Shown: positions 1 to 64,000 of the stretch, one piece after another
Position numbering within the stretch: the stretch's first letter is position 1
How the letters are laid out: every line of letters starts with the position of its first letter
Source: a virus
Reading direction: 5' to 3' (one strand)
Length of the DNA: 64,000 nt
IMG/VR virus record: IMGVR_UViG_3300050821_002957
Coordinates: 207,192 to 271,191 of that record
Made by a program: the position numbers and the translations under genes
The notes under the pieces: generated by a model
Seen by the model: the letters and a program-made list of their open reading frames with translations, nothing else
What the model was told of the DNA's origin: nothing
The model's database searches: none

Positions 1-104
1 TTTGTAAGCCAGTGCTGCGTTCTGGACGCCGACTGCTCGCACCATGTTGTCTTTGCCCTCAGTGTTCGGAAGAGCCGCCAGTAGCGACAAGGCGTGCATC
101 AGTC

Positions 105-320
105 TCATTTGGTCTTCGCCTCCTTGATTCTTCTCATGCGCTCGATGTACCACAGTGTGCTGGCTTCTCGCTTGATTCGCTTCTTGCAATGCACACAGGT
201 CACCGCATCTTTATCGTTGGTCTTCTCACCTTCGTCCCGTCCACAATAGGCGAACGTCTTGCCTTCAGGATTCGTGATCTCGATGCCGTGGATTTTCATG
301 CCTTCGCCTTTAATGGACAA
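105..320 (-). CDS. small Zn-ribbon protein (CxxC...CxxC), hypothetical
   Basis: 71-aa ORF with two Cys pairs; last gene of a minus-strand block 1134->105 with overlapping stops/starts. Confidence 0.4.
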   Translation of the reverse strand: MSIKGEGMKIHGIEITNPEGKTFAYCGRDEGEKTNDKDAVTCVHCKKRIKREASTLWYIERMRRIKEAKTK

Positions 321-718
321 ATTTCCTTCGCATGGGACAAGCGAAACTCATCGTAGTAATCGCCGATGTAACGCAAACCACAGTTACACATATACGAATG
401 TGTTGGATGCCAACAGCCATAAGGAATTAGATTTCCAAACTGATCGAACTTTTGGTAACTGTGACCGAAAAATTCTTGAGTCGCTGCTTCCTTGCACTTT
501 TCTCCTGATATGCTTGTTTCTGAACAGCGAGGAAGATGTGGTTGTTTGGTAGCTGGGCGGCGGTTATCATACAGATGAGGAAAAATTTTGGTCAGTGGCT
601 TTGTCGAGGCTTCCGGCAATGTTGGTGTCGGCAATGTTGGTGTCATTTGCTGTTGCAGCTTTATCAACAACATTTCGAGATCGGCAAGATCAAATCCGAT
701 TTCCTCCAATTTTGTCAT
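296..718 (-). CDS. hypothetical protein
   Basis: 140-aa ORF, 4-nt overlap with upstream gene, Cys/His-rich C-terminus. Confidence 0.35.
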   Translation of the reverse strand: MTKLEEIGFDLADLEMLLIKLQQQMTPTLPTPTLPEASTKPLTKIFPHLYDNRRPATKQPHLPRCSETSISGEKCKEAATQEFFGHSYQKFDQFGNLIPYGCWHPTHSYMCNCGLRYIGDYYDEFRLSHAKEICPLKAKA

Positions 719-1134
719 GCTGCTGCTACTTTCTGCGCCATTGCTACCGGAACTGCGGTCAGGCGGCGCTCGTATTCATTCAGTTCTGCTCGAAGAAAAA
801 GCTGGTCGTCACTCTGACCATTGAAAGTTGAACGGACCCGAGGAACCGGCTGTTGTGCGATTCCGAGTTTTTTGCAAGCGATATCGACATGCTCTTTGAC
901 GGTCGCATAAGCTGCCGGATCAAAAGGTTTTCCGGCTCGCAGCGACTTTTCTTTCAGGGACGTAAATACTTTGTACTGATCAAGATACCATACAATCTGG
1001 GCCTTGTCCATACCTTTGAAGGCCGATCCACCACAAACCCAGCAGGTCATGTCGATTGGACGGCTGACACCTTCTCCGTCGATGCAAACCGTTCCGGTCC
1101 CTTTGCATCCCTTACAGGTGGGTGTCTTCTTCAT
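715..1134 (-). CDS. hypothetical Zn-finger protein (CKGCKG...CWVCGG)
   Basis: 139-aa ORF, ATG at 1132-1134, ATGA overlap with next gene. Confidence 0.45.
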   Translation of the reverse strand: MKKTPTCKGCKGTGTVCIDGEGVSRPIDMTCWVCGGSAFKGMDKAQIVWYLDQYKVFTSLKEKSLRAGKPFDPAAYATVKEHVDIACKKLGIAQQPVPRVRSTFNGQSDDQLFLRAELNEYERRLTAVPVAMAQKVAAA

Positions 1135-1171
1135 GCTCTAAGAATAGCAAATTGAAATACCCATGTCAATA

Positions 1172-1215
1172 GATACATCTAAAAATTTTGACATTTTTCT
1201 AAGGTCTGGTAAGCT
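1172..1215 (+). promoter_or_regulatory. sigma70-type promoter: GATACATCT motif, -35 TTGACA (1188-1193), extended -10 TGgTAAGCT
   Basis: read directly; 18-nt leader with GAGGAA SD before ATG 1234. Confidence 0.4.
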
Positions 1216-1233
1216 AAGTGAAGCGAGGAATCC

Positions 1234-1692
1234 ATGAAAAAGTCACCGCCGAGTGCATTCGTAGAATTGATTGAAACCCAGAAGGCCGAAGCCGAAAAGG
1301 ACAGGATCAAATGGGAGCACATCCATAGAGAAGAAGACGCTGAAGAAGCCACCTTGTACAAGAAATTCAAAAAGGCACTCCAAGAATACGATGGCGTGAC
1401 GATTGACAAACACGATCTGTCCATAAAAACAATCCCGGAGAAAAATACTGTTCAACTATTCATAGACAAACAATTGTGGATGTCATTCAGAGTCAAGCGA
1501 CATTTTGGAAGTTGTTCGTGTGAAAATGTCTGTGACTGTCCTCGTTCGACTTGGATATCGCTTGAGTCAATTCAACATCGAAAGGCTGGTGAATATGGAG
1601 CGTATTTTTCATGTGGCGAATTTAGCGATGATAAGGCTTTCGCTCATGCAATCAAACAAGTCATGATTGATTATAGTTACGAGCACAGATGA
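1234..1692 (+). CDS. hypothetical protein (Cys-rich C-terminal part)
   Basis: 152-aa ORF with SD; ATGA overlap with coaE. Confidence 0.5.
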   Translation: MKKSPPSAFVELIETQKAEAEKDRIKWEHIHREEDAEEATLYKKFKKALQEYDGVTIDKHDLSIKTIPEKNTVQLFIDKQLWMSFRVKRHFGSCSCENVCDCPRSTWISLESIQHRKAGEYGAYFSCGEFSDDKAFAHAIKQVMIDYSYEHR

Positions 1693-2297
1693 TAGTCGGA
1701 CTTACAGGCGGCATCGGCACCGGCAAGTCAACAGTTGGACGAATGTTCCGTGACCTTGGTGCAACTCTCGTCTCTGCTGACGATTTAGGCCATCAGGCAA
1801 TGCATTCGACTGGCGCTGCTTATCAAGCCATCATTGACCGATTTGCTGATTCCATTCCCGCACTAATCAAACCAGACGGCGAGATTGACCGGCGTGTACT
1901 CGGTTATCACGTCTATTTGAATCCAAGTGAACTGATCGATCTAGAGAAAATTGTACACCCAGCGGTCGAGAAGTTGTTTTTGGATTTCGTCAAGAAACTC
2001 GATTATGATAACACATTGATCGTATATGAGTGTGCCATCCTTTTTGAGCACTGTATCGATCTTCGGCTGAATCCACCTATGGCTTGTACGATTGCAACAT
2101 GGTGCCCGGAAGAAACTCAAATAACTCGGATCATGCAACGAGATAACCTGGACCGATCAGAAGTACTTCAACGAATAGAAAAACAAATGCCAGCCGATGT
2201 TAAACGTGATTTGGCAGACTTCACGATTGACACGAGCACTGACGTAATGGATCAAGTTGCAAACATTTTATTGACAATTATCCAGACCAGCAAATAA
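1689..2297 (+). CDS. coaE: dephospho-CoA kinase
   Basis: N-terminal P-loop GLTGGIGTGKST followed by VSADDLGH, typical CoaE; colinear with E. coli CoaE over about 190 aa. Confidence 0.85.
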   Translation: MIVGLTGGIGTGKSTVGRMFRDLGATLVSADDLGHQAMHSTGAAYQAIIDRFADSIPALIKPDGEIDRRVLGYHVYLNPSELIDLEKIVHPAVEKLFLDFVKKLDYDNTLIVYECAILFEHCIDLRLNPPMACTIATWCPEETQITRIMQRDNLDRSEVLQRIEKQMPADVKRDLADFTIDTSTDVMDQVANILLTIIQTSK

Positions 2298-2528
2298 GGA
2301 AGGCGGCACCACTTGATTTGGTACTGAACGAACTTGACTGAGATGTTCAATTAGCTCGACCGCATTCTTTACAGCCTTGCCAGCCGCTACGTTCTGGCCC
2401 ATATGCATTGCCGAATGAAACGCATTTTCAAACGTTGCCATGACGAGCTTCTGTTGCTCTTCTGACAATGCCTTGTACTTCGGAGATGCAACGAAGTCAA
2501 GTGTCTCATTATAGCGATCTAAGTCCAT
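2268..2528 (-). CDS. hypothetical protein; CTAAATAC box 7 nt upstream of ATG
   Basis: 86-aa ORF; RC motif gtatttag at 2536-2543. Confidence 0.4.
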   Translation of the reverse strand: MDLDRYNETLDFVASPKYKALSEEQQKLVMATFENAFHSAMHMGQNVAAGKAVKNAVELIEHLSQVRSVPNQVVPPSLFAGLDNCQ

Positions 2529-2539
2529 AGTGAGAGTAT

Positions 2540-2830
2540 TTAGATTTCAGCGTAGGCTTTCGCAAACATTATTTCATTGGGTTTGTATCGAAATCTGGTT
2601 GCAGAGCGAGCCATTGCTTCCGACTTGTAGACCTTCGCCCCAGCAGTATAGGCTCCAGAGGTCGCCTTGTTATTTTTAAGGACAATGGCGACATAGCCCA
2701 GTTCAAGTCGTTTTGTTTTTTCTACTGGTGTCGGCGGGGCCGGTGGAATTGCCTCTAATTCTTGTGCCGAAATTTTCAAAATTGCATTGAGACCGAGTGG
2801 GTCCTCTGGATCGATTTTTTTCTTTTTCAT
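2540..2830 (-). CDS. hypothetical protein
   Basis: 96-aa ORF starting MKKKK, in operon. Confidence 0.4.
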   Translation of the reverse strand: MKKKKIDPEDPLGLNAILKISAQELEAIPPAPPTPVEKTKRLELGYVAIVLKNNKATSGAYTAGAKVYKSEAMARSATRFRYKPNEIMFAKAYAEI

Positions 2831-3042
2831 TCAGTCCACTTATTTTCTATTGCTTCTTCTACCAATGCCTTGGATGTCGATCCCCATACTTTGGTCGGCA
2901 ATAATTGACATGCTCGACGAATCCAGTCCAACAACCTGACATTTTCTTGTTGCAGCATCGCCATATCAGCAGGTAACTCATCAAGTTCGATTGCTACCTG
3001 TTCAAAAATCAAATTGCGGAGATCGAAGGGATCATCTATCAT
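2827..3042 (-). CDS. hypothetical protein
   Basis: 71-aa ORF, ATGA overlaps both neighbours. Confidence 0.35.
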   Translation of the reverse strand: MIDDPFDLRNLIFEQVAIELDELPADMAMLQQENVRLLDWIRRACQLLPTKVWGSTSKALVEEAIENKWTE

Positions 3043-3518
3043 TTACAAATAAAATTTTCCTTGATATGACTCACTGCTTTAGTCAGAGACGTGAATTGTT
3101 TGATGCCATAACGGTTACAGACAATATCGACATTTCCTTTACGCCAGAAGCCAGAAGGACATACTACATGCAGTTTGTCAGTACCAGCATATAGACCAAG
3201 TTCAAGAAGGCTGATCGGACTTTTCGTCGCCGGATCAAAGTACATAATGATTGCATCGGCAGCTTCAAGAGCATCCAATTCCCATTCGACTTGCTGACGA
3301 AATTGCCTACTTGATGCCACGTTCCGCCAATCAGAATTCCATTGTTCACGTCGTGGATTGAGCAAGATCACATCGTACTTTTTAAACATTGACACGACAT
3401 GCTTCTGCCACGGCTTTGCTCTATTCTGTTCGATGGAGCCGCCCAGAAAAATACGAAATCCGTCTGAAGGGTAGCTGTTTGGTGCTTTGAATTCTTGGGC
3501 CACAACTGAAGATAACAC
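3039..3518 (-). CDS. nucleoside 2-deoxyribosyltransferase / DNPH1(Rcl)-like protein
   Basis: IFLGGSIE...LLNPRRE...ADAIIMYFDPATKSPISLLELGLYAG matches CGSIRGG...SLGVGYELG pattern of the NDT/DNPH1 fold. Confidence 0.55.
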   Translation of the reverse strand: MLSSVVAQEFKAPNSYPSDGFRIFLGGSIEQNRAKPWQKHVVSMFKKYDVILLNPRREQWNSDWRNVASSRQFRQQVEWELDALEAADAIIMYFDPATKSPISLLELGLYAGTDKLHVVCPSGFWRKGNVDIVCNRYGIKQFTSLTKAVSHIKENFICK

Positions 3519-3596
3519 GCATGTTGAGACCTGTCAAACTTGGAAATTTGACAACTCTTAAATTCGTGCGATGATGACTCCACAAGGACAGAAACA

Positions 3597-4268
3597 TTGG
3601 AACCCTCAACAGCAACAGCACCTATGAACACACGAGAAGAGTATTTATTGGCAGCGGTCGAAAAGCTCAGGCCGATCTTCGTCAAGGCAAAATTAGAAAT
3701 CCAACCGATCAAAGTATCGTGTGGACTCCCATCAAAGAAAAAGGCGCTCGGCGAATGTTGGAGTAGTGAATGCACCTTCGACGGCACCCGGCATATTTTT
3801 GTCACACCAGAACATCCTGACGCTGTGAGTACGCTTGGAACATTGGCACACGAACTCGTTCATGCATGTCTGCCGGATGATGCTAAACATGGTCCAAAAT
3901 TCAAAGACGCCATGAAGCTCATCGGTCTCGAAGGCAAAGCGATTCATGCAGGTCCAGGACCAGAACTGCAACTCATCATCGAAAAGATCGTCGAAGAATT
4001 GGGCGATTATCCGAATCCGACATTGAAGCCCAAACCAAAGTCGAAAAAAGAACGTGCCGAAGGAAAGAAGACATTCAAACTTTTCTGCCCACGAAAGCGC
4101 AACGGTGATAAATCTTGTCTGCTTACGGAAAAGACGAACGGCGGCGACTACAGTGTAACCGTAAGTCGTAAGATGCTTAAGATGGCATTTCCGATTTGTG
4201 TCTGCGGCGCTGAAATGGAAATGGAAACGGAAGATTATGAACTCTACAAGCTCGGAGAAGCCGCCTGA
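3597..4268 (+). CDS. SprT-like Zn metalloprotease (HExxH) with C-terminal Zn ribbon
   Basis: LAHELVHA motif followed by HGPKF; N-terminal YLL..VEKLRP..F...SCG pattern of SprT-like domain; probable true start at 3624. Confidence 0.5.
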   Translation: MEPSTATAPMNTREEYLLAAVEKLRPIFVKAKLEIQPIKVSCGLPSKKKALGECWSSECTFDGTRHIFVTPEHPDAVSTLGTLAHELVHACLPDDAKHGPKFKDAMKLIGLEGKAIHAGPGPELQLIIEKIVEELGDYPNPTLKPKPKSKKERAEGKKTFKLFCPRKRNGDKSCLLTEKTNGGDYSVTVSRKMLKMAFPICVCGAEMEMETEDYELYKLGEAA

Positions 4269-4743
4269 TTATTTGGGTGGTATACTTTCCTCTCTACGGG
4301 AAAAAATAGCACAAAATCTTTTGGATGAAATGAGTCAGTTATTGTTCAAGATTCATCATCCTGATTCTGGCAGGGTCATTGAATCTGTTGTCCAAATGTT
4401 GTCGGATAACAAGTTGACCATCCTGGCGGCGTTGTGTACAAATAGTCAGGACAGCGAAAGCATCCAAGTTATCGCCACGACCATAATAATGCGACTGGCG
4501 TCAAAACAAAACATTGAGATCACCAGTACCGAGATGTTTGTCGATGCTACGAACAATTTTTTGCTGTTAGTAAATTTCGAGAACCTTCGGCGCAGAGGAT
4601 ATTTGGAATACCTCTGGCAGCGAGACATGTTCTCTACAGCAGAAGATCCAATGGCATTTAACAAGATCACTCCAGAAGGCGCAGTGTACACTCAACAAGA
4701 ATTTCTGAAGCGGTACGAAGGGACGGGTAAAACGGTTCAGTAA
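4198..4743 (+). CDS. hypothetical protein (start uncertain, overlaps previous)
   Basis: 181-aa ORF, frame differs from 3597-4268. Confidence 0.3.
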   Translation: MSAALKWKWKRKIMNSTSSEKPPDYLGGILSSLREKIAQNLLDEMSQLLFKIHHPDSGRVIESVVQMLSDNKLTILAALCTNSQDSESIQVIATTIIMRLASKQNIEITSTEMFVDATNNFLLLVNFENLRRRGYLEYLWQRDMFSTAEDPMAFNKITPEGAVYTQQEFLKRYEGTGKTVQ

Positions 4744-5169
4744 ATGGCAGCAATCACGCATTATCATGGGTGTCCTAGATTTTGGCACGCCCCACCAAAC
4801 AACTTGGCGTGTATCTGCTCGGACATTAGTCGTAAACTGGACGGAGTGATCTATGACACTTTCATCGATCCAATTTATAACAAATACCATAGCTTCCATC
4901 CAGACGTGGCCTATGAGCGAGAACCGGAACCGAATGCAGTGGACCAGTTGCCTGTTATAATGAAAGCCATGATCGACCCAGAAGAAGTGATTCGTGTCTG
5001 TGCTCAGGAAGCCAAAGAGGATTTTCATCAGTCTGCGGTTGAACAACTTTTGCAAAAATTTAATGGATCAGAACCAGATTTTGGTAACCGGGCTGCGGAA
5101 CTAGCTGAAGAGTTGCGACGAGTACAAAAAGAAAAAGATACTCTTACATTTTGGTCCTGCGCCGGTTAA
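4744..5169 (+). CDS. hypothetical protein
   Basis: 141-aa ORF immediately after previous stop. Confidence 0.4.
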   Translation: MAAITHYHGCPRFWHAPPNNLACICSDISRKLDGVIYDTFIDPIYNKYHSFHPDVAYEREPEPNAVDQLPVIMKAMIDPEEVIRVCAQEAKEDFHQSAVEQLLQKFNGSEPDFGNRAAELAEELRRVQKEKDTLTFWSCAG

Positions 5170-5319
5170 GGTTCCTATTGATAAGATTCCTATTGATCAT
5201 GTGCCTGTCAAAATACCACAACGAAAAGCACGTCCGATCCGAGATGAATCTGTTTATGAAAATGCAAGACGACTTGGTATCGAAGATATCGTCGATGATC
5301 TATTGGACAATTTATTCAA

Positions 5320-5619
5320 ATGATTGGAACATGTGACCTCTGTAAACGAAGAGAAGTCGATGTCACCCGACACCATCTGATTCCTCGAACGACACACAAA
5401 AACAAAAAGACCAAAAAAGAAACCAAATTTGAAGATCGCATCAAAACGGTTCCTCTCTGCCGACCGTGCCATAATCAGATCCACCACATCTTTACAGAAA
5501 AGGAACTGGAACGACAATGGAACACGGTCGAGCATTTGTTGACCCATCCAGAAGTCATCAAATTTGTAACATGGATTTCCAAACGTGCGGTCGGAGCACG
5601 TCTAAAAGTTAGAGCTTAA
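5320..5619 (+). CDS. HNH endonuclease
   Basis: CDLC...RHHLIPR...N...LCRPCHNQIHH: canonical HNH motif with two Cys pairs. Confidence 0.75.
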   Translation: MIGTCDLCKRREVDVTRHHLIPRTTHKNKKTKKETKFEDRIKTVPLCRPCHNQIHHIFTEKELERQWNTVEHLLTHPEVIKFVTWISKRAVGARLKVRA

Positions 5620-5637
5620 AAATTGAATGAGAGTAAA

Positions 5638-5817
5638 TTACCGTCTCAAGAGATTTTCTGTATGTTTCAAAAACATCTCGTGCGACTGCATCAGAGCATA
5701 CAAGGCAAGCTGATCACGTTCGTCGGGAGTTGCTTCGAGCTTCATGAAGAGGCTCGGAATGATTACGAGTGTTTGGTAGGCTCCCAACACTGTGCAGGAC
5801 GTTCCGTCAAGTTTCAT
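5638..5817 (-). CDS. small protein, paralog A of tandem pair
   Basis: 59-aa ORF MKLDGTSCTVLGAYQTLVIIPSLFMKLEATPDERDQLALYALMQSHEMFLKHTENLLRR; not in ORF track (<60 aa). Confidence 0.35.
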   Translation of the reverse strand: MKLDGTSCTVLGAYQTLVIIPSLFMKLEATPDERDQLALYALMQSHEMFLKHTENLLRR

Positions 5818-6180
5818 TTGAGAATCACCCTTTTGTGATTAGTAGTTCTTTGGGTTAAAAGTTCTCGGCCATCCCTTTTTGCTGTTCATCCATACACAGC
5901 AAAGTGAAAGTAACTGTTTTTCACAGTTTTGTGGGTAACTCAAAGAATTTAAAGGATTGTGAGCAATTTTGATCATCTCTGAGACCTTGTGATGTTCTCA
6001 GTGTGGCGCAAAAACATCTGATGGCATTGCATTAGCGCATACAAAGCAAGCTGATTTCGTTCGTCTTCGGTCGCTTCTAGCGTCATAAACAAAGAAGGAA
6101 TGATCACCAAAGTATGGTAAGCATTCCGAATCGTACACAGTTTTCCATCGAGCTTCATTTGGGGAGCCTTTCAAGCCTTC
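5640..6180. repeat. tandem duplication (two ~190-bp copies, about 5640-5830 and 5990-6180)
   Basis: gcatacaaggcaagctgatcacgttcgtc vs gcatacaaagcaagctgatttcgttcgtc and flanking similarity. Confidence 0.6.
5973..6158 (-). CDS. small protein, paralog B of tandem pair
   Basis: 61-aa ORF about 75% identical to paralog A. Confidence 0.4.
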   Translation of the reverse strand: MKLDGKLCTIRNAYHTLVIIPSLFMTLEATEDERNQLALYALMQCHQMFLRHTENITRSQR

Positions 6181-6238
6181 TTTCAAGCCTCTATTAAAGT
6201 GTCCTTAATCACACCACGACCGGCGTGTTTTGTAACGA

Positions 6239-6265
6239 ACGTAATAGTACGTAAACGATACGTAA
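6239..6265. repeat. three ACGTAA iterons spaced 10 and 11 bp
   Basis: acgtaatagtacgtaaacgatacgtaa read directly. Confidence 0.4.
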
Positions 6266-6272
6266 TTTGACC

Positions 6273-6302
6273 CAGAATAAAGCAAGTGTACTAAGGTGTC
6301 AA
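6273..6302 (-). promoter_or_regulatory. minus-strand promoter -35 TTGACA / 17 nt / -10 TATTCT upstream of the iterons and tandem small genes
   Basis: RC of 6273-6302 read directly. Confidence 0.35.
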
Positions 6303-6355
6303 GTTAATTTTTCATAAACATGCAGAAATGTTTTAGGTTACCCAAAAGATAGGAT

Positions 6356-6871
6356 CTAGTGACCATCTGACGACCAATGAGGAGGATCGGATAACAATTT
6401 GATGACACCGAATTTCGCACCGGCTGCATGAAGAGTAATAGGACCGTCGATCAGTGTACCATCGGCCAACGTGATGGATGCGCCTGGATAATGAATGTCC
6501 ATGTCTACAGCAAGACGTTGGGTATGTCGAGAAGTAAGTGCCGGTGGATAGACAATCCCATAGCCCACAGTCATCTGTTTCGCCGCAACAATAGATGCTG
6601 AGAGGTTTCCATGATCCCACTGAATGTTCACGCCTGCCATCACTGGAACAGCACTGGGCGCAATCTGGCTGGCAGCAATCATAGCGGAGTAATGCATCAG
6701 AAAGGCACGCTCTGCTGGTCGATAGGTCGCAGAGATAGTTACTGTAGCACCCGCAGTTTGTAATGCAGAGATGAACGTCTTGCAGTTAGTCTTGAAAGGA
6801 TCGATCAAATCGTCAAGAGAGACGGAGGTAGGAAAAAGTTCGCACCAATTTGGTCCAGATAAAATAGTCAC
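6356..6871 (-). CDS. putative peptidase M15-like cell-wall hydrolase (GTG start)
   Basis: SATYRP, H-x3-LAVDMD and PHWSSD loosely fit SGYR / HxxGxAxD / xWHxD of LAS-family Zn peptidases; weak. Confidence 0.3.
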   Translation of the reverse strand: MTILSGPNWCELFPTSVSLDDLIDPFKTNCKTFISALQTAGATVTISATYRPAERAFLMHYSAMIAASQIAPSAVPVMAGVNIQWDHGNLSASIVAAKQMTVGYGIVYPPALTSRHTQRLAVDMDIHYPGASITLADGTLIDGPITLHAAGAKFGVIKLLSDPPHWSSDGH

Positions 6872-6899
6872 ATCTTTATTTATCTGGACACAATAAGAA

Positions 6900-6922
6900 G
6901 CCCCGACTTTTTAGATCGGGGC
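6900..6922 (-). terminator. GC hairpin (GCCCCGA/TCGGGGC, 9-nt loop) followed on minus strand by ttcttatt
   Basis: between convergent-ordered minus genes; read directly. Confidence 0.35.
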
Positions 6923-6980
6923 TTCGGATACTGACCTTGGAAAGGTCGGGAGAATTACGTCTCCATCGATAGTGAAATAA

Positions 6981-8063
6981 TTACTGCGCTGATGCCGTTT
7001 CTTCGGGAGCAGCTACCGAAACCACCTGATGACCATTCATTGCAGCTTCGCCGATAGCCGTCGCAGTGGATGCCAGATCCTTCTTGGATACGGTTTGCTT
7101 GACGGTTGCGCCGATGAAGGGCTTCCATTTGGTTTTGATCACGTCGGCACGCAACGCATCGAATGCGAGTAACATGGCACGACGAATGAAGATCGGACGA
7201 GTTTTGTCACGCTGGCCGGTTGCGAACGTCTCGACCAATTCCGACCGCAGAGCATCAACAGGATTGCCCTTGGGCAGCGAATTCTCCAACGGATTGAAGA
7301 AGGCTTCCATGAACAACATGCCCTTTTCACGGTCGATGTCGAACATCTTCAGGGCGGCGGCGGCGTAAATCGGAATGCGCTTCGTGCCCAGTTCGTCGTT
7401 CACGCTGCCGTGCGAGCGAAACAGAGTTGCGATGGTTTCGTAGACCGAATCGAAATACTCACGCTTGGTCTTGTACTCGTCGTTGATTTCGAGACGAGAC
7501 ATTGCCTTGTTGATGCTGCCCGGTTTGATGTTCTCTGGGAGCATGTAGTATTCGACCATCTCCCACTTGTGAGTGTCCACGTTTGCAAAATGGGCGAGGT
7601 TGGTCTTGGTGCGCTTTGCAACGCCCATGACGAGAAGATTGTCGATCAGAGCTTCGATGTTATCCACATGAATGCCGGTCAGCACTGTGGTTTCATAGCT
7701 CACTTCTGGATTGATCTCTGCTGCTTTCAGCACTGCGTTGCACCGATGTTGCAAATCGATGCCGTCTGCGGTGTCCGTAAACAACAGAGGTTCTCCAGTG
7801 TTGCGAAAATGTCCATTAAGCATCTGCCGTGCCATCGATTCGACCACCGACCAGTTGATCGGGCGATTCGTGACCTTGGGGTCCTTAAGGTTGAACTTCA
7901 GCAAAAATTCGGCAAGCTGCTTGTTTAGGCACACCGTGAACACTTTCACTTTGCTGTCTTTGCTGGATGCTTCGAGCGTCTTATTGAGAAGTGCCAGGGC
8001 TTTGCCTGACCCTTTCAACGTTTGGATCTGTTGATCGTCAATCGTTTGAAGATTGGTAGTCAT
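6981..8063 (-). CDS. ParB/Srx-fold protein with DGQHR-like motif (DGIDLQHR)
   Basis: 360 aa from ATG 8061-8063 (track ORF extends to GTG at 8192); motif ...EPLLFTDTADGIDLQHR resembles DGQHR/DndB-like ParB domain. Confidence 0.4.
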   Translation of the reverse strand: MTTNLQTIDDQQIQTLKGSGKALALLNKTLEASSKDSKVKVFTVCLNKQLAEFLLKFNLKDPKVTNRPINWSVVESMARQMLNGHFRNTGEPLLFTDTADGIDLQHRCNAVLKAAEINPEVSYETTVLTGIHVDNIEALIDNLLVMGVAKRTKTNLAHFANVDTHKWEMVEYYMLPENIKPGSINKAMSRLEINDEYKTKREYFDSVYETIATLFRSHGSVNDELGTKRIPIYAAAALKMFDIDREKGMLFMEAFFNPLENSLPKGNPVDALRSELVETFATGQRDKTRPIFIRRAMLLAFDALRADVIKTKWKPFIGATVKQTVSKKDLASTATAIGEAAMNGHQVVSVAAPEETASAQ

Positions 8064-8713
8064 AGAAGTCTTTCTTAGTTCTGAATTGAAAACGATTGGC
8101 TCAACACGCCGAGAATTTTTGACGTTTGTCCTTTCGTCTGCCTTCTCTTGTAGCAACGTTGATGCCAAACCTGTCTCACACACGAAAACCACGCTTTTTC
8201 AACATACGAAATTCTGTCTTCGCTGTTGTTTCACTTTTTGGATGCAAAATTTTCTGCAAAAGATGCACGAAACTTTGGTTGTGATGAAAAAACTGCAATT
8301 TTTGTATACCACCAGTGACGACATATGGACACTAGGTGACGGCCATTAGACATCATTGGCGCAGGTAACATATGTTAAATGGCGACACATGACCCATAAA
8401 GTAAAAGGGAGCAAAGTCTATGCGACTCGGCTCCCTGGACTACAAGCATTTGCGAACTATTCAATCAAGTATATAATGAGACCAGTGCTATTGCCTGTTG
8501 GTAATCATCCGCACACCCGGCAACTACCAAGTCCCCGTTGAAGTCGATGCGACGGACGTGAACATTTCTAGTTCTTTCGACCCGGCCCCGAAATGGTCAA
8601 CCGTGAGTTTCAGGTCTAGCACTCAACGTTCGCTCGTCACTAATGGCTGAGTACACTATTAATGTACCACCTGGAGTGATCCTTGTCAAACTTGGTACAT
8701 ACATATTTACGAG

Positions 8714-8743
8714 TTGACAAAGTTACATCTAATATGCTAGGCT
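8714..8743 (+). promoter_or_regulatory. promoter -35 TTGACA / 18 nt / extended -10 TGcTAGGCT; ATG 8 nt downstream (near-leaderless)
   Basis: read directly. Confidence 0.4.
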
Positions 8744-8751
8744 AAATCCGC

Positions 8752-9030
8752 ATGATAAAAGTCACGAAAATCATTGAAACGTGCGGAGCCTGTCCTTCGC
8801 AGTGGAGTGGAAGAACTGACGACGACAAATACCTCTACATTCGTTATCGTTGGGGATTTTTACGGATCGAATTAGAGGGTGATACAATATTTGAAGGTAC
8901 GTTCGGCGACAGCCTTGATGGTGTCATGACCTTTGAAGAGCTTGTCGAGCATACCGCACAAGAAATCGATTTTTCTGAAGCAAAATGGGTCGCCAGCAGA
9001 GAGGAAGTCCATGAATTACACTACTTTTGA
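8752..9030 (+). CDS. hypothetical protein
   Basis: 92-aa ORF first in long plus-strand block. Confidence 0.45.
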   Translation: MIKVTKIIETCGACPSQWSGRTDDDKYLYIRYRWGFLRIELEGDTIFEGTFGDSLDGVMTFEELVEHTAQEIDFSEAKWVASREEVHELHYF

Positions 9031-9220
9031 AAAATTTTTGGAAGAAAAACGTCAAAAAGCTCCAAAAATGAAGAAAATAAACAAGTTTTACTGGTTTTTG
9101 GCAATCGGGACAGCGTTTTTTTGCATTCTCGTCCAGCTTTATGGCATCTATGCAGAAGCGCAGATGCAAGAAAACTACTGTCAAGGAAAAGCCTTCATCG
9201 AACGCCTCTATAGCGAATAA
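9011..9220 (+). CDS. small membrane protein
   Basis: 69 aa from ATG 9011 with GAGGAAG SD; one TM helix (FYWFLAIGTAFFCILVQLYGIY). Confidence 0.4.
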   Translation: MNYTTFEKFLEEKRQKAPKMKKINKFYWFLAIGTAFFCILVQLYGIYAEAQMQENYCQGKAFIERLYSE

Positions 9221-9225
9221 TTTTT

Positions 9226-9264
9226 GATACATCTATTGACTTCGGTCGGCATTTTTGCTAAGAT
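9226..9264 (+). promoter_or_regulatory. promoter: GATACATCT-A-TTGACT / 17 nt / extended -10 TGcTAAGAT
   Basis: read directly; nearly identical to promoter at 27647. Confidence 0.5.
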
Positions 9265-9272
9265 GGACTCAT

Positions 9273-9917
9273 ATGAAACGTGAGATTGCCTACGAAGGAA
9301 TGAAAACGCCGTGGGGTAAAGCGCAAAGTGCTCAGGAAGTCATCACTGGCATGTACTTCGTCACCACCGCTGGTCATGGCGGCATGAAGCTCAGTATCAA
9401 GTTGAACAAACTGATCCCGGACTACATGCGGAACCAGGGTGGATGGTACGAAGAGGACATCGACTGGTGCATTCCTTACGTAATTCTGGCAACTCACGAT
9501 CTCTTGACCAATCCCAAGTTTGGTGAAGACGTAGACAAGGCTGTTGCCCTACTTCGGAATTGGAAGCCGATGATGTACGAGCGCTTTTTCGATGTCGTCC
9601 TCAAACCCGGCGAGTCCATGAAGAAGGACGAAATGACATGGCAGTCGTACAACGCCGACAAGTTGCAAGTGCTCGCCGCCTGGGGTTCCGGCCAAAATGT
9701 TCGTCTTTCCCCGCCAGCATACGGTGACGGTCCTCTTGTCGAATACGTAGTCAAGCCGGGTTTCGTTCTCGTAGTCGCTGCTGTCGGCGGTCGCACCAAT
9801 CACATCACAGAACACGAAGAGGCATATTATCTTGTGCCCGACGCCGAATATCAGGCTCATGGTCCTCATGGCTTCATCGTCGATCCAACCCATCATCAAA
9901 AGGTGAGTCATGTTTGA
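9273..9917 (+). CDS. hypothetical protein (leaderless ATG 9273 or SD-preceded ATG 9300)
   Basis: ORF to 9917. Confidence 0.5.
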   Translation: MKREIAYEGMKTPWGKAQSAQEVITGMYFVTTAGHGGMKLSIKLNKLIPDYMRNQGGWYEEDIDWCIPYVILATHDLLTNPKFGEDVDKAVALLRNWKPMMYERFFDVVLKPGESMKKDEMTWQSYNADKLQVLAAWGSGQNVRLSPPAYGDGPLVEYVVKPGFVLVVAAVGGRTNHITEHEEAYYLVPDAEYQAHGPHGFIVDPTHHQKVSHV

Positions 9918-10088
9918 AAATTTGAAACACATCTTAGAAGTTTCGGAGCTTGACATCAAGACCGAATTGAATCGTGTCGAAGCACACCTAGAAACGATTC
10001 GAGGAAAAGCTGATGGTCCGATTCTCCGAGTGTACGAAAATTATCGAGATAAATTGAAGCAACTTTTGAAACAAGAAGGGAAGTAGTC

Positions 10089-10874
10089 ATGCAATTTCAA
10101 TCACCAGACGGCAAGATTGTTGAAGGTTGGATGCAAGCACACCGACCGACCAAGGGTGACATCCTCTACTACAACCAAGAGGGTTTCTTGCAGGCTGTCC
10201 GAAACAAAGAGATGTTGATCACGACGTTCGGTTGGAGTATGCCGGTGACCCATCGTGACACTGGCAAGCTCACTGGTTTCGTCTACGCCAACCGAGACCC
10301 TTCAGCCTCTCTGATCGACACCTGGATTCGCATCATCTACAACGGTGACGAAATTTATCCGGTCATCCAAACCGAGAAGTGCTCTATCTGTGGCCGGATC
10401 GCCAAAGGCATTCATCCCAGAGAAGGCTGCATCTTCGGTCGCATGGAAAAGGAACGTGCTGAAGAAGCAATTCGTCTCGCAAAATGGCGTGATGATCGTG
10501 TCAAAAATCTTGTTAGTGGATTCTTCGGATATCGAGAAGAGCATCCGACCGTCAACACCATCGTGAAGTGCGCCACCGACATCACACAATACACCGCAGA
10601 GGGTGCGTATGGCGAGTACCGTATGCATCTCCACCATGTCCTGTCCTTCCACGGCAAAGGCTACATGCCAGCGCTGTATCGAAAGCTGGCACAAGGTGGT
10701 ATCGAATGGGAAGGCAACGATAAAGTGTACAAGACTTACGACGAAGCCATCGAAGCCGGAAAGAAATATCTGACAGATCGTGTCAAGCGGGACAACGAAT
10801 CCTGGGCCAATTTTGAAGCACAGCAGGCCGATATCAAGCGCCGGAAAGAAGCAGGAGAATTTGACAACAAATGA
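10089..10874 (+). CDS. hypothetical protein with CxxC...C Zn motif
   Basis: 261-aa ORF, SD GAAGGGAAG. Confidence 0.5.
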   Translation: MQFQSPDGKIVEGWMQAHRPTKGDILYYNQEGFLQAVRNKEMLITTFGWSMPVTHRDTGKLTGFVYANRDPSASLIDTWIRIIYNGDEIYPVIQTEKCSICGRIAKGIHPREGCIFGRMEKERAEEAIRLAKWRDDRVKNLVSGFFGYREEHPTVNTIVKCATDITQYTAEGAYGEYRMHLHHVLSFHGKGYMPALYRKLAQGGIEWEGNDKVYKTYDEAIEAGKKYLTDRVKRDNESWANFEAQQADIKRRKEAGEFDNK

Positions 10875-11236
10875 TGTTGCCAATGTCTCTCTTTGTTGCT
10901 CTCATTGCCTTCTATTTTGCAGTGCGACCGGCATTCAACATCCAAAAGCTGCGAGACGAAGCCTGGGCGACAATTTTGAAGCAACAGGGAAGAACGTTGA
11001 TTCTCAGACAGGAAGTTTGGAATGATTTTAAAGAAAATTTCTGAACGAGCAATGGGCACGCCGGTCGAAGGCATCGAGATTCGCCTGACCACTGCCGAAG
11101 CCAAGTTAGTCCACAAAATTTTGTGTCATGGTGCAGCGAATCCACCAAGAGATCGAAGCGGAAACTCCAACTATGAAGAGCAGGAAACGGCTCGACAATT
11201 AGCTATCAAGATGGAAGAGACCTGGAAGATTCAACT

Positions 11237-11521
11237 ATGAAGAGCAACTATCCACCAGGAATGACAACTGGTCGCAGCGGAACTGACTGGAAAGTGCCTC
11301 AGATGTGCGACAAAGGTCATGTCTGGACGACACCAATGTTCAACGAGCTTGGTGGCGCTTTCTACGTCGATGAAGACAGTGGGCCGATGTGTCCGCAATG
11401 CAAAGGTCTGGAAACTGGTAACGTTGACCTTGCGGAGCGCACGTACAAAGTCATTTGTGAAGCAGGACAAGCTGACAAGGTTTTGCATGTCGGCCCGGAG
11501 GAACCCAGCTATGCCTTTTAA
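11237..11521 (+). CDS. hypothetical Zn-binding protein
   Basis: 94-aa ORF, CDKGH...CPQC. Confidence 0.4.
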   Translation: MKSNYPPGMTTGRSGTDWKVPQMCDKGHVWTTPMFNELGGAFYVDEDSGPMCPQCKGLETGNVDLAERTYKVICEAGQADKVLHVGPEEPSYAF

Positions 11522-11768
11522 GGAAGACAATTCGCTTTGCCACTGTGGATGCGGCCAGCTTGCTCGTCTGGTCAAGAATCCCATCAATCGCTTCGAGCAG
11601 TTTTGCAAGGAAATCGAAGCAGGACCATTTTCGATTTTATCCGCCAAAGATGAAATCAAGCAGTACATTCGTCTCTCGATGGAAGATGGTCATCGTCGTG
11701 GCTTCCATTCAGGATATCAAAAAGCTGCGACCGAAGCTGCCGAAGATGCAGCCGGTGAGAGCATATGA
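11511..11768 (+). CDS. hypothetical protein (CHCGCG motif)
   Basis: 85 aa from ATG 11511. Confidence 0.4.
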   Translation: MPFKEDNSLCHCGCGQLARLVKNPINRFEQFCKEIEAGPFSILSAKDEIKQYIRLSMEDGHRRGFHSGYQKAATEAAEDAAGESI

Positions 11769-11944
11769 AAAGAGGCCGAAAACCAAAGTTCACACAAGAA
11801 GAGATTGATCACATGAAAGAACTCTATCACCGCAAAGAAGGAACTCGGTGGGGCATTGGTGACATCGCTCGTCTGTATCGCACTACGTCGGCGACAGTGA
11901 ACCGGGCTATCGATGGAAAATTGCCTGCGAAAGACGCTGTATGA
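11765..11944 (+). CDS. small HTH DNA-binding protein
   Basis: 59 aa MKRGRKPKFTQEEIDHMKELYHRKEGTRWGIGDIARLYRTTSATVNRAI: basic N-term + helix-turn-helix pattern. Confidence 0.45.
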   Translation: MKRGRKPKFTQEEIDHMKELYHRKEGTRWGIGDIARLYRTTSATVNRAIDGKLPAKDAV

Positions 11945-12558
11945 TTCATCAGGACCAGATTTATCACATGTTCGCCGACACTCGAATGTTTTTCGGCATT
12001 CCTAATTTTTGGAATGTCGTGACGAATCTTCCATTCATTGTCGTTGCGATTTACGGTCTATGTCGTCTCAAAAAAATCAATGACGTGAACGAGATGACAA
12101 ACAAATACGTCATCCTGATCGCAACTCTGATGATTGGCCTCGGCTCCAGCTATTATCATTGGAACCCAAATGACAACACTCTGCTGTGGGATCGTCTTCC
12201 AATGGCTATCGTCTTCATGGGAATTGTTGCCGCCACTCTGAAGAGATTTTATGGTAGTTTGGTCTGCCTCGGAATTGGAAGTGTCTTGTGGTGGCACTTT
12301 ACCGGCGAGCTTCTGCCGTATGTCATTGTCCAATTTGGAGCCTTGCTGTTAGTGACCATATTCGACTGGAAACGTCTGTGGGCCGTGATTATGATGTACG
12401 CCATAGCAAAGGTACATGAACACTTCGACCATCAAATCTATCAAGCCTTTCCGCTCAGTGGTCACTCGATGAAACATCTCTTCGCTGCGGCTGCGATCCT
12501 GACGTACATAAATTTGACGATGGTAGCGAGAAAATATGACGATCTACGACACGAGTAA
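11941..12558 (+). CDS. polytopic membrane protein, ceramidase-like (CREST/PAQR-type) family
   Basis: 5-6 TM helices; YYHWNPNDNTLLWDRLPM and HEHFDHQ His clusters. Confidence 0.4.
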   Translation: MIHQDQIYHMFADTRMFFGIPNFWNVVTNLPFIVVAIYGLCRLKKINDVNEMTNKYVILIATLMIGLGSSYYHWNPNDNTLLWDRLPMAIVFMGIVAATLKRFYGSLVCLGIGSVLWWHFTGELLPYVIVQFGALLLVTIFDWKRLWAVIMMYAIAKVHEHFDHQIYQAFPLSGHSMKHLFAAAAILTYINLTMVARKYDDLRHE

Positions 12559-12775
12559 GACCACGAAAAAACCCGGCGAACCAGTCTACGGCAATCAAGT
12601 GGAAGCAGACCTCGCTCGACTGAATAAAGGTCTGGCGCACGCTGTAAAGAACGACGACAAGACGCTGATCGAATTTTACGGGAAGAAGATCGCTCAACTG
12701 AAAGCCGCCGACCTGATTCAGAAAACAGTGAAAGTGCCGAAGAACCAAAAGAAGAAGGGTAAGAAAAAGAAATGA
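12536..12775 (+). CDS. hypothetical Lys-rich protein
   Basis: 79-aa ORF. Confidence 0.35.
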   Translation: MTIYDTSKTTKKPGEPVYGNQVEADLARLNKGLAHAVKNDDKTLIEFYGKKIAQLKAADLIQKTVKVPKNQKKKGKKKK

Positions 12776-13056
12776 GCTACTTGAACAAAATGATCGCCAC
12801 GTTCCTGTGGATGATTTTCATCTTGATGTACCTCGCCACCGTTTGTTCGGCGGTTGGTATGGGTGCCTTGATCTACATTGGCATTCCATTTAAATGGTGG
12901 CATCTTGCACCTTGGTGGCATCTTCTTTATGGTGTGATCGTCACTTGTGCATTGGTGCCGCCTATTGTCAAATATGCAGATGTGGTCGGCGTTCCAATAG
13001 AAAACTTTTTGGATGCGATCTGGCAAACAATGAACAACTTTTGGGACAAAGAATGA
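12772..13056 (+). CDS. small membrane protein
   Basis: 94 aa, 2-3 TM. Confidence 0.4.
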   Translation: MSYLNKMIATFLWMIFILMYLATVCSAVGMGALIYIGIPFKWWHLAPWWHLLYGVIVTCALVPPIVKYADVVGVPIENFLDAIWQTMNNFWDKE

Positions 13057-13250
13057 TGGACATTACACTTCCACACTACGTCACTCGGGAAGATGCCGAA
13101 ATGCTTTTGCGAGGTTTAGGAGTCAAAGCATTTCGTTGTGTTTGGGATGGTGACTATCGAACCTTGTCGATCAAACCTTACGTACCAGACGAAGTGGACC
13201 GGCTGCGATTTCAAGCAATGCTCAGAAAGGAAAACTGCCAATGTCAATGA
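13054..13250 (+). CDS. hypothetical protein
   Basis: 65 aa from ATG 13054. Confidence 0.3.
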
Positions 13251-13431
13251 CACTACTTGGATATGTAATGAACGAAGCTGGGATCGAAGATCAGGTGATG
13301 ATGATCAGTCCCTTTTCGGTCATTCAGATATTCCCGGATGGTTCGGCAATGTTGTATAAAAACAACATGGTCTCCATCGATAAGATCAATCTCTCGCCGA
13401 CCGACATCAAATTCATCAAAGAGAGACTTTA

Positions 13432-13812
13432 ATGCCAGTGCCGCTGCCGTACAGAAAACCAAATCCGAATCATACGCAAGAGCAGGCCGATGCCAGAGAG
13501 CGCAAGCGTCAGCGCCGGATCGAAGACCAAAAGCGTAAAGGAACCTACGTCCCGACTCGTGAAGAAGCTCTGTACGATGCATTGGTCCCGGCGTTCAGAG
13601 CAGGTATGACAAAGGATGAAGTTCGCAATCTGGTCATGGCGGCTCGTATAGTCACCAACATGGGCACTTCTTTTACGCTTGACATGTTTGAGAAAATGTT
13701 GGAAGACCTAATGCAGCAAAACCTTTTCGTCAATGATATCCTGGAAGTGACCGCATTGGAAAAGGAAGGAATCTCGACGCCCATTGTGATCGAGACCGGA
13801 ATCAAAAAATGA
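13432..13812 (+). CDS. hypothetical protein
   Basis: 126-aa ORF. Confidence 0.4.
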   Translation: MPVPLPYRKPNPNHTQEQADARERKRQRRIEDQKRKGTYVPTREEALYDALVPAFRAGMTKDEVRNLVMAARIVTNMGTSFTLDMFEKMLEDLMQQNLFVNDILEVTALEKEGISTPIVIETGIKK

Positions 13813-13955
13813 TCCAGATCCGATTCAGTAATTTTGTTTGTTTTCTCGCCGGATGGCTTGCGGGATGGATCGTCCTTGGGTTTTCGTACTTGGCAGCGAG
13901 AGCCGTGGTCGCTTCAAAACGTCTGAAAAAGTTGGAGGAAAAATATCGTGATTGA
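13809..13955 (+). CDS. small membrane protein (48 aa)
   Basis: ATGA overlap; one TM helix. Confidence 0.3.
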   Translation: MIQIRFSNFVCFLAGWLAGWIVLGFSYLAARAVVASKRLKKLEEKYRD

Positions 13956-14126
13956 TCAACTGATTCGTACTCTCAAAGGGGTTCTCCCGGAATCGACCTG
14001 GGATTTCATCTTTGACCAATTTGAAATGAAGAAGGTTCGTTTTACAGAGCCGGTATATGAAGCTGTCATGCTCAACAGGCGTTACATGCTTGTTCGTGTG
14101 ACCCAAAAGGAAAAAGAAGAAAAACC

Positions 14127-14390
14127 ATGAAGACCATTTATGAAGCTACAAAAAATTCTGATCAAACCGAAGGCCGGGGACAGACCGTTCGCATCGCAGC
14201 CTTCTCAAAAGTAAACGATGCTCGACGTGCCGCCAAAGGCCAAGGTGTAATGGGCTACGGCGATGGTGACGTACAGAGCCTCGAAGTCTACGATTCCTTT
14301 GAAGAGTATGAAGGCGTCAACAAAAAGACTCTTCGTAAACGTGCATTGGCGAAACTTACACCAGAAGAAAAAGAGGCTCTCGAACTCTAA
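14127..14390 (+). CDS. hypothetical protein
   Basis: 87-aa ORF. Confidence 0.4.
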   Translation: MKTIYEATKNSDQTEGRGQTVRIAAFSKVNDARRAAKGQGVMGYGDGDVQSLEVYDSFEEYEGVNKKTLRKRALAKLTPEEKEALEL

Positions 14391-14503
14391 TGTACATTCC
14401 TGACATGCATAACGTTCCGTGGCCGACGCAGCTTGCCTACTGCGCTGTTGTTGTCTTGGTACTGGCAATCGTGCGGATGATCTTCAAAACGAAAGGATAA
14501 GTC

Positions 14504-15016
14504 ATGAACGAACTTACAAAAAAAAGAGAAGAAGGAAAATTATATTCCGGTAAGATTCCGACCGATTACATTCCACTAATTTCGGACGAACGACTACAAG
14601 AACTTGCTCGTATCCGGCCACTCATTGTTCGCAACGGAAAACGGGTCTATGTGACGAATACAAGCCTCGATGACCTTAAAGGAATAGCCTTCACCTGGGC
14701 AGAAGGAAAGTCTGTCGGTAACGTTGCGAAAGACCTCGAATCGTTTCATACCATCATTACCTATCATACCTGGGCCTATTATGGTTTCTTCAAGCCGACA
14801 CAGGCCGAAGTGCTGGCAAAGCTCAATCAAGAATTCACCAACGAGGCTCTTCAAAACGTCGTGGCATACTCGACGCAGGGTCCTGAAACGTCAGACGACT
14901 TGAACAAAAATCCAGACGTGTTGAACGATGGATACCACGAAGCAGTCACGACTCTCTATCGACAAAAATTTCAGCCTTTACAACCGAAATTGATTTGTGC
15001 TAAAATTGACGCATGA
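14504..15016 (+). CDS. hypothetical protein
   Basis: 170-aa ORF. Confidence 0.45.
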   Translation: MNELTKKREEGKLYSGKIPTDYIPLISDERLQELARIRPLIVRNGKRVYVTNTSLDDLKGIAFTWAEGKSVGNVAKDLESFHTIITYHTWAYYGFFKPTQAEVLAKLNQEFTNEALQNVVAYSTQGPETSDDLNKNPDVLNDGYHEAVTTLYRQKFQPLQPKLICAKIDA

Positions 15017-15188
15017 CCGCTGCAAAACAAATTCGCACAATCACACCGCCAACTCATGAAGAAATCGCAGTTCTTGCCTATGAACTGTGGGAAATTCGTG
15101 GTTGCCCGGAAGGGTCCTCTGAAGAGGATTGGTTCTCAGCCGAACGCCAGTTGACCGAAACTGCGTCGTAACCAAAACAAAGGAAATT

Positions 15189-16046
15189 ATGGGACGTACT
15201 GTCAAGCGAGTGCCTCTGGATTTCGACTGGGAACTGAATGAGCCGTGGGAAGGGTTTTTGAATCCTCTCTACAAGGCTCGCAAATGTGAATGTGAACATG
15301 GCCTGTCCCCAGAAGGCGAATTCATGCATAAGCAATGGTATGGATACGTCCCATTTTTTCCGAAAAAACCATTCGGCCCGGATCATCCTGCCGTCGTTCG
15401 TTTCGCCCAAAGACAACTGACTAATTCGCCGGAATATTATGGAAAGGGTGACTCTGCTCTACGCCGGGAATGTCAGCGTCTTGCCGGTCTGTTCGACACT
15501 CGGTGGTGCCATCATTTGGACGCCGAAGACGTAAAGGCCCTGGTAGATGGAGGACGCCTCCGCAACTTCACCAGCAGCGCAGAAACGCCACCAGAAGGCA
15601 CTCTAGTAAAGTACCCGACACCAGATGCGGTCAACGAATGGAGCATTGGCGGTTTCGGACATGATGCTCTTAATTGTTACATGGTCATCGAAGCCAAATG
15701 CCTGCGGCTAGGTTACCCGTACCAATGTGCTTTGTGCAACGGTCATGCGGCAATTTGGGATAATCCAGAGGAAAAGGCAGCATACGAAGCCTGGGAACCG
15801 ACCGAACCGCCGACCGGCCCTGGATACCAATTATGGGAAACGGTTTCCGAAGGCTCGCCGATCTCTCCGGTCTTTGCAACCGAAGAAGATTTTACTCGAT
15901 ATTTGCTCCAGAGCGGTTATTCTCGTCGAGCCATCCGAAATTTCATCAAATCCGGCTGGGCACCTTCGGCGACGATTGTAGACGGCGAATTGAAGCCGAA
16001 CATTCACGCTGCCGAAGATTTTGGGCAACTGAGCATTCAAGCCTAA
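15189..16046 (+). CDS. hypothetical protein
   Basis: 285 aa from ATG 15189 with AAAGGAAA SD; GC-richer than neighbours. Confidence 0.5.
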   Translation: MGRTVKRVPLDFDWELNEPWEGFLNPLYKARKCECEHGLSPEGEFMHKQWYGYVPFFPKKPFGPDHPAVVRFAQRQLTNSPEYYGKGDSALRRECQRLAGLFDTRWCHHLDAEDVKALVDGGRLRNFTSSAETPPEGTLVKYPTPDAVNEWSIGGFGHDALNCYMVIEAKCLRLGYPYQCALCNGHAAIWDNPEEKAAYEAWEPTEPPTGPGYQLWETVSEGSPISPVFATEEDFTRYLLQSGYSRRAIRNFIKSGWAPSATIVDGELKPNIHAAEDFGQLSIQA

Positions 16047-16114
16047 ATTTCCAGACTTCCTAAATAGTATAGCCGACGCACGCCGAAACCCGTTAGAATA
16101 ACTTCCAATGGGGT

Positions 16115-16140
16115 CACGGCGAAGCCGTGCGCCGAAGGCG
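16115..16140. terminator. two adjacent GNA-loop hairpins (CACGGCgaaGCCGTG, CGCCgaaGGCG) in convergent intergenic region
   Basis: read directly; no U-tract, so may be RNA-stability hairpins rather than a terminator. Confidence 0.3.
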
Positions 16141-16702
16141 CAAGCGGTTGACACTTTTGGATATCGTTATTCTACTGGTGGAACCTCGATTTGATCTTTG
16201 TGGATGAGTGTAGGGAAGCTCAGATGTGGGAACTGGACGGCGATTGCGTTCGATGCCATCCGATTTTGAATTCCCGGCCAGACGTTCTGAACTCGTTCAT
16301 CCATCGCATCCAACGTCTCAAGTACAGTCCCCTTAGGAACAAAGTGACCGGCAATGTTGCAGCCAAACTTGAGAACAACAGTCTTCATTTTTAAAATCCA
16401 TCGACAAACACTGCTTGGATCTGCTGCCAGGAAAGCTCAGTCCATCTCCCTTCTTCTTCAATCCACATCCGTACATTTTCAAATCCCTCGTTGAATACTA
16501 CCGTTCTGTATTCTTCGGCGTGGCTGAAAGTAACGTCTGGGCGAGATGGCAATCGGAGCTTGTAGCGCAACATCGAGACTATTTACACGCTCATGCAATT
16601 CTTTTGGAACCTGAACTGTGATGTCAGATAGGATTATATCCAATCTTGCAATTATTTCGGATCTCGTCGGAACAGGATATTGCTGATTGACGTAAGTAAC
16701 AC

Positions 16703-16954
16703 TCATGTCAAATCGTGCATGAACCGAATCGCAGCGGCGGCGATCTGCATTGCTTCTTCTCGCATCAATTGAGGATTACGAACTTTCTTTTTCTTCTTGA
16801 CTTCATCCCATAGCTCATCGACTTCTTCGTACAGGATGCCCCAGCCTTCATGTGGAGAACTAAAGGGATCATTTTTACTCGCCACTCGACGGACTTCTGC
16901 ATCGACCAGCGCATTCATCTCGGCCAACTTCGTTTCGTTAAGCTCTCGTGCCAT
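16703..16954 (-). CDS. possible MazG-like all-alpha NTP pyrophosphohydrolase
   Basis: HEGWGILYEEVDELWDEV resembles EExGE/E..D metal-binding helix pair; weak. Confidence 0.3.
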   Translation of the reverse strand: MARELNETKLAEMNALVDAEVRRVASKNDPFSSPHEGWGILYEEVDELWDEVKKKKKVRNPQLMREEAMQIAAAAIRFMHDLT

Positions 16955-17531
16955 TATTTCTCCAGGAACTCATTGTGATTCGTTTGCCACATACTCCACA
17001 CTTCTGACAGCAAGGTCTCACATGCTTTCCTCCTGTTCTGTGACATGAACAGTGGCACGTCGCTGCATTTTCTCGATGATTGCACCCGGAACCTTGACTT
17101 CGACCTTCTTTTCTTTCTTCCAAAAACTCATCCATCCTATCCAGGCGCACGTAGCGTACTGCCCTTTGATTTCCCAACAATTCCCACTGTGCCAATAAAT
17201 CCGACAGACGTATTCTCCATCAGCGTCTTCTGTAAGAGTGACGCCAGCCACAGCTTCAACTTCCACACCATGTTTTGGAGAAAGTCGGAGGATCATGCAA
17301 ATGCGCTCTCGACTAACGTCATGATTCTGTCTGGAACCTTAACTACAATCTTAGACCGTTTTTGCGGAGTGTCAAATCGGTAAAGCGTCCCATCTGTATT
17401 CATCAACTTCCGTGTTTCCGAATCAAAAATCAATTTGTGAAATGATCCGTCAAATTTCTTTATCCCTGTTTCGTATAGCATTGCGTTGCTCCCGAACTTC
17501 AAAATAAGACATCACGAACATGTACTTCAAT

Positions 17532-18134
17532 TTATGATTCAGGCACAATGTCCACTGGACCGGCAGCAGAAGGAAGGGCGGGAATAGACTCTTTGAAGAG
17601 GATAGGTTGAGCTACTTCGTCATAAGGCATCGAAACGATAGAAGCAGCAAGTCTTTGGACACATTCTTTGAGCATCCTGTTGTGCTGCTCGACCGCTTCA
17701 TCCCATGTCGAACAACGCTCACAAGGTTCATAATCTTCTTCGCCACCAAAAACCATCGTCTCGAAAAGAATAGGCTCGTTGCTGTCGCCGAAGTTGTGAT
17801 CGAGAACCAAGAAAACCGTGCTGACGGTATAGGGACCAACCTTCGTAAAAGCAACCCTGCATTCTTCACGAGACGGCCAGAAGCAATCCAAGTCAAATTC
17901 GACCGGGACACGATTAATAAGCTGGTAGGTTTTCTTCATAAAATGCTGCCTTACCCGTTCGTCTTGTCGTCTCCAGCCTTCTGATTTGTAATAACACGCA
18001 TCTCGATTAAAGTCTGGTCGTTTTTGTGCAGCAACATAATCTTCCCAAGATTCGATATCAACCTCTGTCAGAAGGGAAGGACGAAACCAAAAATCAAAAT
18101 CCTGTGGAAGTACATGATAATACCTGATGATCAC
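17532..18134 (-). CDS. hypothetical protein
   Basis: 200-aa ORF. Confidence 0.45.
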   Translation of the reverse strand: MIIRYYHVLPQDFDFWFRPSLLTEVDIESWEDYVAAQKRPDFNRDACYYKSEGWRRQDERVRQHFMKKTYQLINRVPVEFDLDCFWPSREECRVAFTKVGPYTVSTVFLVLDHNFGDSNEPILFETMVFGGEEDYEPCERCSTWDEAVEQHNRMLKECVQRLAASIVSMPYDEVAQPILFKESIPALPSAAGPVDIVPES

Positions 18135-18502
18135 AACAGCTTCAAGGTTCCTGTGATTTTGTCAACCTCGTCGGCGTAATCCGGCCCAATTGCCAGACAC
18201 GTCTTCGTTGGGACACCACCAAATTCCGTATGGCCTGCGTCTGTGATCACATAGGCCGTCAAATTTGCTGCTCGTGCCTTGGCTTCGATCTCCAGCAATT
18301 GTGCTTCAGAATCGACACGAACACAGATTTTTGTCTGACCCTGAATCATCCATTTCGTCTCAATGGATCGGGGACCAGAATCACCCAAAACACAATCGAT
18401 CAAAAATGCAATCGAAGCGTGTGCTCCCTGTGCGACCATCTTGCCCTTTCGCATGTTCAGGTCGTTCCGCATTACGATTACTTGTTTGATCTCTTTGCTC
18501 AT
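18131..18502 (-). CDS. pth2: peptidyl-tRNA hydrolase, PTH2 family
   Basis: KQVIVMRNDLNMRKGKMVAQGAHAS...W..GQTKI.V...SE..L......A....L.AYVITDAGHTEF...TKTCLAIGP....VDKITGTLKLL colinear with archaeal/eukaryotic PTH2. Confidence 0.8.
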   Translation of the reverse strand: MSKEIKQVIVMRNDLNMRKGKMVAQGAHASIAFLIDCVLGDSGPRSIETKWMIQGQTKICVRVDSEAQLLEIEAKARAANLTAYVITDAGHTEFGGVPTKTCLAIGPDYADEVDKITGTLKLL

Positions 18503-19086
18503 CGTTCTATACCATCACAACCATTCGTATGTGTGTCACCGTGGGTTGAACCGCACGCACATGTCTTTAGTCTCTTGTTGTTTTGTCCCCTTCCATCCTT
18601 CCATTCTATCCCAAAAGGACTCTCTTCCCAAGCTGGCTGATGCTGCTTCACTAGGCGTTCGTATTCCTTGATGGGCAAGTAGACGCCAATAGGAGTTTTC
18701 TCTCGTCCTGACACCAGCAGCGTCGGACCCTTCCCCGCCCACTTCTTGAACTTCTCGACACTCTGCGCTGAGATGTGTTTCAGTTCCGACATTAAAGCTG
18801 TTTTCATTGCTTTCTCTTTTCTTAAGCCATTCAGTTTCGACATTATTATTGGAAATGATTCTTCGTATGCCATCAATAAAAAAGACGGCTGTGAACGTAC
18901 CATCTTCAAAGTAGTCGATGCCGTATTCAGTACAACAATAATCGGCGTAATATCCGATAGGTACAACCTCTTTACGTCCTCTGTCCAAATTGGATCTTTA
19001 TGAGCACAGAATGTCTCATAGACACGCCGGTCATTGATTACGCAAGACTCGTTAACACCGTTGTACGTTATCCAAGTGTCTGTCAT
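18499..19086 (-). CDS. hypothetical protein
   Basis: 195-aa ORF. Confidence 0.45.
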   Translation of the reverse strand: MTDTWITYNGVNESCVINDRRVYETFCAHKDPIWTEDVKRLYLSDITPIIVVLNTASTTLKMVRSQPSFLLMAYEESFPIIMSKLNGLRKEKAMKTALMSELKHISAQSVEKFKKWAGKGPTLLVSGREKTPIGVYLPIKEYERLVKQHQPAWEESPFGIEWKDGRGQNNKRLKTCACGSTHGDTHTNGCDGIER

Positions 19087-19937
19087 AACGTCGAGATGTC
19101 ATGTTCGGCAACCGCTTGATGCAATTCGTCTACGTTGATAACCGGAGGCGTCTGAATTGCCAGATCAGAAACTAGGGTCGCTCTTTTGCTGTCGGCGACG
19201 AGTTTTTTCATTTCTGCCTTGGCCTTTTCAATGGCTGCTTCTGGAATCTCTTCGGCAACGTCACCAAATTCGTCATTGGTCCATTTACTGTCGTTCGATA
19301 TCGGAGTCCCATTGACATCGACCAGTACCCATTCGGCGTGACCTTCTTCTGTTTCGATGCCGACATCGGTGCCCATGACAAACCATTCGATGCTGCTGGT
19401 GATCTCTTCCATCATCTTGACAACTTGCTTGATGGTGTTGATCATGTCTACATTGTCATCATCTGCGGTGGACCATGCACTGATCGAAACTGGTTCACGA
19501 TTGGGAATGTTGACAGTGACCTTGCCGTCCTCTTCGATGACGACCTTTACCTTTTCGATAGGGGTGTCTTCCATTTCGACACAAAAGTCGCAGGTACATT
19601 TTTCTTCTTCGTCAACCTGCTGTTGCTCGGCTTGGACAAAACTGCCGGGATCGATTCCTACGTCAAAATTTTCGTTTTGCTGCTCGCTCATAACTTTTTG
19701 CTCCTTCGCATGTGCTGCCTCACAACGACAGCAACAGAATGAGTTTTCCATCCGAACCTCTGCACACCGCTTACAATAACGAACGTCTGTACAACAGGTA
19801 TTCCCATCATTGTTTGGCGTCTTCAAAATTTGACAGACTGGACAGCTATCGTCACCACTACACAAGATGTAAGGCAAACCGTTCCTTTCCACGTCTTCTT
19901 TCCACTCGTCAAGTTCTAGTTCGCTTTCAAACCACAA
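19083..19937 (-). CDS. acidic protein with N-terminal multi-Cys Zn-finger cluster
   Basis: 284-aa ORF. Confidence 0.45.
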   Translation of the reverse strand: MWFESELELDEWKEDVERNGLPYILCSGDDSCPVCQILKTPNNDGNTCCTDVRYCKRCAEVRMENSFCCCRCEAAHAKEQKVMSEQQNENFDVGIDPGSFVQAEQQQVDEEEKCTCDFCVEMEDTPIEKVKVVIEEDGKVTVNIPNREPVSISAWSTADDDNVDMINTIKQVVKMMEEITSSIEWFVMGTDVGIETEEGHAEWVLVDVNGTPISNDSKWTNDEFGDVAEEIPEAAIEKAKAEMKKLVADSKRATLVSDLAIQTPPVINVDELHQAVAEHDISTL

Positions 19938-20259
19938 TCCGTCATAATTTGCGATATGAAAAATGACGCTCAGATTGCCTCCGCACCCTTTGGGACTTCC
20001 TTGACGACGGTAAATTTCAATGCGTTTCGTGGGACCTCGGCGATCACGTCACAAATGCGCTCATAGGCAAACTCCTGACTATCCGCCTTCACGTACAGTG
20101 TTGCCTTCTGTCCCTCGACTTTGTAGATTGCCATTTTTCAATTGTACCAGAATGTGTGTCGGAACTTCTACTGTCACTTCGACCAACGGAGGCTCGCCAA
20201 AAATACTTCGGAGTAACTCTTCTTTCCATCGCCATTGTAGCTCATCGAATAACTGCCTC

Positions 20260-20526
20260 TTAGTAGGTCGGGCGTCCATCAATTAACCAAATGACGTAAG
20301 GAATCACGAAAGTCCACATGAAGACTGCCATTGCACCAAAAACAAAACCGCCAGATTGAAAGGCGTATTCGATCATAATGCACGCCATAATGACAGCCAT
20401 TGCAATGTGACCTTCATAGCGTTTCTTTGTGTCGAAGAAATTTTTCCAAATTGAAATAATGTTCATTATAATGCTCCAATGTCCTCGCCGGGTTCTTCCA
20501 TGTGCTCTCGCATGAAACCGTTCCAA
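20260..20526 (-). CDS. small membrane protein
   Basis: 88 aa, 2 TM. Confidence 0.35.
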   Translation of the reverse strand: MERFHARAHGRTRRGHWSIIMNIISIWKNFFDTKKRYEGHIAMAVIMACIMIEYAFQSGGFVFGAMAVFMWTFVIPYVIWLIDGRPTY

Positions 20527-20678
20527 TATTGGATGTCGGCCCCACGAGTCGCACAGGATTCACAACCTGCCAGATGTGCCTTTACTGCTTCTTGTTCTCC
20601 GAGAGTCAGACGGCAGTTATGAAAGTCTAGCAACGTCTCGTCGCTCATGTGTTCATATGCTTGTTGTGCTGTGTTCAT
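20466..20678 (-). CDS. ZAS-like (anti-sigma-factor-type) zinc-finger protein
   Basis: 70 aa; H-x3-C-x2-C (AHLAGCESC) preceded by His, as in ChrR/RsrA N-domains. Confidence 0.35.
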   Translation of the reverse strand: MNTAQQAYEHMSDETLLDFHNCRLTLGEQEAVKAHLAGCESCATRGADIQYWNGFMREHMEEPGEDIGAL

Positions 20679-21301
20679 GATTTTTGTCTCAACTGAATTA
20701 TACGATAGTACGGTGCATCTTTAAAAAGACCGTGGATTGAATCAGGTTTTGACGGAGTGTACGGTGAAGATGCTCCATGTCGATTCTTGATTATGTATCG
20801 TTTACCGTCACAGATTGCAACGATAACTTCCGCTTTGCACAGATCGTTAAAATTTCTGATGTTTATGGGGACGTTGTAGTTTGTTGCTTCACAATTAGGC
20901 CAATGACGACCTAGGTTGAGATCGGAATGACAACTAGGACAAATGTCATCTTGAAGTCGCCGATCTAAAATTTTTTGATAAAAACGTTGAAAATGTGAAA
21001 TTAACCAAGCGGAATGAGGTTTGGGTCGCAAATATTCGATCCAATACGAGTACCATTCATCCCATGTTTCTTCTAAAAAGAATGCCCTATTGTCGAATTG
21101 TTCTCTAGCAATTCTTAGGACTTTTATCGCACCAACTACATCCCAGTCTTTTTCATCTGCGGTCGTCTTCTCCGTAGATGTCGTCAAGGGAATCAAAATC
21201 GCCATTTGGTTGTCCCCATCGACGCCAGGGATGACTGACCGGCAATTCGTCTTCAGTTTTTCTTGCTGCGTCTGTTGGATCTTGATATTGCTGTTCGTCA
21301 C
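20675..21301 (-). CDS. hypothetical protein
   Basis: 208-aa ORF. Confidence 0.45.
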   Translation of the reverse strand: MTNSNIKIQQTQQEKLKTNCRSVIPGVDGDNQMAILIPLTTSTEKTTADEKDWDVVGAIKVLRIAREQFDNRAFFLEETWDEWYSYWIEYLRPKPHSAWLISHFQRFYQKILDRRLQDDICPSCHSDLNLGRHWPNCEATNYNVPINIRNFNDLCKAEVIVAICDGKRYIIKNRHGASSPYTPSKPDSIHGLFKDAPYYRIIQLRQKS

Positions 21302-21639
21302 TACTGTTCTCCCTGATCATGTTTTTCTTCCTTTTTTAAAACGAAAATCTTACAGGAACAATTCTTGCAGGTAGGCTTGTGATCCTGTCGGGTATGTCCA
21401 CATGTACAGGGATCGTACTTGGTGCAAGAAACATACTGCATTACTTTTTCTTTGGTGTTTTTGCCGGGGTGCCGTATTCTTTCGTCCAGACTACAAGACC
21501 GTCTTGAAAGGTTTTGTATGGGCCAAGCGTATTGTGGTTTGCCGCTACGAAAAACCAGCCGGTTGGATATTGCGTAGCAGTCCAGATTCCATTTTGGAAG
21601 GAGCCGGATTTGAGGGTCTCCCAGCCTGCCGGATTCGAT

Positions 21640-21900
21640 TTATTGTTGTTGCTGGGCATCTTCTTCATCTTGGGTTTTGCTGAAGAGACTCTCTAATTCG
21701 GCTACCTCTTCGACTTGCTTCATTAGTTCGTCAAGTTCTGGAACATCCAATCCCAAAGCATAGACTAAGTTCTGATTCATTTGGTAAATCTGAACCAGAG
21801 CTTGCATCTGATACGGGTTCAAACCCATATGCTGCAATGAAAGAATGAAACAGCGCTGGGCTTTCAAGGAATCTGCAATATATGATTTCGGATTTTGCAT
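21640..21900 (-). CDS. hypothetical protein
   Basis: ATG 21898-21900 with AGGAAG SD. Confidence 0.4.
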   Translation of the reverse strand: MQNPKSYIADSLKAQRCFILSLQHMGLNPYQMQALVQIYQMNQNLVYALGLDVPELDELMKQVEEVAELESLFSKTQDEEDAQQQQ

Positions 21901-23188
21901 TACTTCCTGCACAACATGATCTCCTTATATTTACACGAATTGTCAATCTGTCAAGCGAGGGATCGACCTGACTTTGTACAACAGGGTTTGTTGGGTCTTT
22001 CGGCGTCGATGAGCGAAGCGAAAATGACCGACCCTCCCCTTTCCTTTACCGAAGCTCGCAGCCCGTCCGAGACGGCCTGCGCTTTCGTCCAGGTTTCTTC
22101 GACCAAGGTCAGTAGCCTCGGTTCGTTTTGCGGAGTTAATTCTACTATGATGATGCGATACGACATTTGAAATAGTGAATAATGTGCTCGGGGACCAAAA
22201 CGTTTATTACTACCGGAACAGGATCATAACCATCAGAAGGGACTCTACCATAGACCGTTCGGAACATGTCCATGATGTCTTTCAAATATCGTCTGGCAAG
22301 CTCTTCTCGCTCGTCATCGTCCATTTCGTCGAATTCAAAACTCAAAACATCAAACTCCGCTCGGCCTCTTCTTTCGCCTGTGCTTTCGTCTTCCAAAAAG
22401 TTCTGGGAAGGTTCTCGACTACACAACACCACGTACCATCATACGAATAGACTTTGGCAACTTCTTTTCCGAGACCATCGTAAAGTCTTTCCGTGTTCGA
22501 CCACCAATGAGCTTTTTCCCAACGTGCCGCAGCGAGAGTCGTCATTGTTTCATCCAAACCATTCGACGAAGATGTAGTTTGCTTCGTCGAGACCATATTT
22601 ATCTTGTAAGCCATACGATTCACTCTCTTCTCCGATACAGAACGTCTCCAGTTCTTCGTCAGACAGTTGGGCAAGCTGGGCTTCGGCAATCGCAAGTTCG
22701 TCCGGGCGCTCGGCAGTCTCGAATGAATGCTTCTGAGGCTCGTGGCGATTGATTGCGCCGCTGTCAAGTTGAATCATCAACCAGCCTTTGTACAACAGCG
22801 GATAGGTTTCTTTACTAATTGTCGTCGTCTTCATTTTGTCTTTCCGCTTTGGCGCAGCCTTTCAATTCGCCTTGATCCACCCAATGCTGCAATTCTTGGA
22901 TCAGCCACTTGACCTGTTCGAGATCAAGATGCATTCGAGTCGTAAGCAGAACGTCGTCAGAAATTGGAAAGGGAATCCAGCCGGTCGTCTCTGTAGTCTT
23001 GACGCCCAATCTCGCTGCATCGTGCGCCATGATCTGAGGATTTGCATCACGAGGACCAAGCCAGACTGCCGAAGTACCCGGCTGGTCGAAATCGGCAAGA
23101 CTCGACTGCTGTAATTCGCAGAGAACGCCGTAACGATCACTGAATTCAATTACATGAAATCCCCGACAAGTCTTCGTTCGTTTTATTT

Positions 23189-23401
23189 TCATTTTTTTCC
23201 TCGACGTAATTCCAGGCCAACTAGAAACAGAGACAGAAGGAGAAAGAAGATAGCAGAGAGGATGATACCCGACACTTCGTCAATTTCCATAGTTGTACCA
23301 ACACTGTGTACCAACACTGTATACCATACTGTCGAGAAGGAAGAGATCCAACCGTCTGACCTATGTTCCCAAAGGGCATCTTTTTTACTACCCTTTGGCA
23401 T
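23189..23401 (-). CDS. small membrane protein
   Basis: 70 aa, TM at C-term. Confidence 0.4.
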   Translation of the reverse strand: MPKGSKKDALWEHRSDGWISSFSTVWYTVLVHSVGTTMEIDEVSGIILSAIFFLLLSLFLVGLELRRGKK

Positions 23402-23422
23402 ATAATCTTTGAAAGTGTCAAT

Positions 23423-23459
23423 AGCATATCACTAGGATTATTCCCTGTCAATAGGTATC
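23423..23459 (-). promoter_or_regulatory. minus-strand promoter GATACCT-A-TTGACA / 17 nt / extended -10 TGaTATGCT
   Basis: RC read directly; second TTGACA copy at 23416-23421. Confidence 0.45.
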
Positions 23460-23465
23460 AAAAAA

Positions 23466-23723
23466 TTAATTTATTTCTTCAGCCGTCTGAGAGAAATCGA
23501 CCTGAATATCTAACCGGAGATCGGGAAGTCGGTCGTAAAGCTCCAGTTCCTTTTGAATGATCGGCTCAAAGTCTTCATAATTCAGCGTTCTAATCGAAGC
23601 GACTACGAGAACCTTCGCCGGAATGACTTTTTCTGGGATGAATTCGATTGTTGCCCCAAGAACGTTCGGAAGTGCAGCAAATTCCGCTCGAAGTGCTTCA
23701 AGTTCTTCTGAATTTGGAGTCAT
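23466..23723 (-). CDS. hypothetical protein
   Basis: 85-aa ORF. Confidence 0.4.
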   Translation of the reverse strand: MTPNSEELEALRAEFAALPNVLGATIEFIPEKVIPAKVLVVASIRTLNYEDFEPIIQKELELYDRLPDLRLDIQVDFSQTAEEIN

Positions 23724-24521
23724 TTATTCGTCCGGGGATTGAGAATCGACAAATAAATGAGGCCAGCAGCGCCCAAATCGATAATTCCACTGATTCCGTT
23801 GCCTCTGAAGAATTGTCCGAGACCCAGAAATACCAGAATTGCGAAGAAAATCCAACAAAAAACTTGTATTATTCTCATAAATCAGTCCAGTGAGACGATT
23901 CTTTCGTTCGCTCCGACACAACCTCGGTGAATCCGTCCGTCCCGGCCCATGTAGCGGACCATCGTCACCGCATGAGGCCGATGAGACCTGTTTGATTCCT
24001 TCTTTTTCATGAACCGCTTCAATGCCTTTTTCAAAATGTTCTTCATGGAACTCTCCGTATTCATGATAACACAAACTTATTCGTGGATTGTGATCTTTAA
24101 AATCCTGTGCGGCGGAATCCATGTCATCCCGTCGTCAATCCAGACACCGACCGTAGAAATAACGGCATTGACTTTCTCTCGTGTCGCTGCAATCTCAGCC
24201 GTTTTTACTTCATTCGAGTTGTTCATATACCACAGAATCATTTCTTTTCCTTATAATCGCCCCAAGGACGCTTCTTATTTCTGTTGATCAAGATTCCCAG
24301 ACCTATCGGAACCGCAAACATGAAAAGGACCCAGACGGTGGCAGGCAGGTAGATCATATAGTCGTCCCTACAAACCCCTCACCAGTCCACCGCTGCCATA
24401 GTTCAACATCGTTTCGTCTTTCCGCAAAGGACGTTTCTGTCCTGCATCCACAACGACGCATTTGCCACAGGTCGAGCAGTGGAGCTTGGTTCCATCGAGG
24501 AGGTCTTTAGCTTCCATTTCG

Positions 24522-24941
24522 TTAATTCTTCATCAGATGATCGTGAATCTTGGTAAAGACTTCCTGAACTTTTTTGACAAAGAACTCGTCCAGTGCAATG
24601 ATGTCGGCAGTTACGATCTGACCCTGCGTCGTAGACAGGAAATTGAAGAGGGCGGCTGCTGCGTCAAATCCTGCGGTTACCGGATCAAGAGCGACCGGAG
24701 CCAGAGATGCGACATTCAAATTTGGAATCACTTCTTTGATCGGCTCTCCTGCAATGACAGCAGCGGCTCCAGTGATGACTGCTTCATGCGGATCGACCAG
24801 GGTGTCAGTGAGAGCTTTCGCAACACCTTCTGGACTGATGTCGTGAACTCGGTCAGGAACACAGAGAGGCTCGGCGGCTTTTTCCAAAGTCTTCAGAACA
24901 TTGTCAGAAATCTTGGATGCTTGATTAGTTTGATATTTCAT
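24522..24941 (-). CDS. hypothetical protein
   Basis: 139-aa ORF. Confidence 0.45.
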   Translation of the reverse strand: MKYQTNQASKISDNVLKTLEKAAEPLCVPDRVHDISPEGVAKALTDTLVDPHEAVITGAAAVIAGEPIKEVIPNLNVASLAPVALDPVTAGFDAAAALFNFLSTTQGQIVTADIIALDEFFVKKVQEVFTKIHDHLMKN

Positions 24942-24964
24942 ATACTACACTCATATAGCATCGA

Positions 24965-25186
24965 TCAATAAGGCTTCTCAAATACGACGGAACATCTGGG
25001 GCAACGCATGTCTTTGTAATTCAGTTCGACATTGCAGGACGGACAGAAATAGGCTCCAGAAATACTCTGCATGTCCGGGATGAAGCGACAGACAGGACAA
25101 TAGCCGCCTTGCAATCGTTCTTTACAGCCGTCGTCGTGGAAAGTTACAAAATTAGCTTTCATTTTTTCATCTTCCTTTTTTGTCAT
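24965..25186 (-). CDS. Zn-ribbon protein (4 CxxC pairs)
   Basis: 73-aa ORF. Confidence 0.4.
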   Translation of the reverse strand: MTKKEDEKMKANFVTFHDDGCKERLQGGYCPVCRFIPDMQSISGAYFCPSCNVELNYKDMRCPRCSVVFEKPY

Positions 25187-25413
25187 GGCGACTGTCGTAG
25201 TGACTCAGACCCGGCTTTCGCTTGCTTCCCAGATGTTGGACGTGCTCGGGTTTGGATCGCTTCAGAATGTCCGGGAACATCTTCAGAATCGCTGCGGCCT
25301 TCTGTTGCTGTTCTTCTGTCAGAACAAACTTCTCACGGCGAGTTGTCTGGGCGGCTTGTTCGTACAAATCGTCCATGTATGCCTTGGCTTTGGCTTCTTC
25401 GGCAATGAATTCT

Positions 25414-25854
25414 TTAAACGTCAGCACTGATTTTTTTGTTCCGTAAAAACAGAGGGTTTCCTAAGGCTTTGGAATTGTGATAGGTGCGAAGATAATCTTG
25501 TATTTCGCTCAGATGCTTTTTTGGAGCCTCCCAATCAAGCCGCTTCATCGTATAGTAAGAGAAGGAGAACCTTTCGCCTATCAAAGATTCTCGAAAGACC
25601 ATTACCTTTTCCCAATTGTCAGGTCCATAATAGCCATCGAAGTAGTTTGTAAGATACTCGATCTCTTCTTCGGTCAAAGGCAATTCTTGTTCTTGTTCAT
25701 GCTTGAGAAGAATAGGCAAAGAAAAAGAAGAAGAGGAGTCCCCGTCAGAAGAAAGTTTCTTATTGATGTGTTGTTCGAGTTGGACGAGAATTTGTGGTGT
25801 GATCATTGGTAGTCTTGTTCTGTGATGGTATGGCGGATCGTCCCAGTGGCACAT
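25414..25854 (-). CDS. hypothetical protein
   Basis: 146-aa ORF. Confidence 0.4.
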   Translation of the reverse strand: MCHWDDPPYHHRTRLPMITPQILVQLEQHINKKLSSDGDSSSSFSLPILLKHEQEQELPLTEEEIEYLTNYFDGYYGPDNWEKVMVFRESLIGERFSFSYYTMKRLDWEAPKKHLSEIQDYLRTYHNSKALGNPLFLRNKKISADV

Positions 25855-26339
25855 TGACTTGATACTGCGATTGTGATGGTGTCCCCAGGCTTGAGCATGT
25901 GCAGCATCGACTTGTACGAATGCATGGGAACAGGTTCAAATTGCTGGCCGGTACGTTCCAGGATCTTTGCAATTTCGTAACAGGTAGGTGCGCCGCCGTG
26001 TGACAAAATATCTTGAATCTCTGTCACTGGGATGTCGTTGAGCTTCTCTTTCCAATGACAGTTAATCCTAGTTCCACAGGTCGCCAGCCGCTTCTGCTCT
26101 TTTGCGTCGAAGGGAGAGTCGGGTCCTAGTTGACAATCTTCGCATTGCCGGTTTGCTTTTTTGTTCATGGGGTGGGTAGCTCGGAAATTGCGATCCAGGA
26201 ATAAGTCAAGAATGCCGTCAGGCCGATCACTGCGAAACACTGAATGAAATATGTGATCGGATCGAAGACATATAGATGCTGAAAGAAGATGATATCGAAG
26301 TGATAGACAGCCTGCGAATGAAACCCAGGCACGACCCAA
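25803..26339 (-). CDS. hypothetical protein
   Basis: 178-aa ORF. Confidence 0.4.
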   Translation of the reverse strand: MGRAWVSFAGCLSLRYHLLSASICLRSDHIFHSVFRSDRPDGILDLFLDRNFRATHPMNKKANRQCEDCQLGPDSPFDAKEQKRLATCGTRINCHWKEKLNDIPVTEIQDILSHGGAPTCYEIAKILERTGQQFEPVPMHSYKSMLHMLKPGDTITIAVSSQCATGTIRHTITEQDYQ

Positions 26340-26575
26340 TCCCGCCAGTCATACTTGTCAACTTGTCCTAGTCCAGTCAGCCAGACAAGCACAAAGGCCG
26401 TCCAGTGCGAGAAACAGTAGGGACAAGAAAACAAACGAATTCCCTTGGTCCACTCCCGGAATTTCTCGAACATGACCGACCGAGTGACTGTGATTGTCAG
26501 GGCCATGTTCGCCAGCGATATCACCAGTAGAGCTTTGAGTCCCATTGTGTTATGCCGGAACGAAGACACCTTCAT
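26165..26575 (-). CDS. membrane protein
   Basis: 136 aa, 3-4 TM. Confidence 0.4.
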   Translation of the reverse strand: MKVSSFRHNTMGLKALLVISLANMALTITVTRSVMFEKFREWTKGIRLFSCPYCFSHWTAFVLVWLTGLGQVDKYDWRDWVVPGFHSQAVYHFDIIFFQHLYVFDPITYFIQCFAVIGLTAFLTYSWIAISELPTP

Positions 26576-27158
26576 TGGCGATGATGTTCTTCATGATTGC
26601 CCGGAGACGATCTGCCGCTGCGCCATACTTCTTTCCGAATGTGATGGCGGCTTGGCGAGATGATTCCCAGATTTCGATTTGCTTTTCGTTGACATGAGGA
26701 TCGAGGTTCCAGACATTGGACGGCTGGAAATATCCTCTTCCTCGCTCAAAGGCATTTTCGATCAGGTACATTTGATGCATACTGAAGACAGCTTTGAGGC
26801 GGCGTACCATATCGTCGGTTTCGATCATGTTGTTGTATTGTCCGTCCAGGCCGGAAAACTTGAACTTGTTTTCGAGAGTGACGACCGACATCAGACAGGC
26901 TCCCAGGCCACAGACTTCACAATATGGCTGGAGTTTCTTGGCGGTAGCCTTTGAGTCTTTCTTGTTTGCTTCGATGATCTTTTCGACTTCGGTGTCTTCG
27001 TACTTCCCGTCTTTGTACTTGGTTTTGGGAGAGTACATTTTGACGAAGGCTTTCCCGGTTCGGATGGCTTTATATCTTTTGATCGACTTCAGCACATCTT
27101 TGGCGACGGCGATTGCACGTTCTTGTTTTGGGGTCAAAGTTTCATTAGTAGTAGGCAT
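26550..27158 (-). CDS. hypothetical protein
   Basis: 202-aa ORF, first gene of long minus block. Confidence 0.5.
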   Translation of the reverse strand: MPTTNETLTPKQERAIAVAKDVLKSIKRYKAIRTGKAFVKMYSPKTKYKDGKYEDTEVEKIIEANKKDSKATAKKLQPYCEVCGLGACLMSVVTLENKFKFSGLDGQYNNMIETDDMVRRLKAVFSMHQMYLIENAFERGRGYFQPSNVWNLDPHVNEKQIEIWESSRQAAITFGKKYGAAADRLRAIMKNIIANEGVFVPA

Positions 27159-27220
27159 ATCGGGAAGGATACCTTAGTATTTTCTAGGTGTCAAGTTTTT
27201 GCGGCTGGCTCCGAACAAAA

Positions 27221-27455
27221 GGGACCCAATGAAGAAGGCAATGAAGAACTTTCCGATGGTTTTCATATTCTTGGAGTATAGCACTACCGGAGTCCCAAAG
27301 GCAGGGACCCTTTTCAGGATTTCTATAGGGTCAAATTTTTGGTCCGGGAAAATTTTGAGATTTTTGGGGGATGGGACCCTTTTCGGAAATTTTGCTGGGA
27401 CTTTTTTCTGGTACGTCCTCGGAAACGGTAGGGTGGGGTTGTATAACGCCTGCGG
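27221..27455. repeat. GGGACCC iterons (27221, 27304, 27373, degenerate 27448) interleaved with A/T tracts
   Basis: GGGACCCTTTTC exact 12-mer at 27304 and 27373. Confidence 0.45.
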
Positions 27456-27646
27456 ATGGGAACCCTAACCCGGAAAACACTGTGTATTCGACCCCGTACC
27501 CCATGTGTTCTCAAGCACTTGCGTCGATGCGGCTCGGCGAGTCTACATATATTCAGGGTGATGTTCGTCTCTACCCATCCTCATGAGCGTGGCTGCTAAC
27601 ACGACGAGCGACAAGGCCACGCTCTAAAAAATCCTCAAAAATTATT

Positions 27647-27686
27647 GATACATCTGTTGACATTGGATAGATGCATCTGCTAATCT
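27647..27686 (+). promoter_or_regulatory. promoter GATACATCT-G-TTGACA / 18 nt / extended -10 TGcTAATCT with 10-bp palindrome AGATGCATCT (27669-27678) in the spacer
   Basis: read directly. Confidence 0.5.
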
Positions 27687-27690
27687 AGTC

Positions 27691-28189
27691 ATGTAGTCAA
27701 GAGGTTCAAGACAAATAAACGAAAGGCGGCGAGATTGCAAAGCATGAGGAGGACATAGGCGCTCACTTGAGTATGCTGGTTTCAAATGATCGGCAACGAG
27801 AGCGACAAGAGCATTTGATGCAAGCCGTATGATGCTGGTGCGGCCCAAGCTGAAATCTAATCCGTGTTGCTCGGGTCATATGGCGAGACACGTCGGAAAG
27901 AATCCCAGCGTCATACACTCCAGCGACCAATGGTGTATGATTGGTTGATTGACGGATGATCGACGGCGAAGAGCGGACAAGTGCTGAGAGACGCCCTGAA
28001 TCAGTAGCCGTAGATGTCACGAGGATTGCACAGCTTTTCATCCGGCTTGTGCGACTGCGACGAAAGAACGAGAGACGATATGCGCTAACTTGAATAACAT
28101 ACCCTGCTCGGGTTTAAGAGCCTTAAAATTTACTCCTTTCCTGAGGCGCTTTGCAGAGAAACACTGCGGAGCGCCTTATGTGTTTTGGG
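27691..28189 (+). ncRNA. candidate ~490-nt non-coding transcript (promoter to terminator, begins AUG-UAG, no ORF >45 codons)
   Basis: inferred from promoter/terminator; GC-richer than flanks. Confidence 0.3.
28145..28189 (+). terminator. hairpin GGCGCT...AGCGCC followed by TTATGTGTTTT
   Basis: read directly. Confidence 0.4.
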
Positions 28190-28208
28190 CCTGCTATATA
28201 TTTGAAAC

Positions 28209-28433
28209 ATGCTGTACTGCGCCCGGTGTGACAGAAACTTTTTTGACGGCGAGGATATAACAATTCGCTCGGTGGCCGGAACTGAGCAAGCATATCATCA
28301 CGGCTGTCACGTTGACCTCTGCGACGAACTCAGAGAAGTTGCAAAGTCATTCGGCCCGACTTTTGACCAGGACGCCTACGTGCCTGTGATGTTTTTCTCC
28401 CGGACCTTTCGTGATTCGCAAATTGTTCACTAA
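28209..28433 (+). CDS. small Cys/His protein
   Basis: 74-aa ORF C..C....HHGCH..C. Confidence 0.35.
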   Translation: MLYCARCDRNFFDGEDITIRSVAGTEQAYHHGCHVDLCDELREVAKSFGPTFDQDAYVPVMFFSRTFRDSQIVH

Positions 28434-28569
28434 CGAACACACCACTACAGGTTGCGCTTTGTGATATAAAGTTGACAGGTTTCTTGTAAGTTGTTCATAA
28501 ATGCCTCAAAACAGTTGCCATATGATGTGTTATCAGCAATTGGTTAGAAGTTGTGATAAACTGGGTTTC

Positions 28570-29253
28570 ATGAAGAACGCCTATCGAATCGTCGGGACGG
28601 TCGTCTACATCACGGTCGAAACCACCGGCAAGACAAAATTGAAAAAAGAAACGTTGATCGATGTCGCCGACCTGGACATGCTTCTCCATCATCCTGTGAA
28701 AACTTGGTACGCTCATCTTGCAAAAGCTCCAGCCGGAAAATTTTATGTACTCGGCAAAGAATATTCTGCGGAGACACGAAGCTCGACAACACAAATGCTG
28801 CATCGTGTTCTCATGGGCGATCCCCGAAAAAAGTCTGGCAGAGCAATCGAGATTCATCACGTAGACAATGACGGCTTGAACAATCGGCACGAGAATATGG
28901 AGCGCAAATCACATCGGGGAAACATTCGAGCGCATTGGCCAGAAAGAAACTGGGTGCCTTACGATGAGTCGCTTGATCGAATTGTCGTCTTCAAAAAACT
29001 TGTCCAGATCGGCAAAGATATTCAGGCGACATATGAACTGACTCGCCAACAGCTATGGAAGATTCGCACAGGAAAAACATTGGAGTCAGCAGCGGCAAAG
29101 GCTTTTTGGTTCGCTGTGCTCGATGCATATCCTCAGTTGTTTCATAAAGAATGGAGAAGTGCGCCCTGGAAAGTCGGAGCGGCTGCAATCAAACAGTTTT
29201 GTGTTTCAAAAGAAAAAGGTGTGACGGCTGAAAAGTTGTCTGTTTCTTGGTAA
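28570..29253 (+). CDS. HNH homing endonuclease (HNH_3 type), freestanding
   Basis: LHRVLMG...IEIHHVDNDGLNNRHENM; ORF in track begins 28501. Confidence 0.7.
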   Translation: MKNAYRIVGTVVYITVETTGKTKLKKETLIDVADLDMLLHHPVKTWYAHLAKAPAGKFYVLGKEYSAETRSSTTQMLHRVLMGDPRKKSGRAIEIHHVDNDGLNNRHENMERKSHRGNIRAHWPERNWVPYDESLDRIVVFKKLVQIGKDIQATYELTRQQLWKIRTGKTLESAAAKAFWFAVLDAYPQLFHKEWRSAPWKVGAAAIKQFCVSKEKGVTAEKLSVSW

Positions 29254-29578
29254 ATTGTTGAAATAGCTGGGGATTGGTCTGGGCGATGTAATGGGGCTGG
29301 TGTGGAACTGCCCCGGCACACAGGCAGTTAGGACCAGCACGTTTCCCTCTTACCGTACACACGACCACGCTGTTTGACCACTTTGCTCCATTCCACTCCC
29401 CATTTGGCTATCAAGTCGTTTTCAGAGTATCAAAATATAAATTGCAACATTTCAGCATCGATTCATCGGTCGTCAGATTCCACGGCACGGCCAAACTCTC
29501 TGCCTGTTACGATGCGGTTTGCTGCCAATTAGACGAAGCTGGAGCGGTCGGTTCGTGGTGGCTGATATCTGAAGGCAC

Positions 29579-30022
29579 TTGACAGAACAGCCACGCCGTG
29601 TGACGATCAAAAAGAACATGAATCTCTGCATCCAAAAACAAAAAGCCGCTGCGTCTCTTCTATTGACGGCGGCTGCGGCATCTCACCACCAACAGCAGCA
29701 GCAACACCACGACGATCTATTTGAATGCGTCACAGACGAACAGCGAGCAGAAGCGGCGAAGTTGCAAAAATTGGTCGAAGAGAAGGCAGAATCGATGCAA
29801 AGGCAATTTGATGATATTGCAATGAATCATAATTGGAACAGATGGACCTGTGCCTATGTGTTTCTTCATCCCGATACCAAAGACGGAATATATTGCTGGT
29901 CAATGATGTCGGACAAAATGATTCCAAGTCGAGGAGCAGCGGTCGAGCGCATGGCAAAGATCGGCTTCGATTTTCAAAATTCGCCGCACTACTTGTTCAT
30001 GAATCAGAGAAGAGAAAAATGA
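29579..30022 (+). CDS. hypothetical protein, Gln/His-rich
   Basis: 147-aa ORF, start uncertain. Confidence 0.35.
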   Translation: MTEQPRRVTIKKNMNLCIQKQKAAASLLLTAAAASHHQQQQQHHDDLFECVTDEQRAEAAKLQKLVEEKAESMQRQFDDIAMNHNWNRWTCAYVFLHPDTKDGIYCWSMMSDKMIPSRGAAVERMAKIGFDFQNSPHYLFMNQRREK

Positions 30023-30507
30023 CAGAAAAAGTGCATGGCTTCAGACTGCTTCAATGGACTGACTGCAACAATTACATCTACGCCAAACCATACGACATAG
30101 AGGACAATGGTCAATATCGTTGGATGATCAGACAGAACATCAACAATGAAGACAACGAATTTTTGTATGATGGACTGCCATACCTCTACTGGAGAAAATG
30201 GAATCCGCAAGAGGCAAGACGATTTTTGGCGTTCTACACAGAAGAAAATGCAGTGGCTTTTTTCAATCGGTGGGTCGCATCAGAAGAAGAGCAGCAGCAA
30301 CAACAAGAAGAGATAGACCCACAAATCAAACTTGAATTGCGAAAGGCGTTGGTGTACAATCTATCACATGATGACTCCACAAGAGATTCACAGCTTGGCG
30401 ATCCAGCATTTGGCCGGGAACATCGTCTTCGCACAGAATGTTCCGCCCGACATGGTTCCGAGTGTGTTCATGCCTTTGATTTTCATGACGGAAGAACAAA
30501 AGACTGA
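30019..30507 (+). CDS. paralog-family protein B
   Basis: 162 aa; shares W.I.Q...FLYD...W.W+KW...F.TEE.A..F.N and QQQEEIDPxxKLxLRKA with 31622-32317 and 32326-32751. Confidence 0.45.
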   Translation: MTEKVHGFRLLQWTDCNNYIYAKPYDIEDNGQYRWMIRQNINNEDNEFLYDGLPYLYWRKWNPQEARRFLAFYTEENAVAFFNRWVASEEEQQQQQEEIDPQIKLELRKALVYNLSHDDSTRDSQLGDPAFGREHRLRTECSARHGSECVHAFDFHDGRTKD

Positions 30508-30684
30508 GCTAGAAAACAAGCTGGTGTCCGGTGATGTTGCCGATATTTACGAGCATATCTCTGAAGCCGGTCCACAGTCGGTCAATGGATTTCCGATCTT
30601 CATGTCGTACAAAACCATTTCAAAAGACGATTTGGCTGCATTGGGAGCGAAAGTTGAATTGTTGAAAGGTCCTGGAGATCAGAT

Positions 30685-30951
30685 ATGAAGTTCGCTTGGC
30701 GTTGTAAAATCTGCTCGAACGGTGAAATCATTTCGGTCAAGAACGGTGACAGCTTTCTAAAGACGATTGAAACAATGGCCTTCGATGTCATGGCGGCGCA
30801 CAAAGCACTCGACCTGACTGGCTGTCCTGCGACTGAAAATGACATCGAAGCCAAAATTGTAGCCGAAGAAGAAGGATTTGTATCGAAGCAAGGACTGCGG
30901 CTCCGTAGTGCAGCGGTCTATTCGACTTACAAACGATTGACAATGAAGTGA
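30685..30951 (+). CDS. small Zn-ribbon protein
   Basis: 88-aa ORF, CKIC. Confidence 0.35.
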   Translation: MKFAWRCKICSNGEIISVKNGDSFLKTIETMAFDVMAAHKALDLTGCPATENDIEAKIVAEEEGFVSKQGLRLRSAAVYSTYKRLTMK

Positions 30952-31019
30952 ATCCATGCGATCCTGGATGACACACACGCATACACAAATGAAATTTCTC
31001 AAAAAAGGAATATGAAGAG

Positions 31020-31634
31020 ATGAGTAGCAAAGCAGCAGCGACGATCAATAACAACAAGACAAAGCCTTCCGACGCACATGCAACGCTCGGAATGGTCATA
31101 GGGCCAGAGTACAAGCGTGATGCAGTCCACAGCGCCGTAGAGCCTGTTGTAGCCGGTTGTCTGCTTCGACCGGGCACACATGTCGGTTTTGTCGGTGACA
31201 TGAACAATCCGAAAGAGGTTGGTCCGTCAGCAAATCCTGTCGGGGTGATCGATCCATATCTGAAATCTGACGTTCGTCCTGGTGAATGGGTCTGGATGTT
31301 CGTCTATCCTCGGACCATTACATCATTGCGGCACGTCTGGTCGCATCCTGCAATTCCTGACGAAAAAGAAATTGCTGCTGCTGTGTCGTCTGTCGATCCT
31401 GACGTTGCTGAATCTGAAGCATGGATTAAGAACTATGCGAGAGGCATCGGTGTGGACTACAACGAATTACTTCAGCACGCTCACGCCAAGGTAGACAATG
31501 ACGACTACTGGTGCGAAGGTGGACGTTTTGAAGGTGAATATACTCCTGACGATTTCTGGGAGCACTTTGAAAAGGTGACCGGGCGTAGCGTCGATGAAAA
31601 TAATCGAGGAAACTTCTTCTCATGCAGTTGCTAG
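31020..31634 (+). CDS. hypothetical protein
   Basis: 204-aa ORF. Confidence 0.45.
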   Translation: MSSKAAATINNNKTKPSDAHATLGMVIGPEYKRDAVHSAVEPVVAGCLLRPGTHVGFVGDMNNPKEVGPSANPVGVIDPYLKSDVRPGEWVWMFVYPRTITSLRHVWSHPAIPDEKEIAAAVSSVDPDVAESEAWIKNYARGIGVDYNELLQHAHAKVDNDDYWCEGGRFEGEYTPDDFWEHFEKVTGRSVDENNRGNFFSCSC

Positions 31635-32317
31635 TCAAGACGTTTCAGACACCAATAACAAAATTGTGGGGACTCTCTACGGACGCTATTGTCGGCGCTC
31701 AACCCCATGTGATGGTGATGTGTGAAGACCCTGTTGTGCCGTGGCGTTGGCGTGATCGATCAGACATTTGTAAATATCCTGATATGTTGTTTTTAAGTGA
31801 ACTAGAGGCCATTCAATTTGCTCTTAATCATCGAATGGTTGTGATGACAAGCACCAATGTAACCATCACAAGCATTCAGGATTCTTTCGACATTGGGCCT
31901 GCCTTGGTCAAACAAGTGGATCAGATGTTTACCGATGGTGCTGATTTTGATCCTGAGACGGTGAACAGAATGCAACTACGTCAAGAGATGAAAGAAAAGC
32001 TCGCCGATTTGTTGTGGGATCATGCGGTTGATTCGATAACCACGCCATCTGAATCACACCAATGGAAAGGTTGTTCTGTTTGTCAAGAAATCGAGGAGCT
32101 TTGGCTGAGGGTCTATGGTGCTGCGGTTCGGGACCAACAACAAGAAGAGAAGATCGACCCAGCCGTCAAGTTGCAATTACGCAAAGCTGTGTTAGATTTG
32201 AGTCAGACCGATAAAAAATGCCACTACGTCACCAAAGAATGCCCAGACGTGATCGGCGGCGACAACAAAGACGTGAGCGACAGCATGAAAAATGTGGTGC
32301 ATGATGTTGGTATGTAG
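31622..32317 (+). CDS. paralog-family protein C
   Basis: C-terminus ...QQQEEKIDPAVKLQLRKAVLDLS. Confidence 0.45.
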   Translation: MQLLVKTFQTPITKLWGLSTDAIVGAQPHVMVMCEDPVVPWRWRDRSDICKYPDMLFLSELEAIQFALNHRMVVMTSTNVTITSIQDSFDIGPALVKQVDQMFTDGADFDPETVNRMQLRQEMKEKLADLLWDHAVDSITTPSESHQWKGCSVCQEIEELWLRVYGAAVRDQQQEEKIDPAVKLQLRKAVLDLSQTDKKCHYVTKECPDVIGGDNKDVSDSMKNVVHDVGM

Positions 32318-32325
32318 GTGAACGA

Positions 32326-32751
32326 ATGTTTTATGTATTAGACGAAAACGTTAGTACTGATTTGTACATCTTAACTAGGCACACACCCACCGTGAAGACA
32401 GGCTGGCTGATTTATCAGGAAGACTCGATTTGGAATAAGTTTTTGGCTTACGATCCAGTAGACAATAATTGGGTCTGGAAGAAATGGTCGTATGAAGATC
32501 CCAATTTCATTCACTTTCAAACAAAAGAATCGGCAGAACAGTTCTACAATGCCATCAAACGTAAATGGGATTTTCAGAAACAGGTCGATCAACAAGTCTT
32601 AGATAAGAGCGTCTCGGCGATCCTTCGCAAGGCCACACTGGAAATCAAAAAGGTAAATCATGTTACATCTCAAGAGCAATTCATGGATCATTCGCCTGTA
32701 CAAGTTTTCGGAACGGATGAAGAGCGGCTTTCACGGTTGGTCTCACACTAG
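32326..32751 (+). CDS. paralog-family protein D
   Basis: aligns to B over about 110 aa. Confidence 0.45.
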   Translation: MFYVLDENVSTDLYILTRHTPTVKTGWLIYQEDSIWNKFLAYDPVDNNWVWKKWSYEDPNFIHFQTKESAEQFYNAIKRKWDFQKQVDQQVLDKSVSAILRKATLEIKKVNHVTSQEQFMDHSPVQVFGTDEERLSRLVSH

Positions 32752-33141
32752 GACAAGCTACATCGAGACAGACGATACTACCAATCTTTGTTACATGGTC
32801 AGGTCGATTGTTATTTATTTGCCCTTCATGATCTTTATGCGGGTGGCTGCGATTTGGGCAATACTTGAAGCAGCAGCACTTTATCCCATGTCGAAAGTTG
32901 GCTGGCGCTGGTGGATTGTGCCGGGATGGATCGTCGGCACCATTGTAGTACTAGTGATTTTTGTCGTCGGCTGCATCTTACTCTATGAGTTTCTTGACGA
33001 ATATTTCAAGAAAAGATTCAAAGAAAGATCCGCCAAGCCTCCATCAGATTGGACCAAAGTCGTCGGCGAGTTCATTGTTGCTCGACACAACGACATCTGC
33101 CCAGAAATTGTGATTGACCCGACAAAAAAAGAGAGATAATA

Positions 33142-33537
33142 ATGAAAGCTGTTCTGAAAAACTCGCTGCTGCCGTACATATTCAATTTTGTCAAGGCTGC
33201 TCTGAAAGACCTTTTCAATTTTATCAAAGAAGAAGTGTTTCCGTTTCGCATGTACGTCTGTGTCTGGATCTTGATTATCTGTGGCATCGTCATCGGTATC
33301 GAAAAATTGTCTTACGAACAAACTGTCTGGAATGGACCTGCGAAAGTGATAGGTGCGAATCTTACGAGTGCAGATCACGTTGAGTTGACTTTAGTGACGA
33401 CTGATGGCACGAACAAAAAATTCACGACAGAAGACAACACTATTGTCTTTGCGTACATGACGGGCACGACAACATTTCAATGTGCAATCGCTGAAATGGG
33501 TTCGGCGTCTTGTAAGGCACCCATCATAAAAAAATGA
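33142..33537 (+). CDS. membrane protein
   Basis: 131 aa, 1-2 TM. Confidence 0.4.
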   Translation: MKAVLKNSLLPYIFNFVKAALKDLFNFIKEEVFPFRMYVCVWILIICGIVIGIEKLSYEQTVWNGPAKVIGANLTSADHVELTLVTTDGTNKKFTTEDNTIVFAYMTGTTTFQCAIAEMGSASCKAPIIKK

Positions 33538-34049
33538 ATTTCTGGGTTAAAATTTTCAACATTACTCGGCCTGAAGATTGGCTTGGTAAAATTATTGAAA
33601 GAGAGAACAACATGCTCCTCAAAGCCTCAATTACGCTTTTCGACAGTCATGGACATGCTAGAGCAACGAAAGAATTTGCATTTGAAGACCGAGACTACAC
33701 CGATTATTGGGATAGACTAGACTTTGACCCGGCACCCTGCGACTATGGAACAATCACTAAAGTCAGAGTTGTGATTGGCAATCAAGAGCGTTGGATTGAT
33801 TGTTTCACCAAAATCCCTAAAAATGATACCCTTTACATTTTGATGTACAGCATTCCCTGGAAAGAAATGATGATCGACGTTAGAGCTTCACTGCTCGCAT
33901 CGGTCACTAAGAATTTTTCGTCGTTGAAATCCCTGTTGTACGAGCGTTCTCCTCTTCCATCGTCCTTGTCTTTATCTTGCCGACAAAAAGCAAAGGCGGA
34001 AAACGTCGAGACACAGGTTGTTCCGGCGCAAAATCCTCAATTGTTTTAA
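33534..34049 (+). CDS. hypothetical protein
   Basis: 171-aa ORF. Confidence 0.4.
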   Translation: MNFWVKIFNITRPEDWLGKIIERENNMLLKASITLFDSHGHARATKEFAFEDRDYTDYWDRLDFDPAPCDYGTITKVRVVIGNQERWIDCFTKIPKNDTLYILMYSIPWKEMMIDVRASLLASVTKNFSSLKSLLYERSPLPSSLSLSCRQKAKAENVETQVVPAQNPQLF

Positions 34050-34168
34050 GATCGGCTGACCACATGAAGTGCGGCCACCAGCCATAGTGAGACTTTCGGA
34101 CTATCAAATAGCCTCCACGAGTCAACCAACGGCCTATGGAAAATATAAGGCAATTCGACATTAGTGAT

Positions 34169-35056
34169 TCAATAGCGGTTATGATGATCGTATCTGTTTC
34201 TGGTGGCTTTTTGATACGCCTTAGCTACATCCGTACTAAATCCATGATCACGAGCAACAATGTGTTGAGAACCGTCTGGATGCTCAAAGACGCCTAAGTT
34301 TTTCTTCTGGTGATAGTCGTTCGGTGAGTGCCCAGTATTGCCGTGATAGTCCTGAAATTTCTGAACAAGTGGATGCTGATTCAGACGATGATGTTCTGCT
34401 TCTTGCTCAGACGTTCCTGAGTAATGTCTACCGTTGTTCTGGTCGTGGTTGTGGACCAAGGTATTGACAAACTGTTTGTGATTGATACCTTTTGGAAACT
34501 CTTTGTTCTTGGTCAGCTTTTGAAACTCTCCAGGCTTGATGTCTCGCACATGGCCGACGTGAGACCATTCATGTTTTTCGTGGTCATGATCAATCAATGG
34601 AGGAAAGATGCCGCTTTCTTTGTTTGAACTGTAATGATTTGATCCTTTCTCCGGTTCGTAGCGAAGAATACGATAGTTTCCGTTCACCCAATGATCGCCA
34701 CCTTCTGCGTGGTTTTGCATGGCACCCAGGCTCATTCCGTCGTGTTCTGAGGCTTTGTGATGCTTGTCGAGTGCGGCTCTGATGGCAACTTTTGTTCCAG
34801 AATGGATGTGTGCATCTTTGCCGTCAAGAACAATGTGATGCGGTGTGTCATGTTTCAAATAGGCTCTGGACGAACCTTTGGGCATGTTACCTTCGATGCC
34901 AGTCTTCTGTCCGCTGTTGGTCAATTGTTTGATCTTTTTTGCGAGCAGGCTTTGCTTTGGCGCATACGAATTTGAAGACGTAACAATCGACCGGAGTTCA
35001 GGATGAAGCTCTTCGACGATTACATTGTGGATGAAGTCTTTAAAATTGACCAGCAT
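34169..35056 (-). CDS. histidine-rich protein with CTS-like N-terminus (MLVNFKDFIHNVIVEE); candidate packaged internal protein
   Basis: 295 aa, about 14% His; CTAAATAC box 5 nt upstream of ATG. Confidence 0.5.
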   Translation of the reverse strand: MLVNFKDFIHNVIVEELHPELRSIVTSSNSYAPKQSLLAKKIKQLTNSGQKTGIEGNMPKGSSRAYLKHDTPHHIVLDGKDAHIHSGTKVAIRAALDKHHKASEHDGMSLGAMQNHAEGGDHWVNGNYRILRYEPEKGSNHYSSNKESGIFPPLIDHDHEKHEWSHVGHVRDIKPGEFQKLTKNKEFPKGINHKQFVNTLVHNHDQNNGRHYSGTSEQEAEHHRLNQHPLVQKFQDYHGNTGHSPNDYHQKKNLGVFEHPDGSQHIVARDHGFSTDVAKAYQKATRNRYDHHNRY

Positions 35057-35065
35057 GTCCAGTAT

Positions 35066-35320
35066 TTAGTCGAACAAACTGGCCTGATGAATCTTGGACA
35101 AATGCTTTTCTAAATTGGTGGGAGTCTTGCCGCCTTTCTTCTTCGCTGAGTGTGTCCATCCTGCGTCAGAGACGGTCGCTGTGTGGTCGAGACGAGGATG
35201 GGTATACTTGGTGACCCCGGACTCATTCGACGCCTTCTGATAGCCGTAATTGCGGAGCACAGCCTGGACTTTCTTGCTCGATTTGGACTCGGCGATCAGA
35301 AATTCGCTGAAGGATTGCAT
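35066..35320 (-). CDS. small basic protein with T4-IP-like N-terminus MQSFSEFLIAE
   Basis: 84 aa; compare T4 internal-protein CTS MKTYQEFIAE; CTAAATAC box 4 nt upstream. Confidence 0.5.
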   Translation of the reverse strand: MQSFSEFLIAESKSSKKVQAVLRNYGYQKASNESGVTKYTHPRLDHTATVSDAGWTHSAKKKGGKTPTNLEKHLSKIHQASLFD

Positions 35321-35348
35321 GACTGTATTTAGCTGTATAGATATCCAT

Positions 35349-35567
35349 ATGAAGATTACACATCAAACAGAATTCGACCTCTTCGTGGCGCTCCTGCCTA
35401 GGGTGGTTGCTCAGAATCCGATTACAGAGCCAGCCGAAGTCATGGCAAAGACACAAGAGCTTATGGAGAAAGCCATTGAACATCTGGAAGAGAAAGGCAT
35501 CGTTAAAGACAGCACGCCTAACAAAAAGTTGAGCATTCGTCCACCAAACCGTTACGCTGAACTGTAA
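35349..35567 (+). CDS. hypothetical protein (leaderless from TGtATAGAT -10)
   Basis: 72 aa from ATG 35349. Confidence 0.35.
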   Translation: MKITHQTEFDLFVALLPRVVAQNPITEPAEVMAKTQELMEKAIEHLEEKGIVKDSTPNKKLSIRPPNRYAEL

Positions 35568-35571
35568 TATT

Positions 35572-35787
35572 TCAGCCTTTAATAAAACTCAAGAGTTGGC
35601 GTGGACTGATTTTTTCACATTCGGCTTCGATCTCAACGATGCGGCGTTTGGGAATATCATAATGAGGGAATCGGCCACCGTGAAACCAGCAACGTTTGAT
35701 GTTGAGCCGGTCTGCCATCGTATGCAAATTTGGAATGCTGTACGGGACGCAGATCAGGTGTCGAGCGCCATCGGTATAGTAAATCAT
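35572..35787 (-). CDS. hypothetical protein
   Basis: 71-aa ORF. Confidence 0.4.
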   Translation of the reverse strand: MIYYTDGARHLICVPYSIPNLHTMADRLNIKRCWFHGGRFPHYDIPKRRIVEIEAECEKISPRQLLSFIKG

Positions 35788-35797
35788 TGAAATATTT

Positions 35798-36340
35798 ATG
35801 AGCTATTCGTACAAATTCAAAACCAACATCTATTATGACAAAATTGCAAAGGACTTGGCCGGAAGCGAGATTGGCGATGTCACGCAATTTCTGAACGAAC
35901 TTGCAGAGGCATTGAAAGCTCGCCATACGCCGGAAGAAGATCAGGTGATTGTGATGCTGCCTGAAGATGCATTCTTTGGAACACTGGCGTTAGGTATTCA
36001 GGATGCAATCACAAATGCCCAAGAGAAGGTCAAAGAGAACACTCGTATTGCCTTTGCCCAGCCGACACATGAACAAATTGAAGAGAAGATCAAAGAACTG
36101 CTTAACGGTGGTACTGATACATCGGTCGATATTCCATTTGATCCTGATTTGGTGGCGCTTCCTCTTGAAATGCGACGGGCTGAACAGATGAGTGGCATTA
36201 AGAGCAATCCAATTGAATGCCGATCTGATCTTTCAAGAGAAGAGCACATCAAACGAACCACCGATACGCTTCTTAGGAATACAGAAATAATGCTAGGCGA
36301 CAAACAATACAGAAAGCAAATGGGTGATCCTACCGTTTAG
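35798..36340 (+). CDS. hypothetical protein
   Basis: 180-aa ORF. Confidence 0.45.
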   Translation: MSYSYKFKTNIYYDKIAKDLAGSEIGDVTQFLNELAEALKARHTPEEDQVIVMLPEDAFFGTLALGIQDAITNAQEKVKENTRIAFAQPTHEQIEEKIKELLNGGTDTSVDIPFDPDLVALPLEMRRAEQMSGIKSNPIECRSDLSREEHIKRTTDTLLRNTEIMLGDKQYRKQMGDPTV

Positions 36341-36744
36341 CGGTTTTTAAGGGTGTTTCTAGGATCAAACGAACCAACATTCTGAGCTTCAGCTTTCTCT
36401 CGCACACGGAGGCGTTTTGAACTTTGAATACCTAATAGTTCTTCGAGCTTCAGTTTTCCGCCTCCTCCCTTTTTGATCCATTCGCTATTGTCACTTTCAA
36501 ATTCTAACGAGTCGATCTCAGTGTCGGTGTCAAAATAGGTTTCGTCAGCCTCACTGTCCAACAAAGCGAAGATGGGCCGCTTGGTGTTCTTGTCATAGAA
36601 TTCATCTTTGGCTGGATCGTATTCGAGTTCTACTTCAGTGGTCCAACGTTTTGGCTTTGCTGCGATGTTCGAGGCCGGGAGTGGCAATGGTTTCTTTGAT
36701 ACTGCTTCTTCTAATTCTTTCTTCTTTGTCAATTCGATATTCAT
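36337..36744 (-). CDS. hypothetical acidic protein
   Basis: 135-aa ORF. Confidence 0.4.
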   Translation of the reverse strand: MNIELTKKKELEEAVSKKPLPLPASNIAAKPKRWTTEVELEYDPAKDEFYDKNTKRPIFALLDSEADETYFDTDTEIDSLEFESDNSEWIKKGGGGKLKLEELLGIQSSKRLRVREKAEAQNVGSFDPRNTLKNR

Positions 36745-37074
36745 AACGTATTTGTCTGACTATGTATCACGTTGAAGTCACAGATTGGGCACAAATAATG
36801 TGGGAGTCGTTTCACCGATCCCAATCGGAAATTGTACGCCACTAGGATGTGGGCGCAACGGAGACATTTCAATTTTATTTTGTCCATATTTGGCACGTCG
36901 AGCAATGACGAAATCCCATCTCAGCTATCCATCGATGTCCTCGCACAAAGCATTTCGATTCACGGACAAAAAATTCTTTGTAGTGTCGATAGGCTTGAGG
37001 CATATGAAGTGTCCACCAAATCAGCCGCACCAAATCGTTCTTCGGTCGCCATGTGTACCACCAAAGACCAATAT

Positions 37075-37542
37075 TCATTGCTGTAATTTTTTGTATGCAT
37101 CTCGTGCAGGCATGATACCTTCCCGACCGAGTTCTTTCATGGCTCGTGCGTTCTTATAAGATTTACCACCGTTCTTTGGGCGCTTGTAGACACCTGCGCT
37201 ACCTGAGACAGTCACTTCATCATTGTGGTCTGGTTTCATGAAATGTAGAGCTTTGAGTGCTGTCGCTTTGCCCTTTGGATGAGTAGCATCATAATGGACA
37301 AAGTGATGAAAACCGTGAATGCTGCTTACGTTCGCTCCGAATCTTGTGAAACCCTTTGCTTGAGCATCTTGAACAGAATCACCCTGTTTGCCGCCAGCTT
37401 TTATATAATCGGGATGATGATTGGCATAGTGTTCTCCATGATGACTGAACAAATGTGCTTCACCAGACGGACTCATCCATCCTCTCATGGCTTTTTCTGG
37501 TTGCCACGATTCGTTGATGAATTGGATAAAGGTCAGTAGCAT
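37075..37542 (-). CDS. histidine-rich protein, CTS-like N-terminus MLLTFIQFINE
   Basis: 155 aa; paralog of 37542-38120. Confidence 0.5.
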   Translation of the reverse strand: MLLTFIQFINESWQPEKAMRGWMSPSGEAHLFSHHGEHYANHHPDYIKAGGKQGDSVQDAQAKGFTRFGANVSSIHGFHHFVHYDATHPKGKATALKALHFMKPDHNDEVTVSGSAGVYKRPKNGGKSYKNARAMKELGREGIMPARDAYKKLQQ

Positions 37543-38120
37543 TACTCTTCCGGTTTATAGTCTTCCTTCGGATGCGTTGCGTGGAAGACCGGCGCTTTCT
37601 TTGTTCCCATGCCTTTCACACGCTCGACATGATGAAAACGCTTTGCCAATTCGTGATGAACATGATCGGCATCGATGTCATGAGCTTTGCGTGGAGACTC
37701 GGGGAAGTTGCCGGTGAATGCGCCACCTTTGTGAGTCGCCTTGTGAATTTGATCCAGCGTGTGACCCATCATCTTTTTGTTCGACTGGACGTTCAGAACA
37801 TTAGATGCGTACACATGATGATACTTCTTGTCTAGTGCATGAGGATCGTGAACGCCGGGTTTCTGGTTGCTTCCAAATTCGTGTGCTGTGACGTTGTGAC
37901 CTTTTTCACGAAGGCGCTTTGCGTGCGCTGCTTCGTGGCCTGCACCGAAATCGAGAAGATGGCGACCTGCCTTGTCGTTGTGTTTAGCTTCGACAGCTTC
38001 GACGTGACGAGGCACCAGGGCCTTTGCGCCGACTGCACCAGCCGCACGAGAAGTGCTGTTGGCGATTTTCTTTTCTTCGTCGCTAAATTCGAGCAGCCAG
38101 TTGGTAAAGGACTTCATCAT
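37542..38120 (-). CDS. histidine-rich protein, CTS-like N-terminus MMKSFTNWLLEF
   Basis: 192 aa; CTAAATAC box 4 nt upstream. Confidence 0.5.
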   Translation of the reverse strand: MMKSFTNWLLEFSDEEKKIANSTSRAAGAVGAKALVPRHVEAVEAKHNDKAGRHLLDFGAGHEAAHAKRLREKGHNVTAHEFGSNQKPGVHDPHALDKKYHHVYASNVLNVQSNKKMMGHTLDQIHKATHKGGAFTGNFPESPRKAHDIDADHVHHELAKRFHHVERVKGMGTKKAPVFHATHPKEDYKPEE

Positions 38121-38128
38121 GCCAGTAT

Positions 38129-38427
38129 TTAGCTGGCTTTGACTCCTACTTCCTTCAACTTACGAGGACGGCCTGCTTTGCGTCCCTTTACACGGTCGTA
38201 CACACTGCGCTTGTGACTGTATCTGCGGCTACGAAAGATTTTATAGGCACGCTGAGTCAAAGTTTCGTCTTCTTTCATTTTAACACTCTCGATTGGAGTA
38301 GCGAAAATATTGACCGGGCCGCAGCCTGTAAATTCGTATCCACAGTGTTCGCAGCCGAGACACGGTTCATTCACACAAACACCCGGCGAAAGTTTCTTTG
38401 GTTTATCGTTTGAAAGTTGAAATGCCA
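38129..38427 (-). CDS. Zn-finger protein with C-terminal AT-hook (GRKAGRPRK)
   Basis: 99 aa from ATG 38425-38427. Confidence 0.4.
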
Positions 38428-38436
38428 TGACGGTAT

Positions 38437-38976
38437 CTATGTCACATGTAAATGCATGTGCTGTTGCAAATCCTTTGGTGTCTGACCAGCGAAGCGAATC
38501 ATACCCGAGATGTAATGAGTCCAGCCATCTGGTGTGATTTCGATTTGATGATCGTACATTCCAGGCCGGTCGGAAACGAACATCAAACTTTGAGGACGGC
38601 GTTCGATTCTCCATCCAAATTTGCGAAGCACGGTCATGTACTGATCGGAGACAGGTTTCGGGGCAGGTTGTGCCGCTGCTCCTGGAGATGGCTGTGGAAT
38701 GGGCGCTGGATCGGGCTGTAACGTCGCCAGATCGATTCCATGCTTCTCGGCAAGGCGTTCGGCCTGCTGACGTGCATTGATGCCTTCCGCAGCCGTTCCA
38801 GGCCGGGAAGCCAACGCCATCAAATTTCTGATTGTGGCAACGTGATCTCGTTCTGGACCTGATTTGATCTCTTCGTAATAGAGATGAATCACATTGTCGC
38901 CGATGCCTACACCATGAATGCCATTTTCACCCAGGAACTCATCTCGAATTTTTGCTTTGGTTTCAAGAAGTGTCAT
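38437..38976 (-). CDS. hypothetical protein with Pro-rich linker
   Basis: start MTLLETKAK. Confidence 0.4.
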   Translation of the reverse strand: MTLLETKAKIRDEFLGENGIHGVGIGDNVIHLYYEEIKSGPERDHVATIRNLMALASRPGTAAEGINARQQAERLAEKHGIDLATLQPDPAPIPQPSPGAAAQPAPKPVSDQYMTVLRKFGWRIERRPQSLMFVSDRPGMYDHQIEITPDGWTHYISGMIRFAGQTPKDLQQHMHLHVT

Positions 38977-39191
38977 GTGGTGAAGACTAGTGTTCAGGTT
39001 CCTCCGAAAACACAAAGTCAGCTAGTTTGTCGGCGGTCAACAGTACATCAGAGATCCTGACTGTTGAGCCATTGGAATTCGCAGCAGTTGATTCAAGCTC
39101 CGCTGCGAGTTGCAGAATTTCAAGTTTCAAAAAGCGTGCGTCCGGTTTCTGATCGACTGCTTGGACGGTGATGTTAGTAAGGTTCTTCTCG

Positions 39192-39521
39192 TCACTCATT
39201 GGTTGTGGCGGCTCCTACCATTACATAGCGATTCAGCTTTTCTGCGGTTGCCATTACCTTCTCAAGGCTGACTCGACCGGGCGAGCAAACCAATTCAGTC
39301 CCACGTCCACCTTCTCGGCGAGGTAACCAATAGTTGCCGCCATCCTTTGTGTCTCTGAATTTTTCCATCAATGTGGCGATGTATTCTTCTGCTTTGACCT
39401 TGGGAAGATTGCCCACGTCGATGTAGAAGATTCTTGATTGTGTGCTGCTTTCCTCAATTTGAAATGCCATCTTGAGCGTTTCGAGGCGCAGGAGTTGTTC
39501 GTGTTGCATGTAGTCACTCAT
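39192..39521 (-). CDS. hypothetical protein
   Basis: 109-aa ORF. Confidence 0.35.
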   Translation of the reverse strand: MSDYMQHEQLLRLETLKMAFQIEESSTQSRIFYIDVGNLPKVKAEEYIATLMEKFRDTKDGGNYWLPRREGGRGTELVCSPGRVSLEKVMATAEKLNRYVMVGAATTNE

Positions 39522-39557
39522 GCAACTATATATACGTTCAAGCTCTTGGAAACAGGA

Positions 39558-39842
39558 TCAATTCTCTTGGACTCGTATTCCTATTTCTTCGGCTTCTTGA
39601 GCACAAACCTCAAGCACCACTGCCGGATGCATCCACTGCATTAGCATCGCAGTGGTTCGGCATGTGTCGCAATTTCTAATGTGCTCTTCGATGCCCACCA
39701 TCTTGATAGAATTTGTTACGACGATTTCCACTGCATCAAACGTATTGTCCTGAGCACTAGTAAATGGAAATTGCCGGAAGGGATCTTCATTAAGGAGATC
39801 CAGAATCTGTTCTTCCGTTGCATGAAAACTTAATTTGGCCAT
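39558..39842 (-). CDS. hypothetical protein
   Basis: start MAKLSF. Confidence 0.35.
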   Translation of the reverse strand: MAKLSFHATEEQILDLLNEDPFRQFPFTSAQDNTFDAVEIVVTNSIKMVGIEEHIRNCDTCRTTAMLMQWMHPAVVLEVCAQEAEEIGIRVQEN

Positions 39843-39844
39843 GT

Positions 39845-40144
39845 TCAAAGTTCTGTGGCGACCACTTTCAAAATTGAACGTAAGCGCCACTCGTCGTCGC
39901 CCTCGCACGAAATCAGGCGCAGTGAGAAATATGGAAATCCCATTTGGTTCTTCTCTTCGATCACTTCAAACTCCATACGATCAGGCCGCAGATGCTCTTC
40001 CCACGCTTTGACAATGTGAAGGCGCAACTGCGGAGCAAGATGGCTGAACGCACTATCAGGATTGTCGTATTGGCCGGGAGTGAAAACAATCACTCCCGGC
40101 TTCATTTCAGTTGGCTGATACGCCGTTGGTTTCTTCTTCGCCAT
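39845..40144 (-). CDS. hypothetical protein
   Basis: start MAKKKPTAY. Confidence 0.35.
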   Translation of the reverse strand: MAKKKPTAYQPTEMKPGVIVFTPGQYDNPDSAFSHLAPQLRLHIVKAWEEHLRPDRMEFEVIEEKNQMGFPYFSLRLISCEGDDEWRLRSILKVVATEL

Positions 40145-40748
40145 CTTCGTCTTCTTCCGGCTCGTCGGCGAGCGTTTGCATGAAGGCTTCTTTGGCGGCG
40201 GCATCCATTCCAATCAATTGTAAAAGAGGCGTAGCAGAGACTAACGTGACGCCGTAGTAAGTGCTGTCGGGATTACGAGGTGGACGATCAGGAAGTTGTG
40301 AACCATAGCGGCCTTTCCCAGGTGCTTCTTGAAAGCCACGATAGAACTCGAATGTCTCATCATCGAGATTCACGATGTAGGCGTACTCACAGAACAAACT
40401 ATCGAGTAGGAAGCCGTGAGAATCGATCATGACACCAAGCTCTTCGTCGAGCCACGGAGCGAGACTGCCCTGAGCTTCACGCAACAGGCAATACCAATCC
40501 TCAAGTTTCTGTTTGCTCACTTCGAGGTTGGCCCACTTCTCGTTTGCGGCGATTTGTTCTGCGGTCGGCGGTTCATCGCTGTCGATCAAGACGATGGCTC
40601 GTGCGACCTTTTTCATCTGTTCGATTGACGATCCGATAATGTCGTCAATCAAGTCTGATCCAAGCCCGTCTGGATAGGAGTCGAAATGGTTGTATGTAAC
40701 CTTGTCGAGTCCGTCAATTCTGAATCCGAATGCGCCTCGTGTTCCCAT
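40107..40748 (-). CDS. hypothetical acidic protein
   Basis: 213-aa ORF. Confidence 0.45.
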   Translation of the reverse strand: MGTRGAFGFRIDGLDKVTYNHFDSYPDGLGSDLIDDIIGSSIEQMKKVARAIVLIDSDEPPTAEQIAANEKWANLEVSKQKLEDWYCLLREAQGSLAPWLDEELGVMIDSHGFLLDSLFCEYAYIVNLDDETFEFYRGFQEAPGKGRYGSQLPDRPPRNPDSTYYGVTLVSATPLLQLIGMDAAAKEAFMQTLADEPEEDEDGEEETNGVSAN

Positions 40749-41247
40749 TGTTGGGTCCTTTCGTACTGAATGCTTCTTTCAAAAATGCTGTTTGAATCTT
40801 GAACGCAAGTTGTCGTGGTTCTGTGAATATTGTAACACCCTGCGTCTCTTCGTTGCTGAATGTAAAGTCCACGGCGCTCTGCTGAATGTCCTCAGAAACG
40901 CCAAAAACGGCCAAGAAGCCGTCGATGGACACGATGCTATGGAAAGTGACCTCTTTGATCACGACGCCCGTCTCTTCATACGTCTCACGAATTCCGGCCT
41001 CTTGCCATGACTCATGACGTTCGATGTAACCACCGGGCATACAAAACTCTCCCCGGCCCGGATCGATGTTGCGTTGAAGGCCAAGGATGCCGATGTCGCC
41101 GCCATTTTCATCGACGATGGGCACAGCAATTATGATGATGGGGAATGGATTCAACCAGACATTCCTACCGCAGTTCTCACAATGAAAAGGATAGGCGTTC
41201 GATGCGTACTTGGTTCCGCAGTAATGACAATGATCGTTTGCTTTCAC
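40714..41247 (-). CDS. Nudix hydrolase with N-terminal C4 zinc ribbon (NudC-like)
   Basis: Nudix box GEFCMPGGYIERHESWQEAGIRETYEETG; CHYCG...CENCG upstream. Confidence 0.75.
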   Translation of the reverse strand: MKANDHCHYCGTKYASNAYPFHCENCGRNVWLNPFPIIIIAVPIVDENGGDIGILGLQRNIDPGRGEFCMPGGYIERHESWQEAGIRETYEETGVVIKEVTFHSIVSIDGFLAVFGVSEDIQQSAVDFTFSNEETQGVTIFTEPRQLAFKIQTAFLKEAFSTKGPNNGNTRRIRIQN

Positions 41248-41334
41248 ATTCCGAAGTGTACCACAAAAGAAAGGCCAGCCGAAACAACTGGCTGGCCGTA
41301 GAGAGGAGAAGGAGGAAATTTAGGCGTTGACGAC

Positions 41335-42126
41335 CTAAACAGGCTCGACCGGATAATTCGGCAGACCGAGACCGGCGATATGCTTGCATGAGCCATGAAC
41401 ACGATGGGCCATGCAAGAACACTGCCAGCGATGATTGGTCTTGTGCTGACCGATGGTGTACTCGCTCGTGCTGTCCGTGAATGATTTGACCGTGAAGCGA
41501 TTGGTGTAGAAGGCAGTGTCCTCCAAGCGAGTCGAGGTACGGGGTATCAGTACCTTCGGCAACACAGCGGGAAGCGGTTGGCGCTTCGGAGCACCAGGAA
41601 TATGAACTTCCTCGCACGAGATGTCATTGCCGTCATCGTCGATGCTGACCTTGAAGCAAAAGACCATCGGCAGACCATTGACCATTTTGCCGGTGTCCAC
41701 GACGTAGCGATACTCGATGTCGCAGGGATCTTTCATCATGATGCCACATGAAATGAAATCGAGGCGTTCCTTTTTCGGAACAGAAGTGAACTCACGCTTT
41801 TCGTTCGGGTCCTTTGGATTGTGCGAATGCTCGTGCAGCTTGCCTGCGGCATCTTTGAATTTGTAATCGACGGCGAACATCTCACCGAGGAACACGACGT
41901 ATCGGGCAGCGAGAAAAGCATCGTCATCCAGACGATTGTCCTTGAGCTTCTTGCAACGGCGAAGGAACTTGTACAGATCGACGCCAGCGCCCTTGGGATA
42001 GCCGTCGCTGTGACGATAAACGATGGCGCTAAGATAGGGCTTGTTCGTTACTGGATCGATGTATGTGCTGTCGATGAAGTGTGTCGTTGACCGTGTGCTC
42101 ATGTATCTAAGATAGCAAAGATACAT
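41335..42126 (-). CDS. hypothetical protein with C-terminal SWIM-type Zn finger
   Basis: CSCMAHRVHGSCKH. Confidence 0.45.
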   Translation of the reverse strand: MYLCYLRYMSTRSTTHFIDSTYIDPVTNKPYLSAIVYRHSDGYPKGAGVDLYKFLRRCKKLKDNRLDDDAFLAARYVVFLGEMFAVDYKFKDAAGKLHEHSHNPKDPNEKREFTSVPKKERLDFISCGIMMKDPCDIEYRYVVDTGKMVNGLPMVFCFKVSIDDDGNDISCEEVHIPGAPKRQPLPAVLPKVLIPRTSTRLEDTAFYTNRFTVKSFTDSTSEYTIGQHKTNHRWQCSCMAHRVHGSCKHIAGLGLPNYPVEPV

Positions 42127-42133
42127 CTAAAAG

Positions 42134-42472
42134 TCAACCACAGAGAGGAACTTTATTCTCTTCCTTTTCAACAACTTGAATCCACTTTCTCAGGTAGTAA
42201 CGAGCGTCGTATTTTGTGCTCGTTTCTGCTTGAACAAATGGCGTTGGTTTGCTTTCAAGAATGAGTGGCATCGGCGTGGCTTTCAACATTGCGAGTTTGA
42301 AACGAACGTCGGGCCGTCTATCGAATCGCACGATCATTTCAGGAGCGTATTGAATCGCTGTACCGCCCGGTGTGGATCGTTGTTTAAGAATTTCGATTTT
42401 GAGCGAGTCGTTCATTCTGCTCCAGCATGTACATTTCAAAATACACTGACGACGTGACATCGTTCTCCGCAC
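42134..42472 (-). CDS. hypothetical protein
   Basis: 112-aa ORF. Confidence 0.35.
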   Translation of the reverse strand: MRRTMSRRQCILKCTCWSRMNDSLKIEILKQRSTPGGTAIQYAPEMIVRFDRRPDVRFKLAMLKATPMPLILESKPTPFVQAETSTKYDARYYLRKWIQVVEKEENKVPLCG

Positions 42473-42992
42473 ACGCCAATGCGAGTTTGAAAAACTTTTC
42501 GTCAGTCTTCATGTACTCTTGAAGTTCTGTGATTGCTTGTGCTGCACTCTTAAAAAGAATGCCAATGCCGCCAGCTTCACGCCATGCTTTGATGTTCGCT
42601 TCAAAGTCGTCAATGAGGATGTCGCCGGTCTTTGCGTACTGAGCTTTTTCTTTTTTGTGTGCGACGATCTTTACGAGATCCGGTGTCCACATCAACTCTG
42701 GAAGTTCATTGTCAAGCCAGATGCGTTTGTGCTCATCACTCTTTTCAATGTGCGAAGACGCAGCAGAAAGAATGCCGGGTGTTGCGACTCGGCTGTATCG
42801 CACAAAATTGAACAGTGCTCGTGCGCCATCGACCCACGGAAGATCCCGAAAGAAATATGGATGATCGTTCAACATCGCCCACTTTTCTTCATTGGACCAC
42901 TTCATATTGTGATCCCAAGCCTTGCCGGTTCGACGAGTATAATCACCATCAAATTCGCACAACACGCCATCCATATCAAACCAGACTATCAT
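42384..42992 (-). CDS. 5'(3')-deoxyribonucleotidase-like HAD phosphatase
   Basis: motif I FDMDGVLCEF at N-terminus, GDILIDD near residue 135. Confidence 0.6.
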   Translation of the reverse strand: MIVWFDMDGVLCEFDGDYTRRTGKAWDHNMKWSNEEKWAMLNDHPYFFRDLPWVDGARALFNFVRYSRVATPGILSAASSHIEKSDEHKRIWLDNELPELMWTPDLVKIVAHKKEKAQYAKTGDILIDDFEANIKAWREAGGIGILFKSAAQAITELQEYMKTDEKFFKLALACAENDVTSSVYFEMYMLEQNERLAQNRNS

Positions 42993-43115
42993 TTTTTATC
43001 CCCTCGGAAAGAATCTATCGACGACCCACGCCAATAGACCTAAATAAATCGACCACAAACCCCACAAAAATTCCATACGTTTATTATAACCTGGGAATGT
43101 GGTTTTGACAACTTT

Positions 43116-43172
43116 GGGGAGTTTTTTTGGGACTTAAGAGGCTGGAACGGAGAGTTTTTGGGAGTTAAGAGA
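43116..43172. repeat. imperfect 25-bp direct repeat x2 (GGGGAGTTTTTTTGGGACTTAAGAG / GGAGAGTTTTTGGGAGTTAAGAG)
   Basis: in divergent intergenic region 42993-43383. Confidence 0.4.
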
Positions 43173-43404
43173 GATAAGAAATTTCACTGGAGGCGGCGTA
43201 AGTTTTTGTTTCGATGTGAATCATTTGCCGCAGATTATCGAATTCTAACTTAATGAATTCTCGCTGACATTCCAACGAATCCAGGCATAGCTGTTGCGGG
43301 GTGTTAGTGTCCACGGCGATCTCCATTAAAGAAAGTTCTCTTGGATATATATAGCGTCCCGCATAACTGTCTTAATAACTGGTTTGTCTATGGTAAGATG
43401 GAGC

Positions 43405-43728
43405 ATGTCCAAAACCTTTGAAGTTCCAGATAGGCCAAATAGCAAGACACTGAAAAACATCCACAATGACATGCATGATTGGTTCGGTGTCGATTTGACG
43501 GACGATCAGATTATTCATTATGGCAGGCAGAATCGTCACTTGTGGGCTGACATGCTTAATGGTGAATTTGATACAGTATGTCGAGAACAACTGGCAGATG
43601 AAATGGTTCGAGCAGTTCTCGGCTCTGGTAATGAATGGCCCAGGTATGGCGCTGGCTCACCTGTATTTGAGAAATTTATTGAACGGTTTCGGCCAGCAGC
43701 ACGAGCGGCAGGCATCAAAACCGACTAA
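43405..43728 (+). CDS. hypothetical protein (near-leaderless after TGgTAAGAT)
   Basis: start MSKTFEV. Confidence 0.4.
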   Translation: MSKTFEVPDRPNSKTLKNIHNDMHDWFGVDLTDDQIIHYGRQNRHLWADMLNGEFDTVCREQLADEMVRAVLGSGNEWPRYGAGSPVFEKFIERFRPAARAAGIKTD

Positions 43729-44300
43729 GGATTTGGTGGGATGTCGAGAAATATTCCGCTGTTCCAAAGTTCACATGTGTTGTGGAAGATTGTCGTCGAA
43801 GGCACGATTGCAAAGAGACCATTCATCATTGTCACAGTTACTAACGGTTGCACCATAAAAGTTCCGTTTAATGACATTGCCCATCCGCCGCTGTTAAATG
43901 AAATGTTGCTGTACGCTGTGGTCGGATCTCCTATCAAATTTATGTTCGGTGTCCACATACCAAAACGTACTTCAAGAGTTCTCGCCATTAAAACATTTGT
44001 TGTTATCTTCCATGACAAATCCCAATTTTTAATTAGAATGAATGTCTGATCCTGAGAGACAGCAACACCATAGTTGCTGATCTGAGAATAGCGAAGGTAA
44101 GTAGACGGTATCTTTGCGCTCGACGTTAAAGCGTGTCCTGGGTTAGCGAAGTATGCGTAAGCATGAGCATAGCTGCCGTCCGCATTGAAAATGCACTGAC
44201 GAAAGAATGAATCGTCTGTCTGATTCCACGGCACCTGCGAGACCGCTACACGAGTCTGCGCCGAAGCGACAAGAGCAAAAAACAAAATTAGAAATTTCAT
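43725..44300 (-). CDS. secreted protein with Sec signal peptide
   Basis: MKFLILFFALVASAQT signal; ATG 13 nt downstream of tRNA 3' end. Confidence 0.5.
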   Translation of the reverse strand: MKFLILFFALVASAQTRVAVSQVPWNQTDDSFFRQCIFNADGSYAHAYAYFANPGHALTSSAKIPSTYLRYSQISNYGVAVSQDQTFILIKNWDLSWKITTNVLMARTLEVRFGMWTPNINLIGDPTTAYSNISFNSGGWAMSLNGTFMVQPLVTVTMMNGLFAIVPSTTIFHNTCELWNSGIFLDIPPNP

Positions 44301-44313
44301 GATGTCAGATGTT

Positions 44314-44389
44314 TGGTAGACCCGGTAGGATTCGCACCTACGACCTCATCGATGTCAACGATGCGCTCTAACTACTGAGCTACGGGTCT
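44314..44389 (-). tRNA. tRNA-Val (anticodon GAC), CCA encoded
   Basis: manual cloverleaf: acceptor AGACCCG/CGGGTCT, D stem GCTC/GAGC, anticodon stem CATCG/CGATG loop TTGACAT, T stem GTAGG/CCTAC; D-loop lacks GG, T-loop TGCGAAT. Confidence 0.8.
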
Positions 44390-44785
44390 ATGTGGCTGGA
44401 CAACTATTTACAATTCTCGCAAAGCTCGGATTCGTTTGATTTGATCGGCTGCATACTCTTCTCGATTTTCATCCAAATAGATTGCAGCGAGCTTTCGTAA
44501 TGCTTCCATCAATACTTGCTTGGCTTCGCTAATTTCGTCTCGGCAATCACGTACCTTTTTGGAGTACTTGTCGTGAGCCGTCATTGGTGTGCTTGGTCTC
44601 ATAATCCTCGTCTCCAATCCTTCACCCATTCTAACGCAATCCACTCATGCATTCTTCGATCCAGGTCGCCGTTTCCCACCATCGTGTTTCTGTACCAATG
44701 GTCTTCGGAAAAAATAAGAACTTGGTTACCTCTCGACGATCATTTGCCCTAGGCCAGGAACGTGTCGATGCTGTCCAACGCATTC

Positions 44786-45103
44786 CTATTCTTCTTTCTT
44801 TGCCGGGGTCAGTAACTTCATCGATGTGTTGGAACAGAGGATAGCCTTTTGTCCTTGGATCGGCTCATCAAGTAATACGATGTACGTCTTGATGATGTGA
44901 TCGAGTGCTAGACCAAGTACGGTTCCGGTGCCCCTGATCTGATTCGTGATGTTGAACTGAATGTGATCATCAACATTGAACGTAACTCGAAACGCCGGGT
45001 TATCCAATGAATCTGATTTCACAGTTGGAACGACGAGCTTTTGGCCTTCTGGTGACTCGATAAAATCTTCGGCGGTGATGTTAATTATTTCCTGATTCTT
45101 CAT
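44786..45103 (-). CDS. hypothetical protein
   Basis: 105-aa ORF, AGGAAACA SD. Confidence 0.4.
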   Translation of the reverse strand: MKNQEIINITAEDFIESPEGQKLVVPTVKSDSLDNPAFRVTFNVDDHIQFNITNQIRGTGTVLGLALDHIIKTYIVLLDEPIQGQKAILCSNTSMKLLTPAKKEE

Positions 45104-45689
45104 TGTTTCCTGCTATGTACTGAATACCGTAATTCTGTCCTCGCTTTCCGAAGATCCAACGACCGGCGACCACACCCTTATAGATGTTCGCATTCATTAT
45201 CATGTTGGTCATGTCTGTCATCATCATAACAGATTTCATACCTGTGGTCATCGACTCCAATTCCAAATAGGCAGCGGAACGACCTCGACCATATCCAAGA
45301 ATCTTCATGGTATCATCAAACTCTGCTGGGACACGCCACTGATAGTCGTAATGTCTGATCTGCCAACCAATCCAATTGAGCCAATCCGCTTCGTCTTTCC
45401 ACGTTGGTTTCCCGTCGTAACGCATCGGATTCTGAAAGCCTGCATCACGAACCGCTTTCCATTCTGCCAGTTTGGTGATACAAACTGATTGCCTATCTGC
45501 CCAATGAGGAACATCGCCCGTCTGATTGTGAAACGGAATTTGTATGGTGCTCTTCCTCTTTTTTGTCGGCATAGAACTTTCTCCAAGAATACCACAAAAA
45601 TTTTGGTTGTCAAAAGAATCGGATGTGGTAGGATACGTAAAGAGGCTTCCCTTACAATATGAATTTGAGTTATGAAAATTTGATGGCAA
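45081..45689 (-). CDS. hypothetical protein
   Basis: 202-aa ORF. Confidence 0.45.
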   Translation of the reverse strand: MPSNFHNSNSYCKGSLFTYPTTSDSFDNQNFCGILGESSMPTKKRKSTIQIPFHNQTGDVPHWADRQSVCITKLAEWKAVRDAGFQNPMRYDGKPTWKDEADWLNWIGWQIRHYDYQWRVPAEFDDTMKILGYGRGRSAAYLELESMTTGMKSVMMMTDMTNMIMNANIYKGVVAGRWIFGKRGQNYGIQYIAGNNEESGNN

Positions 45690-46177
45690 GCTGTATCATG
45701 GCAGCAGTAGATATAGCTTTACAAGAAGCAAAGACAACCCCATTGACACCGGGCGCTCATGTCGGTCATGTGGATCTGGAGAAGTACGGCCCAAGGTGGG
45801 GAATACTTCAGACCATCACACCAACCGAAGCAACTGTCGAGATGAAAGACGGTGAAATCATGACTTGGGAAACTGAGGGAATGGTCGATATCGAACGTGT
45901 CGATTCACTCATCAAAGAAAACCAAGAAAAAGTGATGAAGGAAATCATGTTGCTTAATTCCCTGGACGAAAACAACAATGGTGTAGCATTAGAATCCAAT
46001 CCAATGATGATCGGTGGCGCTGACTTGCCGACTCCTGGTTGTGACTGTGATCACTGTGCTACGTTCACACCAGAACAACACGAACAAGCTCGGTTGGTGG
46101 CAGAACAGATGGGGCTGGACATTGATCCGAAATCTTCGACCTATCTTCAATTGAAAGCCGCTGCTGATCTCAACTAG
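45659..46177 (+). CDS. hypothetical protein
   Basis: 172-aa ORF. Confidence 0.45.
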   Translation: MNLSYENLMASCIMAAVDIALQEAKTTPLTPGAHVGHVDLEKYGPRWGILQTITPTEATVEMKDGEIMTWETEGMVDIERVDSLIKENQEKVMKEIMLLNSLDENNNGVALESNPMMIGGADLPTPGCDCDHCATFTPEQHEQARLVAEQMGLDIDPKSSTYLQLKAAADLN

Positions 46178-46542
46178 TCGTTCCAATCTGGAAGTTCCAC
46201 AGTTTGTCCTTTGAGACTGTGGAACGAGTCTGATAGGAATTGAATTTTGCCATCGGTTACATACGAATGGCAACGTTTTGTAGGATCATCACGCCAAACC
46301 ATAATGCTTGGTGTGAAGGTCGGCCTGACGATATCGTTATTCCATCCCCAGACAGGCTCTTGGCCTTTCACTCGTACACCGTGCAGGTATTCGCAGCCGG
46401 GACAGTGAAAGGCCATTTGAATGTCATCTGCTTCTTTGCCGTCGATGGCATTGTCGAAGCGATAAATTTTGTCGCCCACTACTGAATGCTCCAACCACAA
46501 GAATTTTTTAATCCTGTTTTGGTAGGAGTATTCTTCGGCCAA
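46174..46542 (-). CDS. hypothetical Zn-binding protein (CPGC...RCHS)
   Basis: 122-aa ORF. Confidence 0.45.
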   Translation of the reverse strand: MAEEYSYQNRIKKFLWLEHSVVGDKIYRFDNAIDGKEADDIQMAFHCPGCEYLHGVRVKGQEPVWGWNNDIVRPTFTPSIMVWRDDPTKRCHSYVTDGKIQFLSDSFHSLKGQTVELPDWND

Positions 46543-46884
46543 ATGAAATAACTACCGTCCGGGGAGACGGCGGCTTTCAGATCGTAAAGATCATAATAGT
46601 GACCATTGAATTCCTTATCACTGGAATAGGTAGTTGCATCAACATATGCCCACCATGTGTGGTTTGCGAACCTGACGTGTTTTAAGACCATCCCCATTGA
46701 TATCGCTACGTGTTCCTCGATGACCTCTATTGGTAGTCCCACTCCAGGTGACATGTTATGTCTCGTTACTGCGTTGCAAAGTTCTATAAACTTATCTTGT
46801 GTATGAGTCAGTTTCATTTTGTTGATGTCCTTGTGTAGCCATTTGCAAGTTCCCGGATTCGTATCCTCTTGTGTTGTAGACATC

Positions 46885-47262
46885 TTATTTCTTGTCTGCG
46901 TCAGCGACCACTTTGAATTCACCTGAAGGATCACGACATACAAGGACTTCATGCTTCTTGCCTTCGGAGTCTTTCAATTTTTCTTTTTTGCAAGGACTGG
47001 TCGGCTCGACATTATAGCCAGCATAGATCGGGAAGCCCCAATAGCTGTACGGATACCAACCATACCCTAAGCCGAAATTGAATCCATAATAACCACCATA
47101 GTAACCACGAACAACCACTGGAGGACGGTAGACTGGCCCATGATAAACCGGCGAAGAATGAAATGCAGGCGCAGGGTGTGAGTAACCACCGCCGCCACGA
47201 TGTTGTGCAAATACAAATGACGAACAAAGTAGAAGTGTGAGTGAAAGAATAAAGGTCTTCAT
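46885..47262 (-). CDS. secreted Gly/Tyr-rich protein with signal peptide
   Basis: MKTFILSLTLLLCSSFVFAQH then GGGGY...YYGGYYGFNFGLGYGWYPYSYWGF; CTAAATAG box 4 nt upstream. Confidence 0.5.
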   Translation of the reverse strand: MKTFILSLTLLLCSSFVFAQHRGGGGYSHPAPAFHSSPVYHGPVYRPPVVVRGYYGGYYGFNFGLGYGWYPYSYWGFPIYAGYNVEPTSPCKKEKLKDSEGKKHEVLVCRDPSGEFKVVADADKK

Positions 47263-47352
47263 ATGCCTATTTAGACGGATCTTCCAAGTAAATATTTGAG
47301 TGGTGCTATTGAAGCAAGTGGTTGTTTTGAATCACTTTTCATTTACCATGAT

Positions 47353-48108
47353 TCATGATCCATTGCAATTTTCACAGTTGACCGCTGGAATAGGATACTC
47401 GCCGCAGACGCACAAACGCTCTCTACGCTGTTCAAATGCTTCCTGAAGGTTCGGAGTGCCTGGAAGCGCCGCAAGCTCTTGGAACGCTTCTCTTACGTTT
47501 TTTATCACGTCCGAATTTTGTGTCCCTTCTTGAATGTGCTTGTGCAGCAGTTCGGTCGGCTGATAGTTGTGCAAAAAATGCCACAGTTCCATTGCACCCG
47601 ACATCAGAGCCAGATCACGATAGAAATGTGGAGCCTGCTTGAAACGGTTCGCCTTCTTGCTTCCCTTTTCGTCGGGATCGCCACCAAGCGCACGATAAGC
47701 TGTGTCGTAGTCGGCCATGACACCATCAAGATCGACATAGACAACACCAGTCGTTTTGGACCAGTCGATTTCTTTTAATTTACGGATGCAGCTTTCGGCG
47801 TCTTTGTAGATGATTGCGATTCCCCCGGCATTGATCCACTCAGAGCAATTCTTGGTGTTGTCGTCGATCAGCACATCACCCTTTTTGCAGAGCTTTTGTT
47901 TGTCCTGAGGATAGGCGACGACATGAACCTTCGGCCCTGTCATGTGCAGATGCAGGGCGACCCACTCGATTTTGTCATCGTAGCTGGTCTTTAGGTAATT
48001 CGATTTTGCGCTTAAGATTCTGATGTCTAGCATACCAGTATCTATCGTAGCATACATAGCACTGTCAGCACAACATACACCAATGAAGAAACGTGATGCC
48101 ATCCTCAA
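47353..48108 (-). CDS. circularly permuted deoxyribonucleotidase-like HAD paralog with C-terminal Zn finger
   Basis: N-half aligns to residues ~70-160 of 42384-42992 (KGDVLIDD...AGGIAIIY), C-half to residues ~1-70 (VYVDLDGVMADYD...FYRDL). Confidence 0.5.
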   Translation of the reverse strand: MRMASRFFIGVCCADSAMYATIDTGMLDIRILSAKSNYLKTSYDDKIEWVALHLHMTGPKVHVVAYPQDKQKLCKKGDVLIDDNTKNCSEWINAGGIAIIYKDAESCIRKLKEIDWSKTTGVVYVDLDGVMADYDTAYRALGGDPDEKGSKKANRFKQAPHFYRDLALMSGAMELWHFLHNYQPTELLHKHIQEGTQNSDVIKNVREAFQELAALPGTPNLQEAFEQRRERLCVCGEYPIPAVNCENCNGS

Positions 48109-48261
48109 ACTCGATTCGCTAGAGTGGGCGTTCGAGTGTCATCTGAAATCAAAACTTCCAAGTGATCTGAATTTGACAGACGAGTTTATGACTCTGTTCT
48201 ACGAGCGGACGAAGGAATTGAAAGATGCAATCCAGGCTCTACCGGGCGACAAGAATCACGG

Positions 48262-48852
48262 CTAGTTGTTTTTGTAGCTGCGATTGAAGACGCTTACAAT
48301 TTCTTCGGTGAATGAAAGCCTGAACGACGGCGGCTGGACGGCTGTATAATCCCATCCCATAGCAACGGCATAACTCAGTGAGATGTGCGGAACGAACCTA
48401 TGATACACCATGTCTACACCGTGCTCAACTGCAAAATTCCATTGCCGGTCCAGTTCGTTGCATTCAAAAAATAGAGCGAAGGCAGGTCCAATGGTTCCAA
48501 GAATGTAAGTTTCTGGGGCGATGTGAATTTGGCGACGGTCTGGAATGTATTCAGGAGGGAGTTGATTGCAGGCACAGACAACACTACAGTGGAGCTTTTC
48601 TTTTGCAAGAGGACTCGGAATGTGTTGATCCGAAAGCCATTCGTACAAAAGGTTGCGTGATTGAGTTTCTAGCGCCCGAAGTGAATAAACAGCCTCTTCG
48701 TGGTTTGCCTTTCGGTCTGATGCAACTTGGACCAGCACTTGATTATTTAGCTTTCTGTGAAGAGAGTTGCAGGCGGTGGAATGAACTGGAAATGTGGGCC
48801 TTTGTAATGAAAGCCGTGGACGTAACTCATGGTTTGGCAGGAATTGTACCAT
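48262..48852 (-). CDS. 2H phosphoesterase superfamily protein (LigT / Acb1-like fold)
   Basis: two H-x-S-x motifs (HCSV, HISL) about 75 aa apart. Confidence 0.45.
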   Translation of the reverse strand: MVQFLPNHELRPRLSLQRPTFPVHSTACNSLHRKLNNQVLVQVASDRKANHEEAVYSLRALETQSRNLLYEWLSDQHIPSPLAKEKLHCSVVCACNQLPPEYIPDRRQIHIAPETYILGTIGPAFALFFECNELDRQWNFAVEHGVDMVYHRFVPHISLSYAVAMGWDYTAVQPPSFRLSFTEEIVSVFNRSYKNN

Positions 48853-49205
48853 TCGACAATTTGCCTTGCATCGTCGCCTTCTGCAATGTCTTGAGAGCCA
48901 TCGTCATAACGGATGTTGATGTAAATTGCTTTATTCTGTTCGGGCACATTTTGAGTATAGCACCGTCGCCACAGGCGTCAAATTTTCTTCTTTGCCCATC
49001 CTTCTGGTGACGTTATTTCGGTGCCGAGAAAATACATGGGATCGAAGTCCAGATCACCGATACCTCGTTTCAACACCTTTTCGGGACTGACAATTTTTGA
49101 AGCCTGGACACCCTCTACAAAGCCGGGTTCCCGTTCGGCCTTATAGTCAAGGAATTCCAATGTGTGCGCCAGGGCTATGATCTCTTTGCTCTTGTCCATT
49201 GTGTG

Positions 49206-49556
49206 TCAGACTTCCTTCAGAACGGTTTCAGCTTCATCTGCGGTGAAGTATCCGACTTTTCCTTTGCCGCACAACCATACTAGCGAATTGCAACAGTGAC
49301 GGGCAACATGGCTTCCATATCCGGCGTCCTTCAGGCGTTGGATCAGATCGTCGCTGATGTATTTGTTGCCATCGCTGTACGGTTCGGTGAAGGCTTCGAG
49401 TGCCTTGCGAATGGTGCTAAGTGCGGTGCGATACTTGTCGGTATGCTCGTCGATTTCTTTCCAGCCTTCATCGGTGAGATTAAACATCATCGAACGATAG
49501 CTGGCAAGCAAACCGTCTTCGAGTTCACTGAATGCTTCTTCAAGTTCGGGCGTCAT
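49206..49556 (-). CDS. hypothetical protein
   Basis: 116-aa ORF. Confidence 0.4.
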   Translation of the reverse strand: MTPELEEAFSELEDGLLASYRSMMFNLTDEGWKEIDEHTDKYRTALSTIRKALEAFTEPYSDGNKYISDDLIQRLKDAGYGSHVARHCCNSLVWLCGKGKVGYFTADEAETVLKEV

Positions 49557-50496
49557 AGTCCTCCGGTCAGCTTCTTGATTGCTTCGTCATCAAGGCCATA
49601 CTTCTCGGCGACCAATGCGGCGTGGTCTGGCTTCAGTGGCAATGGTACGGCCCGGTAATAGCGCCAGAGGCCGTTATGACGCTCTTCGATACGCATGGTC
49701 TTCGGACAAATCTTCATCCGCACGTCGGGCACAGTAAGATGCATGAACCACATTAGCGTTCAATCCCAGACTTGTTGTACCAGTCGTAAAAGTTCGGCCC
49801 ATGGAACGCCGTAAACGAATCAAGAACACGCCTCCTCCGCAGCTTGCCAAACCGGATTTTTCGGAAGTGATCAAGATGATCCAGGATGGCTTGCAGGCTG
49901 CTCTGGATCACACAAGAGACGACCGAATGCCGGTGACTCATGATGACTTCAGCCACTACCTTGAAGAGGAAGTTTTCAAGGCGATCTGGGACCATCGTCT
50001 ATTTTCCGACCGTCCAGTACATTGAAGAGGAAAACTAATATGCCAATGCCGAAACTTCATACTCTTTCCGATGCCGAACTCGAAGCGGAACTAAGACCTA
50101 ATGAATCGCTGGCGACAGACTTTGGATATTTGACAATTTGATGATCGTCGGCATCCATGTTGTTTTCGGCTATGGTGCGACCGAGTTCGAGCATGAATTG
50201 AAGATCACTTATGCCTTCAGGCTTGACGGCGAGACAGGTTTTGCCATACATACCCCGACCCGAATAAGAACGGGTTTCATGCCCCATATCGTTAATCAAT
50301 TCTTGAAGTGTCATTTTAATTCTCCTGGAGGCGACGGTAGTATTCTTTCTTGGTACATCTCATAAGTGGTTCCCGGCGACGTGCAGCCAATACCTCTGCT
50401 GCAATGCTGTTTCCGACATCGGCACAACGTTGTAATTCGGCGTCAGAAAATTCGCTGTAGTTGGTGACAGCGTTCGCCAAATGTTCGGGCGACAAT

Positions 50497-50835
50497 TTAT
50501 CGTTCATGTTGTGCCTTGATTTCGCTGAGGGGCGTCGGTTTGAACCACAGATCACGCTCGATCTTGAGGCCCAGCGGGAGACGAACGCTTTCGAGTTCGT
50601 GAAGATTGAAATAGCCGAGTTCGTTATCGAAGCCGACGACATAACCAAAAAACAGCCACGTCTTGATTTCCTTGCCGTTTTCGTCTTCGATGACTTCTTC
50701 CTGGCCTTCGGTGGCGTACCAAGTCCAGCTACCGACCGGCGAGAAAAATTTGACGTGAACGGTGGGATTGGGGTTCTTTTCTTGAGAGTACAATTTCGGG
50801 AGCCGATTCTTGATCTCTGCTGTCATCATCTTCAT
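50497..50835 (-). CDS. DUF2958-family protein
   Basis: FFSPVGSWTWYATEG...LFFGYVVGFDNELGYFNLHELE. Confidence 0.5.
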   Translation of the reverse strand: MKMMTAEIKNRLPKLYSQEKNPNPTVHVKFFSPVGSWTWYATEGQEEVIEDENGKEIKTWLFFGYVVGFDNELGYFNLHELESVRLPLGLKIERDLWFKPTPLSEIKAQHER

Positions 50836-50841
50836 AATCTA

Positions 50842-50881
50842 ATCCTAACAGGTTCGAGGGCGAATGTCAATAGACGTATCT
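50842..50881 (-). promoter_or_regulatory. promoter AGATACGTCT-A-TTGACA / 17 nt / extended -10 TGtTAGGAT, leaderless (ATG 6 nt after -10)
   Basis: RC read directly. Confidence 0.45.
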
Positions 50882-51155
50882 ACTTTTTATCACCAATCAG
50901 TTCGTCAATAATGGCTTCTAGACCGACATGAATAATGGTGAATCCGTCCGCATCATTCATGGTTTTGGGGTAGCTGACATTAAGATCATGGCGGGAATGT
51001 TTGAAAATGTACGTCAACAGTGAGCCGTCCCGTTTGGCGTCCAAATACAGCACTAATCCCATCTCTCCGAAGTGCTTTAAAAACAAGCGCTTGAGATCCT
51101 CAGGAAACGCCAGATCATCGGCCAGCTTTAACTGCTCCAACGTGTAGGCTTTCAT
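50880..51155 (-). CDS. hypothetical protein
   Basis: 91-aa ORF. Confidence 0.4.
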   Translation of the reverse strand: MKAYTLEQLKLADDLAFPEDLKRLFLKHFGEMGLVLYLDAKRDGSLLTYIFKHSRHDLNVSYPKTMNDADGFTIIHVGLEAIIDELIGDKK

Positions 51156-51162
51156 ACTTCCA

Positions 51163-51203
51163 ATCCTATCAGGTTCAAGGGTTAAAAGTCAACTAGATGT
51201 ATC
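51163..51203 (-). promoter_or_regulatory. paralogous promoter GATACATCT-AG-TTGACT / 18 nt / TGaTAGGAT, leaderless
   Basis: shares GAACCTGWTAGGATT with promoter at 50842. Confidence 0.45.
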
Positions 51204-51788
51204 AGTTTTTTCGTACCAATTTGGCGGCATCGGGGTCCAGCTTTTCGTGTCCCGAATGTCGCAAGGCACGTCGGCGTCTTGTGGCCGTAGATGCTTGTGG
51301 TATGCGTGTAGGCGACGTTGAAATTTGGAAGTGCTCAGATAGTCCCCAAGCGTCATCGGTGCGTCTACGTGCGCCGGATTGAGTTCACCGCAGGTTGTAC
51401 AACGACGCAGCAGAAAATCGTGATCGCATTCGGTAGTGGCAGACGATGCATTCACAGTAGTGATGTCGTACCGTGTGAATGTTTCATTCGAGTCCCAACA
51501 AAGCGTGAGCGGTTCGATTTCCCTTATTGTTGCGGTGACAAAACGTGTTCCCTTCTCCTTGGACTCGACAAAAATTTTGAAGGATTCTTGCGTCATTAAC
51601 AGACGTTCAATCACATCACGATAGGTCAAATCTTCATCATCTAAAATACGAATTTTCCACTCACCTTCGCCCGGAAGTTCCCATGCGCCAGCAAGACATT
51701 CTTTCAATCCAGGATGAAGCAGTCGTACCCGAAGATTTGGTCGTTCGATTGGATTGAATTTACCGAAGTTAACGATGCTGAATGCCAT
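51189..51788 (-). CDS. hypothetical protein
   Basis: 199-aa ORF. Confidence 0.45.
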   Translation of the reverse strand: MAFSIVNFGKFNPIERPNLRVRLLHPGLKECLAGAWELPGEGEWKIRILDDEDLTYRDVIERLLMTQESFKIFVESKEKGTRFVTATIREIEPLTLCWDSNETFTRYDITTVNASSATTECDHDFLLRRCTTCGELNPAHVDAPMTLGDYLSTSKFQRRLHAYHKHLRPQDADVPCDIRDTKSWTPMPPNWYEKTDTSS

Positions 51789-51794
51789 GACGCT

Positions 51795-52358
51795 TTATTT
51801 AGTGGCCTCTTCCAAATTTAAATGGGCCTTCACTTCGTACTTGTCGTAAAAATATGGAGTGTGGTAGATCGGTTTTCGTTCGTTGAATGCGGCTAGAATT
51901 TTTTTGCGTTCGATCTTGAAGATAGCATCTGGAACGAACGCATATTCTTTGCGAATCAGTTCGGTGTTCGCAGCAAAATGATCGACGGCCAGTGAAGTGA
52001 GATCAATGTCGCAAATCAATTTTTCGTCGTTGGTTTCTGGTTTGAATCTATCAATATGCTTGGTCACCAGGATATAACGTTTGACACGTTGTGCGAATGC
52101 TTCGTCGTATCCTTCTCGCAAGGCAGCTTCATAAGCAGAATCCGCCGACCGTTCTTCGTTATCAGTGAATTCGCCTTCGTAGATGTAGTCATGAAACCAC
52201 CATGCAAATCGAAATGCTTCTTCGTCGTCAACATGCACCCCGGCCTGAAGTGCCTCACGGAGTTCTTTGAAACCGTCAGCAATGTGATCTAGATTGTGAA
52301 AAAAGCGATTCGGACGCCTGTATCCGTAATACAGTTGAACAAGGGTTTGTTGATTCAT
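51795..52358 (-). CDS. HD-domain metal-dependent phosphohydrolase (COG4339-like)
   Basis: FHNLDH ... WWFHDYIY. Confidence 0.45.
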   Translation of the reverse strand: MNQQTLVQLYYGYRRPNRFFHNLDHIADGFKELREALQAGVHVDDEEAFRFAWWFHDYIYEGEFTDNEERSADSAYEAALREGYDEAFAQRVKRYILVTKHIDRFKPETNDEKLICDIDLTSLAVDHFAANTELIRKEYAFVPDAIFKIERKKILAAFNERKPIYHTPYFYDKYEVKAHLNLEEATK

Positions 52359-52581
52359 GAAACGTGGAAGGTGACCACTGGCTTAACTTTATGTACAGTC
52401 ACCATCGTTTCCTTTCCGGTATAACCATACACCAATTCTATAGCACCGAATTTGAGGTCATAATGCCATCCAGCGAGCCAATAGCGTTCTAAGCTATAGG
52501 TGCCGCATTGCATCACAACCTCATGTCCGATTACTATGTGGTGGCCTTCAAAAGACATCATAACATGAATCGTATGGATGT

Positions 52582-54135
52582 CTACTTCAGAACGTGGAAA
52601 GGATTGTGGTGTGGTTGTTCGCCGCCCGGTTTCGGATGATTAATGCGAATGATACCGTCAGGATCTACCTTGTTTGCGAATTTACCAGCAGCATCGTTGG
52701 TTACGCCTTTGAGACGAAGACCCGAAACGACTCCGCTGTGTTCATCATGGCCGTGACCGTTGGTGTGCTTGATGCCCAATTGTTGATGACGGTCGAATGT
52801 ATTATCGTCTTCGTCACCGTTTGCAATTGGATAACGATGGCCGCTCGATACATCTTCTACGTGTGTCGGATGAGGAGTATCCTTACCACGGTGGTGAACC
52901 ATTGCGACGACGTGACCATTCTTCAATGCATGAACAACGTCTTTATCGTTGCTTTCGGAGTGGCCTGTACCAGTATGAGACAAACTCAAATGGTAATTTT
53001 CTGGTTTGTTCGGATTGTGAAGACGGCCCGGAATTTTGGTATAATCATAAAATTGCGAACCATGATGACGCTCGAAAAATTTCTTCGGCATCAAGTGTTC
53101 GTAAGGGATGTCAGACGTAACATTTAGACGCACACCGGATTGGTGAGGATTTGGCGTAACTTTGTCGATCTTTCCGCCATGCTCTTTAATGTGGGCTTGT
53201 GCTTCTTGTTTGGTGTTAAACTGGTGTTCGCCAACATGATGAGTCTTTACGTTCGCAGCTTCTTTTTCGTTGCGTGAAATTTCGTGGGACAACAAACGTG
53301 CGGCATGTTCAGGATGCTCATGGACGTAATGTGTACGCAGAACCTTTGCTCGTAATGCTGCTTCAGGATATTGACGATTTCCACCAGCAGTCAGGCCGAG
53401 ACAATTCTTGCGGCATTCACCAGACGCCTTCGGGCATAGATCGTGCTTGTATCCAGAGTGTGTGCTTGGAGCCATTGCGAGACCAACTGTCTTTACGCCA
53501 GCACCGCTGCTCTTACGAGTCTTGCCATTTTCACCCATCAAATTTGCTTGACCGTTCTTTGCGTGACCACCACGTTCGTGCATGAATTGACGGAAATGCT
53601 TTTGTGCTTCTTTGGCCTTTTGTTCGGTGACCTTTGGGTGTTCGCCTTCTGGAAATGCAGCATGGAAGCCTGCCTTCATATGCTGGAATGGATTGCCGCC
53701 TTGCTTGTCCAGCGCTTCACGACCCTTTGCCTGAATGTCTTTGACCGGAAATGCATCTTCCGTCATAGAACTTTTCTGCGATTTTCCTGGTTTGCCGGAA
53801 CGAGTCATGTTCATCCAGGGCGAAGACAGGTGATGCAAGAAGTTATGAACGATAGGATAGTCGAGGAGAGTCTTCTTGGTGCCTTTCTTTTCGATGAGTA
53901 TTTGCGGCTGTTCGTACAGAAATTCGATCTCTGCTTTGTCAAGTTCAAGAGTTTCATCAAGCAGGAGGGCAGCTTGGGTATCGAAAGATTCTACAACTTC
54001 TTTGGTTTCGATCTTTGCTTTGTACTCTTCTGCAAGCTCTTTGTCCATTTTGATGATGTCGGTCAAAAGGTTCTTACCAAAGAACTTGGCGTAATTTTTT
54101 TCGGTTAGGTCGGCCATTATTATCCCTCGACCCAT
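52582..54135 (-). CDS. large histidine-rich protein (alternative ATG 54117 with GAGGG SD)
   Basis: 517 aa; His-rich C-terminal half; GCTAAATAT box overlaps first ATG. Confidence 0.5.
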   Translation of the reverse strand: MGRGIIMADLTEKNYAKFFGKNLLTDIIKMDKELAEEYKAKIETKEVVESFDTQAALLLDETLELDKAEIEFLYEQPQILIEKKGTKKTLLDYPIVHNFLHHLSSPWMNMTRSGKPGKSQKSSMTEDAFPVKDIQAKGREALDKQGGNPFQHMKAGFHAAFPEGEHPKVTEQKAKEAQKHFRQFMHERGGHAKNGQANLMGENGKTRKSSGAGVKTVGLAMAPSTHSGYKHDLCPKASGECRKNCLGLTAGGNRQYPEAALRAKVLRTHYVHEHPEHAARLLSHEISRNEKEAANVKTHHVGEHQFNTKQEAQAHIKEHGGKIDKVTPNPHQSGVRLNVTSDIPYEHLMPKKFFERHHGSQFYDYTKIPGRLHNPNKPENYHLSLSHTGTGHSESNDKDVVHALKNGHVVAMVHHRGKDTPHPTHVEDVSSGHRYPIANGDEDDNTFDRHQQLGIKHTNGHGHDEHSGVVSGLRLKGVTNDAAGKFANKVDPDGIIRINHPKPGGEQPHHNPFHVLK

Positions 54136-54157
54136 ATTTAGCGTTATAGATACCCTT

Positions 54158-54514
54158 GTGGATTTGCTACCTTTTCATTCTATCTTTCACATAAACAACG
54201 AGAAGTTACAGAATTTAGACCCGGCGACAAGGCAGAGATATCTCTTGCTTCTGGACGAAGTGCCGGAACCCAACTGGATCGAGACCGTAATCAGAGTTAT
54301 TACGTTCTTGAAAAATGTACGAGAGGGTCTGTCTGAGAAGGACCCAGGCGATGCTGTAATGCTAGTCTCGAACGTAGTTGATCTAATAGATCAGGTGTTA
54401 GAAAGTCCAAATGTGGCTGGTCCAGCATTTGAGTTTGTCGAGCATAATCGACGTGCCATTGACATAATTGCTTTGGAACAGATGATGGCCGACTTGCCCG
54501 ATACAACAGCGTGA
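54158..54514 (+). CDS. hypothetical protein (antiparallel overlap with 54300-54851)
   Basis: 118 aa, normal composition. Confidence 0.3.
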   Translation: MDLLPFHSIFHINNEKLQNLDPATRQRYLLLLDEVPEPNWIETVIRVITFLKNVREGLSEKDPGDAVMLVSNVVDLIDQVLESPNVAGPAFEFVEHNRRAIDIIALEQMMADLPDTTA

Positions 54515-54851
54515 GTGTCAGGTCGGGTGAATCCAAAAGAGTGTACTCGTCGCCTTCGTTCAAGTTAACTGTAAAATTCCAATCCAACCAGACATCACCA
54601 GAAGTGTTGGTTGTAATTGTCGTCGGATGGTTGTGTCCAAGGTCTGCTGAATAGATGTTTGAGACTAATAATGCTTCTTGAGTGATGCCATTCACACCAA
54701 ACTCATTTTGAACATCTAATGGATGAGGAACGGCAAACTCATGGACCATGCTTTCGTTCACTCGGACCACCAGATGATCATTCGCCCATCGGATACGAAT
54801 TTGATTGGTATCTTTAGCTTCAAATACTGCTTCCATTTTTGTACCTCTCAA
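54300..54851 (-). CDS. hypothetical protein; real 3' end uncertain
   Basis: N-terminal ~110 aa look coding, C-terminal part looks like antisense of plus ORF. Confidence 0.3.
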   Translation of the reverse strand: MRGTKMEAVFEAKDTNQIRIRWANDHLVVRVNESMVHEFAVPHPLDVQNEFGVNGITQEALLVSNIYSADLGHNHPTTITTNTSGDVWLDWNFTVNLNEGDEYTLLDSPDLTLTLLYRASRPSSVPKQLCQWHVDYARQTQMLDQPHLDFLTPDLLDQLRSRLALQHRLGPSQTDPLVHFSRT

Positions 54852-55676
54852 TTGCCTCTTCGGGCGTCAACGATGTGGTGCGACACTCGACAAAGCGGTC
54901 GCAGTTTTTCATCATGACATCTTTTGGTAAGAGACGTAAATCAACATACTGCGGAGAGATGCCTTCAGGCAATACTTCGTACAATTCGTAATCGTCCATC
55001 CAACATCGATCATCAAGACGCTGGTCACGATGTTTGCGAATTGCTTCACGCAGGCGAATAATCTCGTAGATGGCATCTTTACCCGAGAATCCTTCAAGGT
55101 CGTCATTATCGTTCATTTTTTGAAGTCTCGAAATAAATCGATTCCTTTGCTGAATGGTGTATCAATGCCGAAAAAGGGTAGAACACAAAACCCTACCATC
55201 AAAATCCAGGCAAAGCAGAACAAAATAAAAATGATGTCTTGATTTTCGTTAAGGAATGATTTCGTTTCGTCTTCTTTGTCGGGCATGGAATTCCTCTTCC
55301 GTCTCGCAGATGTAGTCCCGGCTGTCTATGAAACGATCCGGTCTACAGTGAACGCATCCGGCTCGACTTGAGATGTGTGTATGACAGACGCAGAAACCTT
55401 TAATATGGGAGTTCGGTGGCGGTGGGAGGGAAGTTGTTTCCGTTTTCGTAGAGCCACTCGTGGTCCACCCATACCTCTCGCACACTGATTCCCAAAGCTC
55501 TAAAAATTTCATCTTCAGTGAGGACATGGTTTTCGATTATCTTTCTACCATCAACATACATCGCAGTCCAGTCGTCCGCTTTAGCAATTATAACATCTCG
55601 TGGATCTGCTTTGGCGACTTCTTTAATGGCCTGTACTTGATGGAAAGCAGCAATGTTCTTTTGTGCTGTGCTCATG

Positions 55677-56060
55677 TTACCACTTTGGGCGAGGAATGTT
55701 GTCGAGGTCGATGTCGTCATCTTTCAATTCCTCTTCGGTTAACTGTAATGATTCACGTAGATTTTTGAAATAGTCTTCCATATGCTTTTCACGTTCCGGC
55801 GTCATGGCAACATTTCCACCCCACTTGTTAATGACGCTGACCGGACGATCCCACTCAGAAGGACAGGGAATCAAACTCTTTGAGACTCGCTTGCCTTCAA
55901 AATTTGTATAGGTAACTAGTTCGTCAGAGTGGCCGGTAAAGGCGATGCCCCACATCTTGCGAAGCTCTTGCCAATCTGGATGAACATCACAGTATTTGCA
56001 TTCACCAGGAGCGTGCAACACTTTCGCATCGCAATGTGGATATTGTTCAATATGTTTCAT
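55677..56060 (-). CDS. hypothetical protein
   Basis: 127-aa ORF. Confidence 0.4.
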   Translation of the reverse strand: MKHIEQYPHCDAKVLHAPGECKYCDVHPDWQELRKMWGIAFTGHSDELVTYTNFEGKRVSKSLIPCPSEWDRPVSVINKWGGNVAMTPEREKHMEDYFKNLRESLQLTEEELKDDDIDLDNIPRPKW

Positions 56061-56601
56061 TTAATACTATTGACCGCCATCTGAATATTGTCTCGCAATT
56101 CACGAAATAGAGACAAAGGCATTTCATCAGGCATTTCGTCACTTAATGCCCAACCACCAATGTGTTGCTCGACGATATTCATAATTTGTTCTTCGTGTTT
56201 ACGACAACATTCGTTCATTGTTCTTCGCTTTTCCAATACGCTGCCATGTGCATACGCTCTAGCAGGCGACCCAAGTCTTCGATGGTGCATTTTGCGTCAT
56301 CAATCGTGTCGAGATCGATGTCCATTGGTCCAGGGATACCAAGCACATATACTGCTTCGTTTAGCCATTCAATTGACTTTAGAACTGCCTTGTATTGGCG
56401 CTTGGTAGCCTTGTAGCGCTGCTCAAAATCATGCTCATCGAGTGAGTCAAGATCCTGTTTCGCTATTTCAATTTCGTCTGTGTGTTCAATCATATTTTAG
56501 TGGTTGCACATGAAACAGTTACAACCATACGTATGGCCGGTCTTAGGATCGGTCGCCCTAGCGTAAATTTTTTCTTCCAAATCCTTGTGTAACATGTTTC
56601 C

Positions 56602-57645
56602 TTAGTCGTCAGACGGAGGAGGCCGAAGCTCCCCAGTCTGTTGTCCTGCACCTTCTTCTTCGGCGTCTGCTTCTTCGGTCATAAAACCAGAAGCCTTCTT
56701 GCCATATCCACTTTCAAACGTCTTCGGTTTCTCGGACATCTTTCTGAGACGTTTAAGAACAATCGGATAGGACTGATCAAGACAGAAAGATGCAGCAACC
56801 AATTCACGCAAGTGGGCAATGCTGAAATCCTGTGTGTCCTTTGTCCAACGAGCCAAAGTTTCTTCGTTAAGACCTTCGGTCGTGCTGCCGTCTTCATTCT
56901 TTGTAGTCGTTGCAAATTTCAAGTAAGCCTTGCGAGCAACTGCCGAGGGCATTCCAACATAAATGCGTTCGTCAAAACGTGACGGTCTATTGACGATACG
57001 TGCGCCCAGTTTATCGGGGTAGTTTGTGGTAGCCAAGTATACTACATTGGCGATTTGGTTTTCACCGTCCAGCATCGAAAGGATGGCGTGCTCACCATGC
57101 TTGTCAATGATTTCGTCGATATCTTCCAAAACCACAATGATCGGCCTGTCTGGTTCCATCCCACGTACTCTCTGGAGCATATGAGACAGTAAATCTGGAT
57201 GACCGCACAGGAGAACAATACCATTCAAGCTGATCAATTCTTTCATGAGCAGGTTGATTGTTACGCTCTTTCCTGAACCCGGAGGACCCCACAGCAACAC
57301 ACCACGTTTATAGACCAGACCAAATTGATTGTAACGTTCCTGACTCTGCCAAAATTTCTTCATACCAGCAAGAACTTTTACGTTAGCAGTTTCGGGAAGC
57401 TCAACAATGTTGTCTGAGATGACGGTCTGTAACTGAAGGTACGGACCCATGTCGTCTTGATCAATTTTGTAAACACCTGGATGAAGATGCGGAATGGTTT
57501 TTGCAGCCGCACGAAACTTGCCGTTCGTGCCGACTTGCCATTGCGAATAGTCCATATCAGTGTCGGTTTTCTGACTGATTTTTGACATTCTTTTTGCTAT
57601 CGATGGTACGGGACTTTCGTCCTCGTCTTCGTCGTGATCATACAT
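56602..57645 (-). CDS. AAA+ ATPase (classical AAA clade)
   Basis: Walker A GPPGSGKS, Walker B IIVVLEDIDE, sensor/Arg finger NRPSRFDERIY; acidic tails. Confidence 0.8.
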   Translation of the reverse strand: MYDHDEDEDESPVPSIAKRMSKISQKTDTDMDYSQWQVGTNGKFRAAAKTIPHLHPGVYKIDQDDMGPYLQLQTVISDNIVELPETANVKVLAGMKKFWQSQERYNQFGLVYKRGVLLWGPPGSGKSVTINLLMKELISLNGIVLLCGHPDLLSHMLQRVRGMEPDRPIIVVLEDIDEIIDKHGEHAILSMLDGENQIANVVYLATTNYPDKLGARIVNRPSRFDERIYVGMPSAVARKAYLKFATTTKNEDGSTTEGLNEETLARWTKDTQDFSIAHLRELVAASFCLDQSYPIVLKRLRKMSEKPKTFESGYGKKASGFMTEEADAEEEGAGQQTGELRPPPSDD

Positions 57646-57719
57646 GCTTTATCAAGGTATCATGGATCGCCAATCTGTCAAATTTGGGATTGTCAATAGC
57701 CTGTGTTGTATATAAACTC

Positions 57720-58115
57720 ATGAAACAACGAGGCGTCATCAAGCCGATCATGCAGTCGAAGAAAGAAGAAGTTACAGAGTCGAAGACCACGAGCCTGCCA
57801 CAACCACCTTATGCCATTTCGACCATGACCCGGCATTTTTTAGAGAACGAACTTGCATCGAACAAGATCGTCGAAGATGACCTAAACTTCATTTATGATC
57901 TGGGAAGAAGAGTGGCAGGATTTTTGAATCACGAACGACCATTGTTTTACGATCTGGCGGCTGCGGTACAGATGAAATCAGTCGAAGAGGTACGAGATGT
58001 TGCAGAAGGTAGGAAGGAGATTCTGATTGTGCTTCCAGAATTCGGGACTCGCAAGATGCAGACACACGAATTCCGAGTGGCTTTGTGGAAACGAATTGCT
58101 GAGGCTATGTTATAG
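57720..58115 (+). CDS. hypothetical protein, leaderless from TTGTCA/TATAAA promoter
   Basis: start MKQRGVIKP. Confidence 0.4.
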   Translation: MKQRGVIKPIMQSKKEEVTESKTTSLPQPPYAISTMTRHFLENELASNKIVEDDLNFIYDLGRRVAGFLNHERPLFYDLAAAVQMKSVEEVRDVAEGRKEILIVLPEFGTRKMQTHEFRVALWKRIAEAML

Positions 58116-58406
58116 CCGGTCAAAAACGGACAAACTAAGAAATTGGGGATCATTCATGTACGTCAGTCGTGGACCATAGATTTTTACGTCACCATGAACT
58201 GGACAATGGATATGAATGTGCTGGCCCGGTGGAATACAAATCATCAGCGGCTTCCTACAAATGCACTTGTTTGGTTTAGGTCGTTGATATTCTTCACCAC
58301 ACTCTGGACAGTGATCATTGTCACAATGATGCCGTTTTTGTGGCGTGATCAAATCCCACGGTTCTTCGTTTTTGAATGGTGTTACTCGCCTTCTTTTTTC
58401 AATCAT
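58110..58406 (-). CDS. Cys/His-rich Zn-finger protein
   Basis: 98-aa ORF. Confidence 0.4.
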   Translation of the reverse strand: MIEKRRRVTPFKNEEPWDLITPQKRHHCDNDHCPECGEEYQRPKPNKCICRKPLMICIPPGQHIHIHCPVHGDVKIYGPRLTYMNDPQFLSLSVFDRL

Positions 58407-58682
58407 AATACCTCGATAAAGTAGTCGTAAAGTTGACTACGTTTTTGATAGTCATGGTCATGGATCGCCGCTACAAGCTCGCCGATCTTTCCAATAAAAA
58501 TTCGTTTGAACGTCTTGTACTTTTTGAAGAAGTCATCGTCCGAAATGTTCATAATGTCGTGGAACAATACCAGGGCATCTTCTGTGTATGTAGCAAAGGC
58601 AACTCGTTTTTCAAACTGAGCATCCTTTCGGAGAGATTCTTGAATTTCTTCGTCTTCAGTGATCATTCGTGTCTTCTCTCCA

Positions 58683-59105
58683 TCACATGTAACGGATTGC
58701 ATCTTGTAACGGCAGGCTCGGACTCTCAGCTATCGTTGCATTGTAGCTCTCTGCATTTTCATCGTACTGATGAAAGATTTCATGCAATCCACCGCCTACG
58801 TTCGCTTCTTCCGTGCCAGCCGGTGCCATTGCAAAGTAGCGTCTTCCTCGTTCGATGCAATAAGGTTTGTCTTCTGGCGAGGGATTGGCAATTAATATAA
58901 ATTCTGGCAAATCCATACTGGAGCCGTCCAACATCGCCAAAATGCTGAAGACACACCCTTCCATTCGGTCGCTTTGTGGATCAGGGTGTGTCTTCCAGTA
59001 ATGAATGATCGCCCAAATTTTCTTCATCAAAGCGTGGCGTATTTCGTCCCGAGTGTACTCCCGAGGCTCCAGACGTTCAGTACCCAGTAGTTTTATGGAT
59101 GGCAC
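58683..59105 (-). CDS. hypothetical protein
   Basis: 140-aa ORF. Confidence 0.4.
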   Translation of the reverse strand: MPSIKLLGTERLEPREYTRDEIRHALMKKIWAIIHYWKTHPDPQSDRMEGCVFSILAMLDGSSMDLPEFILIANPSPEDKPYCIERGRRYFAMAPAGTEEANVGGGLHEIFHQYDENAESYNATIAESPSLPLQDAIRYM

Positions 59106-59511
59106 GTTCGAGTTCTCCTATGGCTTCACGTATTGTATCGTACCTATCTGCCGGAAGTGTCATGAGCCGATAATGAACAATTGGACGATGGAGTTCGACC
59201 AACAATGCATTACCAGCTTTGATCAAATGATCTTTCATCAATCGAAGATTTTCTTCTTCGTCAAACGGCATCATGTTCCTCATTTGCGCTCGTGATTTCA
59301 GCATTCACATCACGATTGATCTTTTCGACCTGGGTAATTTGTTCTCGCAAAATTCGTTCACGCAGCGTGTTCAGCTTGGCGCACAGTAGGGCCTCTTGAC
59401 GTTCTTCTGTCCCTTTGGTCTTCCCACTGAGCGCTCTACCGATGACTTTAAATTCTCTGTCATCGATAGTGAGCATGAAATGCATTTGAACCCGCAAATC
59501 CGGCATACAAC

Positions 59512-59913
59512 TTATCCGTGAACGAGGAACGCCACGAAAAGATCGCTATTGACGCTATAAAGGGAATGGCAAATCGTGTAGCCTGAAATTGCATCTTCCC
59601 CGGCGTTGACTTGAGCGTCAATCTGGTGAATTAAGGTTTGTCCGTCAGCCAGCGCAATTCCTACGCTCTCAATACTGACTGGATAGGCTGCTTCATCGCT
59701 GCGATAACCGATGCTTGCAATGAACTGGCCGCAGAAAAACAAAATCGAAAGGCTCTTTGCTGCTACCTTGTTCGTCACTACGTAGTCGGCTACAATTTTC
59801 GACAGTTCGGAAATCGATGCGCCCTGAAAAGACACGAAGTCTTCATGAATCTGATGTTTGACCATTTCTAGTCTCCTTAGGTGCATCTTCGCATATTCCC
59901 TAAAAGATGTCAA
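59512..59913 (-). CDS. hypothetical protein
   Basis: 133-aa ORF. Confidence 0.4.
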   Translation of the reverse strand: MTSFREYAKMHLRRLEMVKHQIHEDFVSFQGASISELSKIVADYVVTNKVAAKSLSILFFCGQFIASIGYRSDEAAYPVSIESVGIALADGQTLIHQIDAQVNAGEDAISGYTICHSLYSVNSDLFVAFLVHG

Positions 59914-59925
59914 CTAAATACCGAC

Positions 59926-60474
59926 ATGATCCCGTACTTTGAAAAATTTCCGACCATTGGCTACGACATCAACGGTTCGGGTGAAAAACAAATCGCTATT
60001 GATATCCTAGAGCGCATCAAGATTAGGGACGTTCTCAAACAGAATTGGCTCATCTTCTACAAATACGCAGTGAAGGACGGCGAGACTCCAGAAATGCTCG
60101 CCAGCAAATTGTACGGTGATCCTCGTTACCATTGGATAATTTTGTTGGCAAATAACATCGTAGATCCGTATTATGATTGGCCGATGAGCAACGACAATCT
60201 GATTGCAACCATCCGCAAAAAGTACGGGACGCCTCAGATGGATGGCCTAATCTACGCTTACCAAAACATCTACCATTACATTGATTCTTACGGAAATGTG
60301 ATAGATTTAGAGACGTACACCAGTCTTCCGGCAAATCAAAGAACTGCCGTCACCGTATACGATTGGGAAGTTTCGCAAAATGAAGCAAAGCGGGAAATTA
60401 CATTGCTCGATCCTTCTTACGTCGAACAGATTGACACGGAAGCAGATAAGATCCTAGCACAGATACTCGTGTAA
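59926..60474 (+). CDS. hypothetical protein; CTAAATAC box 4 nt upstream
   Basis: start MIPYFEKFPTIGYD. Confidence 0.45.
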   Translation: MIPYFEKFPTIGYDINGSGEKQIAIDILERIKIRDVLKQNWLIFYKYAVKDGETPEMLASKLYGDPRYHWIILLANNIVDPYYDWPMSNDNLIATIRKKYGTPQMDGLIYAYQNIYHYIDSYGNVIDLETYTSLPANQRTAVTVYDWEVSQNEAKREITLLDPSYVEQIDTEADKILAQILV

Positions 60475-61075
60475 ATATATCTACCTTTATGACCCCTAGT
60501 GGTACTCGAATGGTTCCGGCGCTTGTGGGCGAACCGGAAATAACCTTAACCCCAGCCCATCTTTCTCTTGACGATGTTTTGACCGTCGCCGGAAAGTATG
60601 AAACCGATCCTCTTTGCCTTAGCCTTGGACCACTGAAAGGTTCGACCAACAGACATGTCTTTGCTGCGCTTGTGGCGGCGCTGGACACGTCGGGAACCGT
60701 TCAGGCACTATGGACATCCGAACCGATGTTCAGTAGCGCAGAAGCCGCCCAGGAACATGCAGAAGATGTCATTGGAACAGAACTGTGGCCGTTGCTGTTT
60801 TGTGGTGCCGAATCGAGCCTTTGACAAATCCTGATTTTCGGCTACCATGACCACATGAATCAAGACACATTCGATCAATTTGTAATTGAAATGGTCAATC
60901 TGGACGAGCCGACGTACAAAGAAATTTTAAACATCATTGAACAAGGGCGTCATAACATCGAAAAGGCACAAATCATTAGTGTGCAGAATCAATACATGGT
61001 CCGACGATTGAAAGAACTAGCTCAAGAAGAAGTTGCTGTCGAAGAGCTTTCGAGAATGTTTGACCTACCAACGTC

Positions 61076-61723
61076 TTAAGCGACCGCCGTAATCACACAT
61101 TCAATACCCAACAATTTCAAAATTTTTTCTGGTGTCATCTTGGCTGCTCTGAAATATGCACCGACCCATTTAATTTGGGCATCCATCAGTTGCTTTTCTG
61201 AAAAATAGTCGCCCTTTGCAGCATTGATCCAGAATGGAACGACTCTGGTATTCTCTTCGGTATAGCTAAGGCGGGGTACACTTTGGTCGAGTGAAGGAGC
61301 ATATGGATTCGTCTTGTTATGAATGTCACCATCGAGGCCCATTTGAATATCATGTTTTGCGTAATATTCAATGGCTTTTTGTACCTTGTCGATCACCCAT
61401 TCTGGTGTCAATGTAACCTCAGGCAAATTCTTCTTTCGTGCTCTGGTCTTGGCATTATGAAGTAAATCTTTTGCCTTTCCCTCCAGAGTCAATCGAAGAA
61501 GGCGACGAGCTACTTTACCCTTCTCACTTTTTTCCTTCAATTCTTCAGGGGATAATTTTGCTATAGATTTGGCGTAATTGTCATTGGTACATTGGACACA
61601 TTGCCTGCTTCGTTCAAAGCGCAGTGTAGTGTTGCATTTCTTACAAGGTGGTGCTTCAAATGTCTTTGTCGAGCGACGTAAACCCTTCATGCGTACATTT
61701 AGCACGCTCGCATTTGTTGTCAA
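61076..61723 (-). CDS. Zn-ribbon + degenerate HNH (His-Me finger) nuclease-like protein
   Basis: CKKCN...CVQC; C-terminal YAPSLDQSVPRLSYTEENTRVVPFWINAAKGD resembles S.DRID...GY...N.....N..K HNH variant. Confidence 0.35.
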   Translation of the reverse strand: MTTNASVLNVRMKGLRRSTKTFEAPPCKKCNTTLRFERSRQCVQCTNDNYAKSIAKLSPEELKEKSEKGKVARRLLRLTLEGKAKDLLHNAKTRARKKNLPEVTLTPEWVIDKVQKAIEYYAKHDIQMGLDGDIHNKTNPYAPSLDQSVPRLSYTEENTRVVPFWINAAKGDYFSEKQLMDAQIKWVGAYFRAAKMTPEKILKLLGIECVITAVA

Positions 61724-61954
61724 CCGGATGGCCGATATGATAGAACGAACACCAAGGGCAATGGTACGGTTCTAATGTCTCTCCCGGCGACTTTACTTCC
61801 AAATTGTACGCCGCTTTCGTTGCCTTTAAAGGCGTGTCGTATTTGATCTTCTGGCCACAAGAACGTTCTTCACCAGATGCCAAAGCAACAGCGTGGTCTT
61901 GCTCAAATTTTTCGACGATTTCCTTAGGCCACATTTCAACTAAATATTTCCACT

Positions 61955-62239
61955 ATGACAGCTTCATTTCTCTCCATTTTGAAATCAGTCGGTAAAGATC
62001 TTGGTCACGTCGGCAGTTGGATTGACGATGGTTTAAAGATCGCACAACCAATCATCGGCGTAATTGATCCTCCGTTGGCACCAATCTTTTTGGCTGTCGA
62101 AGCTGCCCTTGGTGCAATCCCAGCAGGCACCCCGATTACTGCCGACACCGTTCAGAAGTTTGTCACAGCCTCAGCTACCACTCAGGGCGTCAAAAGTATC
62201 TGTTGCCCCGGCGCAGCTTGTCCGACTTGCGGCTGCTAA
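61955..62239 (+). CDS. small protein with C-terminal Cys cluster CCPGAACPTCGC
   Basis: 94-aa ORF. Confidence 0.4.
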   Translation: MTASFLSILKSVGKDLGHVGSWIDDGLKIAQPIIGVIDPPLAPIFLAVEAALGAIPAGTPITADTVQKFVTASATTQGVKSICCPGAACPTCGC

Positions 62240-63553
62240 TTATTTCAACGCAGTCATTGCTGCATTGATTTTGGAATTGATAGCGTCGGCTCCACAAGTA
62301 CAAGAACTATAGCCATCTTCTGCACCACACGCCATTTTGTGTGATACATAGGCACCTTCCAGGGCGACCTTTGCTCGAATGAATCAAAACTTTTGAGACC
62401 GGCGCTGGCAACAAACTATCAGCAGTAGGTTTTGTTTCTCTCATTGCCCAGAACTGTGTATCGTAGACACGAGCGAACAGCGGTAACGGCGGTGTTAGAT
62501 TACGGAGAACCACTTCGGTCGGCAGGATGATTTGCTCAAAGCGCATCCGAAGAAAATCCATCGGCGGTGCGGCGTAAATTTCGTAGAGCTTCATTTCTTG
62601 ATCGCCGCTTTCTTCTTTTTCATCTTTGTTCCGGCCATGCACAAACCAACTGTGATTCCAAACCAGACGTTCATGATTGCAATCTGGCCCACTGTATAGG
62701 TGGTAGCATTCAGCATTGGTTCGACCTTATCGTTGATCCGAGAGTCTTCCATTAAATTTAATCGTTCGAGAATGTCTTTTACTATGTCGGCTCCGGTCGG
62801 CTGCGCCATGTACATGATCTTTGGTCCGAGAAATTCGTAAAGACGTTTGCGGTCTTCGGGCGGCAAAGAGTCGGCTCCGATCAAATCGTAAGCGTCTGCA
62901 AATTCTGGCTTCATGATGAAGTCAAGAACTTTTTTGAAGTATAATTGGCCTTCTTCAGGCGTTCCATCAAACATTGGCATTATGCAGCCTTCTTTCCGAG
63001 AATTGCAATGATTGCCCACTTCTCAAGTTCTTTTTTCGGCCAACGAGCAGCAGGCCACGGATCACCAAGAGAAACCCATTCCCCGGCGTGCATCACAAAG
63101 GCCCAGGTGTAGCAAATGCCTTTACCATACCAGCGGCGGTCGAAAGAGAATTCCATGTTAGTTCTGTCCTTTCGTCTGGACTCGAACCCAGGCAGTTGCT
63201 TTCTCTGTGCGCCAATAGCAGCCGTAGGCCATGAAGCGAATACGATTTCCTGTCATGCTTGCAAGGCCCTCGATCTTGGCGGCGACCGGCTTGCGTGCGT
63301 GATTGTCGAACATAATCACATCACCGACCTGAACGTCTGAGGCGGCTTTGTAATCGCTGTTGCTTTCGTTCAGAGGCAGGGTGCTCATTTAGTTGACTCC
63401 CAACCAGAGTAAAAATATATGATACAACCGAACAATCTTATCTTCACGTTCACGACGCCGAATCAGTATTGAACGTCGGTGACCAGCTTCAATGTGAGAC
63501 TGTGTTATGCCCATGAATCAATAATAGCAAAACGGACACGCCAAGTCAAGTAG

Positions 63554-63793
63554 CTACATCTTTTTTCTTCGGGCCTTTTTTGCGGCTCTTTTGTCGGCTC
63601 GGATCTTCTCAACTTCAGCCATTACAGCACGTTCGTAGGCGGCGGCGATGTCAAGCTGAAAGACCTTGCGACGGCCCTTGAGACGAAGCGCCAGCCATGT
63701 AGGATGGATCGTGACGGCAATTTGACGAGACTTGCTACCTTCTCGAAAAGTGCTGTACGTCAATCGAGTTGTAGGCTTGTTGGCCTTGGTCAT
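63554..63793 (-). CDS. small basic protein, possible ribbon-helix-helix DNA binder
   Basis: 79 aa, Lys/Arg-rich C-terminus. Confidence 0.3.
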   Translation of the reverse strand: MTKANKPTTRLTYSTFREGSKSRQIAVTIHPTWLALRLKGRRKVFQLDIAAAYERAVMAEVEKIRADKRAAKKARRKKM

Positions 63794-64000
63794 TTTATGC
63801 GGTCGCTTCCTTCAGACTTTTTTCGGTCATGTTCATCTGTTGGATCAAATGATTTGTGATGGCGGCTTGATCGGGACCTTCACCAGTGAATTCAAACTGG
63901 ACGTTCGGCTGTGAAGCAAAATATACAGAAACCTGATTCACCTTGACACTAGCAAACTTCTCGAATACTTTGAGGATCTTGCGGACCCCGGCTTCTTCAT

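Follow-up and report, generated by a model that had tools for sequence, protein, structure and literature searches.

The early promoters of phage T4 have been described as 'uber' promoters, in which an UP element, a -35 element, a TGn extension and a -10 element are combined (PMC2988021). In T4 middle promoters the -35 element is replaced by a MotA box with the sequence (a/t)(a/t)(a/t)TGCTTtA, the centre of which is at -30 (PMC2988021), and in phage Aeh1 the motif CTAAATA starts at -12 (PMC1524935). Leaderless expression is reported for the Thermus phages YS40 (phiYS40) and Lalka27a, most transcripts of which start with the AUG or GUG initiator codon itself, 6 nt behind a TAnnnT -10 element that is often TG-extended, and belong to more than one temporal class (bioRxiv 10.64898/2026.04.20.719267). 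The experimental transcript maps of the two model jumbo phages phiKZ (PMC8244752) and AR9 (PMC5312081), which are not T4-like, contain no leaderless transcripts. KorB, the ParB-family global repressor of the IncP plasmid RK2, represses 4- to 5-fold from a palindrome directly 5' of the -35 element (PMC11790492).

We analysed a window of 64,000 nucleotides from the genome of a large uncultivated T4-like phage, one protein of which is also found on a 405-kb contig. The window encodes a homologue of the baseplate protein gp53 with 2,348 matches in T4-like phages. A near-identity DNA search among deposited phages revealed no close relatives, and protein searches gave distant matches only, to jumbo or large phages. 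The explanation that we favour on balance is that host-type early promoters of this phage would produce leaderless transcripts and would be joined into one regulon by a palindromic operator.

A family of extended -10 promoters

The pattern TTGAC-N13-16-TGnTAnnnT has 16 matches in the window, compared with 0.51 expected and a maximum of 3 in shuffles, an enrichment of at least 30-fold over shuffled sequence. If the -35 element may differ at one base, the matches rise to 20, and 2.7 are expected. The family had been described in a sequence-only reading of the window. A scoring matrix built solely from promoters of related contigs cross-validates the window sites; 17 sites scored at least 14 bits (1 expected) and 13 at least 16 bits (0 expected). 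The enrichment over shuffles and the relatives-only matrix bear out the proposed family, and we are confident that the window sites are genuine sigma-70-type promoters with extended -10 elements. We infer that the housekeeping sigma factor of the host would recognise them. In all 16 pattern-defined sites the -35 element is near consensus (TTGACA or TTGACT), the spacer is 16, 17 or 18 bp long, and TGnTAnnnT is present, with TGn at -15 to -13. The promoters are oriented like the genes downstream, and several are arranged as divergent pairs. In total there are about twenty strong host-type promoters, about half of them with a short palindrome (Table 1).

All eight sites that had been listed from the sequence are present where they had been placed, each with the TGn extension. 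The -10 consensus derived from them, TGnTA(A/G)G(A/C)T, fits that subset but is too narrow for the family, whose consensus is TGnTAnnnT (TGCTATTCT among relatives). The list had overlooked at least nine members (1141-1169(-), 3509-3537(-), 8661-8689(-), 14977-15006(+), 42109-42137(-), 45586-45613(-), 45607-45634(+), 48954-48981(-), 57654-57681(-), 63521-63549(-)). The promoter assigned to the ATG at 57720 lacks TGn and has an ambiguous -10 element (TATATA), and thus is no clear member. The match at 34464-34491(+) lies antisense within a gene and is probably due to chance. No MotA box was found in the aligned sites, which have a canonical -35 element instead and therefore do not fit the definition of T4 middle promoters (PMC2988021).

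The genes behind the family promoters are small and non-structural. Among them are a homologue of the anti-CBASS protein Acb1, a nucleoside 2-deoxyribosyltransferase-like gene, an AAA ATPase gene and many small ORFs without functional annotation. A second motif, CTAAATA-N5-ATG, precedes the gp53-like and GP88-like genes, and we infer that it marks T4-type late promoters, separate from the family. The type of promoter, the gene content and the separate late-type motif together point to early genes as those driven by the family promoters. This assignment agrees with a T4-like genome in which non-structural, early-type genes follow promoters distinct from the TATAAATA-like late motif.

Single loci add further detail. 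The Pfam domain of the nucleoside 2-deoxyribosyltransferase-like protein begins at residue 16 when translation starts at GTG 3503, and the start of this ORF must therefore be near the promoter. The syntenic relative L119 has no conserved counterpart of the AAA ATPase promoter. In the region behind the promoter without an ORF (27691-28190) there is no overall RNA structure signal (z = -1.3), and no homologue of it was found among the retrieved related loci; an Rfam scan of the window returned one tRNA and nothing else.

Table 1. Predicted promoters, putative operators and associated reading frames in the window. Promoters are written as -35 element, spacer length in bp and extended -10 element; scores are in bits.
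Feature	Position	Strand	Description
Promoter	1141..1169	-	TTGACA-17-TGCTATTCT; ATG 1134 6 nt past -10 (139-aa ORF, 715-1134); 25.3 bits
Putative perfect-arm operator AGATACATCT	1171..1180		Common to divergent 1141-1169(-) (1 nt from -35) and 1188-1215(+) (7 nt from -35)
Promoter	1188..1215	+	TTGACA-16-TGGTAAGCT; leadered, 18 nt, GAGG Shine-Dalgarno, ATG 1234; 22.5 bits
Promoter	3509..3537	-	TTGACA-17-TGTTATCTT; GTG 3503 5 nt past -10, in frame with nucleoside 2-deoxyribosyltransferase-like ORF
Promoter	8661..8689	-	TTGACA-17-TGGTACATT; divergent from P8714; then ~360 nt without ORF
Promoter P8714	8714..8743	+	TTGACA-18-TGCTAGGCT; ATG 8752 8 nt past -10 (92-aa ORF); 22.1 bits
Operator-like AGTTACATCT	8721..8730		In P8714 spacer; one-mismatch copy; no upstream copy
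Putative operator TGATACATCT	9225..9234		One mismatch to AGATRYATCT; 1 nt 5' of P9236 -35; A/T-rich tract just 5'
Promoter P9236	9236..9264	+	-35 TTGACT 9236-9241, 17-bp spacer, TGC-TAAGAT 9256-9264; 22.0 bits
ORF, 214 aa, DUF7007	9273..9917	+	ATG 8 nt past -10; predicted leaderless or leader of at most 2 nt; independent gene call agrees
Promoter	14977..15006	+	TTTACA-18-TGCTAAAAT; ATG 15013 6 nt past -10 (52 aa, DUF2934); gene call agrees; 18.7 bits
Promoter	23423..23459	-	TTGACA-17-TGATATGCT; degenerate upstream GATACCT (23453-23459), one base shorter; leadered; 17.9 bits
Promoter P27657 with two putative operators	27646..27686	+	TTGACA-18-TGCTAATCT; upstream TGATACATCT 27646-27655, perfect palindrome AGATGCATCT in spacer 27669-27678; no ORF after; 26.5 bits, best in window
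Promoter	42109..42137	-	TTGACT-17-TGCTATCTT; putative spacer operator AGATGTATCT 42119-42128; ATG 42102 6 nt past -10 (255-aa ORF, 41335-42102)
Weak member	43391..43399	+	Extended -10 only, TGGTAAGAT, no good -35; no upstream element; ATG 43405 5 nt on (107-aa ORF)
Promoter	45586..45613	-	TTGACA-16-TGGTATTCT; leadered; back to back with next, -35 regions overlapping; 24.0 bits
Promoter	45607..45634	+	TTGTCA-16-TGGTAGGAT; leadered; 15.6 bits
Promoter	48954..48981	-	TTGACG-16-TGCTATACT; upstream of Acb1 (anti-CBASS) homologue 48262-48852; GTG 6 nt past -10, 66-codon ORF, uncertain
Putative operator AGATACGTCT (50872-50881) and promoter	50842..50881	-	TTGACA-17-TGTTAGGAT; ATG 50835 6 nt past -10 (112 aa, DUF2958); 22.9 bits
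Putative operator TGATACATCT (51195-51204) and promoter	51163..51204	-	TTGACT-18-TGATAGGAT; ATG 51155 7 nt past -10 (91-aa ORF); 20.0 bits
Promoter	57654..57681	-	TTGACA-16-TGATACCTT; ATG 57645 8 nt past -10 (347-aa AAA ATPase); no operator
Putative inverted operator AGATGTAGCT (63552-63561) and promoter	63521..63561	-	TTGACT-17-TGCTATTAT; ATG 63514 6 nt past -10 (41-codon ORF); 19.8 bits

Predicted leaderless starts

At 9 of the 16 window sites, an ATG that opens an ORF of at least 40 codons lies 5-8 nt past the -10 element, compared with a background of 2.8% (binomial p ~1e-10). In the relatives, for the retrieval of which ATG spacing was no part of the search criteria, the ATG lies exactly 6 nt past the -10 element at 24 of 43 sites (background 0.7%, p ~1e-40). 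The A of the ATG thus coincides with the canonical start position, 7 nt past the -10 element, or lies within 2 nt of it in most promoters, which leaves no room for a Shine-Dalgarno sequence. The spacings given in the sequence-only reading for 9273 (8 nt), 43405 (5 nt), 50835 (6 nt) and 51155 (7 nt) are right.

Several observations indicate that these ATGs are the true translation starts. Gene calls for the source contig, made independently, share the ATGs at 1134, 8752, 9273, 15013, 50835, 51155 and 57645. In orthologue pairs with ~60% amino-acid identity, both proteins align from residue 1 at the promoter-proximal ATG, and the discriminator and spacer DNA has diverged. At 50835 there is an in-frame stop two codons upstream, as read from the sequence, and the layout of operator, promoter and ATG at 50842..50881 is fully kept in the L129 orthologue.

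From the position of the ATG we expect leaderless transcripts, and it is very probable that this is the design of most of the promoters; the earlier suggestion of leaderless starts thus gains strong statistical support from the spacing counts, together with the gene calls and the orthologue N-termini. The mRNA would begin with AUG, and translation would proceed without a leader or a Shine-Dalgarno sequence. A Shine-Dalgarno core is found in just 28% of the ATG-start genes of the window. Leadered members of the family are 1188, 23423, 45586 and 45607.

The palindromic element

The element GATACATCT, which had been noted upstream of the -35 element, is part of a 10-bp palindrome, AGATRYATCT, or of 12 bp with its flanks (TAGATRYATCTA). 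GATACRTCT has 7 matches in the window, compared with 0.72 expected, and none of 100 shuffles reaches 7. AGATRYATCT occupies 9 promoter positions in the window and dozens in relatives, in either orientation, and related viral contigs contain no fewer than 16 instances of the full composite motif; since the relatives were first retrieved by the exact upstream motif in forward orientation, counts of that class in relatives are inflated. By a hand count, 9 of ~15 window copies with a purine-pyrimidine centre are at promoters, which span ~2% of the sequence. When 185,579 genomes of bacteria and archaea were searched for the composite motif, 38 single matches were obtained, scattered over unrelated taxa and none with the full architecture, and we therefore treat these as chance matches. 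Scanning viral contigs with a 14-base motif gave mostly chance matches, and a longer pattern was required.

The palindrome is found in two positions. Upstream copies lie 1-2 nt 5' of the -35 element, where they cover -46 to -37 if the spacer is 17 bp long and are centred at -41.5 or -42.5; 21 of 26 begin at the same base, -11 relative to the first T of the -35 element. In this class only, the palindrome is preceded by A/T-rich DNA, with an A+T content of 76% over the adjacent 10 nt; in other members the value is 56-61%. Spacer copies lie between the -35 element and TGn, centred at about -21. At least 8 are present in the window and the first relatives, where ~0.1 would occur by chance (hand estimate), and further clade contigs contain many more. 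The palindrome is perfect (AGATGCATCT) at 27669 and L130:1237. The element has different positions in two orthologous promoters, being located in the spacer of W42137 but 5' of the -35 element in L138:6218. The earlier claim that most of the eight sites carry GATAC(A/G)TCT 1-2 nt from the -35 element holds for four of them (9226, 27647, 50872, 51195) but not for the other four; at the 1172 site the element is 7 nt from the plus-strand -35 element and 1 nt from that of the divergent minus-strand promoter.

We hypothesize that the palindrome is an operator, which we regard as likely. It would be bound by a dimeric phage-encoded DNA-binding protein, and one such regulator would control the operator-bearing promoters as a single regulon. 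The suggestion of an operator for a regulator, made earlier for GATACATCT, gains support from the palindromic symmetry, the use of both orientations and the additional copies in spacers. Together with the position swap in the orthologous pair, the two orientations and the spacer copies favour an operator to which a regulator would bind as a dimer, most probably to repress. The swap suggests that the element does an equal job in both positions, and from a spacer site a protein can only repress. As in repressor networks with dispersed operators of the KorB/OB or P1 C1 kind, a short inverted repeat recurs at many promoters of this one genome, and the sites abut or overlap core promoter elements, so that a bound protein would exclude polymerase; the upstream copies, ending 1-2 nt from the -35 element, have this geometry. 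Repression, for example in the shut-off of early genes, would be the most likely action, and the chance that the bound protein is a repressor is, in our estimate, a little short of even. The boxes of NtcA, FNR, CRP, MetJ, NarL and LexA were considered and rejected, as their half-site sequence or spacing does not match the element.

Alternative explanations

The palindrome could instead be an activator site, from which a regulator that is co-injected or made early recruits RNA polymerase, as a class II activator or as lambda CI does at PRM. Promoters with an upstream copy would then be delayed-early or middle, and those with a spacer copy would be repressed by the same protein. The strictly fixed distance to the -35 element and the centre near -41.5, as in class II sites, are in agreement with this, and an UP-like A/T-rich tract confined to the upstream class is what one expects if a bound activator has alpha-CTD docked on its upstream side. 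Lambda CI is both an activator, from -42, and a repressor at other sites. However, activator-dependent promoters have a poor -35 element, whereas here the -35 matches or closely approaches the consensus and every promoter has TGn, so that an activator seems unnecessary, and the orthologues W42137 and L138:6218 would be regulated in opposite directions. We consider activation unlikely, and less likely still that GATACATCT is an intrinsic polymerase contact without any regulator, such as a proximal UP subsite specific to the host or an extended -35 element touched by alpha-CTD or sigma region 4. The element does occupy the proximal UP subsite (-46 to -37), with the A/T tract in the position of the distal subsite, and in T4 early promoters conservation extends to positions outside the canonical elements (PMC2988021). 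Yet the element is not A/T-rich, its palindrome is used in both orientations, the same 10-mer sits in the spacers of other promoters, where contacts with alpha-CTD or sigma region 4 are unexpected, half of the family lacks it, and the composite was not found as a recurring architecture in any of the 185,579 genomes.

Two further alternatives concern the transcripts and the origin of the family. If transcripts started further upstream and translation were initiated independently of Shine-Dalgarno sequences, the TGnTAnnnT by the ATG might be secondary or silent. The host evidently starts many internal genes without a Shine-Dalgarno sequence, as judged from its low use throughout the window, and several promoters lie just 3' of same-strand genes (e.g. 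50842 and 51163), where read-through probably exists. Read-through offers no reason, however, for the sharp peak at exactly 6 nt, a spacing by which the ATG begins at the canonical +1, and this counts against longer transcripts. The CTAAATA motif is equally precise, N5 before the ATG, and the same design is reported as experimentally confirmed in the Thermus phages (bioRxiv 10.64898/2026.04.20.719267). We consider longer transcripts very unlikely. The likeness within the family could also stem from a promoter cassette that was recently duplicated within the genome, without shared regulation. The A/T tract, palindrome and -35 element co-occur in many copies, and 50842 and 51163 have 15 nt in common beyond the consensus elements. 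This pair had been taken for duplicated promoter-gene cassettes; the shared GAACCTGWTAGGATT is indeed present, but the downstream proteins have no detectable similarity, and we rejected the products of 50835 and 51155 as paralogues, the promoters alone being alike. Spacers and discriminators differ among the copies, with conservation confined to the functional blocks, these blocks are kept at orthologous positions in phages with proteins only ~60% identical, and the palindrome is found by itself in the spacer. Recent duplication is thus highly improbable.

A candidate regulator

The genes of the window yielded no DNA-binding domain; with Pfam, none was detected either in those close to the promoters or in genes that follow spacer-type operators. 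The gene for an HTH protein of the ParB/KorB family lies 1-2 kb past the right end of the window (L001:1733-2638), behind operator-bearing promoters. Its HTH_ParB match is above the Pfam cutoff, the match to the KorB domain is weak and below the cutoff, and it matches the structures of Noc and Spo0J at 3e-6. Operators precede the gene in three diverged relatives, which is weak evidence, as about half of these promoters carry operators. A peptide-pattern search of IMG/VR for the protein gave no match, and a protein database search did yield homologues. The half-sites are AGAT in the window and AGAC in L280, whose ParB-like protein is 51% identical. The evidence is circumstantial, and we regard the protein tentatively as a possible but doubtful candidate for the regulator, with TAGATGCATCTA as its putative target.

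We speculate, as an improbable extension, that in this T4-like clade the whole early programme, with dozens of leaderless units, might be under one ParB/KorB-family regulator that acts through the 10-bp palindrome at -41.5 or in the spacer. This would amount to a plasmid-style KorB regulon in a lytic phage, with early and late (CTAAATA) transcripts both leaderless. If true, the phage depends on, or manipulates, leaderless initiation by 70S ribosomes of the host.

The promoter model is a ready tool for annotating this group of large uncultivated phages, in that it fixes true start codons and sorts early from late genes without culture. The stored gene call at 42126 appears wrong (42102 in the promoter model), and that at 3389 cuts into a Pfam domain (3503 in the model). 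From one palindrome at about half of the early promoters, a simple master switch of early gene expression is predicted.

Comparison with known systems

At lambda OR/PRM, the operator of a dimeric repressor is centred near -42, the cI mRNA is leaderless, and the same repressor turns down other promoters that its operators overlap. Lambda has one such locus, where the operators are 17 bp long and the PRM core promoter is weak, whereas the window phage has dozens of promoters with 10-12-bp sites and a consensus core. To our knowledge, leaderless transcripts have not been reported for T4, nor has systematic leaderless expression been described for T4-like phages.

T4 and T4-like early promoters (PMC2988021, PMC1524935) resemble the family in being many, dispersed, strong and of sigma-70 type, with a -35 element, TGn and a -10 element, and in preceding small early ORFs of a T4-like genome. 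The T4 class has an A/T-rich UP element between -40 and -60; in the window family an A/T tract accompanies only the promoters with an upstream palindrome. In contrast to T4, the -35 element is TTGACA rather than GTTTAC, about half of the promoters have a palindrome that is not A/T-rich in place of the proximal UP region, and the transcripts are predicted to be leaderless. The Thermus phages likewise have TAnnnT -10 elements, often with a TG extension, 6 nt before the initiator codon (bioRxiv 10.64898/2026.04.20.719267). They belong to another phage lineage, their 5' ends are mapped whereas ours are predicted, and no shared palindromic operator is described in the section on Lalka27a.

The ParB/KorB family is more familiar from plasmids than from phages. 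The KorB operator OB is TTTAGCSGCTAAA, compared with TAGATRYATCTA in the window phage. An OB oligonucleotide has the sequence TTTAGCGGCTAAA (PMC11790492). Unlike in RK2, neither a KorA-like partner nor distal operators could be identified in the window phage. As with RK2 KorB and OB (PMC11790492), many promoters scattered over one mobile genome share a short palindrome, some copies of which stand immediately 5' of the -35 element, the promoter of the putative regulator itself has an operator, and a ParB/KorB-like HTH protein is encoded beside operator-bearing promoters.

A family of extended -10 promoters

The promoter at 9226-9275 on the plus strand reads directly as GATACATCT-A-TTGACT-N17-TGCTAAGAT-ggactcat-ATG. 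All sites listed in the sequence-only reading were found in the window, and the GATACRTCT 9-mer occurs seven times against 0.72 expected. The pattern TTGAC-N13-16-TGnTAnnnT has 16 matches where 0.51 are expected (highest count in 100 shuffles, 3), and permitting one -35 mismatch yields 20 sites against 2.7 expected. As an independent check, the window was scanned with -35 and -10 matrices derived solely from promoters of related contigs, which gave 17 sites scoring at least 14 bits (1 expected) and 13 scoring at least 16 bits (0 expected). The enrichment and the matrix scan establish that the promoter family is real, and larger than the earlier list, by the members given in the table below.

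The initial observation is therefore confirmed, and its interpretation is largely right, with corrections. Besides the added members, and the palindromic nature of the element in two orientations and two positions (below), these concern the -10 and the cassettes. The proposed -10 consensus, TGnTA(A/G)G(A/C)T, describes the subset from which it was drawn, but the whole family is broader, with other members carrying TATTCT, TATCTT, TACCTT, TATACT, TATTAT or TAAAAT. Promoters 50842 and 51163 had been described as duplicated promoter-gene cassettes; the promoters are indeed alike, but the genes downstream are unrelated. Four promoter pairs are arranged back to back and divergently (1141-1215, 3509-3575, 8661-8743 and 45586-45634). 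A single operator is common to both promoters of the 1141/1188 pair, and the -35 regions of the 45586/45607 pair overlap.

Start codons and leaderless design

At nine of the 16 pattern-defined window sites, an ATG opening an ORF of at least 40 codons lies 5-8 nt after the -10 (background for a random position 2.8%, binomial p ~1e-10). At two further sites a GTG (3503 and 48947) follows the -10 by 5 or 6 nt; GTG 3503 is in frame with a nucleoside 2-deoxyribosyltransferase-like domain, which the downstream start in the stored gene call would truncate. Among the related viral contigs, 24 of 43 sites have an ATG at exactly offset 6 (background 0.7%, p ~1e-40), which puts the A of the ATG where transcription canonically starts, seven bases past the -10. 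These relatives were retrieved by the forward upstream motif, and that class is consequently over-counted there; ATG offset and spacer copies were outside the search criteria.

The stored gene calls of the source contig, produced independently of the promoter analysis, choose the ATGs at 1134, 8752, 9273, 15013, 50835, 51155 and 57645, and also that at 57720. In two orthologue pairs of ~60% identity (window 50835 with locus L129, and window 42102 with locus L138), the alignment begins at residue 1, at the same ATG, and the discriminator and spacer DNA have diverged. Promoters 1188, 23423, 45586 and 45607 are leadered, with leaders of 13-24 nt. A Shine-Dalgarno core (GGAG, GAGG or AGGA, -18 to -5) precedes 28% of ATG-start genes, compared with 6.4% of random positions; the host evidently tolerates initiation without it, and most internal window genes must also be translated without a classical Shine-Dalgarno sequence. 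We propose that the promoter family would be recognized by the host housekeeping holoenzyme and drive early genes, with transcripts starting at the AUG or within 2 nt of it and translated as leaderless mRNAs.

Promoter 27657, which has the top score in the window and two operators, has no ORF behind it. It points into ~490 nt without an ORF; at their far end, immediately ahead of an HNH-endonuclease-like gene (28501-29253), come a long hairpin and then a T-run (together ~28143-28190). No gene is called in the 1.3 kb at 27159-28500, and GGGACCCTTTTC-like repeats occur at 27304, 27373 and 27397. The ORF-free RNA gave no overall structure signal (z = -1.3), and the stretch had neither an Rfam match nor a homologue among the fetched relatives. 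Behind promoter 8661-8689(-), ~360 nt without a called gene (8300-8660) precede a 403-aa gene (6981-8192), and may represent either an extended 5' UTR or non-coding RNA.

The palindromic element and its conservation

An alignment of 59 promoters, drawn from the window and from related contigs, gave the consensus AGATRYATCT, or TAGATRYATCTA with flanks. The suggestion that this element is a regulator's operator gains support from its palindromic form, its two orientations and its two positions at promoters. The forward orientation, GATACATCT, is found at 9226, 27647, 50872 and 51195, the opposite one, AGATGTATCT or AGATGTAGCT, at 1169 and 63549, and the perfect palindrome AGATGCATCT at window 27669 and at L130:1237 in a relative. 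In the upstream class, 21 of 26 copies of the 10-mer begin 11 nt ahead of the initial T of the -35; if the spacer is 17 bp and transcription starts 7 nt beyond the -10, such a copy spans -46 to -37 with its centre at -41.5. In the spacer class the 10-mer begins 7-10 nt after that T; we estimate ~0.1 such copies by chance, and a dedicated scan of clade contigs found many more, including at three adjacent promoters in one contig (L267). By our own count, nine of the ~15 purine-pyrimidine-centred copies in the window are at promoters, which make up ~2% of the sequence. Upstream copies are preceded by 10 nt with 76% A+T (82% for those in the window), compared with 56-61% at promoters lacking such a copy.

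The motif GATACATCTNTTGAC-N13-16-TGNTA was found at 26 viral-contig loci, ~16 of them on contigs with 41-52% G+C and the full architecture. Among these contigs, L119, L129 and L138, all from one sample, and L206 have 3-8 proteins in common with the window (35-75% identity). The window 50842 promoter and the orthologous promoter in L129 have A-tract, operator, -35, -10 and ATG in common and differ in spacer and discriminator. At the window 42109 promoter the operator lies only in the spacer; in the L138 orthologue it lies only upstream. Across 185,579 bacterial and archaeal genomes the motif gave 38 single matches in unrelated taxa, none of them with the full architecture, a result compatible with chance.

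A separate group of lower-G+C phage contigs (35-38%; L196, L205, L231, L235, L242, L248 and L266) has a conserved promoter, TTGACAA(A/G)(T/A)(C/A)AGATGTATCTGTGATATACT, with the AGATRYATCT palindrome in the spacer; the operator type may reach beyond the clade studied. At L073:1007(-) and L230:1906(-), two relatives appear, on inspection by eye, to encode a small protein resembling the membrane-protein insertion efficiency factor YidD; its gene follows a promoter with a spacer operator, and the GTG lies 7 nt downstream of the -10.

Repression or activation, and a candidate regulator

The architecture of the promoters, their enrichment, conservation and geometry relative to start codons are read directly from the DNA. 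The palindrome would be the operator of a dimeric regulator, and we favour repression over activation, because interference with polymerase is the only action open to a site between -35 and -10, because the swapped positions in the orthologous pair suggest the same job for both, and because the core promoters are already near consensus. Alternatively, the palindrome could be an activator site: the centre of the upstream copy at -41.5, its strict spacing to the -35 and the A/T tract coupled to it all fit class II geometry. Repression, the favoured reading, is possible from a palindrome directly upstream of the -35, as in RK2 KorB (PMC11790492).

A recognisable DNA-binding domain was found in no window gene. 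The candidate regulator is a 301-aa protein encoded 1.0-1.9 kb past the window's right end, at positions 1733-2638 of the related locus L001; gene and promoter region (L001:1656-2638) would correspond to window 65008-65990, minus strand. The protein scores 26.6 bits against HTH_ParB (Pfam cutoff 22.6), weakly matches the KorB domain, and matches Noc and Spo0J structures at 3e-6. In its sequence a motif of the ENxxR(K)xL type is retained, as is a GxxR box in degenerate form. Upstream of its gene in L001, the DNA reads TTGACA-AAG-TAGATGCACCTA-N-TAGAGT, with an operator in the spacer, and the operon just upstream has another spacer operator (L001:1107). In the 370-kb relative L278, whose protein is 73% identical, the gene is preceded by a tandem pair of operators abutting TTGTCA. 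L280, with 51% protein identity, has the variant TAGAC(G/A)(T/C)(A/G)TCTA at each of its five promoters, with the ATG at offset 6-8. Homologues in relatives are 51-75% identical, with operators nearby. These associations make the ParB/KorB-like protein a candidate for the operator-binding regulator, on circumstantial grounds, since about half of the family promoters carry operators anyway. A homologue with 41% identity carries the label of a KorB-domain protein from a genome bin of Bryobacteraceae (Acidobacteriota). The contig that encodes it is a different one, phage-like and lacking AGATRYATCT operators; this homologue is at most a faint hint to the host.

Genome setting and a late-type motif

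A DNA-level search of deposited phages found none close to the window, which is part of a 178.9-kb assembly contig (run SRR7093796); a protein encoded just beyond it is also present on a 405,631-bp contig. The gp53 baseplate-wedge homologue matches 2,348 T4-like phage records, with Methylophilales, Ochrobactrum, Pelagibacter and cyanobacterial myoviruses on top, and the AAA ATPase has matches in metagenomic phage records of 462-595 kb. The window has ~46% G+C and contains mainly small ORFs of unknown function. Its sole tRNA gene is a tRNA-Val (anticodon GAC) at 44314-44389(-). An Acb1 (anti-CBASS) homologue (48262-48852(-), Pfam 1.6e-13) lies downstream of promoter 48954-48981, which fits an early anti-defence role for genes behind the family. 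The 123-aa product of 18131-18502(-) has a PTH2 domain (PF01981; archaeal/eukaryotic-type peptidyl-tRNA hydrolase) in the stored annotation, and may be relevant to translation takeover.

CTAAATA occurs 12 times in the window, where 3.0 are expected. For nine copies, an ATG opening an ORF of 84-517 codons follows at a distance of -1 to 8 nt (mostly 5), and no -35 is present upstream. The gp53-like and GP88-like structural genes are among these ORFs. The motif is kept in relatives, in some cases before GTG, and matches the late-promoter consensus of the T4-like phage Aeh1, which begins at -12 (PMC1524935). With this spacing, late mRNAs would also begin at the A of the ATG.

Promoters added to the family, examples of spacer-class operators (window copies listed by promoter) and CTAAATA copies before ATG
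Feature	Position	Strand	Remark
Promoter	1141-1169	-	
Promoter	3509-3537	-	
Promoter	8661-8689	-	
Promoter	14977-15006	+	
Promoter	42109-42137	-	
Promoter	45586-45613	-	
Promoter	45607-45634	+	
Promoter	48954-48981	-	
Promoter	57654-57681	-	
Promoter	63521-63549	-	
Spacer operator	8714		one mismatch
Spacer operator	42109		
Spacer operator	27657		second operator copy
Spacer operator	L001:1107		relative
Spacer operator	L130:1237		relative
Spacer operator	L138:2277		relative
Spacer operator	L142:1060		relative
Spacer operator	L073:1007		relative
CTAAATA	2537-2543	-	
CTAAATA	35063-35069	-	
CTAAATA	35326-35332	-	
CTAAATA	38126-38132	-	
CTAAATA	47268-47274	-	
CTAAATA	51796-51802	-	
CTAAATA	54135-54141	-	
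CTAAATA	59914-59920	+	
CTAAATA	61940-61946	+	

Comparison with known systems

The early promoters of T4 have been called 'uber' UP/-35/TGn/-10 promoters (PMC2988021), and those of T4-like phages are placed before novel small ORFs (PMC1524935). The window family resembles T4 early promoters in its mode of working, but differs in its predicted leaderless transcripts and its palindrome. In the Thermus phages YS40 and Lalka27a, the initiator codon forms the 5' end of most transcripts and lies 6 nt downstream of TANNNT (bioRxiv 10.64898/2026.04.20.719267). Leaderless transcripts are absent from the model jumbo phage phiKZ (PMC8244752), and in AR9, another such model, 5' UTRs measure 26-491 nt (PMC5312081). 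Genomic surveys interpret a TANNNT signal ~12 nt upstream of a start codon as indicating leaderless genes, and this signal is frequent in Deinococcus-Thermus, Aquificae, Actinobacteria, Deltaproteobacteria and Acidobacteria (PMC3160421). On computational support, strong early phage promoters appear to be joined in this uncultivated clade to a systematic leaderless design and a shared operator.

Follow-up and report, generated by a model that had tools for sequence, protein, structure and literature searches.

Peptidyl-tRNA hydrolases of the PTH2 family have been described across jumbo phage groups by Iyer et al. 2021 (PMC7824862), where they were assigned to ribosome rescue and tRNA recycling, and a further report (PMC5966550) describes their occurrence in phages together with an association between PTH2 and tRNA genes in cluster C mycobacteriophages. 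No experimental test of any phage PTH2 was found in the literature searched. The bacterial enzyme Pth1, represented by Escherichia coli Pth, presumably carries out the same reaction on the same substrates (PMC4929431), but it is not a homologue of PTH2: it comprises ~190 aa, uses a His/Asp/Asn active site and is unrelated in both sequence and fold. Here, we analysed a PTH2 gene located in a 64,000-nucleotide stretch of viral DNA, the whole of which is referred to as the window. Its product is best explained as a competent type-2 peptidyl-tRNA hydrolase for translation support in a jumbo phage, encoded by a gene of mixed bacterial and phage lineage, and we assign this reading a rough probability of 0.8.

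Profile searches with the 123-aa product, which reads MSKEIKQVIVMRNDLNMRKGKMVAQGAHAS...ITDAGHTEF...LKLL, revealed a match to Pfam family PF01981 (PTH2) with an E-value of 1.1e-35 and 122.8 bits (gathering cut-off 23), spanning profile positions 1-115 of 115. The protein scored 114.7 bits against the NCBIfam equivalog TIGR00283, above the cut-off of 82, and 124.6 bits against NF003314, 1.4 below the cut-off of 126, and it also matched PHROG 1866, a family without a functional label. In addition, a sequence search returned seven distinct PDB sequences, namely six Pth2/Bit1 chains and Ta0108 (1rlk), with M. jannaschii Pth2 (2zv3) as the best solved structure (E 7.5e-28) and the E-values of the Pth2 chains extending from there to 1e-13. 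The motifs GK..AQ..HA and DAG.T, named in a previous sequence-only reading that had proposed a Pth2 homologue at this locus, are present as GKMVAQGAHA and DAGHT, and that proposal is confirmed by the profile scores as well as by the fold match described below. The gene thus encodes a real, intact and full-length PTH2 domain, and the match lies far beyond chance. Two plus-strand ORFs overlapping the gene (18230-18640 and 18363-18671) are without support and were dismissed as antisense shadows. The coordinates of the gene and of the other features of the window are compiled in Table 1.

Table 1. Positions of the PTH2 gene, its immediate neighbours and further annotated features within the window.
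Feature	Position	Strand	Remarks
PTH2-family peptidyl-tRNA hydrolase gene	18131..18502	minus	ATG start, 123 aa, stop included; single catalytic domain without extensions
Upstream ORF, 195 aa	18499..19086	minus	TGA stop overlaps PTH2 ATG (ATGA); same JGI/Logan gene call
Downstream ORF, 200 aa	17532..18134	minus	GTG start overlaps PTH2 stop (GTGA)
DUF7007 protein	9255-9917	plus	
Ceramidase-family (PF05875) membrane-type protein	11941-12558	plus	
DUF2934 mini-protein	15013-15171	plus	
NT5C-type 5'(3')-deoxyribonucleotidase gene, first of two separate genes	42384-42992	minus	PHROG 2643
NT5C-type 5'(3')-deoxyribonucleotidase gene, second of two separate genes	47353-48108	minus	PHROG 2643
tRNA-Val (GAC)	44314-44389	minus	ARAGORN; Rfam RF00005, 69.3 bits; only tRNA in the window
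Protein with mycobacteriophage GP88 domain	52582-54135	minus	517 aa
AAA ATPase	56602-57645	minus	347 aa; PHROG 7485

An AlphaFold2 model of the product, computed from a 56-sequence alignment, reached a mean pLDDT of 95.5 and a pTM of 0.89 and predicted the compact alpha/beta fold of Pth2, in which a four-stranded sheet (residues 5-12, 58-63, 83-88 and 99-109) is combined with four helices. A Foldseek comparison of this model with the PDB yielded 14 matches with E ≤ 0.001, every one of them a Pth2, before the next match followed at an E-value of 0.3, and the S. solfataricus Pth2 chain 1xty_A aligned with TM-scores of 0.88/0.90 and an rmsd of 1.6 A. Residue conservation was analysed in an alignment of 142 sequences, comprising 36 GTDB bacterial genome loci, 2 bacterial metagenome contigs, 30 archaeal loci, 64 IMG/VR loci, five isolated phages, a sister phage of the one studied here, three PDB sequences and the window copy. 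The window protein keeps the consensus residue in all 12 invariant columns (G20, K21, Q25, H28, W51, K58, D88, G90, T92, T101, G106 and P107), although the constancy of KMVAQGAH and TDAGHTEF is in part a product of the sampling, because most loci were recruited with these two query-derived peptide patterns, which also biased the taxon sampling; this recruitment had no bearing on the Pfam profile or the PDB sequences. Residues K21, D88 and T92 of the window protein occupy the positions of K18, D86 and T90 in S. solfataricus Pth2, where K18 and D86 reportedly form the catalytic pair, and the presumed catalytic residues, on whose conservation the sequence-only reading had made its assignment depend, are therefore retained. 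The same conservation was observed in the 56-sequence alignment of database homologues.

Eukaryotic PTH2 proteins have moonlighting roles, and the fold could conceivably have been recruited by the phage for another substrate or for a non-catalytic role, for example protein-partner binding as in eukaryotic Pth2/Bit1. However, the window protein is a minimal domain without extra segments, keeps every invariant active-site column and shares 47% identity with M. jannaschii Pth2 2zv3 in the Foldseek alignment, and we regard such a recruitment as hardly credible.

Analysis of the surrounding replicon revealed a phage genome. Pfam identified Portal_T4, Phage_gp53 (baseplate wedge) and GP88 among the 77 window ORFs that encode at least 100 aa, the PHROG families found in the window include baseplate wedge, portal and endonuclease VII, and the genes are densely packed, many of them being short ORFans. 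The identical PTH2 protein is encoded on contigs of up to 405,631 bp, where it carries the JGI label 'PTH2 family peptidyl-tRNA hydrolase', and a Logan copy of the locus shows the same gene calls as the window. A megablast search with positions 8000-30000 (22 kb) returned no nucleotide match among the INPHARED GenBank phage genomes. The phage genes, the 405,631-bp contig with the identical protein and the missing INPHARED match led to the conclusion that the window derives from an uncultivated jumbo phage, in agreement with the initial description of the gene as phage-encoded. Pfam additionally detected several auxiliary genes among the 77 ORFs, namely two NT5C genes, CoaE, NUDIX, a nucleoside deoxyribosyltransferase-like gene and an AAA ATPase. 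The presence of two NT5C genes together with CoaE (dephospho-CoA kinase), NUDIX and nucleoside 2-deoxyribosyltransferase-like genes in one window suggests an unusually rich repertoire for the remodelling of nucleotide metabolism. The PF05875, DUF7007 and DUF2934 genes are located a few kb from PTH2, and the latter two are also kept in the locus of the sister phage (L068).

A tblastn search against 50,697 phage records revealed PTH2 homologues in 35 of them, with 31-59% identity and coverage of at least 80% of the query in each case, most being annotated as peptidyl-tRNA hydrolase. These records include the Mycobacterium phages Myrna (EU826466; gp36, 'putative peptidyl tRNA hydrolase'), Baka, Sandalphon, Phabba and WXIN, the Sinorhizobium phiM12 group, Agrobacterium Atu_ph07, Xanthomonas XacN1 and Xoo-sp13, Ralstonia RsoM2USA, Salicola SCTP-2 and four uncultured megaphages. 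In IMG/VR, a scan restricted to peptide patterns identified a PTH2 relative on 64 viral contigs, many of them 100-508 kb in length. No other protein in the databases exceeds 84% identity to the window protein, and the copies of isolated phages all remain below 60%. Given these counts and the two published accounts cited above, the earlier view of the gene as notable in a phage has to be withdrawn: phage PTH2 genes are already annotated and published, and the window gene is a further example. Its value as a discovery is accordingly small, as the identical protein is already public under its JGI PTH2 label, and PTH2 genes of large phages are present in GenBank and were reviewed in 2021.

The relationship of the window copy to cellular PTH2 proteins was examined by a GTDB scan, which yielded 66 loci. 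The best of these were bacterial, with Terriglobia at 64% and Bryobacteraceae and other Acidobacteriota at 56-63% identity, followed by Myxococcota, Steroidobacteraceae, Bacteroidales, Mycolicibacterium and others, whereas archaeal copies showed 38-49% identity to the window protein. In a neighbour-joining (NJ) tree, archaeal and PDB sequences formed one group, and bacterial and phage sequences were interleaved in the remainder; there, the nearest sequence to the window copy was that of the sister phage (P0004, locus L068, 72% protein identity), and the pair adjoins Acidobacteriota sequences. Bootstrapping of a 95-taxon subset supported the archaeal split in 80/100 replicates, the pairing of the window copy with its sister phage in 69/100 and a sister group of purely Acidobacteriota-type sequences in 63/100, and since the trees were built on a short protein of 123 columns with modest bootstraps, biased sampling and without eukaryotic sequences, the donor inference is moderate and not firm. 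Within these bounds, the phylogeny that had been suggested for tracing the donor places the copy beside Acidobacteriota sequences and speaks against an archaeal source. The designation 'archaeal/eukaryotic-type' in the sequence-only reading thus holds as a family name but not for the nearest cellular kin of this particular copy, which are Acidobacteriota (57-64%) and not archaea.

We concluded with moderate confidence that the window copy is part of a PTH2 lineage in which bacteria and phages are mixed and whose closest cellular representatives come from Acidobacteriota. The gene is therefore best read as one exchanged between phages and bacteria and not taken directly from archaea or eukaryotes, and a direct archaeal or eukaryotic source was rejected, as bacterial and phage copies are closer in the GTDB scan and the NJ trees. 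Two homologues with 63-66% identity (P0034 and P0012) are located on bacterial contigs, P0034 on a contig of 373 kb among two-component, ABC-transporter and fatty-acid hydroxylase genes. Through the window copy and that of the sister phage, this lineage of jumbo phages is connected with Acidobacteriota-type bacteria, a hint at its host. In the NJ tree, the Mycolicibacterium PTH2 sequences (L021, L022 and L027) were also seen to group with that of Mycobacterium phage WXIN; these Mycolicibacterium copies may be prophage-borne rather than chromosomal.

The GC content of the window PTH2 gene is 48.7%, compared to 46.4% for the phage and 51-58% for the Acidobacteriota copies, and because this value is nearer to the phage, we consider the gene to be resident in the phage and not a fresh or very recent import. 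With Acidobacteriota as its nearest cellular relatives and a position among lineage-specific ORFans in a variable region, PTH2 could be viewed as a passenger, that is, a bacterial gene that was acquired from a host resembling Acidobacteriota and gives the phage no specific benefit. However, the 72%-identical sister phage keeps PTH2 in the same position and with all invariant residues, the GC content has converged on that of the phage, and the gene has been kept by independent phage lineages, as evident from the 35 GenBank records and 64 IMG/VR contigs. Taken together, these observations argue for selection on PTH2 and render carriage without benefit very improbable.

Regarding the function under selection, the genomic surroundings of PTH2 in other phages are informative. 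Among the 64 IMG/VR viral loci (L077-L140, with PTH2 at ~6001), a survey that covers the PTH2 flanks only and includes some near-duplicate loci, a tRNA or tmRNA gene was located within ~6 kb of PTH2 in 40 cases, and at least 27 loci carried four or more such genes. Many of the 64 PTH2 genes are situated inside arrays of 8-29 tRNAs, the number of nearby tRNA/tmRNA genes being 29 in L111, and a tmRNA was found close to PTH2 in six loci (L096, L102, L123-125 and L129). Likewise, the isolated phage RsoM2USA encodes six tRNAs no more than 3 kb from PTH2. Judged qualitatively, the frequency of 40/64 is far above the expectation from scattered placement in genomes of 100-500 kb, and the co-location supports a role of PTH2 in tRNA recycling and translation support. 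It points to a recurrent phage translation-maintenance cluster that is wider than the published case of the cluster C mycobacteriophages, and the survey thereby strengthens the case for phages assembling translation-maintenance modules. Transfer RNAs with a CUA anticodon, designated 'Pyl' by ARAGORN, were also noticed a few kb from PTH2 in L086 (1910-1983), L093 (1471-1546) and L129 (6800-6875), and might possibly represent amber-suppressor tRNAs as in stop-codon-recoding phages.

The placement of PTH2 in or adjacent to a tRNA array, as seen in these 40 loci and RsoM2USA, is not shared by the window gene. No tRNA was detected within 10 kb of PTH2 in the window or in the twin locus L001, and none was found beside PTH2 in the sister phage, where the available sequence of L068 covers less than 1 kb upstream and 8 kb downstream. 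As neither gene lies beside tRNAs, the tRNA-association argument is one by homology, drawn from other phages. The claim that a tRNA gene, an AAA+ ATPase and a 2H phosphoesterase belong to the same accessory region as PTH2 could not be upheld: the tRNA-Val gene lies 26 kb and the AAA ATPase, to which the AAA+ designation referred, 38 kb from PTH2, and no 2H phosphoesterase was found, neither in the Pfam scan of the 77 ORFs of at least 100 aa nor in the PHROG scan, nor when Pfam was run with relaxed settings on ten candidates, among them four ORFs with paired HxT/S motifs (identified by regex).

In the translation-support reading that we favour, the window PTH2 would supplement the host hydrolase, normally Pth1, during infection and would recycle tRNA from dropped-off peptidyl-tRNA, and the tRNA pool would in this way be kept free during translation of the hundreds of phage ORFs, most of which are short. 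We infer both the enzymatic activity of the window protein and its role in translation support; judged from sequence, tRNA rescue and counter-defence are each plausible as roles.

The immediate neighbourhood of PTH2 was analysed for candidate partner genes. PTH2 belongs to a series of minus-strand genes that are joined by overlaps of stop and start codons; the downstream 200-aa ORF is translationally coupled to PTH2, and the upstream 195-aa ORF is probably coupled as well. The upstream ORF showed no match in Pfam, PHROG or PADLOC and no tblastn match in the sister locus L068. The downstream protein contains a conserved core of ~90 aa common to 77 metagenomic homologues, all of them small hypothetical proteins, with the consensus VSTVFL.LDHNF...PILFETMVFG...R.sTW.EA..H and the invariant residues T106, F108, L123, F124, E125, R140, A147 and H151. 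Its AlphaFold2 model reached a pLDDT above 90 in the core, and Foldseek returned no fold match for it in the PDB, with the BFVD matches being solely uncharacterised Caudovirales proteins. Of the other PTH2-bearing loci, that of the sister phage (L068) is the only one in which this ORF accompanies PTH2.

Apart from PHROG families of unknown function, the PTH2 neighbours gave no match in Pfam, PADLOC or PHROG. A tblastn search with 12 neighbouring ORFs against 140 PTH2 loci produced matches only in the sister phage (L068/L069), and none of the 12 recurs beside PTH2 in the other 138 loci. Because the matches are confined to the sister phage, PTH2 has no family-wide partner gene, and the same search ruled out a conserved PTH2 operon. 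Within positions 15800-22600, promoter-like sites (14 vs 9.6 ± 2.9) and terminator-like sites (6 vs 6.7 ± 2.7) were no commoner than in shuffled sequences.

The same chemistry could alternatively have been selected to undo host attacks on charged tRNA, either through deacylation of N-acetyl-aminoacyl-tRNA made by GNAT-type toxins (TacT/AtaT-like) or through clearance of peptidyl-tRNA stubs after anticodon nucleases have cut tRNAs on the ribosome, as in an RNA-repair response. Bacterial Pth1 has been reported to reverse TacT-induced aminoacyl-tRNA acetylation (PMC9241777), and Iyer et al. 2021 (PMC7824862) assigned the PTH2 of jumbo phages to the repair of RNA after tRNAs have been cleaved. Members of the PTH2 family also occur in conflict loci, as seen for the 66%-identical bacterial copy P0012 (L070, ENA ERZ25039489 contig_94616; PTH2 at 8001-8375), which resides in a defence/mobile island with a divergently oriented Abi_alpha gene 64 bp away and with HEPN_RiboL-PSP, GmrSD_N, type I restriction genes, DUF927 and a transposase nearby. 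However, PADLOC gave no match for the window PTH2, its three neighbours or P0012, the neighbours in the phage are ORFans, and neither the vicinity of PTH2 nor the rest of the window yielded an RNA ligase, Pnkp, 2H phosphoesterase or any further repair gene. Furthermore, the literature searched contained no experimental report of a phage Pth acting against a defence system, and the strong association with tRNA arrays and tmRNA is just as compatible with general translation support. Nothing at the window locus speaks for counter-defence, which hence appears unlikely to us as the selected function. Quite doubtful, too, is the idea of a PTH2 dedicated to counter-defence, which would reverse tRNA-blocking immunity exerted by GNAT toxins or by abortive infection systems that cause peptidyl-tRNA to accumulate, and whose non-bacterial fold would evade inhibition or limits acting on Pth1; if this were true, the P0012 copy in its defence island would reflect the same arms race.

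Comparison with known systems places the window protein closest in structure to archaeal Pth2 (2zv3, 1xty, P. horikoshii 1wn2 and A. fulgidus 3erj/1rzw) and human PTRH2/Bit1 (1q7s). All share the same single-domain size of 115-123 aa, superimpose in Foldseek with TM-scores of 0.82-0.90, an rmsd of 1.6-2.8 A and 37-47% identity, and carry identical GK..AQ..HA and DAG.T motifs with K/D/T at the positions of K18/D86/T90 in S. solfataricus Pth2. In contrast to archaeal Pth2, the window copy is phage-encoded and falls on a bacterial/phage branch split from archaea in 80% of the NJ bootstraps, and unlike eukaryotic Pth2 it is devoid of a mitochondrial or N-terminal extension. The closest cellular relatives are the bacterial chromosomal PTH2 proteins of Acidobacteriota/Terriglobia/Bryobacteraceae, Myxococcota, Steroidobacteraceae, Bacteroidales and Mycolicibacterium, which agree in length and motifs but differ in their chromosomal or defence-island setting and in GC content (51-58% vs 48.7%). 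The PTH2 proteins of isolated phages (Myrna gp36, Baka gp70, Sandalphon gp80 and WXIN; phiM12/phiM7/phiN3; Atu_ph07; XacN1 and Xoo-sp13; RsoM2USA; SCTP-2) belong to the same PHROG 1866, show 39-59% identity across 95% or more of the length and are mostly encoded by large or jumbo genomes. Unlike in RsoM2USA, the cluster C mycobacteriophages and most of the IMG/VR relatives, the window PTH2 is not located beside tRNA genes.

What the first reader, a model, noticed from the sequence alone, without database searches (positions are those of the whole stretch)
27160..27660. ORF-poor iteron region (GGGACCC repeats + A/T tracts): candidate origin or regulator-binding array
Between divergent gene blocks lies about 500 bp with no credible ORF. 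It contains GGGACCC x3 (an exact 12-mer GGGACCCTTTTC twice), a degenerate GGGAACCC, GGTCC/GGGTC half-sites, and phased A/T tracts (AAATTTTT, AAAATTTTGAGATTTTT, CTTTTTTCT). It also has a 9-bp-stem inverted repeat GAGCGTGGC...GCCACGCTC at 27583-27622. Iterons plus an AT-rich unwinding element are the classical signature of a phage or plasmid replication origin or a partition site. GGGAC-T-tract units also recur in the direct repeats at 43116-43172.
Basis: seen in the sequence. Interest (0 to 1): 0.55.

Follow-up and report, generated by a model that had tools for sequence, protein, structure and literature searches.

The report
Conserved binding-site array between early promoters
The GGGACCC repeats are real and conserved in two related uncultivated giant phages, and they most likely form a protein-binding control region between outward-firing early promoters rather than a classical replication origin; next to them lies a conserved ~490-base non-coding RNA.

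Summary
The repeats are real. All three GGGACCC copies in 64 kb lie within 158 bp (P~2e-5), and 5 of 8 motif-family hits fall in the 502-bp region (P~2e-9). The gene-free tract is about 1 kb (27159-28208), at a true strand switch in a 405-kb uncultivated phage.

Two other lineages (L048/L101 and L104) carry the same gap. Each has 5-6 sites, mostly 64-94 bp apart, with site turnover and a core switch (GGGACCC to GGAGTCCC). Invariant non-coding blocks reach 42 nt, while the adjacent protein is only 56% identical. Frame-breaking indels and no conserved RNA fold point to a DNA-level, protein-bound element. In all three lineages a motif core sits in the spacer of the leftward promoter of a small membrane-protein ORF, which is operator-like.

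Origin hallmarks fail: 49% GC, no instability minimum, no DnaA boxes, irregular spacing, skew minimum 2.6 kb away, no recognisable initiator.

The right half is a separate unit: a strong sigma-70 promoter with two AGAT-NN-ATCT boxes, a ~490-nt non-coding structured transcript (z -3.1), a terminator, then a real 74-aa gene.

Best reading: a multi-site operator-type control region (about 0.5). A T4-oriE-like origin is not excluded (about 0.2).

The parts
26550..27158 (-). First large gene of the leftward operon (202 aa). The family has an invariant C-x2-C...GAC motif and no known domain or fold.
27166..27194 (-). P_left1: TTGACA-17-TATCCT, with the ATG of the 202-aa gene 7 nt after the -10 (leaderless design).
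   Evidence: The same architecture occurs in r101 (537-) and L104 (187-).
27174..27266 (-). Small hydrophobic ORF, 30 aa (MKTIGKFFIAFFIGSLLFGASRKNLTPRKY). Its stop overlaps the -35 of P_left1, and it contains the first GGGACCC.
   Evidence: Positional counterparts of 34 aa (r101) and 32 aa (L104) are alike in sequence to each other. JGI called the 34-aa ORF in L102. The coding score is negative (-4.4), so it is inferred from conservation only.
27275..27283 (-). Extended -10 (TGcTATACT), 8 nt before the ATG of the small ORF. It replaces the strong leftward promoter P_left2 found in the relatives.
   Evidence: Read. P_left2 in r101 (835-, TTGACA-17-TATCTT) and L104 (457-, TTGACA-17-TATCCT) has a motif core in its spacer.
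27221..27227 (.). Site 1: GGGACCC (reads GGGTCCCTTTTG on the minus strand), about 27 bp upstream of the -35 of P_left1.
27289..27296 (.). Site 2: GGAGTCCC (variant core). It lies in the spacer of the small-ORF promoter. ACCGGAGTCCC is identical to L104 375-385.
27304..27323 (+). Site 3: GGGACCCTTTTCAGGATTTC. It abuts the -35 position of the small-ORF promoter and is orthologous to r101 750.
   Evidence: (PWM 32.5 bits).
27373..27392 (+). Site 4: GGGACCCTTTTCGGAAATTT. It is orthologous to r101 1000 (GGGACCC) and L104 511 (GGAGTCCC).
   Evidence: (PWM 35.6 bits).
27458..27465 (+). Site 5: GGGAACCC, preceded by GGAT. Present in all lineages (GGGTACCC in r101).
27333..27409 (.). Run of T/A tracts interleaved with G-runs (probably bent DNA). 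Includes the invariant TTTTGGTCCGGGAAAATTTT (27337-27356).
27410..27448 (.). Invariant non-coding block GGTACGTCCTCGGaAACGGTAGGGTGGGGTTGTATAAC. The part ACGGTAGGGTGGGGTT(T)GTATAAC is identical in all three lineages.
27532..27562 (.). Conserved block GGCTCGGCGaGTCTACATATatTCAGGGTGA.
27585..27624 (.). Hairpin or cruciform: 9-bp stem and 22-nt loop with conserved CACGACGAGCG. The stem is kept in the relatives through a paired G/C insertion (AGAGGCGT(G)/(C)ACGCCTCT). There is no T-run on either strand, so it is not a terminator.
   Evidence: and direct comparison of the sequences.
27626..27686 (+). P_right. Elements: two A-tracts (UP-like), box 1 TGATACATCT (27646-55), -35 TTGACA (27657-62), box 2 AGATGCATCT (27669-78, a perfect palindrome), -10 TAATCT (27681-86).
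   Evidence: All elements are conserved in r101 and L104.
27691..28190 (+). Non-coding transcript of about 490 nt, running from P_right to an intrinsic terminator (stem 28142-28178, T-rich tail). It contains invariant blocks of 42, 20, 17 and 14 nt.
   Evidence: No coding frame. Indels of 1, 2, 3, 5, 8, 18 and 24 nt. Terminator. Three-way consensus fold z -3.1, 0/100 shuffles. No Rfam match.
28209..28433 (+). Real 74-aa Cys/His-rich gene (C4, C7, H30, H31, C33). A -10-like TATATT sits 6 nt before its ATG.
   Evidence: No indels and mostly synonymous changes against r101. P0012 is 77% identical. The AF2 model is unreliable.
28501..29253 (+). HNH-like 250-aa gene. It is an insertion specific to this phage and not part of the element.
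   Evidence: Weak HNH_3 / phrog_59 hits. Absent in r101. L104 carries an Endonuclease_7 gene at the same place.

Best explanation
Window 27195-27645 is a conserved cis-acting control region that works as double-stranded DNA. It carries an array of five sites (five to six in the relatives) for one unidentified sequence-specific DNA-binding protein.

Site and region anatomy:
- Each site has a near-palindromic G/C core: GGGACCC, or the variants GGAGTCCC and GGGWACCC.
- Many sites have a GGAT prefix and a T-rich, TTTCnGAAAT-like flank.
- Sites lie 64-94 bp apart on T-tract-rich, probably bent DNA.
- The region lies between early sigma-70 promoters that fire outward: P_left1, the small-ORF promoter, and P_right.

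Proposed mechanism (inferred): the protein occupies the sites cooperatively, possibly wrapping or looping about 250-450 bp. One site lies in the spacer of the leftward promoter that drives a small membrane-protein ORF and the 202-aa operon, and another abuts its -35. Binding would therefore set the activity of that promoter, and perhaps of its neighbours.

P_right is controlled separately, by two AGAT-NN-ATCT boxes that also mark other early promoters of this phage. It makes a ~490-nt structured non-coding RNA ending at a terminator just before a 74-aa gene.

Shown: the clustering, the conservation, the non-coding nature, the lack of a conserved RNA fold, and the overlap of sites with promoter elements.
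Inferred: that a protein binds, and that the output is transcriptional control.
For: - Clustering. All three GGGACCC copies lie within 158 bp (P~1.8e-5), and 5 of 8 motif-family hits fall in 502 bp (P~1.6e-9). GGGNCCC occurs nowhere else in 64 kb.
- Orthologous arrays. r101/L048 has 5 GGGACCC plus GGGTACCC. L104 has 3 GGAGTCCC plus GAGACTC plus GGGAACCC. All lie inside the orthologous tract, with similar spacing.
- Core replacement. At the site aligned with 27373 the core is replaced (GGGACCC to GGAGTCCC) while the flanks are kept.
- Constraint. There is 70-84% nucleotide identity with invariant blocks, and 170 of 347 columns are invariant across three lineages. By contrast the neighbouring protein is 56% identical, and 27160-27330 cannot be aligned by BLAST.
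- Not coding. All frames score negative, and indels of 1 and 10 nt break the frame.
- Not a structured RNA. Consensus-fold z is +0.7/+1.6 with two sequences and -0.5/+0.5 with three. There is no Rfam hit.
- Operator-like placement. The P_left2 spacer reads gcGGGTCCCatccatga in r101 and aaGAGTCTCatccatga in L104. In the window GGGACTCC lies in the spacer and GGGTCCC abuts the -35 of the TGcTATACT promoter.
- Locus-specific. None of the invariant blocks occurs elsewhere in the window, in IMG/VR, in 185k genomes, or in the phage or plasmid collections.
Against: - No binding protein is identified. The adjacent proteins have no recognisable DNA-binding domain.
- Most sites lie 130-470 bp from any promoter, and the long invariant blocks between sites are not explained by a simple operator model.
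- A conserved hairpin with a compensated stem suggests some single-strand or cruciform function.
- Only three lineages are available, two of them 78% identical, so the conservation statistics are coarse.
- The promoter assignments are consensus matches without transcript data.
- Promoters embedded in repeats are also typical of autoregulated iteron origins, so the promoter overlap does not exclude an origin.
Confidence: 0.5

Rival explanations
1. Replication origin of the T4-oriE or iteron kind. The repeats would bind an initiator. The bent T-tract DNA and the hairpin would help opening or priming. The strong early promoter P_right would supply an activating or primer RNA, namely the ~490-nt non-coding transcript.
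For: - There are same-orientation repeats of about 20 bp, unique in 64 kb and conserved in relatives.
- The location is a transcriptional strand switch.
- An early sigma-70 promoter makes an untranslated, conserved RNA next to the repeats.
- T4 oriE combines direct repeats, dependence on an early-mode promoter and a strand-switch position (PMC3016281).
- Promoters nested in iterons are normal for autoregulated rep genes (established knowledge of P1, F and pSC101 replicons).
- There is a conserved hairpin with a conserved loop.
Against: - There is no A/T-rich unwinding element: 49% GC, 91st-92nd percentile for instability.
- There is no DnaA-box-like sequence with 2 or fewer mismatches.
- Spacing is 64-94 bp and irregular, not the even, helically phased spacing of iterons.
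- The cumulative G-C minimum is at 24.6 kb, not at the gap.
- The adjacent 202-aa protein has no winged-helix or Rep-like fold.
- No replication genes were recognised among the window proteins scanned.
- P_right fires away from the repeats and its RNA ends at a terminator, unlike an R-loop primer running into an origin.
- Even for T4 oriE, the role of the iterons is unproven.
Confidence: 0.2
2. Centromere-like partition site or packaging (pac/cos-type) recognition site. The repeated sites would be bound by a ParB/ParR-like protein or by the small terminase subunit, on bent DNA.
For: It is a unique, locus-specific array of 5-6 sites on T-tract DNA, with lineage-specific cores. Such arrays with co-varying specificity are known for parS/parC and for lambda cosB (established knowledge).
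Against: - No ParA/ParB, ParM/ParR or terminase gene was detected in the neighbourhood.
It matches only phrog_5931 of unknown function, and lies 19 kb away.
- The region sits among early sigma-70-driven ORFan genes and overlaps promoters.
Confidence: 0.08
3. RNA-level element. The repeats would act in transcripts rather than in DNA. One option is the 5' leader of the small-ORF mRNA: in r101 and L104 two or three sites lie in the 140-160-nt leader made from P_left2. Another is an unstructured protein-sponge RNA rich in GGA motifs.
For: - P_left2 in the relatives would transcribe sites S1-S3.
- There is strong strand asymmetry in 27300-27480 (GC skew +0.25, AT skew -0.16).
- The hairpin has a compensated stem.
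Against: - There is no conserved fold on either strand.
- In the window P_left2 is destroyed and the small ORF is leaderless, yet the sites persist upstream of the promoter.
- No promoter is found that would transcribe 27300-27640 on the plus strand.
- There is no Rfam match.
Confidence: 0.1

Closest known systems
Multi-operator early-control regions of phages (e.g. Mu O1-O3 between Pe and Pc; lambda OL/OR)
   Same: - It is a non-coding region between divergent early promoters.
- It has several copies of a short T-tract-containing site, on bent DNA.
- Sites overlap core promoter elements.
- Site cores differ between related phages, as in heteroimmune phages.
   Different: - No repressor gene is recognisable next to it.
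- Sites are spread over 250-450 bp at 64-94-bp intervals rather than clustered over the promoters.
- Long invariant unique blocks and a conserved hairpin lie between the sites.
- P_right has its own, different operator-like boxes.
T4 oriE (direct repeats, early promoter, repEA/repEB; PMC3016281)
   Same: - It has direct repeats conserved in syntenic regions of relatives.
- It depends on, or lies next to, an early sigma-70-type promoter.
- It lies at a transcriptional strand switch in a large lytic-type phage genome.
   Different: - T4 repeats are 12 nt and evenly spaced. Here the sites are about 20 bp and irregularly spaced.
- No homology to the T4 region was found.
- Function is unproven in both cases.
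Iteron origins of theta plasmids and lambdoid phages (RK2 oriV, P1 oriR, lambda ori; PMC4980987)
   Same: - It has repeated sites of about 20 bp in one orientation.
- A promoter is embedded in the array.
- Site sequence is lineage-specific.
   Different: - There is no A/T-rich DUE with 13-mers and there are no DnaA boxes.
- The spacing is not in helical phase.
- There is no winged-helix Rep gene alongside.
Large structured phage-associated non-coding RNAs in Rfam (e.g. GOLLD, ROOL), as a comparison for the P_right transcript
   Same: It is several hundred nucleotides long and phage-borne, with conserved blocks and a better-than-shuffled consensus fold.
   Different: - It matches no Rfam 15 model, even at E<=10.
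- It is known from only three lineages.
- It could instead be a long regulatory leader ending in an attenuator-type terminator in front of the 74-aa gene.

Membership tests
Iteron-type replication origin | Several direct repeats of about 17-22 bp in one orientation, evenly spaced and in helical phase | tested here: not met
   There are 5-6 sites per lineage, mostly in one orientation. Spacings are 68, 15, 69, 85 (window), 14, 84, 71, 179, 86 (r101) and 94, 64, 68, 89 (L104), which is neither even nor phased.
Iteron-type replication origin | Adjacent A/T-rich DNA unwinding element (PMC4980987) | tested here: not met
   Positions 27300-27480 are 49% GC. The best 80- and 150-bp windows in 27160-27660 rank at the 91st-92nd percentile for instability. 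Only the promoter A-tract at about 27620-27700 is among the least stable.
Iteron-type replication origin | DnaA boxes or other host initiator sites | tested here: not met
   There is no TTATCCACA-like 9-mer with 2 or fewer mismatches in 27100-28300. The host is unknown, so its box could differ.
Iteron-type replication origin | Cognate Rep initiator (winged-helix) encoded next to the repeats | tested here: not met
   [not shown]
Iteron-type replication origin | Replication actually starts here (marker frequency, autonomous replication) | not testable with these tools
   This needs read-depth profiles or an ori-cloning test.
T4 oriE-like origin | Direct repeats conserved in syntenic regions, a nearby early-mode promoter, and a position at a transcriptional strand switch | tested here: met
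   Repeats are conserved in two further lineages. P_right and P_left are sigma-70 consensus promoters. The strand switch is confirmed. These features are circumstantial even in T4.
T4 oriE-like origin | Shift of nucleotide skew at the site | tested here: not met
   The cumulative G-C minimum is at 24,600, about 2.6 kb to the left of the gap.
Operator array of a phage regulatory region | Sites overlap core promoter elements | tested here: met
   A motif core lies in the spacer of P_left2 in r101 and L104. In the window, cores lie in the spacer and abut the -35 of the small-ORF promoter.
Operator array of a phage regulatory region | Sites conserved in relatives with lineage-specific sequence | tested here: met
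   Ratios of GGGACCC to GGAGTCCC are 5:0 in r101, 0:3 in L104 and 3:1 in the window. There is a direct core replacement at the site aligned with 27373.
Operator array of a phage regulatory region | Identified cognate DNA-binding regulator | tested here: inconclusive
   No HTH or other DNA-binding domain was found in the flanking proteins. The 74-aa Cys/His protein is a candidate only.
Known RNA family (Rfam 15) | Covariance-model match | tested here: not met
   There is no match at gathering score across the window except tRNA-Val. In 27000-28700 only noise appears at E 0.8-3.8.
Partition site (parS/parC) | Repeat array next to a parAB or parMR operon | tested here: not met
   No Par-family hit was found in the proteins scanned within about 5 kb on either side, nor in the 403-aa protein at 6981-8192.

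The most novel reading that the evidence does not exclude
The whole 1-kb gene-free module would be the replication origin of a 405-kb phage, working in a T4-oriE-like way. The module comprises the protein-bound repeat array, the invariant blocks, the hairpin, and the strong early promoter making a ~490-nt structured untranslated RNA. Alternatively, the ~490-nt RNA alone could be a new class of large structured phage RNA that acts together with the array.
Probability: 0.2. Interest if true: 0.7.

Novelty: new member of a known kind. Interest (0 to 1): 0.45.

Why it matters
Genomes of huge uncultivated phages are mostly unannotated, and almost nothing is known of their cis-acting signals. This locus gives a concrete, testable map:
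- a promoter grammar (sigma-70 consensus, leaderless first genes, AGAT-NN-ATCT boxes);
- a conserved multi-site protein-binding region under stronger constraint than its neighbouring genes;
- a conserved ~490-nt non-coding RNA.

If the array proved to be an origin, it would be one of the first defined for this size class. If it is an operator array, it identifies a lineage-specific regulator-site pair and a handle on early-gene control.

Tried and rejected
- **Known RNA.** Rfam at gathering score across the whole window and at E<=10 across the gap gave nothing. Single-sequence folds were not significant.
- **Hidden genes.** Every frame has a negative coding score. The plus-strand ORFs 27199-27468 and 27371-27586, where GGGACCCTTTTC would read 'GTLF', are broken by 1- and 10-nt indels in the relative.
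- **Genome-wide promoter or terminator motif.** Rejected, because GGGNCCC is absent elsewhere.
- **Sigma-54 or hairpin-promoter readings of the motif.** Rejected by inspection. No GG-N10-GC register fits, and GGGACCC cannot form a hairpin.
- **Hairpin 27585-27624 as a terminator.** Rejected. The T-run precedes it on the minus strand and an A-run follows it on the plus strand.
- **Searches for relatives that failed.**
  - INPHARED phages and PLSDB plasmids gave no nucleotide match.
  - IMG/VR gave nothing by protein or by DNA pattern.
  - 185k reference genomes gave nothing.
  - Homologues of the 202-aa protein are not syntenic.
  - L103 lacks the gap.
  - Of the loci returned by the gapped-pattern metagenome scan, only L048 matched the gap by BLAST; the others were chance matches.
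- **Circular test discarded.** The covariation count on an alifold-derived structure was replaced by column-shuffle controls.
- **74-aa protein.** The structure was too unreliable (pLDDT 51) for a fold search.
- **AFDB50 fold library.** It was unavailable.

Full report
**Context.**
The window is part of a very large uncultivated phage. The protein encoded at 26550-27158 occurs on contigs of up to 405,631 bp in Logan, JGI and ENA assemblies. There is no nucleotide relative among deposited phages or plasmids. Most genes are small ORFans. Genes from about 16 kb to 27,158 run on the minus strand, and genes from 28,209 to about 34 kb run on the plus strand. The finding therefore sits at a true strand switch.

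**Observation.**
- GGGACCC occurs three times in 64 kb on both strands, at 27221, 27304 and 27373.
- The number equals the chance expectation (3.5), but all three lie within 158 bp (P~1.8e-5).
- GGGNCCC with any central base occurs nowhere else.
- The 12-mer GGGACCCTTTTC is exact at 27304 and 27373.
- When the variants seen in relatives are included (GGAGTCCC, GGGWACCC), 5 of 8 family hits in the window fall within 27159-27660 (P~1.6e-9).
- The T/A tracts and the 9-bp inverted repeat are present. The repeat is at 27585-27593 / 27616-27624, 2 nt off the stated position.
- The tract is not A/T-rich, however. It is 49% GC, and it is not a duplex-stability minimum.
- Its 10-11.5-bp AA/TT periodicity is high (98.7th percentile) but not exceptional.
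- The repeats at 43116-43173 are a different motif.

**Extent and coding.**
- No reading frame between 27159 and 28208 has positive coding potential, whereas the flanking genes score +33 to +37 bits.
- It holds one probable mini-gene, a 30-aa hydrophobic ORF on the minus strand (27266-27174). Counterparts of 34 and 32 aa sit at the same place in both relatives and are clearly alike to each other. One of them was called by JGI.

**Relatives.**
A gapped-pattern scan of metagenome contigs returned many chance hits and one true orthologue, L048. The small gene next to it led to a longer copy of the same lineage, L101, used here reverse-complemented as 'r101'. The 74-aa gene led to a third lineage, L104.
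- Window 27335-28484 aligns with r101 at about 70% over 1.2 kb.
- r101 and L104 are 78% identical.
- Perfect blocks reach 42 nt.
- 170 of 347 columns of the left part are invariant in all three lineages.
- By contrast, the adjacent 202-aa protein is only 56% identical.
- The stretch 27160-27330 cannot be aligned by BLAST.
- The non-coding DNA is therefore under purifying selection.
- Indels of 1, 2, 5, 8, 10, 18 and 24 nt rule out hidden genes.

**The repeat array.**

| Lineage | Site start positions | Cores | Successive spacings (bp) |
|---|---|---|---|
| Window | 27221, 27289, 27304, 27373, 27458 | GGGACCC x3, GGAGTCCC x1, GGGAACCC x1 | 68, 15, 69, 85 |
| r101 | 652, 666, 750, 821, 1000, 1086 | GGGACCC x5, GGGTACCC x1 | 14, 84, 71, 179, 86 |
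| L104 | 285, 379, 443, 511, 600 | GGAGTCCC x3, GAGACTC x1, GGGAACCC x1 | 94, 64, 68, 89 |

- The fuller consensus is about GGAT-GGGACCC-TTTTC-r-GAAAT.
- The flanks show orthology. Window 27304 corresponds to r101 750. Window ACCGGAGTCCC (27286-27296) corresponds to L104 375-385.
- At the site aligned with 27373 the core is directly replaced (GGGACCC in the window and r101, GGAGTCCC in L104) while the flank is kept.
- Elsewhere sites are gained or lost. For example, r101 has a 22-nt insertion carrying two GGGACCC.
- Site turnover combined with maintained number and spacing, and lineage-specific cores, is what arrays of protein-binding sites show.
- Column-shuffle controls find no conserved RNA fold on either strand: z +0.7/+1.6 with two sequences and -0.5/+0.5 with three.
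- I therefore read the array as a DNA-level element.

**Promoters.**
The window has a family of sigma-70-type promoters. Many have an A/T tract and a (T/A)GATACATCT box just upstream of TTGAC(A/T), and an ATG 6-8 nt after the -10, so their first genes are leaderless.
- Two of them bound the gap. P_left1 (27194-27166) drives the 202-aa gene. P_right (-35 at 27657-62, -10 at 27681-86) has a second, perfectly palindromic AGATGCATCT box in its spacer.
- Both promoters, and both boxes, are conserved in r101 and L104.
- The relatives have a third strong leftward promoter (TTGACA-17-TATCTT or TATCCT), and its spacer contains a motif core.
- In the window that promoter is destroyed. The small ORF instead has an extended -10 (TGcTATACT) 8 nt before its ATG, with GGGACTCC in the spacer and GGGTCCC abutting the -35 position.
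- A motif core inside a core promoter in all three lineages is the strongest hint that the array controls transcription.

**Origin tests.**
- There is no A/T-rich unwinding element and no DnaA-box-like sequence.
- Site spacing is irregular.
- The cumulative G-C minimum is at 24.6 kb, not at the gap.
- No replication genes were recognised in the window.
- These are the defining features of iteron origins (PMC4980987), and they are not met.
- The closest positive precedent is T4 oriE: direct repeats conserved in relatives, an early-mode promoter and a strand-switch position. The review that describes it stresses that the role of those repeats is unproven (PMC3016281).
- An origin is therefore possible but unsupported.

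**The right half.**
From P_right to an intrinsic terminator (stem 28142-28178, T-rich tail) lies a unit of about 490 nt.
- The terminator is conserved with a compensatory T-A to A-T change.
- The unit has no coding frame and carries many frame-breaking indels.
- It contains invariant blocks, including a 42-mer with AGGAGG.
- Its three-way consensus fold beats all 100 column shuffles on the plus strand (z -3.1). The minus strand gives z -2.4. Compensatory pairs number 12 against 8.2 +/- 2.7 in the shuffles.
- No Rfam family matches.
- It is either a new structured non-coding RNA or a long regulatory leader whose terminator gates the next gene.
- That next gene (28209-28433) is real. It has no indels, shows mostly synonymous change, and has a homologue at 77% identity.
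- The HNH-like gene at 28501-29253 is missing from r101. L104 has an Endonuclease_7 gene at the same place. These are mobile insertions, not part of the element.

**Verdict.**
- It is best explained as a multi-site, protein-bound control region between divergent early promoters (confidence about 0.5).
- A T4-oriE-like origin is the main rival (about 0.2).
- RNA-level roles (about 0.1) and partition or packaging roles (about 0.08) trail behind.
- It is a new member of a known kind.
- The adjacent non-coding RNA and the promoter grammar add interest.

Noticed in passing
window 1169(-), 1188(+), 8714(+), 9236(+), 27194(-), 27657(+), 42137(-), 50870(-), 51192(-), 63549(-) (coordinate = first T of TTGAC): This is a family of sigma-70 consensus promoters. 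About half have an ATG 6-8 nt after the -10 (leaderless first genes). Many carry a near-palindromic (T/A)GATACATCT(A) box next to or inside the promoter, which looks like a shared operator (TGATACATCTNTTGAC with 3 or fewer mismatches: 7 hits against 2.2 expected)..
   Followed up: partly
window 27691-28190 (+): A conserved non-coding transcript of about 490 nt lies between P_right and an intrinsic terminator. It has invariant blocks of up to 42 nt (ACGAAAGGCGGCGAGATTGCAAAGCATGAGGAGGACATAGGC). Its consensus fold beats all 100 column shuffles (z -3.1). It has no Rfam match..
   Followed up: yes
window 28501-29253 (+); L104 1771-2205: The 250-aa HNH-like gene is absent from the relative r101. A third lineage has an Endonuclease_7 gene at the same position, so this is a hot spot for free-standing mobile endonucleases just after the 74-aa gene..
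   Followed up: partly
window 27174-27266 (-); L048/L102 534-638; L104 about 185-282: A small hydrophobic (single-pass membrane-like) ORF of 30-34 aa is conserved in position. It ends inside the -35 of P_left1. In the relatives it has an AAGGGAC Shine-Dalgarno-like sequence and a 140-160-nt leader. In the window it is leaderless.
   Followed up: partly
[not shown]
   Followed up: partly
L103 versus L101 (relatives): The 83/84-aa gene sits upstream of the 202-aa homologue in one lineage (L101/L048) and downstream of it in another (L103). It is absent from the window, so small genes are being shuffled around the locus..
   Followed up: no
window 43116-43173: There are two direct repeats of about 22 nt (GAGTTTTT(TT)GGGAsTTAAGAG) just after a TTGACA at 43104. 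The area has the second-highest 10-11.5-bp AA/TT periodicity in the window. It is unrelated to the GGGACCC motif..
   Followed up: no
window 8966-9119, 8181-8300, 51126: Three other sites show very strong phased A/T tracts. The window 8970-9119 has 12 tracts in 150 bp, the densest in the window..
   Followed up: no
window 24600 versus 25000-27158: The cumulative G-C minimum lies at 24.6 kb. Yet genes from 25.0 to 27.16 kb are still on the minus strand, so this 2.5-kb block has a skew opposite to its transcription direction..
   Followed up: no
window 44314-44389 (-): A tRNA-Val (anticodon GAC) scores 69 bits. It is the only Rfam or ARAGORN hit in the window..
   Followed up: no
window 11941-12558, 42384-42992, 47353-48108, 9255-9917, 52582-54135, 56602-57645: A few genes are recognisable among the ORFans: a ceramidase-like membrane protein, two NT5C-type 5'-nucleotidases, DUF7007, a GP88-family protein and an AAA ATPase..
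   Followed up: no
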